Part shown: positions 1 through 64,000 of the stretch, piece by piece
Layout of the letters: the number at the start of each line of letters is the position of its first letter
How positions within the stretch are numbered: the stretch's first letter is position 1
NCBI GenBank assembly: GCA_964187785.1
Contig: OZ076409.1
Location: 27,716,001 to 27,780,000 of the forward strand
From: Amphiscolops sp. MND2022
Lineage: Eukaryota
Direction of reading: 5' to 3'
Length of the DNA: 64,000 nt
Position numbers and translations under genes: made by a program
Notes under the pieces: model-generated
The model's input: the letters and a program-made list of their open reading frames with translations, nothing else
Database searches by the model: none
Told to the model about the DNA's origin: nothing

Positions 1-3000
1 TATGAAAACGAGTAGAAAAAGTGTCGTTGTTGGGTGAAATGAGCCTTTAGATTGAGTCTTGGCTGCTTGTACCGAAGGTATAGTGTTTTTTTATAATCTT
101 AAAATTTTGTCCGTCGTGATAAGATACGATCTTGGAATAGGTATTATCTTAGTAAGATCTTAATAAGAATCTTGCCATGGGATGATTTGAAATTATCGTG
201 ATCAAAGCTTGTTTGAAAATTTCTCGAGCAGTCTTCATGAAGAAACTAAGGCGAGCTAAGACGTTGGTTCTGACGGGGTTCTAACGAACCCTTTTACGGT
301 ATAACGAAGTAAACACGTTATATCCGAATTTTTGCCCGACGGCAACGAAGACGGGCAACGCACTGATCTAACCAGGGTTGAAATTTTGTCTTTCAAGGTT
401 GACCGTCAGTGGAACCGTTTTCAAGTGTAACGTATACATCAATAAAAATGCACTGAATTCAATTCTGGAAGTTGGAAGTTATATCCAAAGTATATATCGT
501 CTTGCCTTTGTTAGGTTCTTCAAGTGACAGAAATCAATGTGTCGCGAGCAGGAATCCGGGTGTCAACGAAGGATAATCTTTTCTGTCAACGAAGGAATCT
601 TTTCTGATGAAAAGATTTGAATAAATCAAGTATTATATGCATAGTATTATATATACTATATATATGCAAAGTATGTTATATTATATATGCAAAGTATTAA
701 ATATACTTTTGCACAGAAGTGTTAGAAATTTGTTCTTCATGATGGAATTTGGGCTTACTGATTTGACGATTTGCGATACACTAAGGACATCATCATCATG
801 AAGAACAAATTTCTAACACTTCCGTGCAAAAAAATTGTTTTTAGTAGAATCTGGTGATTTTCCGGGTCGACCCTCCATGGATATCTTAGTGGAAAAATTT
901 TAGCTAAGATCGTGACAAGATATTGCCCAGAATTGCAAGATGCCATGGTAAGATCTTATCAAGAAAGCCATGTTTCCCAGAAAAATCTTACTAAGAAGCC
1001 CAATATGGCAAAAAAAATCTTACTAAGAAGACCAATATGGCAAGAAAAATCTTAGTAAGAAGCCCAATATGGCAAGAAAAATCTAACTAAGAAGCCGAAT
1101 ATGGCAAGAAAAAAATTGCTACGAACTGCTCGATATCGAGAAAAAGTAGAATCAGAAAACCATTAAATTAAGAGTTATGGAAAATCTAGACATCACTCAA
1201 AACAAAATTTCTGAATGATTTTTACAACCATTTCGATATCGATATTTTTCTTTCAATTGCAAAACTGTCGCCAACAGCGGCGTCAGAAAAGACTTGAGCT
1301 GAATCATTATCCAAATTAGAGCCATGACCGCCGTTTATAGCAGTGATAAGGCTGCTGAAACAGGCCCTAAGAAAGCTGAAAATATGAAATTCACAAAAAT
1401 TTCCGGATTTTAAAATCTTTCCTTTGTAACTTTCCGATAGTGGGTCTGGACGTTTGAGAGCATATTTCTCCGTCTCTGAAATTGACAGGAGTGATAAATT
1501 ACAAGTTTTGGAAAGCCCTTGAATTGATCTTTCATTTGGTACATTCGGCATTTTTCAGACTTAAACAGGTGAGGAGTTATTAGGTTTCTCGTCAAAATTT
1601 CGGAAGCCAGAATACTTTATCGTAATTTTTCACGCAATTTTGCATGCAAAATTTTTTCAGCAGGTTTAAGCACTTTGAATATGAAAACGAGTAGAAATAG
1701 TCGTTGTTGGGTGAAATGAGCCTTTAGATTGAGTCTCGGCTGCTTGTACTGAAGGTATAGTGTTTTTTTATAATCTTAAAATTTTGTCCATCGTGATAAG
1801 ATACGATCTTGGAATAAGTATTGTCTCAGTAAGATCTTAACAAGAATCTTGCCATGGGATGATTTGAAATTATCGTGATCAAAGCTTGTTTGAAAATTTC
1901 TCGAGCAGTCTTCATGAAGAAACTAAGGCGAGCTAAGACGTTGGTTCTGACGGGGTTCTAACGAACCGTTTTACGGTATAACGAAGTAAACACGTTATAT
2001 CCGAAATTTTGCCGTTTTTTTCGAAAAACTCTACGCCTGGCAAAGAAAACGGGCAAAGCTCAGATCTGACCAGCGTTGAAATTTTGTCTTTCAAGGTTGA
2101 CCGTCAGTGGAACCGTTTTCAGGTGTAACGTATACATCACTAAAAATGCACTGAATTCAATTCTGGAAGTTGGAAGTTATATCCAAAGTATATATCGTCT
2201 TGCCTTTGTTAGGTTCTTCAAGTGACAGAAATCAATGTGTCGCGAGCAGGAATCCGGGTGTCAACGAAGGATAATCTTTTCTGTCAACGAAGGAATCTTT
2301 TCTGATGAAAAGATTTGAATAAATCAAGTATTATATGCATAGTATTATATATACTATATATATGCAAAGTATGTTATATTATATATGCAAAGTATTAAAT
2401 ATACTTTTGCACAGAAGTGTTAGAAATTTGTTCTTCATGATGGAATTTGGGCTTACTGATTTGACGATTTGCGATACACTAAGGACATCATCATCATGAA
2501 GAACAAATTTCTAACACTTCCGTGCAAAAAAAATTGTTTTTAGTAGAATCTGGTGATTTCCCGGGTCGACCCTCCATGGATATCTTAGTGGAAAAATTTT
2601 AGCTAAGATCGTGACAAGATATTGCCCAGAATTGCAAGATGCCATGGTAAGATCTTATCAAGAAAGCCATGTTTCCAAGAAAAATCTTACTAAGAAGCCC
2701 AATATGGCAAGAAAAATCTTACTAAGAAGCCCAATATGGCAAGAAAATTCTAACTAAGAAGCCGAATATGGCAAGAAAAAAATTGCTACGAACTGCTCGA
2801 TATCGAGAAAAGGTAGAATCAGAAAACCATTAAATTAAGAGGTCTGGAAAATTTAGACATCACTCAAAACAAAATTACTGAAAGATTTTTACAACCATTT
2901 CGATGTCGATATTTTTTCCAACAGCGGCGTCAGAAAAGCCTTGAGCTGAATCATTATCCAAATTAGGGCAATGACCGCCGTTTCTAGCAGTAATAAGGCT

Positions 3001-3509
3001 GCTAAAACAGGCTCGAAGAAAGCTGGGAATATGATTTTTACAAAAATTTCCGGATTTTAAAGACTTTCCTTTGTAACTTTCCGATAGTGGGTCTGGACGT
3101 TTGAGAGCATATTTCTCCGTCTCTGGAATCGACAGGAGTGATAGATTACAAGTTTTGGAAAACCCTTGAAATGACCCCTTTCATTTGGTACATTCCGATT
3201 TCTCAGTCTTAAACAGGTGAGAATTTATTAGGATTCTCGTCAAAATTTCGGAAGCCAGAATTCGTTATCGTAATTTTTCACGCATTTTTGCATGCAAAAT
3301 TTTTTCAGCAGGTTCAAGCATTTTGATTATGAAAACGAGTAGAAATAGTCGTTGTTGGGTGAAATGAGCCTTTAGATTGAGTCTCGGCTTCTTGTACCGA
3401 AGGTATAGTGTTTTTTATATAATCTTAAAATTTTGTCCATCCTGATAAGATACGATCTTGGAATAAGTATGATCTTAGTAAGATCTTAATAAGAATCTTG
3501 CCATGGGAT
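1..3509. repeat. Tandem array of ~1.65-1.68 kb units (1-1679, 1680-3327, partial 3328-3509), each full unit containing a ~30-bp minisatellite
   Basis: TATGAAAACGAGTAGAAA recurs at 1, 1680 and 3328 with colinear downstream sequence. AAAAATCTTACTAAGAAGCCCAATATGGCAAG-type repeats at ~980-1110 and ~2680-2780. Confidence 0.92.
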
Positions 3510-4449
3510 CCATGGTTGCCAAGGTGTAGTAAGAATTTGGCAAGATCTTGCCAAGACAGCCAAGATGCTAGTAAGAGGGTCAACCCGGGTTTTTTCCGGA
3601 AAACTATCTTACCTTTTGTTCATACAGAATGAAAAAAACGCCACTTGAGCATTATTATAATGTCTGCATGGTCTATTTTAGCAACAAAATAACATGCCCC
3701 AGCGTATCCAATAAACTTTTGATAGAAAACTTGTCCAAAATCTAATGAAAAATTTTCATACTTCTGAGAGAATTTGGGCTTTAGAAAATTGTCAGATTCC
3801 TCCATTTAAAAATGATAGGAGCTTATTGCTTTGCAAACATGTTTTGGCACTATTCGACCTTTTTTCGTACTTTTCCCCGAAAAAGTTCACATACCTTCTT
3901 AGCCACATAAGTTACGAACTTTAATTTTAGGACTTTTGACATCACTGAAAGAAACTCTGAACTAGGTCAACATTAGGGAGAAAGTCAGCTGTGAGAAAAC
4001 ATTTTCGGTCACCATGAAAGGAAATATATGGGTGGAATATAAGTAATTGAAAAACTTGTGTTTTATCAATCCAAACATCCCTTATTTCATGAAGTATTGC
4101 AAGAAGCTTTCTGAAACAATAACTTAGAACTTGAGGAATCGAAATAATGAACTTTCAAGATGATCTGCTTAAAGCTGTCTAAAAATTAATGATTTGAATT
4201 ATTAATTTTCAGACAGAAAAAAAATTGAAATGTCAATGTTTGAAGGACCATCTTTTGAGTTTCAATTGTGAGCTTGGCTTGTCGTCTCATTATTGCAAGC
4301 TTTTCTTCGGCATGTATGTTACAACAAGCTAAGCTGACCTATTAAAACTCAAAGGACGGTGCTTTAAATATAATATTGACCTTGCAATCTTTTTCTACAC
4401 GACTGATTAGATCGTACGCAGCTTGTCCGATAGAAAGCAACTACAACAT

Positions 4450-4856
4450 AAAGCAGGTATTCATTCAACAATATCAACTTTTTAGCACCAACCACCAACT
4501 TCAGCTACACTGATTAAAATTATTGAACTGTGGGAACGTTTCACAACTAAAAGAAAAGCTATCCTAGTTCTTGAATGCTGGAAACGATGAATATCAGAAT
4601 AATATTCTAAAGGCTACTGATAACTAAAGGTTTCAAAAACGAGCACAAAGAACATTTCGCTCTTGTATTATCTGGAACATTCAAGAACTAGGATAGCTTT
4701 TCTTTTAGTTGTGAAACGTTCCCACGGTTCAATAATTTTAATCAGTGTAGCTGAAGTCATTGGTGGTTGGTGCTAAAAAGTTGACATTGTTGAATGAATA
4801 CCTGCTTTTAGTTATTAGTAGCCTTTAGAATAATATACTGTTATTCATCGTTTCCA
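4450..4856. repeat. Inverted-repeat (foldback/MITE-like) structure
   Basis: ~4450-4578 is the near-perfect reverse complement of ~4678-4809; ~4580-4628 pairs with ~4809-4856. Confidence 0.85.
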
Positions 4857-5176
4857 ACTTCCCATTAGATTTCGCGCGGAAACCTTTTTTCTCACTGAAT
4901 ATATCCTCATCTTTTTTCATGCCAATTGCCACGTTTACCCGAATGTCTGCCGAATGTCCCTTAAAATACCTAGAGGTAAGCCAAGTATATGATTGTAGGA
5001 TTAATTCAATACTGATTTTAAGAGGTTACATTCGAACTGTTTTCTTTTTACTTCGTAGAGTATTTTAAGTATATTCTATTGTTATCAAACCAGAATTGAT
5101 ATAATGTTGCTTCTCTCAAGATGCAAGCATAAAAATCTTCTGAAAATTGTTTTTTTTTGTTAGAGGATTTTCTGAA

Positions 5177-8100
5177 ATGAACAAAGGGGTAATCAGGCTG
5201 GAGGAAGATGAAAAGAAATATGTCAAGTGGTCAGTGATCCTTATGATGTCCTTGGCACTGTTGCTGTTCCTAGCTGATGGAGTGACCTTTGACATAGCCA
5301 GTCCCATATTCCCAACCGAGGCGCAAAGCAAGCAATTGACACAAACAGAGGTCGGGTTCATTTCAGCTTTATCCGCAGTCAGTGAGCTGTTCTGTTCAAC
5401 AGGTAATAACAACAACCAGACAGTAACTTCTAAATTCATTGGATTTTTTCTTTTGAAATTTTAATAGTGATGAGTCTTTGATCATGGTAGGTACACCCAG
5501 TGTAGATTCAACTTCATTTTTTTGTTTACATTTTGAACAACTGACAACTTCTTTGAAAACACACAAACGCACGCTAAACGATCATTATAAAGCAAGTACT
5601 ACGGAAAAGTATCTTTTTGTGCCAACTTCCACTTTTCACTAATTACGCGCCTTGACTAGTTTACATTTTTTTTCCATTACTCTCGTTGACACAGCTACAC
5701 CGTCCAGGAGTAGACCGACTTGACTGTTTTACGCTGAATGACCATTTCACGGATTAAACAGATTACGCGCAAAGCAAGCAATTGACACAAACAGAGGTCG
5801 GGTTCATTTCAGCTTTATCCGCAGTCAGTGAGCTGTTCTGTTCAACAGGTAATAACAACAACCAGACAGTAACTTCTAAATTCATTGGATTTTTTCTTTT
5901 GAAATTTTAATAGTGATGAGTCTTTGATCATGGTAGGTACACCCAGTGTAGATTCAACTTCATTTTTTTGTTTACATTTTGAACAACTGACAACTTCTTT
6001 GAAAACACACAAACGCACGCTAAACGATCATTATAAAGCAAGTACTACGGAAAAGTATCTTTTTGTGCCAACTTCCACTTTTCACTAATTACGCGCCTTG
6101 ACTAGTTTACATTTTTTTCCATTACTCTCGTTGACACAGCTACACCGTCCAGGAGTAGACCGACTTGACTGTTTTACGCTGAATGACCATTTCACGGATT
6201 AAACAGATTACGCTGCGTGCCTCAAATTAGTTTTCCCACTGGGATGTGTATCGTAATGTAGATTTTCAAAGTTACTCGTGAAATCATATTTCAACAAAGA
6301 TGCGCCAGTTAAACTGGTCTCTGAGTAAGGTAAGTGTATATGTTTGGAGTATAAATAAAAATTTATGTTTGAAGTAAAAAAGTTGAAATCAAAGACGACA
6401 AATTCAAAAATACCTCCAGAAGAAGTCAAACTTCCAGAAAAGAAAAAGCTTTTGAGTCGGCGTTTTCGAAGAAAAACCTGACTCTTACAATGGCTAGTTT
6501 TTTCGTCAGTTCAACGCGATCAGTCCACTTTTTGTGCATTATGCACTTTTACAATAAGTACTCAGTACTTTATTTTCAACGCATCCAAAGCCTCTAACCT
6601 AAGATACAAAGCCATTGCAAAGCTTTTTTTCGACACTATGAGACTTTTTCCTTTATTTCGGCACTGTGAGACTGTTCAAATTTCTCATTTTTTTCCGTTT
6701 TTTTATTGCTTCAAAGGGTCCCCCATCATTTTTTTGATATTTTGAGACAGAATGGATGTTCAAAAAATCCCAAAGGGTCCCCCTTTTACATTTTTTGGCA
6801 CTATGTGACTTACCGGGGACGTCAAAAAAATCGAAAAAAAGTTCGGAAATTTTTTCCCTCAATTTTTAGTTTTTTGAGAACTTTTGTTGTCTCCAGTTGT
6901 AGAAAAAGTGGTTTTCGAGTCTTATTGAGCCTTAGATATGGCGCCGACTTGGGCCGTTCCCGGTTTGTTCATCATAATTTATTTCATTTCAATTCTAATA
7001 ATACCTCCGGAATCTAGACAAAGATTTAAAAGTTTTTCATTTTTGAATATTTTTGTTTAAAAATATTGCTGTCAAAAATTACTGATTTCGGTGTGCAATC
7101 TCTGGAAAAGAACTAAAAATTTGGAAAAAAATTTCCCTAAAATGAGCCGCTGTGAATAAATTGGAAATGAGGTAAAACAAAAGCTCAAACGAAAGTTCTA
7201 CCAGAAAAATTCTTCGGTGTCAAAGTGCCATATGTCGATAAGGTTTCTCTTACATTTTGCTATCCTGAAAACGCTCACTTTAGCCATGAAAAAACGTTTG
7301 AATTTTATTTTTTGAATCAGACAGAACTCTTTCATCACTTGTCAACGGTCTCATCTTGTGCGTTATCCGTTAAAGAGACTTGTTGTATATTCGGAATACA
7401 GATTGTTTTTTTATAACTAAGGGCGTTGATTGACAGAAACTTTAAGGAATATGTCGCAAAATACGTACAACGCGCATGGATTATGTCGCTTCGGTGGGCC
7501 TAACTGACTGGGAAATACTCAATCCACCGAATAATTAAATTGTTGATTAATTCATTGATTCGATGTCGACATTTTTTAATGAATTGTAGGCAGTCTTTAA
7601 AACCATTGGTGAAAAATCACCTTTGTTAGAAATCAATTTTCATTATCCTTGTTACCAGGCATGCTATTTTTGGCCAACCCGAGCAATCAGAAAACCTTGC
7701 TACTCTTCGGCGCCACGATTAGTGCAACGGCATGCATCTGTTTTGGGTGTGCTGTTTTTTTCCCGGACGGGGCCATTTTTGGGGTGGCCTGTGCGTTTTG
7801 CCAGCTGCTGGTTGGAATTGGGTGTGGTCTCACTTGGTCCACGGCTGTTCCAACCCTCGCAATGTCGTTCCCTCAGTACGAAACCAGATTGCCAAACTTA
7901 ATTGAAACTTCTTTATCAGTGGGCCAATTATTAGCCCCTTTGGTTGCTACTCTTTTTTATGCCCTGGGAGGATATTACCTGCCTTTTGTTGTTGCTGGTA
8001 TTTTCCAATTACTCGTCGCTTTAACGTGCATTTTTCTGCTGAAACCCAACAAAAATCAAATTCATATAGTTCACACAGTACCCACAAGTTCAACACGACT

Positions 8101-11100
8101 ATGCAAGGTTGGCATTGCATGAGAAACATATTGAAGGTTCACTAGTGTATCAAAAAGCAAGAGACACTAGAATTCGTTAACAAAAATCTCAAATCGCTTC
8201 AAATTTTTATATAGTCATCTAAATAAAAAGTCACAGCAGCAAATTATAAATCCAACTTTGATCACATTCACAACGGTATTTTCTTGGAATCAAAGATGAA
8301 ATTAGACATTTATATCACTTCTCAATTTTATCAATCATTTGCCATTTTTCGAAAAATGTTCTGCACTTTTCGCAATCTGCTGGCCACAAAAACAAACGCT
8401 AAAGACAAGTTTTGACCCTTTGAGTCTGCTCTTTATTCTTTGATTCACTCTAACACTTTTTAGTCGGCGTTTTCGAAGAAAATCCCGACTCTTACAGTGG
8501 CTAGATTTTTTTCGTCAGTTCAACGCGTAACGTCCACTTTTTGTGCATTAATCCAATTAATGCACATTTACCAACTTTTACCATATGTACTTAGTACTTC
8601 ATTTTCAACGCATCCAAAGCGTCTAACATGAGATAAAAAGCGTCCCCCCCTTTTACATTTTTCGGCATTATGCGACTTACCGGAAACTTCGAAAAAAAAT
8701 TTTCAAAAAAATTCGGAAATTTTTTTTTCTCAATTTTTAGTTTTTTGAGAGCTTTTGTTGTCTCCAGTTGTAGAAAAAGTGGTTTTCGAGTCTTTTTGAG
8801 CCTTAGATATGGCGCCGACTTGGGCCGTTCCCAGCTTGTTTAAAAAATGATCTGCGTGGAAGTTTACCCGCAAGAAGCTCACAAAAAGAAGACTTCAAAG
8901 TTTATTCCGAAATGTTTTTTAACAAACCGAAACTACTGACTAGATAATTCTTGCAGTCTAAAAGTAAGCGGAATGATTTTTGCAATCTTGAAACTATTCA
9001 TTTTTTAAATTGACACACTATCTCTGAAAACTGTGACAAGTTTCAGAGCTGGTGTGTCAATTTAAAAATATGAATAGTTACAATATTGCAAAAATCATTC
9101 CGCTTACTTCTAGACTGCAAGAATTATCTAGTCAGTAGTTTCGGTTTGTTAAAAAACATTTCGGAATATATTTTGAAGTCTTTTTTGTGACCTTTTTGCG
9201 GGTAAACTTCCACGCAGATCGTTTTTTGAAAAAAGGTTAGAGTGAATTAAAGAATAAAGAGCAGACTCAAAGGGTCAAAACTTGTCTTTACCGTTTGTTT
9301 TTGTGGTTATTATTTCTGCGATAGCTGGCCACTTTGCCTCTTTTTGGCACTATGCAACTTAACGAGAAGAGAAAAATGTCAATAATTTCTTTCTGAATAA
9401 ATTTCGAAAAACATTTTTCGCAATTTTCAAATTTTGAGGATTTCTGTAAAGAAAATAAGTTCCCCGAGTTTTGAGGGTGACTTCTTTGTTACTTTTGATC
9501 ATATGGAACTGACGATGTTTCTTCTTGATTATGGAAATTACCTGATTTCAGTATTTTCGGCTCCATCGTCTTTCCGAAATTTTCAATTGGTCAAAGAGTA
9601 CCCCCTTGTTTTCAAAGCTGATTTCGGCTTGAGAAAAGTAGTTTTGCGAGTTGAAACTCGCTTAGACATCATAGAACATTACAGGAAAAATCCAAAAACT
9701 GGAATTTTTGTGATTCCTGTTGGGGAAAAAGTGGTTTCCTAGTATCAGGCGTATTTCTTGAGGTGATTTTTGGGACTGAGAAAACAGCAAAGCAAAAACT
9801 TGATTTCAGGTCCTTCGCATATTTAGGAAAGTTGAGCGATCCCGGTTTGTTGTAAAACTGCATATAGTTTCACAAGAAGTGTCAAAAACTGGAAATGGTT
9901 TTGACAACTTTGGGGTCAATTTGAGGAACTTTTCTAACATGAATCAACAGATGTCTTTTCAGAAATAGACCTACTGGATACCGCGTTTAGTTGTTTTTGA
10001 ATGTTTACACCATTCTAACCCACGAAGTAGTTCGAAACATTTTCCTTAGGTCGAAACCTTGAGGCCGAAATATACTTTTTCTGAACGTTGTCTGAAATAT
10101 ACGTTTAGTAAAGATTTCTGAAAGTTGTGCAAATGAAGTTATCTGATATCTTTCCCAAAGACTACCGTTAGCTACACGTCTCGATGCTGAGCCTATGGTG
10201 TTTCTGATTGAAGTAAAGTTTCGGAAAGGGTCATATTTGTGACTATGTTGTCGAAAAGAATAAACACTCGGAAATTTTGACACCTTTGTTGTAAATTCGA
10301 TGAATTTTTTCCCCAATTGCGTTTTGAATACCTTATTCTATTCTTCAAAAATTTTCGTGGTTTGTTCAAAAGTTGGGATTTATTTGTGAAACAACCTGCT
10401 TTTTGTTGTTTCGTGGATTTTTTTGTGTTTTTGAGCCAATTCCAACAAAAAATGCAGTTTTCTTCTCAAAATTGACATTTTTGAATTTGCGGTCAAGTGT
10501 GAGTCATTTTCCAAATGACGTCTGCAATACATCTTTAAAAGCCTACTGGATTATCAGTTCAGCCTTTGTTGGACGTTCACCATCCTTCTGACTCCAAAAC
10601 GATTCAAAAAGTACACAAGTTGCGCAAAAACAGAGATGTTGAAAATTTTCGACTCCTTTGGAGGGTTTCTGAACAACCGAACAAATATAAAGCAAATAGG
10701 AAAATTTTCGAAATTTTGTCATTTTTGATGTCAATTCCGGACATTTTTCGTTTGCAAATCTGCATTTACTTCTTTTCTAAGCAATATGGACAACGCATGC
10801 TTTCCTTGTTGACACTTTCCAACGTTGCAATAGACGAAGTCGGTCATAAATGTGGGGAAAAATGCATGAAACCATTGAAAATTAAAAAAATTGGGATTTT
10901 TGTCATTTTCGTTGACAATTTGAAAAATTTTCATTTAGAAAAATGCTCTAAACTTTTCGGAAGAGACTACTGAACAAACAATCTTTTCCTTGTTGGCTCT
11001 TAAAATTTTTCCAATTCACGAAGTTTTTCGAAATTTTGACGAAAAAAGCGTTAAAACTTTGAAAAATGGAACAATTTGCGACATTTTCACTGAACAAACT

Positions 11101-14100
11101 ACAATAAACACTTCAGAAAAGCCTACTGGACAAAACATTCTTTCCTTGTTGACCCTTTTCAACGTTCCAATCCACAAAGTCCGTCGGAAATTTGGAAAAA
11201 AGTGCCTAAAATCTTTGAAAATGAGAAAAATTTGGAATTTTATCATTTTCTGTGTCAATTTGAGACATCTTCATTTTGAAAAATGCAATACAGTCTTCGG
11301 AAAAGACTACAGGACAACCAATCCTTTCCTTGTTGGCCCTTTAAAACTTTCTACTTCACGAAGTCTGTCAAGATTTTGGCGAAAAATGCGAAAAAAACAA
11401 TGAAAAATGTTACTTTTGGGGTTTTTTGTCATTTTCGGGGTCAATTTGAGATTTTTTTACAATTGGAAAACAGCAATTATCTCTTCATAAAAGCCTGCTG
11501 GACAACGAATTTGTGCCATGATGAACATTTTCAACATTCTAATCCAAGAAGTCCATCGAAAGTTTGATATGAATTGCATAAAATTGATTAATAATATCGG
11601 GAAATTTTTAGTTTTTTGTCATTTTCGGTGTTAACTTGAGACATTTTTCATCCAGATATCTGCAATTATCTCTTTATAGAAGCCATTGGACCACGAATTT
11701 GTGACCTGTTGAACGTTTTCAACATTCCTTTCCATGATATATATCGAAAAATTTACAAAAATTGCATTAAAATTACAAAAATTGAAAATTTTTGCAAATT
11801 TTCTCGTTTTTGGTGTCAGGTTTGGGTCATTATGGGGTCCTTGGGGTCAGTCGGAAAAGTCCAGAAATCTCCCTAAATACATATCGTACAAAGCTAAATT
11901 TATGTGAGTTGAATTCTATCGATAACACCCTTGAATTTGTATATAAATTTGGTGCTTGGCAAATTTGTAAAAAAAAACAGAACCCGTTTGATTTAAATTT
12001 TTTCCTTTCCCATATATGAAATAAGGGCGGAAAATAACAAAATCTCTTTAGGGTTGATTAAGATACTGATAGATTTAGTATACACCTTGGGATGCTGTCG
12101 TATCACTCTTCATACATATCCAAAATACGAATGTGCTTTGAATTTTAGCATGCAATATCAACTGTTCAAAGCTTTTTATTACCATAATGTACAATCAAAA
12201 CAACTAAGTATTGGAAAAGATTATTTGGGAGAAAAGGTGAATGTGGCATGATTTCATATGTTCAATTCAGTCTACAAACTCAACAACTTCAAGACTGTAT
12301 AGTGCTTTCATGAATACAAATAGTTTTTAAAATCCCAACTCAGCGTCTAAGACTATAAATTATTAGACGTTAATGCTGAATCTAGGCACGGTTTTCTTCC
12401 AAACATCGAATGCCGAGCTAGTAACAACTTTTTCTTTTTTATCGTGGCATACATATAAGAGCTATGTTGGAACTTTTAAAAAATCGATAAACTGGTGCGT
12501 AAAAAACTGTGAAAACTGTTAATGCCAACCTTCTTTTGGTTTCTCCAGATAACAATGGTGACCAATATTAAACGTTTTCTGACGTCATGTGGAGTTCTAT
12601 GCCTCAGTGTGCCGCTAGTGGGCGCTGGCACTACTCTGGGGCATACTAGTGTCGCAATATCTCCCCATCTCAAGGAACAGTTTTCTGTGACCCAGGAGAA
12701 AGCCGGATACTTCTTTCTATCCAATTCTATCGCTGGTTTAATAGGCACTCTAACTTTTGGCTTTCTTTGCGAAGCTGGGAGATCCAATACTTTATGTGTA
12801 ACTTCAACAATTATAGGTTAGAGGGGTGTGCGGTGATTACTGTAATTAACTCATTCTTGTAATGCGACAAATTAACTCTCAAGTTCTTGTATTGCGACAA
12901 AATTTTGAAAAAGTGCTGCTGTTGCTAGAAATATGAAATTGAGAGCTTTTGAATTCCAAATTTTTGCTTTAAAAGAACCATATTAATCCATAAAGAGAAT
13001 CACATGTATTGTTTTATGCTTGGAAATGTAATGTATGATATTGCGCCTGTACATGATTCTTGCAATGACTGCTAAATTTTTGCCTCTTTGGTCAAGCTAA
13101 ATTGGATTTCATCGCACATCCTCTTTCAGGTTTTATTGGGTACTCCGGTCTAGCCTTTTCCGCGAGCACGCTCCTAGTCTCTCAGAACCTAGCCATGTTT
13201 CTCATGTCCTTCACAGTAATAGGTCTGATCATCCCTGGATCTGTGCTTCCTGGGTACTTCGTGCTTGAGAGTGCTGCTCTCGACGCTGGGCTGACTCAAA
13301 TCAGGGATGCTCATAGTTACGAAGAAATACAAACACAAATGTATTCTCACCATATTCAAATAGGCAAAATACATTCTCTTTTTGAAAATTTCGATGTTTC
13401 AATTTTACACCAAAACGTTAAAAAATCAACTGCAAAACTTATAGTCTTACAATATGCGGAATCTGTCCCAGTGCTCAGCGGACGTCTGGTAGAAAATGAT
13501 TTAAATCAGTTCAAATAGATGACTAAAACAACTGCGATTGCCGTCTGAGTCTTCCAAACCAGTCATTGAAACTCGGCTGAACTTTTACCCAGAAACAAAA
13601 CATGCGGATAAAGTCATACCACGTCATATAAAGTGTTCTGCGAATCCAACTGAGTCGAAGAGAGATATTATAAAACTATAATGAAAACACTGCGCATAAA
13701 ATGTATCTTGAACAGTGAGTTGCCTAAGGAACTTTTACGGCAATTACGCGACGAAACCCCTGTGCAATTTTTGCCTGACATCAAAAACATCTCATTTTCA
13801 ACAAGACGCCCGCTAAGCGCCGGGATATTTTCCGCCCTCTTCGCCTTCGCCAACTGAGCCATAGCTATTTTGGGAGGGGGGAATAGGATCTAAAAACTAA
13901 GATCTAAAATTTAGTGATTTTAGATCTCATTCCCTTTAAATCTTTCCCGTCCTGAAATTTTACATCTTATTCCCTTTAGATCTTATTCTCTTTTTTGACT
14001 GTAGATATTATTCCCATAAAATAGTCAAGTAACTAAAATAGTCAGGTGAGTCAAATTTGGCAGAATTTGGGAACAAAACACATCACGAACCATGATTTTC

Positions 14101-15969
14101 CTCCCCATTTAAAAATGTGGGGTCGGAAAATAACAAGGTTTCAAACTAAAGGTCTTCTCCAACCAAAAAATGTGGAACAGTTAACAAGTAAAAATCAGTT
14201 GTAAATTCCATAAGGAAAGTCTATAACTGGTTGATTGAGTTTAATTGTTAACCAGTAGACCTAAACAAGACGGGAACGTCTCAAGTCGGCGCTATATCTA
14301 AGGCTCAAAAAGCGCAAAACATTTTTTTGGAAAAAAACTTGAAATTTTCGAAAAAAAAATTTCTTTCGGAAAATGTCGCACAGTGCCGAAAAATGTAAAA
14401 GGGGGGGCCTTTTTGATTTATAAACACGCATTCTGTAGCAAAATAACAAAAAACTCAAAGGGGGAACAAAAATTTTGAAAAAAAAGTCGCACAGTGCCGA
14501 AAAAAATCGAAAGGGGGCCCTTTAGTCCCGCCCGGGCTTGTAGGTAACGTTTAAAAAGTAAAAAACCAAAGGGGGGATCCTTTGGAATAATTTACATGCA
14601 TTTCCCTGGTATTTAGTTTCCTTTAGTTGAACGTTAACGTTCGTCGCTTCGAGTCTGTCTTAAATTTAAAAAAAGAAAAAAAAACGAGTGACTGTAATAG
14701 TCGGGCTCTTTTCTTGAGAAAAGCGCCGACTAAAAAAACGAGTGATTGTAATAGTCGGGCTCTTTTCTTAAGAAAAGCGCCGACTAAAAACATGACTATG
14801 TCATAACCCAAGCAATATCATCAGAAACTTGTTTCGGGATATGTTCTTGACAATCAAAATTTCTTTACAATGCTTTATTGAATTTCCAATTAAAGTCACA
14901 GGGAAAACTCCAAAGGCGAAAAACTGATAAATTAAATGTGCCAAAGTTGGTTCTCTTGGGCGAGAACAAGAGAGCGGTACTGCTCCTTTCTCGCCTTTAT
15001 TGGGTAATATGTACATGTATTTTTGAGATTTCTGCTATGAATACCCAATTAAATTAATTATTCCTATTCCTTTGTTTGCAATTCCTTTCCTTCCCAAACA
15101 TGACGTACCACGTAGCATACCTAAACGCAAAATTCATTCAACACAGTTCTATTGGTTTGCCATTTTCATGTTACTTCCATAGATTTTTTTATTTTTCAAT
15201 AATTCGGATGAATAGTCTTGGACGTCCTCTTCGGATGTTCTTTCTTCCAGTCTTATGTTTCCCATGATTTCAAAAGTTAGTTTTTGAAAAACTAGTCTAA
15301 AATAGAAAGCAAAGCAGACACCGAAGAAACTACGGAGTAATTTCCCTAACAAAACTCAAAACTGGAACAATGACAGACCATAGGCCCTTAATGCTACTTT
15401 ATCATGTTAATTATGGATTATGTCTATGATAAAAGACAATTTCGGGTCATCAAAACATGTTTTTCATAGATTTCATCATTCATACTCATTCTCATTAGCG
15501 GTCCTCGAAGTCTCGTTGAAGTGTACGTTTTTACCCTTTAAAACAAAAACTTTTGAAATGACTTTGATTAAACATCTAGATCTCCCGATTAATTAACTCG
15601 ACATACATTAGATAGGAAAATAACTACGAGTAAATGATGGCCTATTGAACAAACTTTGTAACTTTTATGATATTCAGTCGAATTAATTTCACTTGGGTAT
15701 CCCTTGCCTCTCAACTCAGTGAGGTGAAGATCTTTGTGGCCTCGTGGATCAATGTGTGCATTTGCGTGGGTTATATCATAGGGGAGTGTATCATTGGCGG
15801 GTGGGTGTACGATCAAGCAGGCTTTGTCTTCAGTTGCCTCTTTGAAGTGTCTCTCTTCTCCCTCGCTTTCATCTCAAGCCTTTTCTACATTAAGATACAG
15901 AAACAGCTCCAGCCTGAGTCCTTAACTCTCGTTTCCCGGGATCACACTCCTTATTCATATGTTTCGTAA
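5177..15969 (+). CDS. Major facilitator superfamily transporter, SLC18B1-like, ~455 aa. Exons 5177-5402, 7659-8107, 12549-12816, 13130-~13304, 15720-15969
   Basis: Hydrophobic TM-rich ORF pieces (IASPIFPTEA, QLLVGIGCG, LGGYYLPFVVAG, IIGGWVYDQAGF) join through GT-AG introns with matching phases 1, 0, 1. The donor of intron 4 is uncertain. Total 1368 nt. Confidence 0.8.
5321..6211 (+). repeat. ~446-bp near-perfect tandem duplication covering the 3' part of MFS exon 1 and its splice donor
   Basis: 5321-5766 is repeated at 5767-6211 (GCGCAAAGCAAGC...GATTAC), differing by a 1-nt poly-T indel. Confidence 0.93.
6453..6970. mobile_element. Short non-autonomous interspersed element, possibly Helentron/HINE-like (copy 1)
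   Basis: Shares both ends (AGTCGGCGTTTTCGAAGAAAA.. hairpin and ..GAGCCTTAGATATGGCGCCGACTTGGGCCGTTCCC..TTGTT) with 8461-8840 and, reversed, with 14264-14790. Confidence 0.6.
8383..9306. mobile_element. Long palindromic foldback/MITE whose left arm is interrupted by an insertion
   Basis: 8383-8460 plus 8841-9020 is the reverse complement of ~9050-9306. Confidence 0.8.
8461..8840. mobile_element. Short non-autonomous element (copy 2) inserted into a T-run of the foldback arm
   Basis: Absent from the mirror arm (9221-9240). Flanked by T residues, with no evident TSD. Confidence 0.65.
9900..12030. repeat. Interspersed element with degenerate ~155-190 bp internal tandem repeats
   Basis: GCCTACTGGACAA-like motif near 10541, 10781, 10965, 11121, 11305, 11492, 11681. 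The end region 11820-11980 matches ~43500-43660 in reverse complement. Boundaries approximate. Confidence 0.6.
14264..14790. mobile_element. Short non-autonomous element (copy 3, opposite orientation) with a duplicated terminal hairpin
   Basis: Starts AACAAGACGGGAACGTCTCAAGTCGGCGCTATATCTAAGGCTC. Ends with two copies of AGTCGGGCTCTTTTCTT.AGAAAAGCGCCGACT. Confidence 0.6.
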
Positions 15970-16520
15970 ATTTACCATTATTTTTTGTAGCTTTCGCTTT
16001 TCAAGTCTGCTTGTTGATCTTCAAAGAACAGATAGTTCGAGTGACAGAATGTTCGTCGTCAAAACATTTGTGGTCACTAATTTATTCGTGAATTTTAAAT
16101 GCGTCTACTACCAGATACCACTTCAATTCAAAAATTATCTAACACTTCAATTGAGCTCTTGAGCACAAGCATCAAATTGACATCTCCACTAACACCAACA
16201 TTCGGGCAAAAGGTTTTTGGAGCATTAGAGAATTCCATTTTCGGTTAATTCTTTAGTTTCAATAAGAATAAAATTGAAAAATTTCGTTGATCAATTAGAT
16301 TGGAATTGAAAAGAGTTCGTTTCCAATCACGGGTCAAATCATTTCGTCGTCCAAAATTTCGTGTCCTGATTTCCGCAAAAGGCTCAGAAAAAACTAGCAG
16401 GTGCACTGTAATGGCAGTCAATTAACTCAACGAAAAACTCGCGAAGCAACAGGATTTTACCCGTTCCGAAATATTTTGGCAATCTCATTTTAGAAAAATT
16501 ACCTCGTTAAATAATGCTTC

Positions 16521-18368
16521 TGTGGTAAGCACGAGTATCTGAGAATGTGAATCCGTCCTTCTCACGATTACCAAGTGTCTTACTCTTCAAATTGTTCCTA
16601 GAGTCCGCATTACGTAGAACTTCGGAATATCCTTCCGGTCTCTCGGACGGTATGTTCCATCTCTCTTTGGTCATATGTCCGGAATCGGCCATAAGGGCAT
16701 TTTGAATCTGGGGAAGAACTTGATTACTAATTGCCTCACTTATAGCTCTTTGAATCTGCACACTGACGCTGTTCATCATCTCATCCATCTCCCGAGATAT
16801 ACGGGAATTCAACTCACTCGACAATCTGTTGATCTCGGCGTTAGAACTACCTCTAGCTGAGTTCTGGCCTAGTTCGGCATTTGGACTAGGTCCATTGTTC
16901 TCAGAGTTAGATAACCTATTTTCATCCTCATTTTCAAATTCGTCGCCAAAAGGACTACCAGGTCTTCTGGCCTGGTTACTATTTAGACTCTCACTTCTTT
17001 CATTTCTATTGTAATGATTTCCTCCAAGCATTATGTCTAAATTCTCAATATCTGACAACATTTCTGCCTCTCTTGATTTTCTCGCTTTCTTTTGTTTCCT
17101 TGTGGTAGGCATTGAAATTGAACCGGGTTGAATAATTCAATTATTAAAACCGGAAAACTGACAAACGTCGTTGTAATAATTCGATCTTTATCAAAGCAAG
17201 GTTATGGAAATTGTGTCCCCCTTTGCAGGAAAGTAACTATATATACTCCTGAAAGATGACACTTACATTCCACGGATTCTTTGATCAAGATAATATCATG
17301 TGGTTATGTCCTCAACGGGTCATGTGACAAATATTATTACGGCATCGGGTATTAATACTTCAAAGCAACTATTTTAGGGTGATGTCCCGATTGGGAAAAT
17401 TCCTAACATTTTACAATCACAACTATTCATTCATCAAAGGCGGCATCAAAATATTTACTAGTGCATCAAATGAAATTTCCGTCTATCAAAGGAACTAGCA
17501 CTCATCATGAATGTAAACAACATTGCACACATTCCTTTCAGGCACGTGCCACCACGTGACCTAAAATTAGCTTTGCAACAGTGTGAAGCACATCATGTTA
17601 TTAGGCCTAATACGGCCAATTGTCATGTTAATAATTATATGCGTTGATTAACCGATTAGCCCCAAATATATGTACTGCATCACTTTTCAAAGGAACGTAA
17701 CAACTTCAATGGCCGGAAATAGCCGGCTAATTAATAGGCAAGTACTAATGAAATATGGCCTTAAGGGCCTAGCAAAAGGGTTGAGTATTAAGACGAAGCA
17801 TCAGTTATGAACAGAGATCTGGCTATTATGAAAACACAAATTCAACAAACATGACTTGTTTCATGTTAAATTATCACCTTATTTCAGTCTTGAACTAAGG
17901 GGACGGAACCGTCCATTTGACCAGTATATTAAAAGAGAAATATTAAAGCACGGCAACTGGCCTTACTCGGCCATTAGTTAGGTATCATCAATAGGCAAGA
18001 TTATATACTGCGATGTGATTGGCTGAGGCAACGTGCTCAAGTGACGCAATCGGTATAGTGCTGTTCGTCACTTGAACACGTTTCCTTTACTGCCTTACAG
18101 TTGCTCGTTTCATTGTATTTTCTATCGCTTTAAATTAGCGCCTTACAACTCCACCAACTCGATTGAAATTTCCAATTGTTAGATTTAACAGACTAATTGT
18201 ATATAAAATGAGCATCATCAATGATCATAATGCACAAAATAACAAAATGGCGTGAAAGTTTGATATCAATTGTAAGTTCTTAATAAATAGGTAAGGTTCC
18301 GGGTACATATTCTTGGCCAACTGCCGAAGTAGTTACTGTCGTGCCGTCACAGGCGGCAGCCTGCGACA
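16521..18368 (-). repeat. 3' LTR (1848 bp)
   Basis: Colinear with 30905-32752; only two substitutions noticed by eye (16524 and ~17449). Confidence 0.96.
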
Positions 18369-19062
18369 CTGCGGGTGTTATGAAAAGGAAGCATCCTGCA
18401 TTAAGCCCATTCTCGTAGGCTTCTTTCCTCAACTTCGTGATGTGCTCGGGCTCGTTCCTTGGGGTGGATCGTTCCATATACCATCTGACTCTCTCACCCT
18501 TGATTGCATCTACAGAGCGGCCGCAAACCATACACCCAGTATATTGGGTCTCGCTGACATTTTGGTAGGGCACCGAGTTCTGCACGTGATAAGACACATG
18601 AAAATCACTTACTGCGGGCTGGACCAGAGGAGTGTCCTGGCTTGGCCCCCTCTCATGGATTGGTGGAGACATCGGTGATTCTAGCACTGGTAGCAGCGTC
18701 TTGCAGAGCTCAATTCGTGATTTCTCCGCTCTCTTTGACGGGGCATAGCACCTTTCGTGATCAAAGTATTTTGTATCTAACTTGGGAGTCACATCTTGCC
18801 CCGGCTGTCTGGTGCTTGGTCCTGTGACCATTTCTTCCTCCATACTGCTAGTCGTCATGACACGTCCGGCAATTAGAATGGGGCTGGACACTACCTGCTT
18901 CTCCACCCTTCTGATCATTTCGTCCGTGTCCGTCGACCAGTCTGAGTCCAAATCAACTGAGGTTTCCTCATCGCTGCTTATGTAAATGACTGAATCGCCT
19001 GATGAGTCTGAGTCCAGTTCAGCCATCTCGAAGAGCTTTCCAGATTTTGCGTATTTATCCAT
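18280..19062 (-). CDS. Accessory ORF3 of the Gypsy element (~260 aa from first ATG); acidic N-terminus with VIYISSDEE motif; function unknown
   Basis: Uninterrupted ORF with TATAAA ~70 nt upstream. A positional counterpart with VIDISSDEE lies at 63201-63935. Confidence 0.75.
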   Translation of the reverse strand: MDKYAKSGKLFEMAELDSDSSGDSVIYISSDEETSVDLDSDWSTDTDEMIRRVEKQVVSSPILIAGRVMTTSSMEEEMVTGPSTRQPGQDVTPKLDTKYFDHERCYAPSKRAEKSRIELCKTLLPVLESPMSPPIHERGPSQDTPLVQPAVSDFHVSYHVQNSVPYQNVSETQYTGCMVCGRSVDAIKGERVRWYMERSTPRNEPEHITKLRKEAYENGLNAGCFLFITPAVSQAAACDGTTVTTSAVGQEYVPGTLPIY

Positions 19063-19110
19063 GATGAATTTTTTAGCTATTTTGAAGTTTATGAAGGCAA
19101 CTAGCTGCAA

Positions 19111-19957
19111 GTGAGATTCAAAGTTGAATGAATTTATAAAACTCTCCTCAGGCCGACTCGGGCCGTTTTCCCGGGGTTTCGTTTCAGCGGCAGAATCTTT
19201 GGTTAATCGGTCTGATCCGTCGTAAACTTTTCTGAATGGGGTTTCTCAGCGGCGGTTCACCCTTTGAATATCGGAACGCTGCCCCCCGAGCCCACCCTCT
19301 CAAGTAGGTAATCAGAGAGGTGTTAAGTTAACAACAACAAATAACTCCACTTCAAGAGGGTAATTAACATCAAGCTTGATAGCAATTAACGGCACGCGTC
19401 AGATAAAGCCTACTAAAATGGCTTCAGCCAATCAAATTTGAGCTTCGATAAATTTGAAAAATGAATAATAAAGATGGCGAAAAATAATAATTTGAATAAC
19501 TAAAATGGCGAAGATTCAGCTAAGGTAATTAGGGTAACTAGACAAAACGACAAAACAAAATAGGTCAACTGGCCATAACCGGCCTCTAACTAGTTAAGCT
19601 GTAAATAGCAAAGTTCTTTGCACATTTCGCTGGCAGACTCCATGTACCGAATAAATATGTAGATAATTAAATAATATTAGTCTGGTAATTTCTTCAGCCA
19701 CGACCTCCAACTTTTATCTCCTTTCAATTGTTAACACGCATTTAGTTCCATTACCATTTAAATTGTTTACATTTGTATCCTTCAGTCTTTGCTATTCCGC
19801 TTTCCTTATCTGGGTCTTCAACTTCGTTGCTGGCTTCTTCTTCCCTTTACGGAGCCCTCCGAGCCTCTTTCTTTCATCAGCCGTGTTCGGCCGTCTTCCC
19901 CATACTCTTCATCCGAATTTGGATAGAATCCCTTAGGACGAATTCTTCCACAACAGA
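19111..19957. promoter_or_regulatory. Putative internal bidirectional promoter between ORF3 and the antisense gene
   Basis: Lies between two divergent starts. TATAAA on the minus strand at ~19133-19138; AGCCAATCA (CCAAT box) at ~19426. Confidence 0.45.
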
Positions 19958-22900
19958 ATGTCTTCAAAAGCAGGTTGGTCTGGGTTTTCATATTTTTGAA
20001 CTAGTTTAACTTGATCAGAGCTAAGTTTGTTCACTAATTGCTTCCTGTTTCCACTACTTGGTGAACACGTGTTGATCACGTCCGTTCAGAATTTCGAACA
20101 CTTCCGGAAGTTTTCTAATGCGGCAAATGGATTTCTATCAAGGAAGCATACCGCCAAATTTCATCTCCTTCTGTTTAGAAAACCAGACAAGTGATGAGAC
20201 CCAAGTCCCAGCCAACCTAAGTCTAGACAACCCTGTTGAAACTGTAGTGTCAGCTCCTCATACCTCTGTTCTAACGCAATCCCAAGAGACCAAAGGGAGC
20301 ACGGATAGCGAGGTTGATGTGACTACTTTCGCCGATGAGATGGTAGACATGATGGAGAAAGCTCAGACGACAATTGCTCGCTCCCCAGATGATACTGCCA
20401 CTGTCACTTCCACTGGTGCGGATGACCGAACTCAGGAGAGGACTGAAACATTAGTTCAGGAACTAGTCAGGACAAGTACCCCAATGCTCCCTGATGAGGA
20501 AGTGTTGACCCAGTGTAACTTGTCTGCATTGGAGTCTGCACTCAGAGTAGCCACCTCGTCCAATTCCCAGCTCCCGGAACTTGTGGCCGTTGTAGCGTCA
20601 CCTCCCAATGATGAAACTTTAACCAGGGCGCAATCTGGAGATGATAACGAATCCTCAGTGTACGAAGTCCCTGCTCTACCCGTCGAGAAGCCCAAAGTCC
20701 TTTATCTTACGGATTTCAGTGGGAGTGAGCAAACTGCAGATGAAAGCAGCTTAGCAGGATGCCCTCCTTTGTACGGAACCAACCCACTGGAGATTGAGTC
20801 GGGAGCTGAAGCAGGGGGTGAGACTGGCATCAATCCCTCACATTCGGTGCTCAGTGACCAAGACGGCGTGCCCCGGAGACAGCAAGGTGACAGGTTTCCT
20901 GAATTATCAGGTAGGACTCGCGCCATCCTCAAAACCTACTTTGACGATGCACAGCCATTCTCTTTGCCCCTCGGACATCCAACTGTGGCTTTTACTGAGC
21001 CACAGATGTACCACCTCTTAAGGTCCCTTACTGACGAGACTATCCGAATGTCTTATACCACGATGGAGCGAATGGTGTTGGACGCAGTAAAGGGCACCCC
21101 GACCGTGGCCCCGTCAAGGACCAGTCACTTCCAGACTAGAGTTCGAGCCCCCACTCCCTTTGGATGCAGTGAATCAAGTGACGATGAAACCGATAACCTC
21201 ACTGGGGCCTGTCCCTTAGCTGGTTCCTCGTCTGGAGCAGAAGGCACTGATACATCCGCTGGGTTCGAAGACAGTGATAGTTCCGGAGAGATGGCTCTGA
21301 TCACTGAGACATTCAAGAAGAATCTCACGACGGATCTAGGACCAAATCCCTCACAGCAGTCCGGAAGCCAGTCCCAACAAGAAGAGCCTGGCCAATCAGG
21401 CTTCAGCAGCCAAGATGCCACGTTGCTGGAAGTCCGCGATGAGGCCCTGGAACGCAAATCCAGAACAACTACCAAGACGCAGAGGCAGAAACGCATCAAG
21501 CGCACCACCCACAGAGGAGTCCCCATGCGCGAAGAATTCTTTGCAAAAATAGGTTGGACAAGGTCCTTCATTTCTGGACCCGCGGACCCCATCCACAATC
21601 CTCTGATGGTTTGGTGTCACATTTGCAAGAGAAACTTTTCCATCCGCAGCAAAGGCACCATGGAAATCCTAAGACACCACCGTTCAGAGAGGCATCTAAG
21701 AAAGGACCAGAGGTGGCGATATGAGTACCTAAAGAGTGTTGATCCCGTCACCAAGCAAGTCCAGCATCGTGTAAGAGGACGAAACGGAAGGCTTCTGAAT
21801 AAGATTGAGTTAGCCAGAGAACTCCCACGTTTCATCCATTCAGAGCTAGTGGACATTGGGGAACGATTCCCCTTTTATGACGATTTTATCCAGGGACGGA
21901 CCACTGCCATAGTCACCCCAGAGTCCAGGTCCAGGACCCAATTGGGCATCGTCATTGACTTCCTCAAGGACCAAGGCGATTTTGCGATGCTACGCAATCT
22001 ATGGGCACGCCTTAGTTCCTTCACAGACTACCAAGCTACTCTCTGTGACTTCGACTGGGGGGAAGAACGTATGACGGTAAGTTTTTTATTTTCCCTACTT
22101 GTAGGTTGACTCAATCTATTCTGCATTTTTGAAACATTCGTCTGTTTTCCAGACAATCTTCCAGCACCTGTTCAATTGTGCTATGAGCGAAATAGCGGAG
22201 TGCGTGGCTGCAGAACAGTGCTTTGCCATAGAATTTGAAGACAGCAATGTCAATCGCTTCATGTCTCTTCGATTCTGGAAGGGGACTGAATTGTGTCGCG
22301 TCCTCGTCTGTCGCAGCGAGCTACCCTCTTCGGAATTGTCAGGAGAACTAGGGTCTCTCTCACGGCTCCTATCCGCAGTCTCCACCAATTGCGGTGTGGT
22401 GGCTTGTTCTGGCTGCCCCGTTGACTTTGTCAGGACAATCGACCATTCCCCACTCTTCTCAAGAGCAGTGCAGGCGTCCTTCCGGTTTGAGACCTTGTCC
22501 CTCTCCAGACTGATGCACAAACCCAGTTATAGTGTCTTCGGGCATATCGACTTCTTTTCGGTCCTACATGCCTTACTCATCACCCTGGGTGGATCTCTCT
22601 CTGAGGATTGGGTACTGCAGAGCCCCACCTTATCTCAGGTAATGACTTTCCGATTATGGTAGGAATGTTGTACCTTGGACAGATAGGAGACCCTGCTTAT
22701 TTCCCTTACGGACACTAATACAATACGTTATTTAGGCCATAGCTTCATGCAAATTGGATCTTCCCACTCTTCCTGCCCTATGTCAGGAACTTATCATCGT
22801 CTGGAAGTCCGTTGTGCGCTACCTAACGGAGCACTCACCCCGACAACAAGGACAGGGGGTTCGAACGAGAGTAAGTCCACTAAGAGATTGGTTTTCCTTC

Positions 22901-24295
22901 CCTTTAGGTCCCAACGTTAAATTTCGGTACCTTTCAAAATGTCTTCATAATCCAGGCTAACTGATATTTTCCCATTACAGGCGCAGAGCTTTGAGTGGAC
23001 CCTCATCTGTGATGAGTTCTTCACCATCAAATTGGAATTCTTTTGCAAGCTCGTCAGTGACTGTTAGTATCACTACTTAGCCTCCTCTAGGACGTGTCCT
23101 TAACTCATATATAAGGTCCGCCTTTGTTGTAGATACTTCCAGTTTTGCGGTCAACCTGCAACAGCGACGAGATGGGTCCTTCTTCCTGTGTGGTGAGGTC
23201 TCTCGTTACATACATCAACTCTGTTTCCGGATCTACACCGCTGATACAGTCCCATTGGAAAATGCATGGTTCCAGCTCCTCAATTTCCGTACTTCAGACG
23301 GAGTTTTCATCCCCGAGGCGGAGTTTCTGGCTCGTCTCAAGATCACCAACAAGGTCGCAACAGCCAGTAAGCAGAGGTCAGAAGGGGTCCATTCTGGTCA
23401 AAAGACTGAGCGTTCAGTAATTCAGAAGACAGCGGAGGCAATCAAGTCCAAGTTTGTCCAAGACGGGCAAAACTACCTGAAGTACCTATTGGGAGAGGTC
23501 CTCCATGAACCCGGTCTTAGCTCCAACATCATCAAAGGTCTGGCTGCTTTTGACCCAACTGTCATGCTCAAGAGGCCAATCGACATTGCTCTTAAGCACT
23601 TTGAGTTGTTATACAGCACTTTCCTCCTCCGCTCTTGGGTCCTCGAGGCCGATGAGTCAGCTTGTCGGGATGATTATTTGGCTCTTCTAGATCATCTTCG
23701 AGGGAATTACCCCCCTACCTTTGACGTCACCAGTGTCTCTCGAGACTTGATTGATTTCATGATGACCTTGGACTTCCTTCAGTCACGGGAGCGGCTTCTT
23801 TATTTGTTTAAGCTTTGCTGTCTGTGTGCAACCTCTGTTACCCCTACTTATCCAGTAGTAACTGCCGGGAGTGTGAGTACGGCGGGTCACCGAGGCAGAT
23901 TTACCGATGTTATTCTGCCTGTCCAGAGTTATGTAAGCTCAGTTCCTGGATCAGCCGCTTTCTGTTGTAATGAAGCTAATCTGTCCAAGTTTTCTTTATT
24001 CGCTTCCTCCTTTGGACGATCTGCCTTCTCAGCCGATTACGACCCTTGGACGTACGTTGACGATTTTGGCCGTTCCAAAATTTACAAATCGCTGCTGTCC
24101 ACCTACAAGTCCATTCTCTCTGTGCCTAAGGCAGTTTCCACTGAGGCAGGAACCAGGGGCGACGATAGTGTCGCCGATGAATGTGCTCTGAAAGCCCCCA
24201 GCGCTAGCAAGCGCAGGAGGATGAGTCGGAGCGCTTCCCGATCTAGGACCTCTTCTGTCGTGGATGAGTGTGTCCCCAGTTCTTCTAAAAACTAA
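19958..24295 (+). CDS. Spliced antisense accessory gene, ~1259 aa: disordered acidic N-terminus, zinc finger, degenerate hAT-transposase-like body. Exons 19958-19973, 20179-22076, 22153-22638, 22736-22870, 22981-23062, 23133-24295
   Basis: All five introns are GT-AG with consistent phases (1,0,0,0,1), giving 3780 nt with no internal stop. WCHICKRNFSIRSKGTMEILRHHRSERH zinc finger. Homologous to 58801-61628. The 16-nt first exon is the least certain part. Confidence 0.85.
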
Positions 24296-24570
24296 ATGTA
24301 CATATGTAATTATGTACAACCAGTTGTAAACTTTGTTGATTTCTTTCCGTTTCTGTTATATTTTTTATTTCTTGTTGTTGTATTTATTTGTATTCCATTT
24401 GTTGCCAATTTCTTGATCCCATATTATTCCCTTGAAGGGATCATTGTCAAACGTCCCGATATTTATTCAAAAAATACCACTTTCTGGGACTGAAAAGAAA
24501 AGAAGTAATGATAAAAAGGAAGAGAAAAGATAGTTCGGCGTCCGTTTTCGGGCACAATTTAATCTTTCCT

Positions 24571-27500
24571 TTAGTATCTAAAGTCTTCTGAGTAGTTAGG
24601 GGTAGGATTAGGCCTGAGATTATATTTCCCAGCTCTAGGACTCAGATTTTCATTTCCTTCTTCATTTTGCGATATTTCGGGCACGATAATATCATCCCCC
24701 CTATTTGGAGAATTTTCTGCATCTTTTTCATTCATCAAATTTCTTTCTGGAAAATTTGCATCGTCTTTTAGTCCTTCAGCCGTATTCGGCACAGATTTTT
24801 CTTGGGTTTTTGGGGAAACGGCCGGATTTGGCCAATCAAATTCGTCATTTCTAATAGCTTCAGTAGCTTTATTTCTTTTAGTGACGTCATCAATTAATCG
24901 TTCATTCCGGCTATGCGACGCGCGGTCAGTGAAATTTGATTCGTCACTCGTGATTACATAATCAACTTCATTCTCGCTTGCGTCACTTGCATTCGGTTCT
25001 GCCGTAGTCGGCTGTTCGTCATTCGTCAAGCTGGTCGGAATAGGCTCGCTGCCTCGTGTGTCTAGTTGTTCGCCAAAGTTTGTTTCCCACGTTATTACAT
25101 ACAAGTCGTCTTGCGGAATGATTATTTCGTCATCCGGCTGTAGACGCTGTTCTCGGAAATTGTCCTCAAGTGGTTGATTTGGCACAAACTTTTTGAGACG
25201 AATTCGATGCAATATCTGCGTTTTATTTGTATTAAGCCTTCGGACAATGTAATTCTCATTAGGTAAGGTCTTTTGGACTATAAATGGTCCAACCCAACGA
25301 TAATCCCTGAATGGAATTTTTGATCCTTGATGATCCGCTTTCGGCTGTAATACAAAACAGTAATCGCCCTCTTTGATTGGGGCGGCTTTTGCTTTTCGGT
25401 CGTAATACTCCTTATATTTGATATATGACTGCATGATGTTCTGTTTAGTTTTGTCAATAAGGAGTTTGGTCCGGTTCTGGATTTCTTCTGCGAATTCAGT
25501 AGTCGGATGGATTTGCTCATTTGGATTCATTCCAAGTTTGTGGTCCAAGATGTTGTATGGGATTCTCCCATGGAACACTCTTGTGGGTTCGCATCCGATA
25601 CTGGCATGATAACTTGTGTTATGATTGAGAACTGCTAAAGGCAAATATTTATGCCATTGTCGGCGATATTCCCCACATGCCATTTTCAGGTTCGTTTTTA
25701 ATGAGGCATGCGTTCGCTCTAATTTCCCGATGGTTTGCGGGTGTTTCGTCGTTGCACATTTTAGGGTAATGCCTAAAATCTGTGTAATTTCCGCAATGAT
25801 CGTGGAAGTAAAGGCAGTTCCTTTGTCCGTAATGAGCGTCGTCGGTAGGTAAGAATGTTTCGTCATAATATCAATGATTGCTTTAGCTACATTGATCGCT
25901 GATGCGTCTGTAAGAGGATAAGCAAACAAGTATCGAGAGAAGACATCAATTGCAGTTAAAACATTTTCGTATCCTCCACTTGGGGGAAGATTCGGCAATA
26001 AGTCGATTTGCATGGCGTCTTCAGGTCCAAGGTCCCATTCGGGCAAATTGAGTAGTTCAGGCGTGATTGTTGCGTTTGGGACTCGTTTGTCCTTCGCACA
26101 TTGTTCACACCCTTCTACCCACTTTTTGACATGTTTCGCCATGTTAGGGTAATAATATCTCTGTCTGATCTCCTGCAGCATCTTTGAGATGCCTGGGTGC
26201 TTGTGGGCTGTCCCGTGTAGGGACTGAAGCAATTCTGGCAGCAAGTGTTGCGGGAGAAGAATTTGATGATATTTTATATTCCCGGTTTCGTCAAAATATT
26301 GCCTTGTTAGGATGTCTTCCTTGATGACAATTCTTTCCAGATTATTAGCATAATGTCTGTATCGAGCATCCTGTTGCAGTATGTTTTCTGAGTACTCTTC
26401 ATGAAGGAGCTTCGCCTTCAGTTGTTGCAATACTGTATCTTTGGATTGCTCAATAATTATCTGGTTGGTTTTCCTCAGTCGGACTTGTATTTCAGGTTGT
26501 TGTTTGACTAAGTTAGTATAGAGAGTTTGTATTGTAACAGTAGGTTCTTCATTTACAGGATTTTTCCTGATTGCTTCTTTTCTCGCCCAATATTGTTCTT
26601 CAGTCTCATCATCGTCGTTTGTGTAGAAGATTTGCTCTTCCTGTGAGACTCCGGCTGATTGGACGTTTATTTCTATTGGCAGTGTTTGTACATCTTCGAG
26701 GATTTTCATGACTAATTTGTCCTTCGGTTCGGCTTCCAATCGAGATAAATAATCTGCTGCCGTATTTTGTGCTCCTGGGATGTGCGCGATGACAAAATTG
26801 AACTGAATTACATAGTCACACGCATTCCACAGGGCTGGGGGTACGATTTTCGTTTGGAAAAATCTTGTTACGGCTTTGTTGTCAGTTAGGATTATGACCG
26901 GTTTCGGCGCTCCCCAGAAGATATGTCCAAATTCTTTAAATGCGAAGTAGATCGCGAGAAATTCTTTTGCATAAATCGACATCTTTATCTGGGCTGGGGT
27001 GAAGGTTTTTGAACCATAAGCGACCGGTGCATATGATTTGCGGATTGACGTGAATTTCTGACTCGGGTCATCTTCGATGAGTACTGCATATCCTGCAGCA
27101 CCAAAACTTGCATCTGTCATTAGGGCAATTTGTTTGTTCGGGATGGGTTGTTGTAGGGCCAAGTCGCAGCATTTGTCCAGAGCTCGATTGATTTCCTCAA
27201 ATTGTTGAACTAGTTCCTTGGACACTAGGACTTTTTCGTCACTCTTGAGCATCTTGTAGAACGGAGCAAGGCGTTCAGACAGTCTTGGGACATAATTCCG
27301 GTAGTAGTTCAAGAAACCCAAATATCTTTGTAGAGCCTTTTTCGACTTCGGAAATTTGGTCTTTTCTAGGAAATTCTGAACATTCTGCCGTTGGGGCTTG
27401 ACGCCTTGTGCGGTTATTGTCCTGCCAAGGAAATCGATTTCTGTGGCACCAAAATGGCACTTGTGCATTGTCAATTTAAGGCCTGCCTCCTGGATGCATT

Positions 27501-29784
27501 TGAAAGTTGCTCTCAGGTTAGCAATAAGGTGATCGGCGTCGTTGGCTGCGATGCCAATATCGTCTACATACTGTGCACATTGGTCCGCTTTTATGACTTT
27601 GTCTAGGTACTCTCTCATAAAGCTGGAGAATGCGGACAGTGCCCTACTAAGGCCTTGTGCCAGTCGTCTATAGGCGAATGTGCGGCTTGCAAAGTTAAAG
27701 GCCAGCATTTCGATTGAACGTTGGTCGGCCATGGGAAGGCAATGATACGCCTGTGAACAGTCTAACTTGCAAAAGAGTTTCTTGCCTGCCATGTGTTGGG
27801 CGGCATCGACTAGGGTACTGACTGGATGATTATTGTTAATATAATCATCGGAGATTAGGTTGTTGATTTTTCTCAAGTCAACCAGAAGTCTCAGTTTCCC
27901 ATTCGGTTTCTTTTGTGCAAATATTGGACTGGCGTATTTCGAGAACGGTAGGGTAGTTATGATGCCATATTTGTGGAGCATGGCTAATTCGACTAAAATG
28001 TCCTCCTTCAGGTTAATCGGCGCAGGGAGGCTTTGGCTGTAGGCTGGGGAATCGTCCTTGGGTGTCAACTTCACTTTGAATTCCTCATTCATGCCTATGT
28101 CGAATCTATGTCTTGCAAAGATATCATGGAACTCCACTAGTAATTGTTCAATTTTCTCTTTTTCATCAGGTGTCAATGTGGAGTCTTTCCAGTCAAAGTT
28201 TTCTAGGAATTTTGCCTTAGATTCCTCATCCTTTGTGGGATCGAGTGATTCTAGGTCCTGTAGGGCTTGTAATTCACGGAGTATCCTTTTTTGGATTGGT
28301 GTATGTTCTTCTGGGTTCCCTGGGTTCTCTGGGGTTGGGAACCAGTAGTTTTCGGTATTTTGTGGATTCTTGTTAGTCTTGATGAGACTACTGACGTAAT
28401 GGGCTGCCTGTTCTTGGTCATTTTGTAACAAATGCCAGGTTGAAGCTGGGTCTACTGGTTTGACGTATTTCATCTGCTCTGGCGTCATGACTGAGAAGCT
28501 GGCAATATGGAGTCCCTTTTTGAGCTTGTAAGGGTGGTCTGTGAAATTATTCACCGGTATCTGTATATTGCCATCGTTCAAAGTAACCAGGGCTGGGCAG
28601 AATGTGATGTCTCCTTCTTCATGAAGAAGGTCGCTCGGTTGTAAAATCCCTGTGACCGTGTTTTCAGGGTACAATAGGGAATTGGTCCTAATTAGGACTC
28701 TGTCGTTTGGCGGAATGGTTATTTCGGTAGGGTTCAAAATTGGTTCAAGTACATTCGAGTATTTGTGATCAGCTGTTTTGAGCTGCATCGAAAAGAATGG
28801 AAAGTTCAGTATTCCTTGCCTCATGTCCAAAACTGTATGGTTTCTCTGTAGGAACATCAGTCCTATAATTGGTCCTGTCAAGTGTTCCATTACTATGAAA
28901 ATTTCATGGAATTCTATGTCACCAACTTCAAATTTGAGCTCTATAGTACTCTTTGGAGTCTCTAGTTGCCCATTTGCGACCATTATCTGGAAATTCGGAG
29001 GTGGACCTTCCCGGATGACTGATTGCGGCGATAGGAGCCTGATTTTCCGGAGGTCCATTTCAGGGATTGCACTGGATAAGGCACCCGTGTCAATAAGTCC
29101 ATCTATGGTCAGTTCCCCAAAGTCCATAGGGAAATACAGCATGCGTTTTTTGCATTTCAAGTTTATGTTGGTGGACAGAGGAATACAGTCTGGTTCTCCT
29201 TCTCTGGTGATGAGGATGTTCTGGAACTGACTTTCATCAAGTAGTGAGTGTGGTATTGTTTCTTCTTGTTTGTCTGAGGTCTCGGTCCCCAAGGGGTTTG
29301 GGAATACCGGATGGCTTGTACCATCATTCATCTGCCATGTTTCAATCAATGCTCTGGTTTTCTTGTTATGGGTGATTGGTGGATTGTCATGGACTGATCT
29401 GTTATAGAGTTCTATATCATCAATAACGTATTGGAATTGCAACAAATCCTGGTTATAAAGTTCGGTGTCCCAATAGGGATCTCGTCCATAGTCAGGATCT
29501 ATGTAGGTAGGGTTGTAGTCATCTACCAAGGGAATGGGCCTGAATCGGCTATTGAAAGCAGATGTGTAATCAGGGTCCCATACAGGAATTGGTTTTTGGA
29601 ACAAATGGGTATTATTATAGGTAATAATGGTAGCTTTTTCCATCTGTTGCTGCCAGACAACAGAAGGGTAGCCCATCAGTTGCTGCTGATAGTTATGAAA
29701 GCTTTGAGTTGGAGGGTCCGATTTGATGTATTGTCGGACAGAGACTAATTGGTTATATTGGAGTCGTGGCGAAGTTAGTTTTTT
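24571..29784 (-). CDS. pol: Pol polyprotein (aspartic protease, RT, RNase H, integrase), expressed as Gag-Pol by -1 frameshift
   Basis: LIDTGA; LDCSQAY..YVDD; TDAS..ADYLSR; H-x4-H..CEQC; IDL..TDKG..LERTH; GPF motif. The frame is open from the gag stop to the ATG at 29676. Confidence 0.97.
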   Translation of the reverse strand, partial: KKLTSPRLQYNQLVSVRQYIKSDPPTQSFHNYQQQLMGYPSVVWQQQMEKATIITYNNTHLFQKPIPVWDPDYTSAFNSRFRPIPLVDDYNPTYIDPDYGRDPYWDTELYNQDLLQFQYVIDDIELYNRSVHDNPPITHNKKTRALIETWQMNDGTSHPVFPNPLGTETSDKQEETIPHSLLDESQFQNILITREGEPDCIPLSTNINLKCKKRMLYFPMDFGELTIDGLIDTGALSSAIPEMDLRKIRLLSPQSVIREGPPPNFQIMVANGQLETPKSTIELKFEVGDIEFHEIFIVMEHLTGPIIGLMFLQRNHTVLDMRQGILNFPFFSMQLKTADHKYSNVLEPILNPTEITIPPNDRVLIRTNSLLYPENTVTGILQPSDLLHEEGDITFCPALVTLNDGNIQIPVNNFTDHPYKLKKGLHIASFSVMTPEQMKYVKPVDPASTWHLLQNDQEQAAHYVSSLIKTNKNPQNTENYWFPTPENPGNPEEHTPIQKRILRELQALQDLESLDPTKDEESKAKFLENFDWKDSTLTPDEKEKIEQLLVEFHDIFARHRFDIGMNEEFKVKLTPKDDSPAYSQSLPAPINLKEDILVELAMLHKYGIITTLPFSKYASPIFAQKKPNGKLRLLVDLRKINNLISDDYINNNHPVSTLVDAAQHMAGKKLFCKLDCSQAYHCLPMADQRSIEMLAFNFASRTFAYRRLAQGLSRALSAFSSFMREYLDKVIKADQCAQYVDDIGIAANDADHLIANLRATFKCIQEAGLKLTMHKCHFGATEIDFLGRTITAQGVKPQRQNVQNFLEKTKFPKSKKALQRYLGFLNYYRNYVPRLSERLAPFYKMLKSDEKVLVSKELVQQFEEINRALDKCCDLALQQPIPNKQIALMTDASFGAAGYAVLIEDDPSQKFTSIRKSYAPVAYGSKTFTPAQIKMSIYAKEFLAIYFAFKEFGHIFWGAPKPVIILTDNKAVTRFFQTKIVPPALWNACDYVIQFNFVIAHIPGAQNTAADYLSRLEAEPKDKLVMKILEDVQTLPIEINVQSAGVSQEEQIFYTNDDDETEEQYWARKEAIRKNPVNEEPTVTIQTLYTNLVKQQPEIQVRLRKTNQIIIEQSKDTVLQQLKAKLLHEEYSENILQQDARYRHYANNLERIVIKEDILTRQYFDETGNIKYHQILLPQHLLPELLQSLHGTAHKHPGISKMLQEIRQRYYYPNMAKHVKKWVEGCEQCAKDKRVPNATITPELLNLPEWDLGPEDAMQIDLLPNLPPSGGYENVLTAIDVFSRYLFAYPLTDASAINVAKAIIDIMTKHSYLPTTLITDKGTAFTSTIIAEITQILGITLKCATTKHPQTIGKLERTHASLKTNLKMACGEYRRQWHKYLPLAVLNHNTSYHASIGCEPTRVFHGRIPYNILDHKLGMNPNEQIHPTTEFAEEIQNRTKLLIDKTKQNIMQSYIKYKEYYDRKAKAAPIKEGDYCFVLQPKADHQGSKIPFRDYRWVGPFIVQKTLPNENYIVRRLNTNKTQILHRIRLKKFVPNQPLEDNFREQRLQPDDEIIIPQDDLYVITWETNFGEQLDTRGSEPIPTSLTNDEQPTTAEPNASDASENEVDYVITSDESNFTDRASHSRNERLIDDVTKRNKATEAIRNDEFDWPNPAVSPKTQEKSVPNTAEGLKDDANFPERNLMNEKDAENSPNRGDDIIVPEISQNEEGNENLSPRAGKYNLRPNPTPNYSEDFRY

Positions 29785-31496
29785 GACTCATCATTAGAGG
29801 ATGAGGATTGGGAGCTTGGTGATGTTGATTTGTTTTGTGGTTTCTGCGCCTTTGAATTGGGCTTACCATCATTGGCGTCATCTGGTCTGGTGCGTTTGGG
29901 TTTGAGATGTGCACCAGCGCCTTGCCAACATCTTTCTTCGGGGTGGTTCTTTTTACCACAAGTGCCACACTCCGGGTACGTCTTTTTCTGAGTCTGTTTG
30001 CCTTGTTGGGCATCTTTTTCTTTTTTCTTCTTCAGTTTCTCGCAATCCTTGACCATATGGCCCTTTTCCTTGCAATAATTGCACGTTATGTCACTCATCT
30101 GTACATTGGAAGGAACAGTTTTTGTCTTGCCAACCGAAGATGTCATTGACGCTATAGGTAGGTCGTCAGACTCCTCGAGTGCATTCAGTTCCAGTTCTCT
30201 TTCTAGATGAGCGACGATTTCATCGTAAGAGCCATTCTCTAGTCTAGCCATGTTGACTGATCTTTTGAGCTTTGGTGGCAGTTTTGCGTATAGGAGACTG
30301 TCGATCATTTTTTGGGCATTGTCTCCAAAGGCTTTTTCTGCTCCTTGGTTAAGCTCTTCAAGGAAGTCTGGCAATTTGGTCGTGTTAGGGTCAAAGACTA
30401 GGCGATGCCATTTGTGTTTTGCAGTTGCCTGAGATTCAGGTTTGACGTACTTTCGTCTGAAAATAACAAGTACATCCTCAAGAGTTTGTCTATTGGCGTT
30501 CCTGATGTTTCTGAATGTTTGGAGTGCATTCTTTCGCAGCAAGGAATGGAAGTGATTGATTTTCATTTGTTCGGTCATCTCAGGCTGCATCTTGATCATC
30601 GTATGGAATAAATCCTCAAACAGCTCGAACTTCTCACTTTTTCCGTCGAATGTCATTGTGTTGGAGTTGACTGGGCGGATAGTGAGTTGTTGGGCCGTTG
30701 GACGGTTCTGCATACTAGTCAAAACATCTGCTAGCCTGTTGATGGGGTCTTGTTCTGATGCCAGAGCGGGTCGTTCTTGTGCTGGGATCGTCGTGTCGAG
30801 CAGCGGAAGGTCATCGCAGGATCTGTTGAGATGACTAGTGGATGGCATTCGTCCTGTGAGAAACTCAGGAACTTCAATTGGAGATTCGTTTTCTCCTGTC
30901 ACCATGTCGTAAGCACGAGTATCTGAGAATGTGAATCCGTCCTTCTCACGATTACCAAGTGTCTTACTCTTCAAATTGTTCCTAGAGTCCGCATTACGTA
31001 GAACTTCGGAATATCCTTCCGGTCTCTCGGACGGTATGTTCCATCTCTCTTTGGTCATATGTCCGGAATCGGCCATAAGGGCATTTTGAATCTGGGGAAG
31101 AACTTGATTACTAATTGCCTCACTTATAGCTCTTTGAATCTGCACACTGACGCTGTTCATCATCTCATCCATCTCCCGAGATATACGGGAATTCAACTCA
31201 CTCGACAATCTGTTGATCTCGGCGTTAGAACTACCTCTAGCTGAGTTCTGGCCTAGTTCGGCATTTGGACTAGGTCCATTGTTCTCAGAGTTAGATAACC
31301 TATTTTCATCCTCATTTTCAAATTCGTCGCCAAAAGGACTACCAGGTCTTCTGGCCTGGTTACTATTTAGACTCTCACTTCTTTCATTTCTATTGTAATG
31401 ATTTCCTCCAAGCATTATGTCTAAATTCTCAATATCTGACAACATTTCTGCCTCTCTTGATTTTCTCGCTTTCTTTTGTTTCCTTGTGGTAGGCAT
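29775..31496 (-). CDS. gag: Gag, 573 aa, two CCHC zinc knuckles
   Basis: TFDGKSEKFELFE capsid-like start; CNYCKEKGHMVKDC and CGTCGKKNHPEERC. Confidence 0.95.
   Translation of the reverse strand: MPTTRKQKKARKSREAEMLSDIENLDIMLGGNHYNRNERSESLNSNQARRPGSPFGDEFENEDENRLSNSENNGPSPNAELGQNSARGSSNAEINRLSSELNSRISREMDEMMNSVSVQIQRAISEAISNQVLPQIQNALMADSGHMTKERWNIPSERPEGYSEVLRNADSRNNLKSKTLGNREKDGFTFSDTRAYDMVTGENESPIEVPEFLTGRMPSTSHLNRSCDDLPLLDTTIPAQERPALASEQDPINRLADVLTSMQNRPTAQQLTIRPVNSNTMTFDGKSEKFELFEDLFHTMIKMQPEMTEQMKINHFHSLLRKNALQTFRNIRNANRQTLEDVLVIFRRKYVKPESQATAKHKWHRLVFDPNTTKLPDFLEELNQGAEKAFGDNAQKMIDSLLYAKLPPKLKRSVNMARLENGSYDEIVAHLERELELNALEESDDLPIASMTSSVGKTKTVPSNVQMSDITCNYCKEKGHMVKDCEKLKKKKEKDAQQGKQTQKKTYPECGTCGKKNHPEERCWQGAGAHLKPKRTRPDDANDGKPNSKAQKPQNKSTSPSSQSSSSNDESKN
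29778..29784 (-). promoter_or_regulatory. -1 ribosomal frameshift slippery heptamer A AAA AAC
   Basis: Minus strand reads TCA AAA AAC TAA. The -1 frame continues CTA ACT TCG...CTG ATG GGC into pol without a stop. Confidence 0.85.
30893..30904 (-). promoter_or_regulatory. Putative primer binding site TGGTGACAGGAG
   Basis: Starts with TGG immediately after the 5' LTR end; 11/12 match to a tRNA-Leu-type PBS (TGGTGTCAGGAG) recalled from memory. Confidence 0.6.
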
Positions 31497-32752
31497 TGAA
31501 ATTGAACCGGGTTGAATAATTCAATTATTAAAACCGGAAAACTGACAAACGTCGTTGTAATAATTCGATCTTTATCAAAGCAAGGTTATGGAAATTGTGT
31601 CCCCCTTTGCAGGAAAGTAACTATATATACTCCTGAAAGATGACACTTACATTCCACGGATTCTTTGATCAAGATAATATCATGTGGTTATGTCCTCAAC
31701 GGGTCATGTGACAAATATTATTACGGCATCGGGTATTAATACTTCAAAGCAACTATTTTAGGGTGATGTCCCGATTGGGAAAATTCCTAACATTTTACAA
31801 TCACAACTATTCATTCATCAAAGGCGGCATCAGAATATTTACTAGTGCATCAAATGAAATTTCCGTCTATCAAAGGAACTAGCACTCATCATGAATGTAA
31901 ACAACATTGCACACATTCCTTTCAGGCACGTGCCACCACGTGACCTAAAATTAGCTTTGCAACAGTGTGAAGCACATCATGTTATTAGGCCTAATACGGC
32001 CAATTGTCATGTTAATAATTATATGCGTTGATTAACCGATTAGCCCCAAATATATGTACTGCATCACTTTTCAAAGGAACGTAACAACTTCAATGGCCGG
32101 AAATAGCCGGCTAATTAATAGGCAAGTACTAATGAAATATGGCCTTAAGGGCCTAGCAAAAGGGTTGAGTATTAAGACGAAGCATCAGTTATGAACAGAG
32201 ATCTGGCTATTATGAAAACACAAATTCAACAAACATGACTTGTTTCATGTTAAATTATCACCTTATTTCAGTCTTGAACTAAGGGGACGGAACCGTCCAT
32301 TTGACCAGTATATTAAAAGAGAAATATTAAAGCACGGCAACTGGCCTTACTCGGCCATTAGTTAGGTATCATCAATAGGCAAGATTATATACTGCGATGT
32401 GATTGGCTGAGGCAACGTGCTCAAGTGACGCAATCGGTATAGTGCTGTTCGTCACTTGAACACGTTTCCTTTACTGCCTTACAGTTGCTCGTTTCATTGT
32501 ATTTTCTATCGCTTTAAATTAGCGCCTTACAACTCCACCAACTCGATTGAAATTTCCAATTGTTAGATTTAACAGACTAATTGTATATAAAATGAGCATC
32601 ATCAATGATCATAATGCACAAAATAACAAAATGGCGTGAAAGTTTGATATCAATTGTAAGTTCTTAATAAATAGGTAAGGTTCCGGGTACATATTCTTGG
32701 CCAACTGCCGAAGTAGTTACTGTCGTGCCGTCACAGGCGGCAGCCTGCGACA
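30905..32752 (-). repeat. 5' LTR (1848 bp)
   Basis: TGTCG...CGACA terminal inverted repeat; direct repeat of 16521-18368. Confidence 0.96.
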
Positions 32753-34549
32753 GCTTCTAATAATAATCCTTTTCAAAATTAAACTCTCTTGGAACACTTT
32801 TACTCATACGGAAATAAAATTATTGTCCAAATTCGAAATAGATGCGAGCTCCTTGTGGAAGTCTGTTTGAAGCAACCAAACCTTGCATCTTTGAAAAAAG
32901 CCTTCAACGAAAAACCTTACGTTTTCGTTTTTAGACGAATGGTATGTGCTGTTCAATTTATTCGCTACTACTGTACGCCGTAATGTTTCCCGGCCACAAT
33001 TGTTTCAGCGATAGCATTTTTAAGGGCACTGGGATAGAAAATTCACTTCAAAAATTGGACCAAAATATCAGTTTTTAAAAGTTATTTGCCCTGTGTTTAT
33101 GTCCGGAAGATCCAATATAGGTGGAGGAAAATAGACTTTCGGATAAATTCAACTTGTATAAGAAAACAGTTTTCCGAGTTATAACGGATGAAAGTTTTTA
33201 AATAATTGTGGAAATGACCGACACTTTCAACGGCACTGCGGTTTTTTTGAAGAAATAATTTCGTTTTTTTTTGCGAACTTAGAGGGTCTCTTTCTGAGAG
33301 TTTTTCTGCACTTTGAGTCTTTTCCTGACAAAAAAATTATTTTGAAAATTGGATTGTTTGTTTCGCATAATTTCAGCGCAGTAAATTTGATAAAGTTTTC
33401 AACAATAATGTTCTTTCACATATTCAAAGACATATTTTTGGTCCTATGGAAATGATGAGAGATTTTTTTATAATTGTGGAAAATTCGTTCGGTTTTTTCG
33501 GCACTGTGAGACTTTTCTTGTGAAACTTTTTTTTGGTCAAAAGGTACCCTCTCCACTTTTAAAATGTTTTCGGCGTGCAAAAACATTTGTGAGCTTGAAG
33601 CTCCTTTTTCTGTACTCAGACACTTTTTCTGAAGAAAAAAGTTTTGGAAAACTTTCATTTTCAAAAGACGTTTCGGATGTTTCCAGTTAGAAAAAAACGG
33701 TTTTCAAGTCTTATGAGCATCATTCCAGTTTTTTCCACAAATGAAAATTTAAATGATATTTATTAAACTTGGTTTTTGAATCTTCAGCAGGACGTCAGCG
33801 TGTGCTGTTCCCGGTTCGTTACTTTTCGTTTCATTTTGAAACGAGGGATGAACCTTAGTTTTAAAGCGGCAACTGATGTCATTTTCACTATAACATCCAT
33901 TTCGGTGGAACATGCGCTATCATGCGCTATATCAAAAATGGATAGAATTATAACAATTTGTCTAGATCTTGGAGGGAGGTATGCCGGAATTTGCATTCAT
34001 TCAATGTCGAACGCTCGCATCCTTCGCATTCTAACAGTTTTGTTTGATCACAAGACTTTTGCGTAGGTACTTGCGCATTACGGACTAAAGTTTGTTTTTG
34101 TCGTCGCGCAACCTTCTCCAAAAACCCAAAAAACGAATCCAAAGTTGATATTTTATTTCGCTTCTACCTAAGTCTCAGTAAATAATAGCTTTTGGAATAC
34201 ATTTTCGAACGTTCAAAAGCATTCGCAAAAAAAGTTCGATGAAAAACTTCAATCTTTTCAAAACGTTCATGTTCACAGCTTTCGCAGTCAAAGGTTAGGA
34301 TCGGTAAAATAGTGAGTCGAACAATTGTAGTTTTGTCTGTTTTGCGAGTTCATGACCACTTGTTTTGGCTCTAAATTTTAAAACCACCTTCTTAGCTTTG
34401 TCAACGTTGTTTTTGAGTGAAAGGTTTTGTTGTACTTGAAAATTAACCCAAAATTCCAAACACTGTGAGCTCTTTCAATTGAGCTGTTGTTTTTTAAACA
34501 TCACTGACACTTTACGAACCTTTCCAATGGAGAAGATGATATATTTTGC

Positions 34550-36260
34550 TTTCGAACAACTTGTTTGAATATTAAATGTACTGCAAAATTGATACCCAGC
34601 AGTTGAAGTTTTTTACATGTCCTCTTAGCTTTTTGTCAAAATCAAGGTATCTTCTGCATATAGCAGTGCAAAGATTTTCTCCTCGTCGACATCCAGGTGG
34701 CTCTTCGTTGAATTTGACGGAAAACTCAATCCGCTACAATGATTTTTCAAGTATGCTTTGAAGTCGTTTACAAAAATTGTGAACAATAGTCGTGATAAAT
34801 TATCACCCTGCCTAACACCAACCTCGCATTTGAAAAAAAAACTTATAAATTGGACATATAAGTGACAGAGCCCAATCATCAGGGACAATTCCTGTACTTA
34901 CAACGAGGTTGAAAACACTATTGAGTATCAACGAGGTTCCCAGGAACATATTTCAGAAAGTCTCTCTAAACATTATCTTGACCAGCTGATTTTTAGCATT
35001 TTGCAGTGCTTCTCGCACGCCTCCGCATCTAAGTTTTCTACTCAATTCAACATTGATGTGCAATTCGGGGAACTCTACTCACAAATCTCATAGGCAAAAA
35101 ATCCACTGTAGCAAATGCAATTGTTGAAAGTGTTCAGAGAAGTCTTTATCATCTGATTGTGGAAGAGAACTTTTACTTTTCAAACTCCCAACTACCGACC
35201 AGTATTCTTTGGATTTTTTATCGAACACTTGAAAGTTTTCCATCAAAATTTTCCACGAATGTTCTCTTTTTCAGGAGTATGAGAAACTTTAACCTTTGGA
35301 GAGCTGCTTTTTTTGGGTTCACATACTTCTATATGGACTTTTTTACATGACATTCCATGTGGAACGATTGGTTCTGGCTGGAGACTCGACATGTGGTACA
35401 TAAAACATTCGATATATCTATCTGCAGATTCAACAAGCATACGTTTCAATTCTCAACAGACTTCCAGGAGTTTTTCATCCCACCGAAGAATTCCTTGTGT
35501 TAATTAACTTCCACATCTACAGCTCCCAAAAGTTTTATACGGACGTCTGATAGACTTGGTTCGAATTGATTTACTTCAAAAAAATACTTTTTCAATCAGC
35601 GCATTGCCAGCTGCTACAATATACCACACTCTTTCTGTTGTGACTATTACAAATAAAGATAGCAACACCTCGATCCTTGCCACTTCGCCCGTTCAGTATC
35701 ATCATATCAGTTGTCTTACCTACGTCAATCTTGTGTTACTGATCTTCTATTTATAATTAGTTTAGAGTCTTTGTTTCCTTGCTCAGACGGTCGAAGTTCT
35801 TCGCCATCTATGTCTATTTAAAATTGTATGGTCCCAGTTCGTGCATTGAAATAACCCTATACTAACATTTCAATGTGTTTTTCTTTTGTTCGTTCAAAAA
35901 TCTCCAAACGTTATGCGAAGATATCTTTAATCCAGTTTCTAGAATTTTCATGGGGCAAGAAATAAAAGCCTACGAATAACAGCGCTCGGAATTTGAGATT
36001 CGAATCCACATACGTACATCAGTATGTCTTTTCTAATCAAAAGTGTCAGTCTATGATACCCTTTGAGTAGCTTTTGATCATTGCCAAAAAGATGTTAAAA
36101 CTCTCGAACTAATTGGAAGAACAACAGTTGCTTGCCATTTCTGCAAAGCCAAATACATCGTACCTGTTAGCTTCATCTTGTATTGAGTTCAACCTTTTTT
36201 TCGCATTCAGGCCTCGTACGTTAAAAAAAACAGTATTCCAGTTTTTTTCGATAGATGCCG
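34550..36260 (-). pseudogene. Decayed non-LTR retrotransposon (LINE) fragments
   Basis: GVRQGDNLSRLLFTIFVND...LLYAEDTLIL (RT motifs) at 34625-34888; FNVRGL-like endonuclease start near 36225. Boundaries approximate. Confidence 0.7.
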
Positions 36261-38158
36261 CCATTTACGTTTTTTGACTGGTACTTGGTGAACACTTTCA
36301 ACATTTGTTGTTTATCCCAATTCAGTTTAGTTTGCAGTTCAATGAGAGCTCTACTGACTTTTTTCACTGTCTTCGGATAAACTAGTTGAAATTAATCCGT
36401 ATAGACACTGTAGTCTATCACCTTCAAAATATGAACAGCGCGGACTCTTTTTGAGTCTAGTGTTCTCTGATGTATACAATGTAGTGGTTATCAGAGAACT
36501 TTGCAATGCCCGGGCATGGTTATCCATATTGACAATTTCCGGTATGCAGACGATGGCCGATCGACCTTTTCTTCACAGTGATATCTAGACCCAAAGTTGC
36601 CGCTGTGTCAACAACCCCAAAAGAAGTATTTTCCTCTACAAAGTGGTTCAACAAGGCCGAAGAACAAGAGGCAGTTTCTCCTTGCATACAGTTGCATTTC
36701 TTCTAACCTGCTTTCATTCTGTAAACAAAGGAAATCGTTCGCGTCCATCTCCATCTGTTTTCTTCCGAGCATTTCATTAAGGTGTTTATATACTTTTCCA
36801 AATGGTCAACCAGTACGGGTTGAGAAAAGTTCTCTCGCATCTGTCAATTTCCTCAGTGGAACTTTTTCTGTTAAAATCCCCCTCCTAGATACGTCTTTTC
36901 AAACTGCTTAGAAGAGTCTCTTTCTCGGCCTTTATAACTCAATTTAACCTGATAGGTTAATCAATTTATCATCAACGTCATTGCTTTTTCTTCGAATGGA
37001 GTCATGTTTTCAAGCGAAACAGAAAGGACCTCGAGAAACTAATCTCGGAGTCAACAAACAAACTGAACCACTTTTTTAACATTTTCAGCTGTTAATTGGA
37101 TTGCAGCTTTCATTGACGAGCTTGGCGTTGGCTTGGTGATATCTTTCTCCTTTGGGAACGTCTGTTTTTCTCCAACACCTGTAAATTGTCCCAGTACTTT
37201 ACCACAATCCCCAACTACTTTCTTTCTACCATTGGTTGTTGATGCAACTGTTTGTACTTGTGTAATATGTATTGTGTGCTTGTTTTTATTTCGAGATAAA
37301 ATTGCGTGTGACACTGATGGAAGTGTCATCTACTTTTTTCAAAGCTTCGTGCTAAAATCCGACGACAATAAACTTTTCACTTTTTTAGACGCTCAATAAT
37401 TTCTTCAATTTTGAGGGGCCGATATTTTGTTTCGGTGAGTGAAGGGTAACACTGTTGTTCAACAGGTCGTGCCTTATAACTACTCTTTTTCTCTTAGATA
37501 GTGATTGATCCGCGAAGTACAAAATCAAACTGTTTGTATCGGTTTTGTGGACAAAACTCAGACCAGGGATAGGCGTTACATCTTTTTGTCCAACATTTCG
37601 ACGGTCTCTCGCTCCTATGAAATGTACCTCTCACCAGCTGAAGAACAAAAAACGGAAAAAAGAACCATCTCCTCAATCAATTTAGGACTGTTTATTGGTG
37701 ATATCAGCTGAACTTGCTTGTAAAACTAGAATTCCGGTGCTGATCAGAATAATAGAGTTCTCTGCGGATTCAGTGTGGTGAAAGTTTAGCTTGTTCACCA
37801 ATGGACTGTTCTGAATGAAATCAAGAGGCCCTGCATTGTGTTTGAATTCTGTGCTTGGTGGTCAATATTTTCCCAAAATATTGGTGGTTAAATTATTACA
37901 AATTTTTAGAAAAAGCTGCTGCGAGGTGGTGACTTTGAGTGGTGCAATTGCCCAGACGTAACATCCCAAGTAGTAATAATTTTCATTGCTTTGTTGAATC
38001 GTTATCGGGATTTCTCAACTCTAGACAATGATTATGTTGGTGGACGTTACATCTAGAGTGTGTTTTCTGGTGACCACAGAATGTATTCTATCAATATACG
38101 TTTGTTGATGGGCTTTCTCAGCACACGCTGATTGGTGATCTTTATCAAGGACCTCTGT

Positions 38159-41000
38159 TCAATGATTTGATTTCTCCAAATAAGGGTGAGCTGTCTGAGA
38201 CTGGGTAACGTCTATCAAAATGTTAGTTGCATCATTCCTCCTGCTGGTGTATCCGTGTACCAAGGGCTCATCTGGAAGGACTTCGAGGAACCGATCAAAT
38301 TCTGATTTAGACAACTCTAGACCGCAGTTCGTCATGTTGCTTAGATGCGATGGTAAGCAATGGAACATTTTCGAACAATCCATGAGGCAATTGGATGATT
38401 TGAGGGTTTTGATTCGGGTTCTCGCATTCTGATTGATTGTACGAACGATATATAGCCTACCAGTTCTGGGTTCAGAGTGCCTCGAATGCATTCTGTAGTG
38501 ATATTTGGCTCCATATTCTCTAAGACACACACAATTATGTATGTTTCCCGTCTTCTTTCGACGGAAGACAGCTGGAATAAGTTCTGTAGTCGCTCCCAGT
38601 GATCAAGTTCATTTAGTCCATCGATGCGGCGGTTGAAATACTTTTGTAGGATCTCCAGCTTGTTGATCTCGCCTTTCCTCTTGGGACTCCACAATCGACA
38701 ACAGTAGTCTAAATGTGGGATTGGAAGAGATTTCCAAAAGTGTATCATCACTACAGATGTTCGGGTGTGGAGCCTTGGCAGATTGGTGAAAAAGTTGATT
38801 GAGCGTTTGAGACAATAGTTTCAATGTGTAACGTCAAGGTTGCATCGTGACTCATAGGTATTCCTTCATTCATTTTCTTCAATGGTGGTTCGGATACTAT
38901 TGAAGTATTGCGTTTGGTTTTGATTTCATCATCAACACCGTAGCGCAGAAGTTCAAACTTCAGGCTATTAAATTCAATGTTGTTTCTGTTGTTTCTCTCA
39001 GCCTACTCATAGACTTGTTCCAGCTTCAGTCGGAGGGCTTTAACTTCTTCTTCATCTTCCTTTTTGTAACTTTAGTGTCATCGGCGAAACTTTTGAGTTT
39101 TGAAATTTTCAAGGTTTTGGTCAATTTCCATTTTGAGGACGAAAAAAAGAAGGAGTCCCAGCACTCTACCTTGTGGTACTCCCGAAGACACGTTACCTGC
39201 TTTGAATTATAGTCTTTCACTACAACAGATTGCGTTCTTTCTGTAATGAAAGAGTTGATCCGATTGTGTAATTTGTTTTTCACTACAATGTTTTCTAATT
39301 TTAGAAGGACATTGAAATAAATTTTATCAAACACTTTAGCAAAGTCAAGGTGAACTACATCAGCATTGCTATATTTTTCTGTTTTCAAACAATTCATTAT
39401 GGTGAGCTAGGAGTTGGCTGAGACACGACTTACTCTTCTTGAATCCATGTTGAGAACAGATGAAGCATTCGCTTCTTCAAAGGGATGCACCAGATTTTTT
39501 TTACACAACCCTTTTAAAAATTTTGATGATATGCGAAGTCAGTGCAACTGGTCTGTAGTTTTACGAGCCAAGTTTACTTTCGCCTTTGCGGATTAGTGTG
39601 ATCAGAGCATGTTTAAGTCCACTAAGGACTTCTTGTTTGTCAATACATTTGCACCAAAAATGAACAAGAGTATCGAGAGAGCATCTATGCATTTCTTCAC
39701 AACATCTGCAGGGAAAACATAAAACTCAGCAGCAGCATCAGCAGCAGTCGGCGTCAAATTGTCAATTGCTTGTGCAATGCCTACAATATCAAATTTGATG
39801 TGATCAATGGTGACAAGAACCATCGTGTTTGAAGAAGTGTGGTTTTTCCGAGGGTACTGTGTAGACAGAATGCACTGTAGAGATGATGAATCAGCTTTTC
39901 TATTTGTTTCCTGCACCAATTCCCCTTCGTCATTTTGGAGCGGACCCACCGGTGTTCTGTTTTCCGAAAATTTACTTATGTAGCATGTTTATTCATGTAA
40001 CTTCGGATTCTATTTGATTGCTTTTACAGCATCATTTTCTCTTATCGCAGCTATTCTGACAGTAAATCTCAACTTCAATGTGCTTTTTCCGGAAATTCTG
40101 GTACTTGTCAGGAGATTGCATTTTCTTCATCAGCTGAATAATCTTTTTCTTCTGCGGCATAGGTTCAGTCATCTCCTCGACGTTCGACTTAATATCTTCT
40201 TGTGCATCTTTCTCAAAGGGACATTTTCTCTTGCAAACGCTAGTGTGACACCTAGCAGCTGTGTTAGCATTTGTTCAGTTGTCTTGTTCCGGTATTCGGC
40301 ATTCCAATTGTAGCTCGCGAGTTTTTCGTTCAATCTCGTCCAATCAAACTTTGGGTCATATAAATTGAGTGCGCGAATTCCACTCGGTTGTAGAGATTTG
40401 ACATACACTTTTTGTTCTATTTGAGTTGTTACCTCAACAATTGAGTCGTGGGTTACCATTAGAAGGCAAGGGGTTACTTGTATTTCTAGAATCAAGTCAT
40501 CATTGTTAATGAGCACGAGGTCAAGTGTGTTTCCATCTTTATGGGCTGGCTGTGTAACATATTGCTCAAAACCAAATTCAATTGTGAAGGATTCCATTAC
40601 TGCCGCCATGTTCTGGACTTCCTTAGAGCAAGTCGAACGTGTTTTTTCAAGCCAATCAATAATGAAAATGAAGTCTCCTACGAAGACTGTCTGCGAACGG
40701 ACTATCGACAGGTCTCATTATTTCAGTTAAGGAACGCATAATTTCAATATAATGAGTTGTGTTTGATGGGTGCCCGTGGACATCATCATCTGGTTGCATA
40801 AACACAGCGATCAAGGGAAGGTTTTGAATCTCTGAGTAGAGGCACAAACATTCGATGACACCATTGGTAGCACTGAGAACAGTTTGTATGTTCACAGCAA
40901 CGTCATTACGGACGTAGAACCCTACACCTCCACTGTCGCGTGTTTTCTTTTTTTCTCCTTTCTGTTGGCCCTAAAAATAGTACACCCTCCGATGTTCACA
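38159..41000 (-). pseudogene. Decayed CR1-group LINE ORF2 (APE + RT), many frameshifts
   Basis: GNTLDLVLIN (APE); HLDFAKVFDK; SFADDTKV; IPHLDYCCRLWSP; LSSVERRRE. Confidence 0.85.
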
Positions 41001-41002
41001 AT

Positions 41003-41300
41003 AGGATTCAAGAGAGGTGGGTCGTGTCTCAGCCAACTTCTCGCTCACCATAAGCGTTAGAGAGCCTAGAAAGAAAATAGTAGCAATCCTGATGTAGTTA
41101 ATCTTGACTTTGCTAAAGCCTTTGATAAAATTTATATCAATGTCATTCTGCTAAAATTAAAAAACAATGTAGTGGAAGGCAAATTACACAATTGGATCAA
41201 ATCTTTCATTACAAAAAGAACGTAATCTCAGTGAAAGACTATTATCCAAAGCAGTTAACGTGACTTCCGCAGTATGCTGGGACCACTTCTTCTTCTTTCT
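41003..41300 (+). pseudogene. Inverted, diverged second copy of a LINE RT segment
   Basis: Reverse complement resembles ~39140-39445 (GTGTCTCAGCCAACT.., CTTGACTTTGCTAAAG..TTTGATAAAAT). Confidence 0.75.
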
Positions 41301-42999
41301 AAATATATTATATACTTCCCAGTATAGTATAATCTCTCATTATTGACGTTAGAATATTTCTTCAACTTTTTCTCGCAAATCTAATGCTCGTCAAAATTAG
41401 GTCCAACAATTTTAACCGGAGAGTAATGGATTATTTAATGTTTTTTTCGGACCTCATAATTTCCTCCTAATAAAAACATTGAGTTTCCCGCAAAGTTGCG
41501 AGGTTTGGAGAAAGAACTTGATTTGAAGCAATGTTCGTTTTAAACCATGGCTTTGTTCCACAGATATCTGTGTAAAAAGTGTCTTTCCGAGTGATGTTTT
41601 GTAGTTATCAGAAGGTTTTTTGCAGCTAAAAGTAATTCAACTCTAATTCAATCGCAATAGCAATCCTTGAGCGTCTCGAGAAGAGTAGTAGTTGAGTTGG
41701 AGCGGTCATCCTTTTGTCTGGCTGCGCTCAAGGATATCTTAGTTACTTTTTTGCTCTCCAGCTGCAGGGGCTTCCCTCATGGTATTTTGTGCTAAGAACA
41801 AGACGGTATTCCGTAGAGTTAAAATGATTTGTTAAATTAGTCATGCTGCCCTTGATAGAAGGTTTTTGTTCAAACGCAAAACATTTTTGATTGATGACTG
41901 TTTTCCGAAAGGTGTGTGGAAGTTTGTAACAGGCGCAGCGACACTAGGCCGTGTCTTTAGAAATAGAAACATACATATTCAGATCTCGAATAATTGACAA
42001 AACTGCCACGGATTTTAGAACTAAAAAGTATCTGCTGATTTGAAAACCTGTTGATGCAGCTGAGTGTAAGGAACTCTGCAATGACAATTCAAAAAAGAGA
42101 TTATTCACACTGCTTTTTTTCCGAAAGATCCACTATAAATTGGGCAAAACAATAGAAATTCGGATAAATTCAAGTTGTAAAACGGAAAAGTTCCACACTT
42201 ACTAGCGTCAAAATCGCGTTCTAAAATGCCAATAAACATTAAATTGGATTTTTTTTACAATGTTGTCATCACGATCTCTGAATGCGCGTATAATTACAAA
42301 TTCCAAATTTCATGGTGTAAAACCGATTTCGTTGAGGGTTTATGGTTGTTGGAAGTTGCGCCAAATCGAAGAGGTTTAATGTTTTCAGTAGTTCAGAGGC
42401 ACATTGTTGTAATTCTATCAATGATGGCCTTCAATGAAAATTCTGTGCATGTTACTTGCATTTTCTAGATATAAAAGTTGATGGGAAGTACTGTCGTAGC
42501 CCCAGCTGAGCTGCGAGTGGCGCAATACAAAATACTCAGTCTATAGGGAAGGAAATGGGAAATGAAAGAAAGAAAGGTAACGAACAGAAACAACGCTTAA
42601 AACGGTTAATGCTTAATTTAATAGTAACAAACGGTGTTAATGAACTCATTGTAAAATTCGTTTTCTTGAGAGGGTCATATCGTAAAATTGTGGATTCCAC
42701 AGCGGGTCACATATTCAAAAATTTTTCATCAACTAGCGACATCTTCAGCGTGCTACTAGAGGAGCAGTGATAACATGAGATGATGAATTGGGACGGGATC
42801 TGCAATAGAGTAGTAAAACTTTCGATTTCAATTTCAAAACTGGAAGATGCTGTTTAATCCTCTTCTCGGCCGAAAAATCATTTTCAGTAGAATCAACGTA
42901 AATTCTGCCCATTTTAATTTTGGGTCATGCTTTTTGAATACGAGGCTGAAGCATGCTACGAGGACTTTTTGGATCATGCTGAACACAACAATCTAGAAA

Positions 43000-43195
43000 T
43001 TGCATATCTTGGAAAAATCTTGCAAGAGAAATGTTTGTCTTGCAAGAATCTTGCAAGCTCAAGGTTTTATGCTCATGAGGTATATCTTGCAAGAATCTTG
43101 CAAGAAACCTGCCAGAAAAATGCATTGTCTTACAAGATCTTGCAAGACTTCTTGCAAGACTTCTTGCAAGACTTGTATTTTTTTTAACTAGGGCT
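43000..43195. repeat. Small element built of palindromic TCTTGCAAGA repeats
   Basis: Many CTTGCAAG copies, including 12-bp tandem units at 43139-43175. Confidence 0.7.
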
Positions 43196-43459
43196 GTGAC
43201 TAGATACGCTCTAGAAAGCTTGAGAGGGCCGATAATGACCTGTTATAACAGCTATGGGAAAAATTACTCTCAGCATCGCGATAGGCCAGCCATAGAAAGA
43301 TAATGGTTTGCTTGAGTGCAATTGAGCTTACAAAAGATTTTTGCCAGCTATTTGTAATGTATTATCCTTCGCTGTGCTCACCATATGATTGCTGATCTTG
43401 TAAACTCTTTATATCAGGTTACCTGTTGTTTGAACGTCTACCGAGTAACTTTCGATTGT

Positions 43460-45070
43460 TATTTTCTGTTCATATTTCATGTGGAAAAAATATTTAATTT
43501 GAACAGTTTTTTCAAAACTTACCAAGCTCCAAATTTATATCCAAATCAAAGGGTTTCACCCATAGAATTCAACTGATGTAAAATTAGTATCATGTGGTAT
43601 GTAATTTTAGATAATTTGGACTTTATTGTTTGACGCCAAAGACCCCAGAATGACCCAAAAATGACCCCAAAACCAATTTTTGATAGATTTCGTTGCTTAA
43701 AATGTTGAAAACAATCAAAGTGGGAAAACATTCATTGTGAAAAGGCTTTTCCGAGAAATAAATGCTTCAAGGTTCGACCGAAATTGACAAAAAGTCCAAA
43801 ATTTACCAAATTTTCAAGTATTAATGTGACTTTTGTTAGAATATCAAGAGATTTTGTCCATCATAACGTTCAAAACGTTCAAGAACGAAAAAATTCGTTG
43901 TCCAAAAGGGTTGTTGGAAGAAATAACGTTTTGTAAGATAACTTGCCAAAATGACACCAAAAGAATCAAAAAATTATGATTTCTTCTAGAATTTTCGCCT
44001 TTCTAACGCAAAATTTAATGAATAATTTTCAACGTTTTCAAAGATAAGAACTCTAAAACCATTCAACAACAACTCAATGTATTGTCCAGTAGGCTTCTTG
44101 AAAAGATAAATGCAGTTTTTTGATCAAATGTGCTTTAATTTGACACAAAATTGTCATACGAACCAACAATTTCCAGTTCATGTAGCTTCTTCATGTTATT
44201 TGAGTACAATTTTTTGAGTTTTTGTGAGGTAAAACGTTCATTGAAAAGGGGAAACACCCAGGTATTTGGTAACCTTTTTTGAGAAGAAAAATACAGCGTT
44301 TCACATCAGAAACACTTCAAAACGATCCCATTGTGTCGCAAAGTAGAAAATGAAATTCTCAAAGGCTTTTGTTCAAAGTCTGTGAATTTTCCGCAACGTT
44401 TCTAGGTTTAGAATATTACAACGGTTCAACAACAATTGCATCCAATTGATATCCATTTGGTTTTTGTGGCAAGTGTTTGCTGATTTGTGTTTGGAAAATG
44501 TCTCAATATGAGTAAAAAAAATCATAACTTTTGAAATTATCCTATTTGCGGCAATTTTAGCGATTGTTCGTGAAATTTTTCGGGAACTAGATGGTCCTAA
44601 TGCTAAAGAAGAAATATCAAGCTATTCAGTATGACTCTTGAAGGAAAACGTTGTTCCGAGAAAGATATTTGTTGTGAAATTTGTAAGTTTCGTACTTTCG
44701 TACTTTAGAAACATTGAACTGCATTGAACTGCAAACAACCGCAAAAAAAGAGTAGTTTTGTTGAAAATAAATTGCAGTTTCATGTTCAAAAAGAACATCA
44801 AAATCGCCCCCAAAAACCGAAAAAGTCTGAAAAGATTTTAAAGTGTTTGACCGCCTTGTTTTTTCGAAATTTTGAAAGATTTTGCGCATAAGACATTTGG
44901 AACGTTTAATCATTCGAATGACATGTCCAGGAAATGTTTTGAAAAAAAATAAATGCAAGTTATCGTGAGAAATAAGCCCCAATTTCACCCCAAACTGTCG
45001 AAAACGCAAAACTTTCCAGTTTGCCGTTTTCCCTGCAGTTTGTGTACAATTTGTTTTTTGTGGCTAAGAA
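43460..45070. repeat. Second, oppositely oriented member of the 9900-12030 family
   Basis: Reverse-complement similarity at the end region and TGTCCAGTAGGC repeat motif at ~44083. Boundaries approximate. Confidence 0.55.
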
Positions 45071-45531
45071 AGAGTTGAAAACACTCAAATACGTACAAAC
45101 TAGCTATGCAGTATGCTATTTGGAAGAGAGAGTAGCAGTGTTTTGTTTCAACTCGAACTCAAAACTCTTAGAAACTATAGAACGATTGTAACAGTAAGTC
45201 AAGTGCCACTTTCACCAAAAGCATTGTCAAGCTGATTCACAGCATCGACCCCTCCGCTTCAGGAAACTGCTAATGCACGGGACTTTTTAATGCATATAGT
45301 CGAGGTGTCAACTTTTGACTCGAAGTACCCAACCTAGTATCGCCCCAGGGTCGCTAGTAATTGGAACCTTAGGTAGGGCAAGTATACACGCTATAAAGGC
45401 TTAGTATCTGTGACTCTGAAACTATGTGCTTTACTCATATGACATTGATGTAAAAGTAAGTTGACTTGATGAATCGATAATTACAATGTGTAAACATCCA
45501 TTTGAAATTACTTGACAGTCGATTTAGATCC

Positions 45532-46409
45532 TGTTGGCGCCAGTCAATGGCGAGATCAGAAACTCAAATTCGAACGCGACTCATGAAACTTACAACTCAA
45601 AAGACTTAGAAAACTTTGTCAAGATTTGAGTTGGAAAATTACAAGTTTCACCAAAAATAAGGCATTGCAAAATGTGCCACCCCCCCCCCCGTCCCGGTGA
45701 ACCACTTCATCAATCACCTTGAAACTTGGCACACATATAGTAGTGGTGCTACCCTAACTTTCCCTCGAAACACCCTACTCCCCTGGGTTCCGAGCTATTA
45801 ACACCCAAAGTGACCTAGGTCAGACCCCAAAAATTACCCAAATTTGATGTATAAATTATTATGTGATTTTCTCATACGACCTTGAAGAAAATGTAACTCT
45901 GTTGAAATTAATGATAGTTACATTGTGTAAACATGCTTTAGAGCCCACCTAACCAACATGCTATACCCACACTATGGTTTGTTTACATAGCCAATAACTT
46001 TAATAATTCACTTAAATGTCATTAATTTATACTTCATATTTCAACTCATATTCATCGAATAATTGTAAACGATATGTATACCATAACTAGATAGGCACAA
46101 ATTGATTGGAAAGCTGTATTCAGGTTGGGTCTTAGGATCATTTCAATTCTCAATTCATTTCTTCACCTCTTTTCGACTTTTCGCCAAAGACTTAGGGCGA
46201 CTAAGTTAGTTAATCTCAACTTGTGGAGAGTTGGACGTGTTAAGAGACAAGGAAGAAGTGCAATTCGGGATCATTGGATCCTACTAAGTCAAGATACAGT
46301 CCTTTTAATCTAAGAAGCAAGCAGTGTTCGGTAACGATCCGCAGTGCCGAGCACCGAATTCAGGGCGGCGTAAAGTTTGGTCAATTGAAGGGATCAAGCA
46401 GCCGTTACA
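45532..46409 (+). repeat. LTR 1 (878 bp)
   Basis: TGTTGGCGCC...CCGTTACA. Confidence 0.92.
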
Positions 46410-47322
46410 TTTGGTCCGCCGACCCGGACAACATCATTTGGCCGGACATCTTCAGTTTGAGGCGGACATCATCACATTGGGCGGACATCAACAGTTGGAG
46501 TGGACGTCATTCTGGGTGGACACTACAAGAGGAACGTCGTCTTCATCGTGTGTGGATAGCATTCGTGGTGGAAGACACGTGAGCAGTAGAGTCATCAAAC
46601 GGGTGACACAACATCTATCTGTTCAAGTGACACGAAGCTTGGAGAGAGCTTCCGTGCTGGTTTCTGTGGCAAACCAGAGAGCTGGGAGGACAAGCCTATT
46701 TGTAGGGAGCTTCCTAACCTAGAAGTGGCAGCAGGTGATCCTGTTCGCACAGCAATCGAAAGGTATTGCAAGAGTCGTCGCATTCGAACGGAATCGCGAC
46801 AAGTAGCTTAGACAACTATTCACGACGAACGAGAACTGTGGAGACTGGGTCTACAGTTGGTGATTGGAACTCTGGGAAAGTGTACACTGGGGCTTTGGTA
46901 TTGGACTATTGGGCGATTTGGAACTGGATTGGTTGTGTACTCTGGGAGTTGGGCTTTAGCAGCACTCTGGAGGCAATTGTGCTTCAATTCCAGTTTGGGA
47001 CGAATTGTATCCTTGGGAAACGTATTCCTAATTGAAAGCAAAGGTTTGAACTAAGACGTCGCTGCAAGTATATCCACCAAGTAAAGCAAAAGGATCTAGT
47101 CATTGGGCGAGGTCCACCGAAACAATCAAATCCGTCAAAGAAGGCAAGCATAATCGACATTTTGGGTTGATTCTTCAAGAATTGGCGATTGATTACTGGG
47201 TAGAGCAGTTGACACTTCAGATCTATCAAATTGCTGAGTTTGGGAAATAGTGACAAAGACGCCAAGAAACTAGTGTGTAGTCAGAAAGCCCTCAGTTAAA
47301 CAATAAACTGCAATCTGAACAA

Positions 47323-50300
47323 ATGAAAGCCAAAAAGAAAGCAATGTTCGAGGTGCAGCATCCTCGAATGACAAATGTATTCGATCAAAAAAGCACAAAG
47401 CAGAGCCAAGAACAGATGGAACTCAGATCAAGAGAATTGGAAAATGATTCCGATTGGTAAGTGTGGCGCTTTTATGTGGATGCTGTGGCCACCCAAGTGG
47501 GAAGACTACGGACTCTGATTAAAGACGGATGGGCTTGGATGACAAGCTTGACGAGCAAGGCGCTAGTCTTTGCAAAGTAAATTGAATGATTGGGTATTCG
47601 AATATCGCGAAAACAAACAAGCATTGTTGCATAACGTAGATCTTATGTTAAACCTCACAAATGAAGAAAAGCAAAGACAGCTCAGTCGAAGTGTGACTGA
47701 ATGGGAAGAAATCTTTGCTGAGTTAGAATCCAGCTGGAATATTGGTTCCCTGATGTAAAGACAATGTTGAAAGGTCCAAAAGATGAGACAGACAAAACGA
47801 AACTTCGCCAAGAGGCAAGTGGAACCTCCACAAATGCGACTATGAGATGCCCTTGCACAAGGAAGCTCAAGCAAAGTAGCTTCAACTCGACAAAACGCAA
47901 TTGCTCATCGGAAGTAGCTAGTAAAATGAAATCACTGGCACAATCAAGCAGGGTAACTGAAGAGGAACGACGCGTTGTTGGAGCATCCAACCCCTCTGAT
48001 GTGATTAAATCAATCAGTCATGTGAAAGTGTTACCCGAACAAAGCAACAAAGGGTCAGTCAAAGCAACCTCAAGGAGCAACCGAACAACAGCTAGTTCTA
48101 AGTCATCAAATGCAAAACGAATACTTCTTCTAGAACTGGAAGCAATGAAGAAACCAGATGAAATTGATGAACAGCTAGCTGCCGCAAGACGCAAAGCCGA
48201 AATGCGAAGGAAGCAAGATGAAATTGATACCCTCACAGAAAAACTCGAAATTGCTAGGCTCGAAGAAGAAAGCGCGAGGACTAAACAAGTTGCCAACCAA
48301 GAAATAGAATTAGCGCGAAATGGAATTCGGTTAAGACCGACACAATCACATAAAGAGACAAAGCAGTTGCAACCATGCAAAGGTCCGCAGGAATGTTATC
48401 GGACCTTCAAGGCAATCTCGAACTCAACAAAACCTCTTACAGGAACGGAACTGCGTGAGCAAAGCGCTCACTCTCAGAAAGACAAACACGGAGTGACGAA
48501 CAAGGAGTCACACCTGAGAAACAACAAGGAACCCTGTTTTGGGCAAATTGATTCAAAGAGCATTGTTGGATCACATTGGCGCTCCAACCATAAATGCGTT
48601 GAAAGCAGTTCAATGATGAGAACTGTGAAGCAAACTCAAACAAAGCAAACTTCGAGCAAACAAAGTTCAAGTGATCACAATGAATCGCTGAAAAGAAAAG
48701 ACGAACTATCGAGCAGGCAAGAAGAAATGGTTTTGCTCAAAACTCTTGACTGGACAACAAAAGGAAAGTGTACAATGAAAAAATGGAAACCTGAGCAGAT
48801 GAAGTGTTCAGACAAGTGTCCAAACCATGGAAAGTTGCAAGACAAAACTATCAAACGTGAAGCACATGAAGACTCAAATATGACAAATGTTGAAAGCAAT
48901 GCAAATAAAGGAACCTCGAAAAATCTAATCGCACAACGGATGTGGAACTGGCCAGAAACCTTTGTTGTAGACGATGGCTGGCAAGACTTCCGTTTCAAAA
49001 CTCTCCTCGTGGATACCACACAAGTTTTGGAAGAAGAAATTCACTTGGTCATGAGCAAGCACTTGATAGTGCAAACAGAAGAGACCTTGGATTACACAAT
49101 GACAGAAACAAGGAAAGAGCATCGAAGCTTAGCCTTCGCATCGAACAATGAAACTTCGGAAGAATTGAGTGTGCATTTGGAACTGCTGCAAGAGATGGCA
49201 GAAGTGTCCACAGTACTACAGAAAGTACAACAGGGGAAACTATTCCAAGTGACAGTAGTTTATGACAGTAATCTACTCCTTGAAGAAGGAAACAAATGTC
49301 TTGAATTGGACCAAAGTTATGGTTTTGTGAAAGAGCAGCAATGTGCACTGCAGGAATATTTGAATGAAATAGCCATGTATCAAAAGCTATGCCACGTTAC
49401 AGTGACGCGCGACAAACCCGTGGAAGGCAATGCCAGAGATGATAAACAAACCATGAATGCAACCTTAGAAAGGAAATCTGACTTTGACTTCGAAATAAAC
49501 CTTGTTGAAGAAACTATCCCGATTCATAAAAAAGCATGGAACACTTGGATTGGTAATGGAAACTCTGGAATGGATGCAGTGTCACAGGCTAATGGCACTG
49601 ATAAAACTCAATTGAGCAAAGGCCACCGCAAGCGACCGAAGAAAAGATCTTGGAAAAATGAACCTCGCTCAAACATGATTCATGGAATGGCGGAAGGAGC
49701 TCAGTTGAACGTGAATGGAACACCGCAAGATGAGCCGCTTTGGCTACATGATTTGAGAGACAACCTATCAGTGACCAGAATGCAAACATGTTCTTTGAAA
49801 GTCCCAACAGCAACAAGTTGGAGCAACGGGTCTTGCAATGGGCCGGCTGCACCGTTCAAGACAATGTGGACTCAGTATGGGTCTTTTGGTAAATTGGAAG
49901 TTTCTCATGATCTATGGGAGCCTGTAAGAAACCCAGATGAAAAGAAATTGGAGTTTTGCGGTGATAGAAGCTCCGAGACTTGTTACAAACCGAAACGAAA
50001 GCGAAACTCAATAGCATTGCAGTTACTAGGAGAAAACTGGGATGTAGCTAAGAAAAACGACCTGCCAGAAAAGAAAAAGCAAAATGCAGCGCAGCGACTG
50101 AGTTCACAATTCAAATCCCCTCCTATTGGAGGCAAAGAGGGCATTGAACACAAAGGAAAAAACTCCAGTCGCAGTAATGTTGGAAATTCTCTTTATTCAT
50201 TGGTGATGATCATTGATGATTCAATAATCGCTCCCGAACGCCAAATTGAAAGCTTGAGTATGGAACAATTAGAGAACGAACTCAGTTTGACATACCTTCC

Positions 50301-50859
50301 CCGCGGTTAGTCAACTTTGATGTGGAAATATGTAGCAGAGCAAATCTTGGGAAACTGTCTGGAGACATTTTCGACTTATCTGGAAATCTATTCATTGGAT
50401 GTTGAAGTAATTATGAAAGTCGAGTTAAATGAACTGAAGCAATTTTGTATCATACCTGTTAAAGGTTCAAGAGAATTGATTGAACTCAGTGAATGTCACA
50501 CGTTGACGATGATCTATGTGATAAATGAGAAAATTGCGACTTCAAATGAGAAAACAGTTCTTTGGAAATATTTTGTTGTGTTCTATGAACATGTGGAAAA
50601 CAACCTTATGGTCGGCGAAGTGGATTATGGGCTAGAAAACCCTTGCAGCAGAGAAAGAACACATCAAGCAACTGACAAAGATGACTATGAAACTAGAGAT
50701 CTCAGAAAGACAACGACAATTGATGACATACGGAAACGACCAGTAGTGAGACTGGCACCCATGTTCTATGAAAGTGTTTTTCGGGAGAAAAACAGGGCCG
50801 GCAATGTTGGCGCCAGTCAATTGCGAGATCAGAAACTCAAATTCGAACGCGACTCATGA
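47323..50859 (+). pseudogene. Disrupted ORF of unit 1 (848-aa open stretch 47764-50310, then 50317-50859)
   Basis: Parallels 52600-56128 but has TAA at 47458-47460, small indels upstream of 47764 and an in-frame TAG at 50308-50310. Confidence 0.7.
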
Positions 50860-51686
50860 AACTTACAACTCAAAAGACTTAGAAAACTTTGTCAAGATTT
50901 GAGTTGGAAAATTACAAGTTTCACCAAAAATAAGGCATTGCAAAATGTGCCACCCCCCCGTCCCGGTGAACCACTTCATCAATCACCTTGAAACTTGGCA
51001 CACATATAGTAGTGGTGCTACCCTAACTTTCCCTCGAAACACCCTACCCCGTATCTCCCCTGGGTTCCGAGCCATTAACACCCAAAGTGACCTAGGTCAG
51101 ACCCCAAGAATTACCCAAATTTGATGTATAAATTATTATGTGATTTTCTCATACGACCTTGAAGAAAATGTAACTCTGTTGAAATTAATGATAGTTACAT
51201 TGTGTAAACATGCTTTAGAGCCCACCTAACCAACATGCTATACCCACACTATGGTTTGTTTACATAGCCAATAACTTTAATAATTCACTTAAATGTCATT
51301 AATTTATACTTCATATTTCAACTCATATTCATCGAATAATTGTAAACGATATGTATACCATAACTAGATAGGCACAAATTGATTGGAAAGCTGTATTCAA
51401 GTTGGGTCTTAGGATCATTTCAATTCTCAATTCATTTCTTCACCTCTTTTCGACTTTTCGCCAAAGACTTAGGGCGACTAAGTTAGTTACTCTCAACTTG
51501 TGGAGAGTTGGACGTGTTAAGAGACAAGGAAGAAGTGCAATTCGGGATCATTGGATCCTACTAAGTCAAGATACAGTCCTTTTAATCTAAGAAGCAAGCA
51601 GTGTTCGGTAACGATCCGCAGTGCCGAGCACCGAAATCAGGGCGGCGTATAGTTTGGTCAATTGAAGGGATCAAGCAGCCGTTACA
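50805..51686 (+). repeat. LTR 2 (882 bp), shared central LTR
   Basis: TGTTGGCGCC...CCGTTACA, preceded by the PPT and followed by the PBS. Confidence 0.92.
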
Positions 51687-52599
51687 TTTGGTCCGCCGAC
51701 CCGGACAACATCATTTGGCCGGACATCTTCAGTTTGAGGCGGACATCATCACATTGGGCGGACATCAACAGTTGGAGTGGACGTCATTCTGGGTGGACAC
51801 TACAAGAGGAACGTCGTCTTCATCGTGTGTGGATAGCATTCGTGGTGGAAGACACGTGAGCAGTAGAGTCATCAAACGGGTGACACAACATCTATCTGTT
51901 CAAGTGACACGAAGCTTGGAGAGAGCTTCCGTGCTGGTTTCTGTGGCAAACCAGAGAGCTGGGAGGACAAGCCTATTTGTAGGGACCTTCCAAACCTAGA
52001 AGTGGCAGCAGGTGATCCTGTTCGCACAGCAATCGAAAGGTATTGCAAGAGTCGTCGCATTCGAACGGAATCGCGACAAGTTGCTTAGACAACTATTCAC
52101 GACGAACGAGAACTGTGGAGACTGGGTCTACAGTTGGTGATTGGAACTCTGGGAAAGTGTACACTGGGGCTTTGGTAGTGGACTATTGGGCAATTTGGAA
52201 CTGGATTGGTTGTGTATTCTGGGAGTTGGGCTTTAGCAGCACTCTGGAGGCAATTTTGCTTCAATTCCAGTTTGGGACGAATTGTATCCTTGGGAAACGT
52301 ATTCCTAATTGAAAGCAAAGGTTTGAACTAAGACGTCGCTGCAAGTATATCCACCAAGTAAAGCAAAAGGATCTAGTCATTGGGCGAGGTCCACCGAAAC
52401 AATCAAATCCGTCAAAGAAGGCAAGCATAATCGACATTTTGGGTTGATTCTTCAAGAATTGGCGATTGATTACTGGGTAGAGCAGTTGACACTTCAGATC
52501 TATCAAATTGCTGAGTTTGGGAAATAGTGACAAAGACGCCAAGAAACTAGTGTGTAGTCAGAAAGCCCTCAGTTAAACAATAAACTGCAATCTGAACAA

Positions 52600-55452
52600 A
52601 TGAAAGCCAGAAAGAAAGAAATGTTCGAGGTGCAGCATCCTCGAATGACAAATGTATTCGATCAAAAAAGCACAAAGCAGAGCCAAGAACTGATGAAACT
52701 CAGATCAAGAGAATTGGAAAATGATTCCGATTGGTATGTGTGGCGCTTTTATGTGGATGCTGTGGCCACCCAAGTGGGAAGACTACGGACTCTGATTAAA
52801 GACATGGATGACAAGCTTGACGAGCAAGGCGCTAGTCTTTGCAAAGGTAAATTGAATGATTGGGTATTCGAATATCGCGAAAACAAACAAGCATTGTTGC
52901 ATAACGTAGATCTTATGTTAAACCTCACAAATGAAGAAAAGCAAAGACAGCTCAGTCGAAGTGTGACTGAATGGGAAGAAATCTTTGCTGAGTTAGAATC
53001 CAGCTGGGGATATTGGTTCCCTGATGTAAAGACAATGTTGAAAGGTCCAAAAGATGAGACAAACAAAACGACGCTTCGCCAAATGACAGGTGGAGTCTCG
53101 ACAAACGCGGCAATGAGATGCACTCAAACAAGGAAGCTCAAGCAAAGTAGCTTCAACCCGACAAAACGCAATTGCTCATTGGAAGTAGCTAGTGAAATTA
53201 AATCACTGGCACAATCAAGCAGGGTAACTGAAGAGGAACGACGCGTTGTTGGAGCATCCAACCCCTCTGATGTGATTAAATCAATCAGGGATGTGAAAGT
53301 GTTACCCGAACAAAGCAACAAAGGGTCAGTCAAAGCAAGCTCAAAGAGCAACAGAACAACAGCTAGTTCTAAGTCATCAAATGCAAAACGAATACTTCTT
53401 CTAGAATTGGAAGCAATGAAGAAACAAGATGAAATTGATGAGCGGCTAGCTGCAGCAAGACGCAAAGCCGAGATCCGAAAGAAACAAGGGGAGATAGACA
53501 TGAGGATACTCGCAGAAGAATTAGAAATTGCTAAACTCGAAGAAGAAACCGCTAGAGCCAAGCAAATCCTAAAAAACGACATGGAATTAACGCGAAATGG
53601 AGTTAAGTTAAAACTGACACAACCACAGAAAGTGACAAAGCAATTGCAACCAAGTAAAGGCCCACAGAAATGTTATCGGACCATCAAGGCATCCTCGACC
53701 TCAATGAAGCCTCCTACAGGAGCTGAACGGCGTGAGCAAAACCCTCACTCTCAGAACAACATGAATGAAGTGACGAACAAAGAGTCACACCAGAGAAGCA
53801 ACAAAGAACCCTGTTTTGGGCGAACTGATTCAAAGAGTATTGTTGGATCGCATTGGCGCTCGAACCATAAAAGCGTTGAAAGTAGTTCAATGATGAGAAC
53901 TGTAAAGCAAACTCAACTACGGCAAACTTCGAGCAAAGAAAGTTCAAGTGGTCGTAATGAATCGCTGAAAAGAAAAGACGACATTTTGGGCAAGCAAGAA
54001 GAAATGGTTTTGCTCAAAACTCTTGACTGGACAACAAAAGAAAAGGGTACAGTGAAAAAATGGAAACGTGAGCAGATGAAGTGTTCAGACAAGTGTCCAA
54101 ACCATGGAAAGTTGCAAGACAAAACTATCAAACGTGAAGCACATGAAGACTCAAATATGACAAATGTTGAAAGCAATGCAAATAAAGGAACCTCGAAAAA
54201 GCTAATCGCACAACGGATGTGGAACTGGCCAGAAACCTTTGTTGTAGACGATCGCTGGCAGGACTTCCGTTTCAAAACTCTCCTCGTGGATACCACACAA
54301 ATTTTGGAAGAAGAATGTCACTTGGTCATGAGCAAGCACTTGATAGTGCAAACAGAAGAGACCTTGGATTACACAATGACAAGAACAATGCAAGAGCATC
54401 GAAGCTTAGACTTCGCATCGAACAATGAAACTTCGGAAGAAATGAGTGTGCAATTGGAACTGCTGCAAGAGATGGCAGAAGTTTCCACCGTACCACAGGA
54501 CGTACAACAAGGGAAACTATTCCAAGTGACAATGTTTTATGACAGTAATCTACTCCTTGAAGAAGGAAACAAATGTCTTGAATTGGACCAAAGTTATGAC
54601 CTTGTGAATGAGCAACGATATACACTGCCAGAAGACTTGAATGAAATAGTCATGTATCAAAAGCTATGCCACGTCGCAATGAAACATGATAGACCCGCGA
54701 AAGGCAATGCTAAAATTGAAACACAAATCGTGAATGCAACCTTTGGAAAGAAGACGGATTTCGACTTCAATGAAAGTCTTTTAGAAGAAACTATCCCGAG
54801 TCATAGTAATATATGGAACCCTTGGACTGGTAATGGAAACTCAGGAATGGACGCAGTGGCACAAGCTAACGTCATTGATGAAACTCAATTGAGCAACGGC
54901 CACCGCAAGCAACTGAAGAGAAGAATTTGGAAGATTGAACATAACTGGAACCTGATTCATGGAACGGAGGAAAAATCTCAGTTGAATGGGAATGGAACAC
55001 GAGATGACACATTTTGGCTACATGATTTGAGAGACAACCTATCAGTGACGAGAATGCAAATTCGTTCTTTGAAAGTCCCAACAGCAACAAGTTGGAGCAA
55101 CGGGTCTTGCAATGGGCCGGCTGCACCTTTCAAGACAATGTGGACTCAGCATTGGTCGTTTGGTAAATTTGAAGTTTCTGACAATCTATTGGGGTCTGTG
55201 AGAAACCCAGATGAAAAGAAACTGGAATTTTGTGGTGAGAGAAGCTCGGTGACGCTCTACAAACAGGAGCGAAAGCCAAACTCCACAGCATTGCAGTTAC
55301 TACGAGAAAACTGGGATGTAGCTACGAAAAACGACCTGCCAGAAAAGAAAAAGCAAAATGCAGCGCTGCGACTGAGTTCACAACACAAATCCCTTCCTAT
55401 TGGATGCAAAGAGAGCATTAAACACAAAAGAAAAAAACTCCAGTCGCTATAA
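52600..55452 (+). CDS. 950-aa ORF of unit 2; coiled-coil Gag-like N-terminal part, no recognisable RT or integrase catalytic motifs
   Basis: Long open frame with LELEAMKKQDEIDERLAAARRKAE coiled coil. The C-terminal remnant (KPVVELAPLF) is frameshifted into 55766-56128. Confidence 0.6.
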   Translation: MKARKKEMFEVQHPRMTNVFDQKSTKQSQELMKLRSRELENDSDWYVWRFYVDAVATQVGRLRTLIKDMDDKLDEQGASLCKGKLNDWVFEYRENKQALLHNVDLMLNLTNEEKQRQLSRSVTEWEEIFAELESSWGYWFPDVKTMLKGPKDETNKTTLRQMTGGVSTNAAMRCTQTRKLKQSSFNPTKRNCSLEVASEIKSLAQSSRVTEEERRVVGASNPSDVIKSIRDVKVLPEQSNKGSVKASSKSNRTTASSKSSNAKRILLLELEAMKKQDEIDERLAAARRKAEIRKKQGEIDMRILAEELEIAKLEEETARAKQILKNDMELTRNGVKLKLTQPQKVTKQLQPSKGPQKCYRTIKASSTSMKPPTGAERREQNPHSQNNMNEVTNKESHQRSNKEPCFGRTDSKSIVGSHWRSNHKSVESSSMMRTVKQTQLRQTSSKESSSGRNESLKRKDDILGKQEEMVLLKTLDWTTKEKGTVKKWKREQMKCSDKCPNHGKLQDKTIKREAHEDSNMTNVESNANKGTSKKLIAQRMWNWPETFVVDDRWQDFRFKTLLVDTTQILEEECHLVMSKHLIVQTEETLDYTMTRTMQEHRSLDFASNNETSEEMSVQLELLQEMAEVSTVPQDVQQGKLFQVTMFYDSNLLLEEGNKCLELDQSYDLVNEQRYTLPEDLNEIVMYQKLCHVAMKHDRPAKGNAKIETQIVNATFGKKTDFDFNESLLEETIPSHSNIWNPWTGNGNSGMDAVAQANVIDETQLSNGHRKQLKRRIWKIEHNWNLIHGTEEKSQLNGNGTRDDTFWLHDLRDNLSVTRMQIRSLKVPTATSWSNGSCNGPAAPFKTMWTQHWSFGKFEVSDNLLGSVRNPDEKKLEFCGERSSVTLYKQERKPNSTALQLLRENWDVATKNDLPEKKKQNAALRLSSQHKSLPIGCKESIKHKRKKLQSL

Positions 55453-56076
55453 TGTTGGAAATTCTCTTTATCTATTGGTGATGTTGATGAATGATTCAAC
55501 AATCTCTCACGAACGCCAAATTGATTGCTTGAGTATGAAACGATTAGAGAACCAATTCTGTTTGATATACCTCCCCCGCAGTCATTCAACTTTGATGAGG
55601 AATAATGCAGCAGAGCAAATCTTGGGAAACTGTCTGGGGACATTTTCGACTTATCTGGAAATCTATTCTTTGGATGTTGAAGTAATTATAGTTAATTGAA
55701 CTGAAGCAAATTTGTATCATACCTGTTAAAGGTTCAACAGAGAAGGAATTGGTTGAACTCAATGAATGTCGGCGTTGACGATCAAGTTTGGGATAATTGG
55801 GAAAACTATCACTTCAAATGAGAGAACAGTTTTTGGAAACACTTGGTTGTGTTATGTCCACTTGTCGGAAACAACTGTATGGTCAGCGAACTGGAATATG
55901 GGCTCGAGAAGCATTGCAGTAAAGAAAGAACACAGCAAACAACTGGCAAATATGACAATAAAACTAGAATTTCTCAGAAAGACAACGATGACTGATGACA
56001 AACTCAAAAAACCAGTAGTGGAACTGGCACCCCTGTTCTCTGAAAGTGTTTTTCGGGAGAAAAACAGGGCCGGCAA

Positions 56077-56923
56077 TGTTGGCGCCAGTCAATTGCGAGA
56101 TCAGAAGCTCAAATTCAAACGTGACTGATGAAACTTACAACTCAAAAAACTTAGAAAATTTATCATGATTTTAGTTGCAAAATGTGCCACCCCCCCGTCC
56201 CGGTGAACCACTTCATCAATCACCTTGAAACTTGGCACACATATAGTAGTGGTGCTACCCTAACTTTCCCTCAAAACACCCTACCCCGTATCTCCCCTTG
56301 GTTCAGAGCAATTAACACCCAAAGTGACCTAGGTCGGACCCCATGAAAACCCAATTTTTGATGTATTAATAATTATGTGATTTTCTCATTTGACCTTGAA
56401 GGAAATGTAACTCTGTTGAAATTTATAATATTTACATTGTGTAAACATGCTTTAGAGCCCACCTAACCAACATGCTATATCCACACTATGATTTGTTTAC
56501 ATAGCCAATAACTTTAATAATTCACCTAAATGTCATTTATTTATACTTCACATTTTGATTTATATTTATCGAAGAATTGTAAACGATATGTATACCATAA
56601 CTAGTTAGGCACAAACTGATTGGAAAGCTGTATTCAAGTTGGGTCTTAGGACCATTTCAATTCTCAATTCATTTCTTCACCTCTTTTCGACTTTTCGCCA
56701 AAGACTTAGGGCGACTAAGTTAGTTACTCTCAACTTGTGGAGAGTTAGACGTGTTAAGAGACAAGGAAGAAGTGCAATTCGGGATCATTGGATCCTACTA
56801 AGTCAAGATACAGTCCTTTTAATCTAAGAAGCAAGCAGTGTTCGGTAACGATCCGCAGTGCCGAGCACCGAATTCAGGGCGGCGTAAAGTTTGGTCAATT
56901 GAAGGGATCAAGCAGCCGTTACA
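56077..56923 (+). repeat. LTR 3 (847 bp), more divergent
   Basis: Lacks ~35 bp present near the 5' end of LTR1/2 and has multiple substitutions. Confidence 0.92.
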
Positions 56924-58081
56924 GATCCACTATAATATTCCTTTTCATAACCAAAAGTTTTCATTGTACGCTCACTGGTCATGTATTTATACTTCGTAAT
57001 TGACCTATACTGACCGATTAACTTTAACCGAGATGTATATTACATCTAGTTAGGCACAAGACTATTGGAAAGATGTATTTACGTTCGCTCTCATGGTCAC
57101 AATTTCTGATTTCACTTTTTACCTCTTTTTAACTTTTCGCAAACTACTTGGCGATACAAGTAATTGCCTGTGGGGAGTTACACGTGTTAAGAAACAGAGT
57201 GCGATTCAAGTACATTGGATCCGACTACGTCAAGATTGACCAGTGAATCTAGACAGCAATTGTTCAACTTAAGCAAGTGTTCATAAACGGTCCACCGTAC
57301 GGCGCACCGAATTCAGATCAGAGTAAAACTTGGTCATTTTGTTTCGCCTACCCGGACACCAGCAATTGGGCGGATATCAACTACTTGGGAGAACAATATC
57401 ATAGGGGAGGACAACTGGGTGATCACCTGTTTACTAGACAAAAAGAAAGCACTGCACAGAGGTGTGAAAGCGTACAGTGAAAGACAGCGGTTCAAAGCAC
57501 TGCTGGTGTTCAAGTTTTTAAGCTTATGTGTGCTACAAATGGGTCTCATCTGGGCTCGCTTATGTAATTAGTGTAATGTGGGGGTTGGGCTACTGCTGCA
57601 GTCCTTCGGAAATTTTGCTAGATTTTGACTTATGGGTACATAGTGGGCTCTGGGCTTGCACTACGTCAACATCTTAGAAGTTGTATTCAGAAAAGAAAAT
57701 CTGGGTTTTCTTAGTTAGCTAGTGCATTCCGGGTTATTGGACTACTTCAAAATGACTGAAAAGGACCACACATTATAGAAGAACTGGCAATCATTTGAAG
57801 AGGAGAGAAGGGAAGAGAAGAGAGAAGAGAAGTTAATTTCCGCATTACCGCGGGGTTGAAGTTCTGCTTTTCCAAGTCGGCGCCCTTTCGGATACTATCT
57901 CCCCATTGCAAGCTATGGTACCATATTTGTAACCTAGTGGTCAAGCTATGGTGGGCTTGAAGCGGTTATTTCAAAGTGACTGCTCCCCGTTGCTTTTTTT
58001 GTTTTGCTTTTCCCGGCAAATGCAGTAATTGTTGTCATTAACCATACCACTAAGCTAGGGATGAAGGACTTGCATAAGGAC

Positions 58082-58603
58082 ACCCTCCATAGAATTCGCC
58101 TAAGACTATATGCGCCCAATCAACGAGTACCTGACGTAACAGTCAAAGTGGAAGATCAGCTTCCAGATCCTGAGGTTAAAACAACCCATGATGATTGGTA
58201 CGCGCAAGCTTGGGAAACCGAATTCGGAGAAGTTCTGTTCGGGAACTCCACGGAAAAAGAAAACAACGAAGCTACCATTATGGAAGTGCCAACTGAAGAC
58301 GGAGATACAACAGAGCGAGAACCAGTTATAACAACTGCGGACGAAAACTCAACGGCAGAAAAAATTTACTCTAGAAACAATACGTCATTCAATTTGGACG
58401 TCAGCGATAATCCTTACATAACAACCCCACCGCCTATGGAAAGCCCCCCAACACCGCCTACAATACCACCTATAGTTGTTGGATACAATCCGAGAAAAAC
58501 GGGAAGATACAACTTACGGCCTAACCCTAAACCTAACGCGCATCCTGATTTCCGGATGCTCGACGCAATCGTCACCGAAGAAAGCTCTCAAGCCTCAAAC
58601 TAG
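58082..58603 (+). pseudogene. C-terminal tail of Pol (post-integrase)
   Basis: LHRIRLRLYAPNQ..DDWYAQAWETEFGE..GRYNLRPNPKPNAHPDFR matches LHRIRLKKFVPNQ..DDLYVITWETNFGE..GKYNLRPNPTPNYSEDFR. Confidence 0.9.
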
Positions 58604-58800
58604 ATAAAAACAATCAATCAACCAAACCGAACCGTAGTGGCGACGTTAATTTTTCAGACTTATAACTCAACCACAAAAGCAATGCAACAACTAATGTACA
58701 CTACGGAAATACATAAATAGCATCCTCAAACGGAATACAACATACTAGATGCATCAAAATATACAATTCATCAAAGAACAAGATCATCATCAGCCAGGTA

Positions 58801-61800
58801 TTAATGGCTCGAAGGTTTTTTCATTTTGTGGAACACACCAGGATCTTCATCATCCTTTTTACTTCTTTCCTTCGGCTTCTTGGATGTGCTAGCGCCACCA
58901 CCCCCTTTGGCAGAAGTATTCTTGTTCGGCTTGGGAACAACTGGAGCAGGCTGCTTAGGTTTCTCTGACTTCTTACTCTTACTAGCAGAACACGAAACAC
59001 CACTCGACTCGCTAACGACTGAACCCTGTCTGGAACGCGACTCACGATTTATCTTGTAGAGACCGACATAACGAAACTCGAAAGACTTCCGATGCTCCAA
59101 CAGAAACTCACGATAATATGATCTGTACTGGGTAAGGAACTCTTCTAACCCCTCACTAGATAACCCACTCCACAAATCAAAATCTGGCGACACATAAAAA
59201 ACTCCTGCAGTGTCGACCGCTTCCCGAACAGCATCCAGCGTACTGTCCACAAAGAACGACTTGTGCGAATAACCCCAACTAAGGATATATGACTGCACCA
59301 ATAATAAACAGTCTCGGAATACCCCCGCATCAAAAGCACAGCCACTCAAATCCATAGTAACAGGAGGAGGAACACTCTCTGGCATACCGACAATTAAGCA
59401 ACACAGCTTAAAAACGCGAAACAAATGAACTCGAGCTTGAAAACTGAAGTCACGAACCAAATAGTGGACAACGTCCGGAATAGCACTAGCAGAACAGCTA
59501 CCACTCGCGTGATGTCTTCGCTTCTCGATAATATAGCTGTGATATTCCTCAACAGCAGCATCCATCTCATCATCATCCAATGCGCAACCAGACTACAGTA
59601 ACTCGCACAAGGAGAAAAACAAACCAAAAACATGACTGTCGTCGCCCTCCAACATGATCTCAGGACAGAAACTGTAAAGGCCCTGACACAACTGCGACGT
59701 CACGGTCACGTTCCGCAACAACACAACTACGAGATGGTCCAAGAAAATGCGACACTTCACGCGGAATTCCCGAATCTCACTCGTCTTTCCTGCGGCAAGC
59801 TCCTTCCCAAACGGGTAACTGATCAAGAACTCCTCAATCGGCAGTGACCGAAAAGCATCCAACTTTGAGCTATCCATGTAGGCTTCCCATTCATGGATAC
59901 CTGGCAAATCCGCACCCACACGAGTTTTCAACAACACGCAGTAAATGAAATTGCAATATTCACCGTAACTGTGGAACACGTAATCTGGCCGGGCTTGTTG
60001 CAACTTTTCGAAGTTTACGTTAACTGAAACAACAAATATGTAACCAGATAGTACAAGATACAACACGTAGATGAAGTGACAATCGAAATACAGTCAACAA
60101 TCCAATATACAAGCAAAGCCAGTCTACAAACAGCCAACAGAAAAGCCAGACTATACTCACACAAATTTAACACCAAGCGGAGCAACCCGAAGCGAAGCAC
60201 CATCAGGTTATCCGAAATCAACTCGAAGTCGGTGCCTCGCAGCTAAAACAGATAACAATACTATACAGGGCCCATCCTAAACAAACAATGCAACACCCTC
60301 CCCACATCAAAAACTCTAGAATACTAACCCTGTCAGCGACTTCTTTGAGATGGGGATGTCCGGTATAGCGAATATAGGGCCTAAAGGTTGGCCACAATTC
60401 AATCAGATCAGTCAGCACAGTTCGGAGATCCACAAAATTGACGACACCAGCAAGAATACATTTCCTTAGGCAAGGCTTATCCTCCAACCATTCTTCATGA
60501 ACCACGCTCTTTAGACGCAGCACCACATACTCAACAGCAGTCACGACCTCCAACATGCCGAACACGTCCTGGTGAGCCTGCCGGAAACTCTGCAACAACA
60601 CCTCCTCAGTGAAGCGCTGCACAACCATGAACCGGCGCCCGTCCTCGCGGTGATCACTCAGGACCCGAAGCAAAGTTGGACTCCCGCCCACAATTCACAG
60701 AGGCAATTGCTTTGTACCCAGACTACACATAATTCGAGCCACCGGTACAAGCTCCGCGTCAGGCATCGGGAGTTCTAAGGACTGACAGGCCACACAAACT
60801 TTCTTCAAGAAGTCTCCCTCCCAACACAACACATAGCAGCGTTCCTCAGCTCCAGTTTTCTCAAATTGCACTACGTACTCTTTGAAGTTGACAATGTTTT
60901 TCAACACTTGACGCAGAACTCTCGGAGCAAGACCCTGACACAAGAAAGACTGAAACAACACAGAAGGATAAAACGAGCCTTCCGCGAAACTCCAAAACCA
61001 AAACAGGACAAAAAGGGGGGCACACATCAATCACTAATTCAACTAACCACGGTCTCTGAACGACTCCAACGTACCGAGTAGTTCAACTGCTCTGCATCCA
61101 CTGATGAACAAAAGTAGCCCCACAAGCGCCGCAACACAGTATAATCGCCACCACTCCGCAGGAGCTCACAGAAGCTGGATACAAGCGTCATGAAAGGCAC
61201 CCGCGAAGAGACCGTCGAATGTTTAGGGACAAGATCCTCAGGGAACGGATATCCCTCCGCTAGGTCCACGAAAGTCCGAGATTTGTAGTCGGCAATCTGA
61301 TTGTCTGACAAAACCATGGGCTCCATCAGCCGATTCAATACAGGGAGCCCCATGTGCACGCGATAAGTAACGTCCTTGTACCACTGACCGTCACTCCTAA
61401 AGTGTCGAGCGAACTCACCCACTCCTTGGGCCTTCATGCCGACATCGCGTTGGCACACACGACAGAAAAAGAACTTCCCAGAGCCGCATTTTGGTCCAGA
61501 CACGAAATCTTTGTAAAAAGGGTTCAGCTCCAACATATCGCGACGTAAATCATTCCGACTGCTATACTTCTTCACTTTCTTTGTAGACCCAAGACGCTCC
61601 TCCACTCGGGCAACAAGATCATTGAACCCTGTAGCAACAACACCCACAATAATACGTGCACGCAGAAATATAACCTGACTAATGTAAACTGCTACTAACA
61701 TACTACACAAAATACGACATTTATAGAATACACTTACCACTCTGGATAGTCTGTGTGGCCCGTCCGCCAACCTCTTCCACGAGCTGTTGACCCAACAAAG

Positions 61801-62735
61801 CCACGTCACGAGGACTCAGAGCAACCGCATCGCCAACGTAGGGCTCATCGTCATCAGGACCTACAATACAACCCGTTGCTTACTGACTAAACACGGCCAA
61901 AAACTCGCCCCCCCCCCGGTTTAACAAAACCACTAACTAATCCAAACAGACGTAGCAGCTCTCAATGGGGGAGGAGATGGGAAAAGTTTCACAGACTTTT
62001 TAGCACGCTTGGTTGGTGTCACATCCTTGAAAGCGGACTTGTTCGTAATACCCGCATTAGCAACGCCTAAAAAACAAAAGACAACTTCAATACCACGAAT
62101 CCCCTGCGAAAATGCCATAGACCAACGAAAATGAAAACTACAACAAACCGTCTTTCTCTTGGGAGGGGGCATCAGCCTCACCTGCGTGAGGCTCTCCAGA
62201 CTCAGCCGCAGCAGCAGGGAAACCAAGCGCGGCCAACTCATCAGCCACACTTTGAGATACCATGGCAGAAGTGGTAGGAATCTGAGAAGAAGAAGGAGCT
62301 GGATTAGAACCCTCCAGCAAGACTGCGGCTAACATCTCATTAATAGTGGCCAGAGCAGGACTCAATGGAACAGTGGAAAGCACCGAGGAAACCGGTGGCA
62401 GCACGTTGGAAGACCCAGGTGTAACCTCCTTGCTCACAGTAGTAGGGTCTAACATCACGACCCCGGGAGTAGCAGAGGAAGAAGCAGGTTGAGCCACTGA
62501 AAATCAAGATCTGATTTGACGCGTCAGAGTTACAGGTAAGACTACAAAAGGCTGATCACCAAAAGAGTGGTCCTATTACCTACGAAAGTCAGAAAGATTT
62601 TTACCAACCTGAAACGGAAAACATATTTTCTCCCTCCGAAGCTATGACGTCTTTATCAGAGTAGCAATAATTCGTCTCATAGCCACTTTGAAAGCCGGCA
62701 GCCTGAGCATCAAGGGAATTGACTTCTTTCTCCAT
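58801..62735 (-). pseudogene. Homolog of the spliced antisense gene. Resolved exons 61628-61048, 60949-60329, 60242-60161, 60023-58801; upstream exons unresolved
   Basis: FCRVCQRDVGMKAQGVGEFARHFRS zinc finger; VDLAEGYPF; GDYTVLRRLW; FKLCCL; VQSY. In-frame stops at 60695-60697 and 59593-59595. Confidence 0.85.
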
Positions 62736-63200
62736 GACGGAAGAACTGAGGAGCAATTTCCAACGCAATCTAGAAAAAAATGGAAAATTAAAGAAATAGG
62801 AAATCAAAGGAAAACACCATCTCCTACATTTAACCTAAACCTAACGGAGAGTTGGCAGAGCTATGCCTCTCCCAAATGAACAAATCAAAAGATAACTCCA
62901 ATTGTCTAAACGCCCTAAAAGAGAACAAATCACTTCCTAGTCCATGACGTCACACGGATCATCATCGGAAAGAAGCTGGTGACGCCATGATGAAGTTCAA
63001 TTTTAGAAACTTTTACGGATCAGCCAATCACAGCGCAGATGGAAACGAAACGTTTTCCGAAAGCAAAACGAACTGGAATGAAAGAAAAATAACAGCCAAT
63101 GAGAATGCAGGAAAATCACGAACGGAAGAAAGTTAACCTCTTCACTTGCCGCATTCTAAACGTAAAGATAAGTCAGCTTGTAATAATCAGAAACTTTAAA

Positions 63201-63935
63201 ATGAATAACTACGACTTAGTTATCGATATCTCCTCCGACGAAGAAGAACGGGATAGCAACGTGAGACAGAGCACCCCGATCAAAATACTCCCGCTTAATG
63301 TGATAACAACACTGGATCTTTCCGGGTCTTCCTTGGAGGCTACTAAAGGCAGCACAGAAGAAATGATGTCATCTATTAATGACCTTAATTTGTCGAACAC
63401 TTCGGCATCTACTTTTGAAACAATCGGCACGCCGAGAAAAATAACTTTTGGGACAACAAGCCCAGGAGAAGTGTTCACAGTAGAAGAGCAAGACGCAGAA
63501 ACTTCCAGGGAAAGTTATTTCGAAGAGCCGGAAACTCCCCGCCAGCTGCCCCCACTACAACCAGCCCCAGTCTTACGAGACATAACGAACGAAGACTCTA
63601 CAGCGAGCGAGCCTCCTACGAAGCTTGACCGCCTAGATGATCTGTCAGCGCTTCCCGTGGAAGAAATAGAGAACGCATATGGAATCAACCTACAAAGCAG
63701 CCGAGAGTGCAGTCCGTTGTGCGGACGGGGAACACGCTATACTTCTACAAAACTGGCAAGAGCACGGAAGCAACCAGTACTGATCACCAGGGAGATTCCA
63801 CACTGCCCCAGACCGTGGTCAACAGGCTATAGGGGCGCCCTGTCACGACCCGCTCCCGGTCGGGATTTCACTTGCTGTGGAGGAATTCCGCAATTCTCAC
63901 GAGGAAAGGGCCATGGCAGAGCCATACAACACTAA
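63201..63935 (+). CDS. ORF3 counterpart of element 2 (~244 aa from ATG 63201), acidic/low complexity
   Basis: Open frame, DLVIDISSDEEE motif near the N-terminus, same position and orientation as 18280-19062. Confidence 0.65.
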   Translation: MNNYDLVIDISSDEEERDSNVRQSTPIKILPLNVITTLDLSGSSLEATKGSTEEMMSSINDLNLSNTSASTFETIGTPRKITFGTTSPGEVFTVEEQDAETSRESYFEEPETPRQLPPLQPAPVLRDITNEDSTASEPPTKLDRLDDLSALPVEEIENAYGINLQSSRECSPLCGRGTRYTSTKLARARKQPVLITREIPHCPRPWSTGYRGALSRPAPGRDFTCCGGIPQFSRGKGHGRAIQH

Positions 63936-64000
63936 GTAAACTATATTCTATTTAATGTCTTACCTTTTATCAGCAGCACGAATTAAGTTTAGCGGAAGCG

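What the first reader, a model, noticed from the sequence alone, without database searches (positions are those of the whole stretch)
18280..19114. ORF3 carries a conserved SUMO-interacting-motif-like peptide and overlaps the 3' LTR
Seen: two otherwise dissimilar ORF3 proteins share an N-terminal hydrophobic-core plus acidic motif (SVIYISSDEE / LVIDISSDEE). The element 1 ORF ends 89 nt inside the LTR, like nef overlapping U3. No signal peptide or TM helix is evident, so it is not env. Known: V/I-x-V/I-V/I-type cores followed by S-S-D-E-E are typical phospho-SIMs, and SUMO is involved in transposon silencing. Inference: a candidate counter-defence protein.
Basis: partly seen in the sequence, partly recalled or inferred. 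Interest (0 to 1): 0.7.

Follow-up and report, generated by a model that had tools for sequence, protein, structure and literature searches.

The report
Retrotransposon accessory protein with SUMO-docking motif
A large jumping-gene family carries an extra, well-conserved protein of no recognised family whose short SUMO-docking-type motif is kept even where the rest has diverged, suggesting these elements tap into the host's SUMO-based silencing machinery, though binding and function are untested.

Summary
ORF3 (19062-18280, minus strand, 260 aa) of a young 16.2-kb Ty3/Gypsy element ends 89 nt inside the 3' LTR; a second element has a 244-aa ORF at the same position. ORF3 is a real gene under protein-level selection (220 and 67 homologues). 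The SIM-like motif is among the best-conserved six-residue windows of each family (rank 2 of 255, 1 of 237), survives in 7 of 10 homologues at about 30% identity, and is the only thing the two families share, with different codons. It meets the sequence definition of a phospho-SIM in a disordered region. Family A adds a His/CxxC/Cys helical-hairpin domain without Pfam, PDB or fold match; no env features. ORF3 points away from a spliced antisense gene shared by both elements. SUMO binding (about 0.75) and transcription are untested; counter-silencing (0.4) is inference, with self-repression and targeting as rivals. New variant of a known kind.

The parts
18280..19062 (-). ORF3 of element 1 (family A), 260 aa, same sense as gag-pol; last 89 nt (from residue 232) inside the 3' LTR
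18964..18990 (-). SIM-like motif VIYISSDEE, residues 25-33, in a region with pLDDT under 50
18343..18603 (-). C-terminal conserved domain (about residues 154-240): His159, Cys177-x2-Cys180, helical hairpin 184-222, Cys238 (encoded inside the LTR); candidate zinc site (inference)
19107..19138 (-). candidate internal promoter of ORF3: TATAAA at 19138-19133 and initiator-like TCACTTGC at 19114-19107; the same 8-mer lies 59 nt before the ATG of element 2 (63142); function untested
16521..18368 (-). 3' LTR, 1848 nt; no purine tract directly upstream
30905..32752 (-). 5' LTR, 1848 nt; holds the first 592 nt of gag
16516..16520 (.). 5-bp target-site duplication, left copy
32753..32757 (.). 5-bp target-site duplication, right copy
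30893..30904 (-). primer-binding-site-like TGGTGACAGGAG directly after the 5' LTR, inside the gag frame (tRNA-Leu type is recalled, not tested)
29775..31496 (-). gag, 573 aa, zinc knuckle; starts inside the 5' LTR
24571..29787 (-). pol: protease, RT, RNase H, integrase; overlaps the gag end with a slippery-type AAAAAAC at 29784-29778
20118..24295 (+). antisense, apparently spliced gene (open frames 20118-22109, 22105-22662, 23081-24295; low-GC GT-AG intron candidate 22077-22152); C2H2/BED-like finger as a lead only; exon structure not fully resolved
63201..63935 (+). ORF3 of element 2 (family B), 244 aa; ends 95 nt past a putative LTR start at 63841, in the same codon phase as element 1
63219..63245 (+). 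SIM-like motif VIDISSDEE of element 2
58801..61815 (-). antisense gene of element 2, homologous to that of element 1 (22-24% identity in three stretches)
57980..58603 (+). integrase tail of element 2 (37% to element 1); no other pol or gag match was found elsewhere in the window

Best explanation
ORF3 is a non-envelope accessory adaptor protein of a family of large Ty3/Gypsy retrotransposons. SHOWN by sequence: it is a conserved gene; its N-terminal arm is acidic and predicted disordered and holds a selected hydrophobic-core + Ser-Ser-acid motif; family A has a conserved Cys/His helical domain behind it. INFERRED: it is transcribed from its own internal promoter into the 3' LTR; CK2 phosphorylates the two serines; the motif docks as a beta-strand in the SUMO groove (about 0.75); the C-terminal part binds zinc and makes a second contact (element DNA/RNA, the antisense protein or a host factor). 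Most likely purpose: to reach SUMO-coated silencing sites and compete with, or displace, host SIM-bearing silencing effectors, so that the element stays expressed.
For: Gene: 220 hits at E<=0.01 among 402 candidates, mostly 250-262 aa; substitutions more conservative than a random-mutation null (mean BLOSUM62 -0.08 over 79 pairs against -0.58 +/- 0.17 and -0.54 +/- 0.16), and 0.5-0.75% of 400 null runs stayed stop-free at that divergence. Motif: core kept in 87 of 95 family-A and 52 of 53 family-B rows with residues there; rank 2 of 255 and 1 of 237 windows; in 10 full-length homologues 28-34% identical to ORF3 the strict motif is in 7, a Pro-first form in 1, with the x position free (C, N, Y, W, I). 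The two window copies share 8 of 9 residues but 1 of 9 codons, with AGC versus TCC serines, so the match is at protein level. No such motif in gag, pol or six antisense frames tested (0 of 8). Definition of SIM and phospho-SIM: PMC9371903, PMC12295420 (passages). SUMO scaffolds recruit SIM-bearing effectors in Piwi silencing: PMC8490990 (passages). Viral antagonists with SIMs: PMC4092860, PMC8430037 (passages).
Against: No binding, localisation or expression data. 2 of 10 distant homologues (P0306, P0330) have lost the hydrophobic core yet keep the Cys domain, so the motif is not essential in every lineage. In the diverse alignment the motif ranks only 26 of 255, behind the Cys domain. One SIM is a weak handle, and there is no RING or other recognisable effector. 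A basic nuclear-localisation-like cluster is in only 32 of 81 close and 1 of 17 diverse family-A rows (16 of 23 in family B). The host is unidentified, so SUMO-dependent silencing there is extrapolated from Drosophila. Nothing tested separates activation from repression. The stop-free test is biased, since the database holds only called ORFs. Genomic context of the homologues could not be read.
Confidence: 0.4

Rival explanations
1. Same SUMO docking, opposite sign: ORF3 recruits SUMOylated co-repressors to its own LTRs or particles and limits activity (latency or copy-number control).
For: KSHV LANA1 uses a SIM to recruit SUMO2-modified KAP1 and hold latency (PMC8430037, passage). The sequence evidence fits either sign.
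Against: The family is very abundant and recently active (the first 20 clusters stand for 837 member sequences, summed by hand; LTRs differ at 2 of 1848 positions), which fits a helper somewhat better, though not decisively.
Confidence: 0.2
2. SUMO docking serves targeting, not transcription: ORF3 tethers the integration complex or element RNA to SUMO-rich chromatin, nuclear bodies or pores.
For: Two-handed adaptor anatomy; no chromodomain among the 12 Pfam families matched by pol; family B ends in an RG-rich, Cys/His tail that could bind nucleic acid.
Against: No evidence of contact with integrase or Gag; insertion sites could not be surveyed (no genome).
Confidence: 0.15
3. ORF3 is a foamy-virus-Tas-like transactivator or another adaptor whose motif binds something other than SUMO (acidic activation region, calcineurin PxIxIT-type or other beta-strand docking).
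For: Internal-promoter layout next to the 3' LTR like foamy tas/bet, and Tas has an acidic activation domain (PMC3798896, passages); residues 1-100 are 21% D/E with a predicted helix at 45-59.
Against: Activation domains rarely keep one exact pattern across unalignable families; the residue before the core is not a conserved proline (the PxIxIT definition is recalled); the pattern core-S-S-acid is that of PML and Daxx.
Confidence: 0.2
4. The ORF or the motif is incidental: an open frame kept by DNA-level constraints near a promoter and the LTR end.
For: The last 29 codons lie in the LTR, whose start is constrained for integration; loose SIM-like strings arise in 6-7% of shuffles and 17 times in the six frames of the window.
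Against: Conservative substitutions and conserved length, different codons for the same residues, invariant cysteines at 30% identity.
Confidence: 0.03

Closest known systems
Phospho-SIMs of PML and Daxx
   Same: [VIL][VIL]x[VIL] core in a disordered region followed by serines and acids (PMC9371903, PMC12295420; passages)
   Different: here on a retrotransposon protein; family A often has an aromatic or Cys at x; binding unmeasured
SIM-bearing herpesvirus regulators (HSV-1 ICP0, KSHV K-Rta, LANA1)
   Same: mobile-element protein that would dock on SUMO to change silencing of its own genome (PMC4092860, PMC8430037; passages)
   Different: no RING domain, one SIM found rather than several, no sequence or fold match
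Plant Gypsy additional ORFs (Grande gene23, RIRE2, Retand, env-like ORFs)
   Same: extra ORFs between pol and 3' LTR, sense or antisense, some nuclear and with their own promoter (PMC7264820, parts 1-2 of 3 read)
   Different: here a sense non-TM ORF running into the LTR and a spliced antisense gene occur together, head to head; no homology detected
Foamy virus tas/bel2 (Bet); lentiviral nef
   Same: accessory gene next to the 3' LTR; internal promoter in foamy viruses (PMC3798896, passages); overlap with U3 in nef (recalled)
   Different: no env, Ty3-type pol, no N-terminal glycine, no homology
VANC anti-silencing proteins of VANDAL/MuDR transposons
   Same: transposon-encoded accessory protein proposed to oppose silencing (PMC13547354, passages)
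   Different: plant DNA transposons, MAIN-related fold; 'SUMO' occurs 0 times in that paper's main text
Burro giant Gypsy elements of planarians
   Same: animal Gypsy elements with accessory domains touching ubiquitin-like systems, one Ubi2/SUMO-like (PMC6431247, passages)
   Different: those are folded domains mostly in a giant polyprotein; here a short motif on a separate 3' ORF

Membership tests
SUMO-interacting motif (phospho-SIM) | core [V/I/L]-[V/I/L]-x-[V/I/L] | tested here: met
   VIYI and VIDI; 87 of 95 and 52 of 53 rows; definition in PMC9371903
SUMO-interacting motif (phospho-SIM) | lies in an intrinsically disordered region | tested here: met
   pLDDT under 50 over residues 1-42, no secondary structure; family B not folded; low pLDDT is a proxy
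SUMO-interacting motif (phospho-SIM) | flanking Ser/Thr and acidic residues (CK2-type sites) | tested here: met
   S-S-D-E-E after the core; core plus two S/T in 82 of 95 and 52 of 53; the CK2 rule S-x-x-D/E is recalled
SUMO-interacting motif (phospho-SIM) | binds SUMO, more strongly when phosphorylated | not testable with these tools
Ty3/Gypsy LTR retrotransposon | pol order protease-RT-RNase H-integrase, closest to Ty3 | tested here: met
   Pfam; best solved relative Ty3 Gag-Pol, E 7e-48
Ty3/Gypsy LTR retrotransposon | LTRs with TG...CA, target duplication, primer-binding site | tested here: met
Ty3/Gypsy LTR retrotransposon | polypurine tract directly before the 3' LTR | tested here: inconclusive
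   no purine run in the 40 nt before 18368, yet the LTRs are near-identical; a non-canonical primer is possible
Env / env-like ORF | signal peptide and transmembrane anchor | tested here: not met
   best hydropathy 19-mer 1.34; 1.6 or more in 2 of 81, 2 of 17 and 0 of 23 rows; no dedicated signal-peptide predictor was run
Env / env-like ORF | homology to a fusion glycoprotein | tested here: inconclusive
   no Pfam, PDB sequence or fold match; models are of modest confidence
Nef | N-terminal myristoylated glycine | tested here: not met
   position 2 is D in ORF3; S, Q, E, N commonest in the family; feature recalled
SUMO-targeted ubiquitin ligase (ICP0, K-Rta type) | RING domain plus several SIMs | tested here: not met
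   only His, CxxC and Cys are near-invariant; no RING in Pfam; one motif found in nearly all members that have it
Foamy virus Tas | binds and activates LTR and internal promoter | not testable with these tools
   no homology found; needs reporter assay

The most novel reading that the evidence does not exclude
Two unalignable accessory-protein families of one Gypsy lineage independently acquired, or alone retained, a phospho-SIM and use it to jam the host's SUMO-scaffolded piRNA/heterochromatin silencing, working with a co-encoded spliced zinc-finger protein that supplies sequence specificity: a two-gene, retrotransposon-encoded anti-silencing module aimed at SUMO.
Probability: 0.25. Interest if true: 0.85.

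Novelty: new variant of a known kind. Interest (0 to 1): 0.62.

Why it matters
Additional ORFs of LTR retrotransposons mostly have no known function (PMC7264820), and element-encoded counters to silencing are best known from plant DNA transposons. A nine-residue motif that can be mutated gives a direct test of whether a retrotransposon engages the SUMO step that Piwi silencing depends on. If true, it parallels herpesvirus SIM proteins and may help explain how this family reached at least hundreds of intact copies. The Cys/His hairpin domain matched no known family or fold in the libraries searched.

Tried and rejected
No whole genome held; cluster look-up could not be made, so names and context of homologues are unknown. 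No RNA holder listed for 18280-24600: no evidence on expression. No related loci in JGI metagenomes (0 of 222 pattern matches) or IMG/VR (0 of 42 twice). Pfam: 0 families for ORF3; 3 single-member weak hits among 17 rows. PDB sequence search with the diverse profile: 0 at E<=10. Fold searches: none at E<=0.001; best Z 4.6 on a generic hairpin; absence is not evidence of a new fold. ESM Atlas: ORF3 C-terminus 0.78 to zf-C17orf113 clusters, below the level shuffles often reach; antisense finger 0.86-0.89, BED/C2H2 lead only. Homodimer-with-zinc job: no verdict, score 0.00, alignment not used. Longer relatives of the last antisense frame: none among 5707 candidates (weak). Pfam on nine antisense stretches: nothing above cut-off. 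A SUMOylation site (psi-K-x-E, 54 of 81 close rows) was set aside: 7 of 17 in the diverse set and inside a helix. A recalled likeness to the HIPK2 SIM was not found in print by one search (0 papers) and stays recalled. Earlier scan findings: none. Literature: 10 searches (listings and abstract starts) showed no description of this ORF or of a SIM on a retrotransposon accessory protein; one search gave 4 papers, none containing 'LTR retrotransposon'. The library lacks most subscription papers and repeat databases; no supplements were read.

Full report
1. Setting. A self-comparison finds a 1848-nt direct repeat at 16521-18368 and 30905-32752 with 2 differences, TG...CA ends on the minus strand and a 5-bp target duplication. 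Between them lie gag (31496-29775) and pol (29787-24571) with protease, RT, RNase H and integrase in Gypsy order, closest to Ty3 among solved structures. This is a young, 16.2-kb Ty3/Gypsy element. Oddities: gag starts 592 nt inside the 5' LTR and reads through the LTR end and a primer-binding-site-like stretch, and no purine tract precedes the 3' LTR. The host is a eukaryote that no call identified; my recollection that such repeats resemble those of acoel worms is untested.

2. The observation. ORF3 runs 19062-18280 (260 aa) and ends 89 nt inside the 3' LTR. A second, 5'-incomplete element at 58-64 kb (integrase tail 37% identical) has an ORF at the same position (63201-63935, 244 aa) that runs 95 nt past a putative LTR start at 63841, in the same codon phase. 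The two proteins share VIxISSDEE and nothing else: BLASTP E 0.07; profile against profile aligns 10 columns, the motif. No transmembrane or signal-like hydrophobic stretch is present.

3. ORF3 is a real gene. Family A: 220 of 402 candidates scored, 120 listed; an HMMER search of the 50% representatives gave 362 hits, 150 listed. Family B: 67 of 492. All hits listed come from one source type and several share contig lengths across the families, so they may come from very few assemblies; breadth across species is unknown. Lengths cluster at 250-262 aa. Against 79 close homologues (mean identity 62%) substitutions score -0.08 in BLOSUM62, against -0.54 to -0.58 in a random-mutation null, where under 1% of 400 runs remain stop-free (the stop test is biased by ORF calling). 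Genomic context of homologues could not be read; one family-B protein is a fusion of a gag N-terminus (42% over 125 aa) to the LTR-encoded tail, which ties that family to such elements.

4. The motif is selected. Over all listed members a loose motif is present in 87 of 121 (A) and 50 of 68 (B), against 7.5% and 5.9% of shuffles; most misses are ORFs cut at the N-terminus. Among rows with residues in the motif columns the core holds in 87 of 95 and 52 of 53. It ranks 2 of 255 six-residue windows in 81 near-full-length A rows (chosen from the first 90 of 120), 1 of 237 in 23 B rows (chosen by hand from 67 plus the query), and 26 of 255 in the diverse 17-row set, where the rest of the first 100 residues averages 0.43 against 0.77. 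Of 10 full-length homologues at 28-34% identity to ORF3 and 28-49% to each other, picked from the 150 listed, 7 keep the strict motif, 1 has Pro first and 2 have lost the core. Hydrophobic positions exchange among V, I, L while x is free, the behaviour of a docking strand. The two window copies use the same codon at 1 of 9 positions, with AGC versus TCC serines, so this is no shared DNA element; convergence and deep common origin both remain open. The published SIM definition, core in a disordered region with flanking acids and CK2 serines as in PML and Daxx (PMC9371903, PMC12295420; passages), is met on every point that sequence can test; pLDDT is under 50 over residues 1-42.

5. The rest of the protein. 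Family A has a conserved C-terminal domain: His159, Cys177-x2-Cys180, a confident helical hairpin (pLDDT 94-96 over three blocks of ten residues) and Cys238, encoded inside the LTR; CxxC and the last Cys are in 10 of 10 distant homologues. Four candidate ligands suggest one zinc (inference; the geometry was not inspected). No Pfam, PDB-sequence or fold match was found. Family B is Ser/Thr/Pro-rich, often has a lysine cluster (16 of 23) and ends in a His/Cys, RG-rich tail.

6. Expression layout. ORF3 points away from an antisense gene (20118-24295) whose frames are broken by low-GC, GT-AG-bounded gaps and which is homologous, stretch by stretch, to the antisense frames of element 2 (22-24%). 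Antisense introns would survive reverse transcription of the sense RNA (inference). A TATAAA lies 24 nt before an initiator-like TCACTTGC, 52 nt upstream of the ORF3 ATG; the same 8-mer is 59 nt upstream in element 2, which has CCAAT boxes instead. A shared 8-mer in such windows is not significant alone, and in element 1 it could also be a splice acceptor. Transcription is untested.

7. Mechanism. Best reading (0.4): a nuclear adaptor that docks on SUMO through a CK2-tuned SIM and interferes with SUMO-scaffolded silencing. In Drosophila, Su(var)2-10 SUMOylation is proposed to scaffold SIM-bearing effectors for Piwi silencing (PMC8490990, passages); ICP0 and K-Rta use SIMs against SUMO-based defence (PMC4092860, PMC8430037; passages). 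Against: no binding or expression data, loss in 2 of 10 distant members, no effector domain, no conserved basic cluster in family A, unknown host. Rivals: self-repression as with LANA1 (0.2); a Tas-like activator or non-SUMO docking (0.2; PMC3798896, passages); targeting of particles or integration (0.15); incidental (0.03). SUMO binding itself I put at about 0.75.

8. Comparison and novelty. Extra sense and antisense ORFs between pol and the 3' LTR are known in Gypsy elements, with functions mostly unknown (PMC7264820, parts 1-2 of 3); planarian Burro elements carry ubiquitin-system domains (PMC6431247, passages); VANC is a transposon anti-silencer of other origin (PMC13547354, passages). PMC4276917 and PMC8909597 were seen as passages and add only background. 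Ten searches showed no report of this protein or of a SIM on a retrotransposon accessory ORF; the library is partial and no supplements were read. It is a member of Ty3/Gypsy, not env, not Nef, not a STUbL; it may work like a viral SIM protein. Verdict: observation confirmed and strengthened, interpretation partly supported; new variant of a known kind; interest 0.62.

Noticed in passing
window 30893-31630 (-): gag begins 592 nt inside the 5' LTR (TATA-like at about 31629, initiator-like TCAGTT at 31545) and reads through the LTR end and primer-binding site; the 3' LTR therefore carries a 201-aa gag N-terminal frame (17112-16507) that ends in flanking DNA.
   Followed up: partly
window 18369-18428 (-): No polypurine tract before the 3' LTR although the LTRs are 99.9% identical; the stretch is ORF3 coding. 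Distant homologues encode Gly-rich residues here, compatible with a purine-rich tract. How plus-strand synthesis is primed is unexplained.
   Followed up: partly
window 20118-24295 (+) and 58801-62500 (-): Spliced antisense gene in both elements with a CxxC...HxxxxxH finger; later frames recall a decayed hAT-type transposase (recalled, no call supports it). No Pfam family above cut-off; possibly as interesting as ORF3.
   Followed up: partly
window 45532-57339: Head-to-tail repeats of about 5.27 kb (92% identical) with long lysine-rich ORFs (47764-50310, 52600-55452) lacking Pfam matches for the one tested; BEL/Pao-like non-autonomous element is a recalled guess.
   Followed up: no
window 1-3509: Tandem repeat with a unit of about 1.68 kb, 92% identical.
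   Followed up: no
window 7661-8122 (+): Exon-like piece of a host major-facilitator transporter gene (Pfam MFS_1, E 3e-11).
   Followed up: no
window 38159-40970 (-): Broken frames that read like endonuclease and reverse-transcriptase pieces of a decayed non-LTR element (by eye); inverted repeat 39177-39458 / 40993-41274.
   Followed up: no
window 4486-4769, 8882-9189, 5321-6213: Two short inverted-repeat pairs (93% complementary, MITE-like) and a near-perfect 446-nt tandem duplication.
   Followed up: no
proteins P0153, P0157, P0187: Chimeric ORFs joining gag-like or antisense-gene pieces to the family-B ORF3 tail, pointing to rearranged or tandem copies elsewhere.
   Followed up: partly

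Follow-up and report, generated by a model that had tools for sequence, protein, structure and literature searches.

It is most likely (probability about 0.85) that the Ty3/gypsy-type LTR retrotransposons described here carry an intron-bearing antisense gene as an integral part, and that this gene is probably derived from a hAT transposon and may be regulatory. That the gene is real, spliced and integral to the retrotransposon is very probable, judging from the sequence. The carriers form a large retrotransposon family, in which the gene is predicted to have five to seven introns at conserved positions. The window, which is the whole 64-kb stretch of DNA analysed, includes one carrier in full (element 1, E1) and another (E2) whose 5' half is absent from the window. 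Their features are listed in Table 1.

Table 1. Features of the two retrotransposons in the window. Gene models and introns are predicted.
Element	Feature	Position	Strand	Remarks
E1	3' LTR	16521..18368	-	1,848 bp, TG..CA ends
E1	sense extra ORF	18280..19245	-	321 codons; stops inside 3' LTR
E1	antisense gene	19958..24295	+	6 exons, 1,259 aa, five GT-AG introns
E1	antisense gene exons	19958-19973, 20179-22076, 22153-22638, 22736-22870, 22981-23062, 23133-24295	+	
E1	intron 0	19974..20178	+	phase 1, 205 nt; E2 counterpart 62608-62497
E1	intron A	22077..22152	+	phase 0, gtaagt..ttccag; E2 counterpart 61047-60950
E1	intron B	22639..22735	+	phase 0, gtaatg..atttag; E1-side clade only
E1	intron C	22871..22980	+	phase 0, gtaagt..ttacag; E2 counterpart 60328-60243
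E1	intron D	23063..23132	+	phase 1, gttagt..ttgtag; after 82-nt exon; E2 counterpart 60160-60024
E1	pol	24571..29787	-	1,738 codons
E1	gag ORF	29775..31520	-	CCHC knuckle
E1	primer-binding site	30893..30904	-	TGGTGACAGGAG
E1	5' LTR	30905..32752	-	1,848 bp
E2	pol 3' end	57980..58603	+	28-37% identity to E1 pol C-terminus; rest of pol absent from the window
E2	antisense gene	58801..62735	-	8 exons, 1,077 codons
E2	introns	62608-62497, 62148-62067, 61937-61861, 61737-61629, 61047-60950, 60328-60243, 60160-60024	-	61047-60950 and 60328-60243 phase 0; 60160-60024 phase 1
E2	sense extra ORF	63093..63935	+	head-to-head with antisense gene

E1 spans 16521-32752 on the minus strand and forms a complete LTR retrotransposon of the Ty3/gypsy type. 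Its two LTRs differ by 2 mismatches, and the element is flanked by a 5-bp target site duplication, GCTTC, at 16516-16520 and 32753-32757. The primer-binding site, a 12-mer that starts with TGG and follows the 5' LTR, is identical in all seven other copies that were extended. LTR pairs are present in all seven (98.8-100% identical), and a 5-bp target site duplication is readable in four. No polypurine tract was seen before the 3' LTR of E1; short G-rich tracts precede the 3' LTR in the copies L075, L088 and L091. The pol ORF encodes protease, a dUTPase-like stretch, reverse transcriptase (RT), RNase H and integrase, which is the Ty3/gypsy order. The dUTPase-like stretch (PF00692) is also seen on close relatives. 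The gag ORF starts within the 5' LTR and continues across the primer-binding site, and the 3' LTR repeats roughly the first 200 codons of gag and also holds the end of the sense extra ORF. This extra ORF, oriented head-to-head with the antisense gene, showed no match in a Pfam search of its 321 codons; its homologues adjoin the antisense gene in other copies too. A tRNA gene search of the 64-kb window found none.

The antisense gene lies between pol and the 3' LTR, with its first exon ~1.6 kb inside E1. It is convergent with pol in 65 of the 67 copies fetched (40/40, 20/20 and, among shorter stretches, 5/7), and two copies have no pol within the 5 kb fetched. The same site and orientation are kept across pol lineages only about 50% identical to E1. 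The predicted protein begins with an acidic, S/T-rich N-terminus, followed by a zinc finger of the C2H2 type starting near aa 485, an RNase H-like core, a helical C-terminal part and a basic tail. Coding on the sense strand was rejected as the cause of the conservation, the longest stop-free stretch there being only 94-212 codons in 7 copies.

The spliced proteins of E1 and E2 share 187 of 776 residues (24%), with an alignment score of 387, whereas 100 shuffles reached at most 62. In E2 the gene has decayed, its reading frame being interrupted by stops at codons 521 and 814. The earlier note had proposed that three introns coincide in position and phase between the two elements; the coordinates given there are all correct, and the protein alignment places introns A, C and D at matching codons. 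Three of three introns falling within one codon and in phase has a chance of ~1.4e-7 (0 of 2,000,000 random placements). Intron A is located 6 residues downstream of an invariant W in both elements. The 82-nt exon that precedes the phase-1 intron D is also common to both, as the note had described (22981-23062 in E1 and 60242-60161 in E2), and intron B is confined to E1 of the pair, the E2 junction being clean at that point. Beyond the three introns of the note there is a fourth common one, intron 0, which is in phase 1 with CAG|GTTGGT in both elements. E2 has three further 5' introns without counterparts in E1.

When further family members were aligned, introns were placed at homologous codons across 62 gene models; these models were seeded with the E1 and E2 proteins spliced at these sites, which biases the position calls in that direction. 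Intron A is at the same codon and in the same phase in all 62. Intron C is exact in 59 and displaced in three calls. Of the 31 E1-side models, 28 have intron B at the exact position, two have it displaced, and in one (L091) it is precisely absent; all 31 E2-side models lack it. Intron D is exact in 49 of 62, displaced in six calls and precisely absent in seven, which correspond to three changes on the gene tree, in three lineages. Among 30 near-identical copies of E1, 29 keep each of the four introns at the identical codon; the last copy has one displaced call. The exon between introns C and D is 82 nt long in 37 of 38 cases. For intron 0, the motif CAG|GTTGGT..TGATCA is found in 48 of 62 loci, and the 26 E1-side loci among these have a TTTAG or ATTAG acceptor; the interior of this intron is unusually conserved.

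The introns are very likely to be genuine, because their donor and acceptor consensus extends beyond GT/AG, their positions are conserved, and exons fuse cleanly in homologues that have no intron. The spliced aligner required only GT and AG at intron ends. Over 141 introns, the donors fit GTDAGT (A at +4 0.86, G at +5 0.96, T at +6 0.94) and the acceptors are T-rich. Intron lengths range from 56 to 230 nt irrespective of frame, and retention would break the frame in 137 of the 141. In E1, none of introns A to D has a length divisible by 3, and their excision yields one stop-free frame. The mean GC content is 0.39 inside introns and about 0.50 in exons. YTRAY occurs near the acceptor in 56 of 141 introns and in 257 of 936 exon windows, which were not matched for AT content. 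Gap-free fusion of exons is seen in homologues without the intron, including library proteins P0008, P0022, P0077, P0106 and P0143; P0106 and P0143 are without intron C, intron D or both. In library protein P0299, an in-frame intron A is read through as an insert of 53 residues. Longer homologues of the last exon, that is, spliced and full-length ones, were absent among 4,646 candidates, and in a search with profile A4 one of 7,996 scored and proved to be an intron read-through; both are weak negatives.

Long vertical inheritance, which the earlier note had suggested, is supported at depth, because deep clades agree between the pol tree and the antisense-gene tree. Within clades, the two genes are reshuffled relative to each other and do not co-descend. 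Both trees were midpoint-drawn, unrooted quick-mode trees without a clade test, and left out nine of the 62 models with short pol (L044, L048, L054, L055, L070, L072, L078, L085 and E2). dN/dS was computed for 16 pairs, four of them saturated, and is 0.04-0.08 in the seven pairs with dS >1, over about 820 codons. The comparison among copies shows selection on the protein preserving the predicted splice sites while intron interiors drift.

The source of the protein is less clear-cut. In Foldseek, the top matches of the core were the Hermes (hAT) transposase, with weak E values of 0.002-0.006, none reaching 0.001; the structures matched were Hermes and hAT entries (PDB 8sjd, 4d1q, 8edg and 2bw3). 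Two exons folded separately both match Hermes, at consecutive parts, with low-confidence models (mean pLDDT 52 and 59). The model of the last exon matched nothing (best E 1.1). VIA on the core ranked Pelota and pantothenate kinase above Hermes, and Hermes was not among the best 50 matches of the wide VIA search. The Atlas recognition score was under its threshold, and a second Atlas query pointed elsewhere. A PDB search by sequence gave only chance matches. Pfam searches with exons and alignments gave nothing above the cut-off, neither a hAT family (PF05699 and others) nor PF04195 (Transposase_28), while the hAT positive control L105 matched PF05699 and zf-BED. The Cys, Cys, His and His of the zinc finger are kept in 59-61 of 62 models, with no zf-BED match in Pfam. 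The order of zinc finger, core strands, invariant W and C-terminal helical domain is the layout of the hAT ORFs of this genome. With catalytic sites assigned from motif layout, no invariant DDE triad was found in the 62 models; the strand-1 site is E in 48 of 62 and D is never among its top residues, and neither strand 4 nor the stretch following the C-terminal KLCCL motif offers an acidic residue. The hAT ORFs were sampled from 20 of the 150 PF05699 loci of the genome. Profile comparison with them, including six long, intronless, Ac/Hermes-like ones, was no better than reversed controls. PF14291, searched for a donor, matched nowhere, controls included, and the loci searched yielded neither a donor element nor a host gene sharing these introns.

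Based on the structure models, a hAT transposase origin is likely, and the protein is probably a DNA-transposon enzyme that was inactivated and recruited to a new role. As in hAT transposases such as Hermes, a zinc finger, an RNase H-like core and a helical C-terminal part are predicted. The protein differs from them in being retained by a retrotransposon and not by the host, in being too diverged for the Pfam hAT models and in having a long acidic N-terminus. ZBED/DREF-type proteins are domesticated hAT transposases that have lost catalysis and kept the DNA-binding scaffold.

Derivation of an integral, spliced gene from another RNase H-fold source, such as another DDE superfamily or a nuclease-like gene of the host, appears unlikely, as the two separately folded exons match consecutive parts of Hermes and the domain order follows the hAT layout. 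Transcripts running antisense to the genomic RNA would pair with it as dsRNA, an idea raised for plant elements (PMC7264820), so the useful product could be the RNA itself, through dsRNA or small-RNA self-regulation, with the protein incidental. The low dN/dS makes this very improbable, as do the zinc ligands and the frame, which are conserved despite 24% identity.

Every junction is predicted and the aligner demanded GT and AG, and the breaks could accordingly be read as unspliced, the region being a series of distinct ORFs or decayed frames with incidental GT..AG ends. The extended splice-site consensus, the gap-free joining of neighbouring exons in intron-lacking copies and library proteins, and the low GC of the breaks leave very little room for this. 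Since the fold resembles a transposase and nested insertions are common, an independent, still mobile DNA transposon hitch-hiking inside the retrotransposon was also considered. It is hardly credible and already largely refuted by the shared site and orientation in 65/67 copies across distant pol lineages, the deep co-divergence with pol, the missing invariant acidic triad and the absence of any inverted repeat around the gene in the self-BLAST of the window at E 1e-5, a search that short TIRs would escape.

For an integral antisense gene, the persistence of introns can be understood from orientation. The gene would be transcribed from its own internal promoter and give a spliced mRNA. The genomic RNA would be the opposite strand, and reverse transcription would copy the introns into each new insertion. 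On the packaged RNA, antisense introns have CT..AC ends, on which the spliceosome does not act; the introns would thus survive copying because they face the opposite way. The earlier note had supposed that antisense introns escape removal. The position of the gene, antisense inside LTR-bounded elements, agrees with this, but the escape is not complete, as intron D is precisely absent from three lineages and intron B from one. Such rare, precise losses need a spliced template. The most plausible route would be RT switching onto the spliced antisense mRNA, or cDNA recombining with it; this mRNA would have the polarity of minus-strand cDNA. The protein may have lost cut-and-paste catalysis and retained the zinc finger and the transposase scaffold. 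Its most likely function would be to bind DNA in the nucleus and regulate the element that carries it, as an activator or anti-silencing factor, although from the models a regulatory role has roughly even odds. The full scenario, in which the lineage domesticated a hAT transposase, introns included, as a catalytically dead DNA-binding regulator, and the losses record RT use of spliced antisense mRNA, is likewise evenly balanced.

Antisense accessory genes are already known in plant and fungal elements and in HTLV-1. The brtn gene of Boty/BcGypsy1 of Botrytis cinerea likewise lies antisense in the 3' part of its gypsy element; it is reportedly transcribed, with one intron and a protein of about 128 aa. 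We know of no conserved multi-intron structure across deep lineages and no transposase origin for brtn. In plant elements (maize Grande gene23, rice RIRE2 and Retand), the interval from pol to the 3' LTR houses extra ORFs in antisense orientation, with Transposase_28, PF04195 (PMC7264820, PMC11963269, PMC6317226). According to the available parts of these papers, they resemble the present gene in sitting antisense at the same place of a Ty3/gypsy element and being kept in most copies, and their features include an own promoter (Grande), a proposed nuclear or DNA-binding role and a transposase-named domain. The gene described here differs from them in its 1,077-1,259 codons, 5-7 predicted introns and putative hAT-like fold. 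The available parts mention no introns for the plant ORFs, and the word "intron" does not occur in that of PMC11963269. PMC7264820 calls for a search for spliced antisense transcripts; it describes the origin of the plant antisense ORFs as unknown, and treats both where antisense accessory genes come from and what they do as open questions.

In HTLV-1, a spliced, polyadenylated antisense transcript encodes HBZ, a nuclear regulator of the element, and the intron persists in the provirus (PMC1459196, in the part available). Both are antisense genes of reverse-transcribing elements that keep an intron, the splicing being predicted in the present case. HBZ differs, as far as that part describes it, in belonging to a retrovirus, having its promoter in the 3' LTR, showing alternatively spliced two-exon forms and encoding a bZIP protein; the first exon of the E1 gene is well inside the element. 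Penelope-like elements (PMC8557442) and Ogre (PMC6317226) also keep introns after retrotransposition. From the accessible text, their introns sit on the element's own transcript, which calls for an unusual mechanism or partial splicing, whereas orientation would suffice here. Searches of the openly available literature yielded no description of a multi-intron, hAT-like antisense gene or of such an element type.

The coding regions of LTR retrotransposons are regarded as almost free of introns. The present family suggests that a full multi-exon gene can be passed on through retrotransposition over long periods, provided that it lies antisense. ORF-finder surveys, for example of ORFs of at least 250 codons as in the available part of PMC6317226, would see only fragments of such a gene. 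For an antisense accessory gene, a candidate origin can be offered, the recruitment of a class II transposase by a class I element, and the candidate function of the protein is testable. There are many subfamilies with independent, datable intron losses, and therefore the RT model of intron loss is directly testable. If RT was indeed templated by spliced antisense mRNA, the hundreds of copies would offer a natural system for testing how RT brings about intron loss.

Element 1 (E1) lies in a window spanning 27716001-27780000 in a eukaryotic genome of 1.07 Gb. Its LTRs, 1,848 bp each with TG..CA ends, differ at 2 sites, and GCTTC is duplicated on both flanks. The 5' LTR is followed by the PBS-like TGGTGACAGGAG. 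In pol, the protease is followed by a dUTPase-like stretch, RT, RNase H and integrase, which is the Ty3/gypsy order. The intron-bearing antisense gene is on the plus strand after pol, tail-to-tail with it. The dUTPase-like stretch corresponds to pol residues ~353-433 (E 0.22), and PF00692 is listed for the relatives P0228, P0245 and P0280. The gag frame starts ~600 nt within the 5' LTR and continues across the PBS; the 3' LTR terminates in a gag fragment, likewise in the family loci L088 and L091. No polypurine tract was found before the 3' LTR at 18369-18390, although the family is young; short G-rich tracts are present there in other subfamilies. The sense extra ORF, unassigned to any family, extends into the 3' LTR and is conserved within clades.

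Features of the window (positions in nt)
Feature	Positions	Strand	Remark
Host MFS transporter exon (PF07690) and more membrane-protein-like frames	7613-about 16000		beside E1 insertion
E1, complete LTR element	16521-32752	minus	LTR pair and target duplication
E1 3' LTR, terminal gag fragment	16521-17136
E1 sense extra ORF	18280-19245		321 codons; head-to-head with antisense gene, beyond it as seen from pol
E1 intron 0	19974-20178	plus
E1 intron A	22077-22152	plus
E1 intron B	22639-22735	plus
E1 intron C	22871-22980	plus
E1 intron D	23063-23132	plus
E1 pol	24571-29787
E1 gag, part within the 5' LTR	30905-31520
LINE-like RT/endonuclease fragments	38159-40714	minus	non-LTR, decayed; by eye
Tandem 6.2-kb units	45532-57339		adjoin truncated E2
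E2, diverged second element	57980 to window end		E1 layout in opposite direction; 5' half lost
E2 intron 0	62608-62497
E2 sense extra ORF	63093-63935

The tandem units are 92% identical, with LTR-like repeats of ~880 bp and long K/E/N-rich ORFs of 862 and 964 codons. The first ORF has no Pfam match; the C-terminal motif is reminiscent of BEL/Pao integrase tails.

The donors, acceptors and 82-nt exon named in the earlier note were all found at their coordinates. As it had proposed, introns A, C and D are common to E1 and E2 at matching codons and phases in the spliced protein alignment, and intron B is in E1 without a counterpart in E2. E1 spliced in silico gives one unbroken frame, and the homologous frame of E2 contains two stops. 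The antisense proteins are 24% identical (score 387, shuffled maximum 62), and the chance of the A/C/D coincidence is ~1e-7. Upstream DNA alignment placed intron 0 (phase 1) and a short first exon in E1 and E2 alike; E2 has three additional phase-1 introns. This brings the predicted gene to 5 introns in 1,259 codons for E1 and 7 introns in 1,077 codons for E2. The interior of intron 0 is more conserved than the adjacent exons. TGATCA occurs there in both clades; the E1 clade adds the palindromes CACGTG and CTTCCGGAAG, the E2 clade TGACGCGTCA. Intron 0 might drive or enhance transcription of the divergent sense ORF, as a promoter or enhancer, or act as a signal in RNA.

Genome matches to the last exons number at least 108 for E1 and at least 145 for E2, and distant queries revealed additional lineages. 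The analysis used hand-picked loci: 60 diverse ones of 10 kb each, plus another 7 of 5 kb. A spliced aligner was written for them, seeded with E1/E2-derived proteins, with no positional prior and GT/AG as the sole demand. Among 62 gene models (60 loci, E1 and E2), this alignment of further members, the check suggested earlier, bore out the shared positions: intron A is exact in 62/62, C in 59/62 and D in 49/62. Intron B is exact in 28/31 models of the E1-side clade and absent in 31/31 of the E2-side clade. The non-exact calls are displaced calls or clean absences.

The 141 introns of the first 42 models are 56-230 nt long, independent of frame, with a mean GC of 0.39; retention would break the frame in 137. 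Donor frequencies are 0.86 for A at +4, 0.96 for G at +5 and 0.94 for T at +6, and the acceptor is T-rich. T occupies +3 (GTTAGT) in 40%. GTRAGT is the common donor and GTTAGT is unusual by comparison; the frequent T may reflect the host's splice code. The coding sequence is, judging from substitution patterns, under purifying selection. Across the 7 pairs whose dS exceeds 1, its dN/dS is 0.04-0.08; 5 close pairs give 0.07-0.36, and 4 more pairs are saturated. The dN/dS of pol is 0.02-0.22. The antisense gene evolves ~4 times as fast as pol. The same genome contains hAT ORFs of the Ac/Hermes-like type that have no introns and are 597-697 codons long (L103-L109), some multi-copy.

The gene is integral to the element. 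Downstream pol on the opposite strand was observed in 40/40, 20/20 and 5/7 loci, the two others being partial copies with only 5 kb seen. All 7 copies extended on both sides, from both deep clades, have LTR pairs 98.8-100% identical and the same PBS. Trees of pol and of the antisense gene (53 rows each) share the deep splits (26 versus 27 rows; 6, 1 and 19; 1, 7 and 19) but disagree inside two large crown groups, and in one pair dS is 0.07 in the antisense gene versus 0.63 in pol. Thus, the long vertical inheritance claimed earlier holds at depth, but close subfamilies have exchanged modules. A profile search against 1.84 billion representatives gave 1,162 clusters at E <=0.001; 53 of the best 150 are <50% identical to any of the gene models. 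Ten clusters looked up were all from ENA, so the family probably reaches beyond this assembly.

All four core introns are at identical codons in 29/30 near-identical E1 copies, indicating that they pass through retrotransposition. The proposed escape from removal is supported, but it is not absolute. Seven loci (L085, L090, L091, L092, L098, L101 and L102) precisely lack intron D, which amounts to 3 changes on the gene tree; L091 also precisely lacks intron B. The library proteins P0008, P0022, P0077 and P0106 continue without a break over D, as does P0143 over both C and D. These clean joins independently confirm the exon boundaries, and they show that an antisense position retards the loss of introns without preventing it. 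RT-based models predict preferential loss of the most 3' introns; the most often lost intron, D, is the most 3' one, and four events are too few for a test of this bias. Precise loss requires a spliced template, so the losses point indirectly to production and splicing of the antisense mRNA. Such mRNA would have the same polarity as minus-strand cDNA and could be an RT template during plus-strand synthesis; alternatively, cDNA might recombine with an inserted copy.

An antisense gene of Boty, brtn, reportedly has one intron. Grande, RIRE2, Retand and fungal Boty are described as carrying antisense ORFs, of open origin and function, in the interval from pol to the 3' LTR (PMC7264820, PMC11963269 and PMC6317226). 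HTLV-1 encodes HBZ, a regulator whose antisense transcript is spliced (PMC1459196), and Penelope-like elements (PMC8557442) and Ogre (PMC6317226) keep introns on their own transcript. Passages of PMC5408684, PMC12477314, PMC5718144, PMC2774666 and PMC9911081 contain no comparable case. The size, 5-7 position-conserved introns, precise losses and predicted transposase-like fold were not found in searches of open-access literature. The principle has precedents in the systems named, and the earlier observation of shared, predicted introns in these elements is real.
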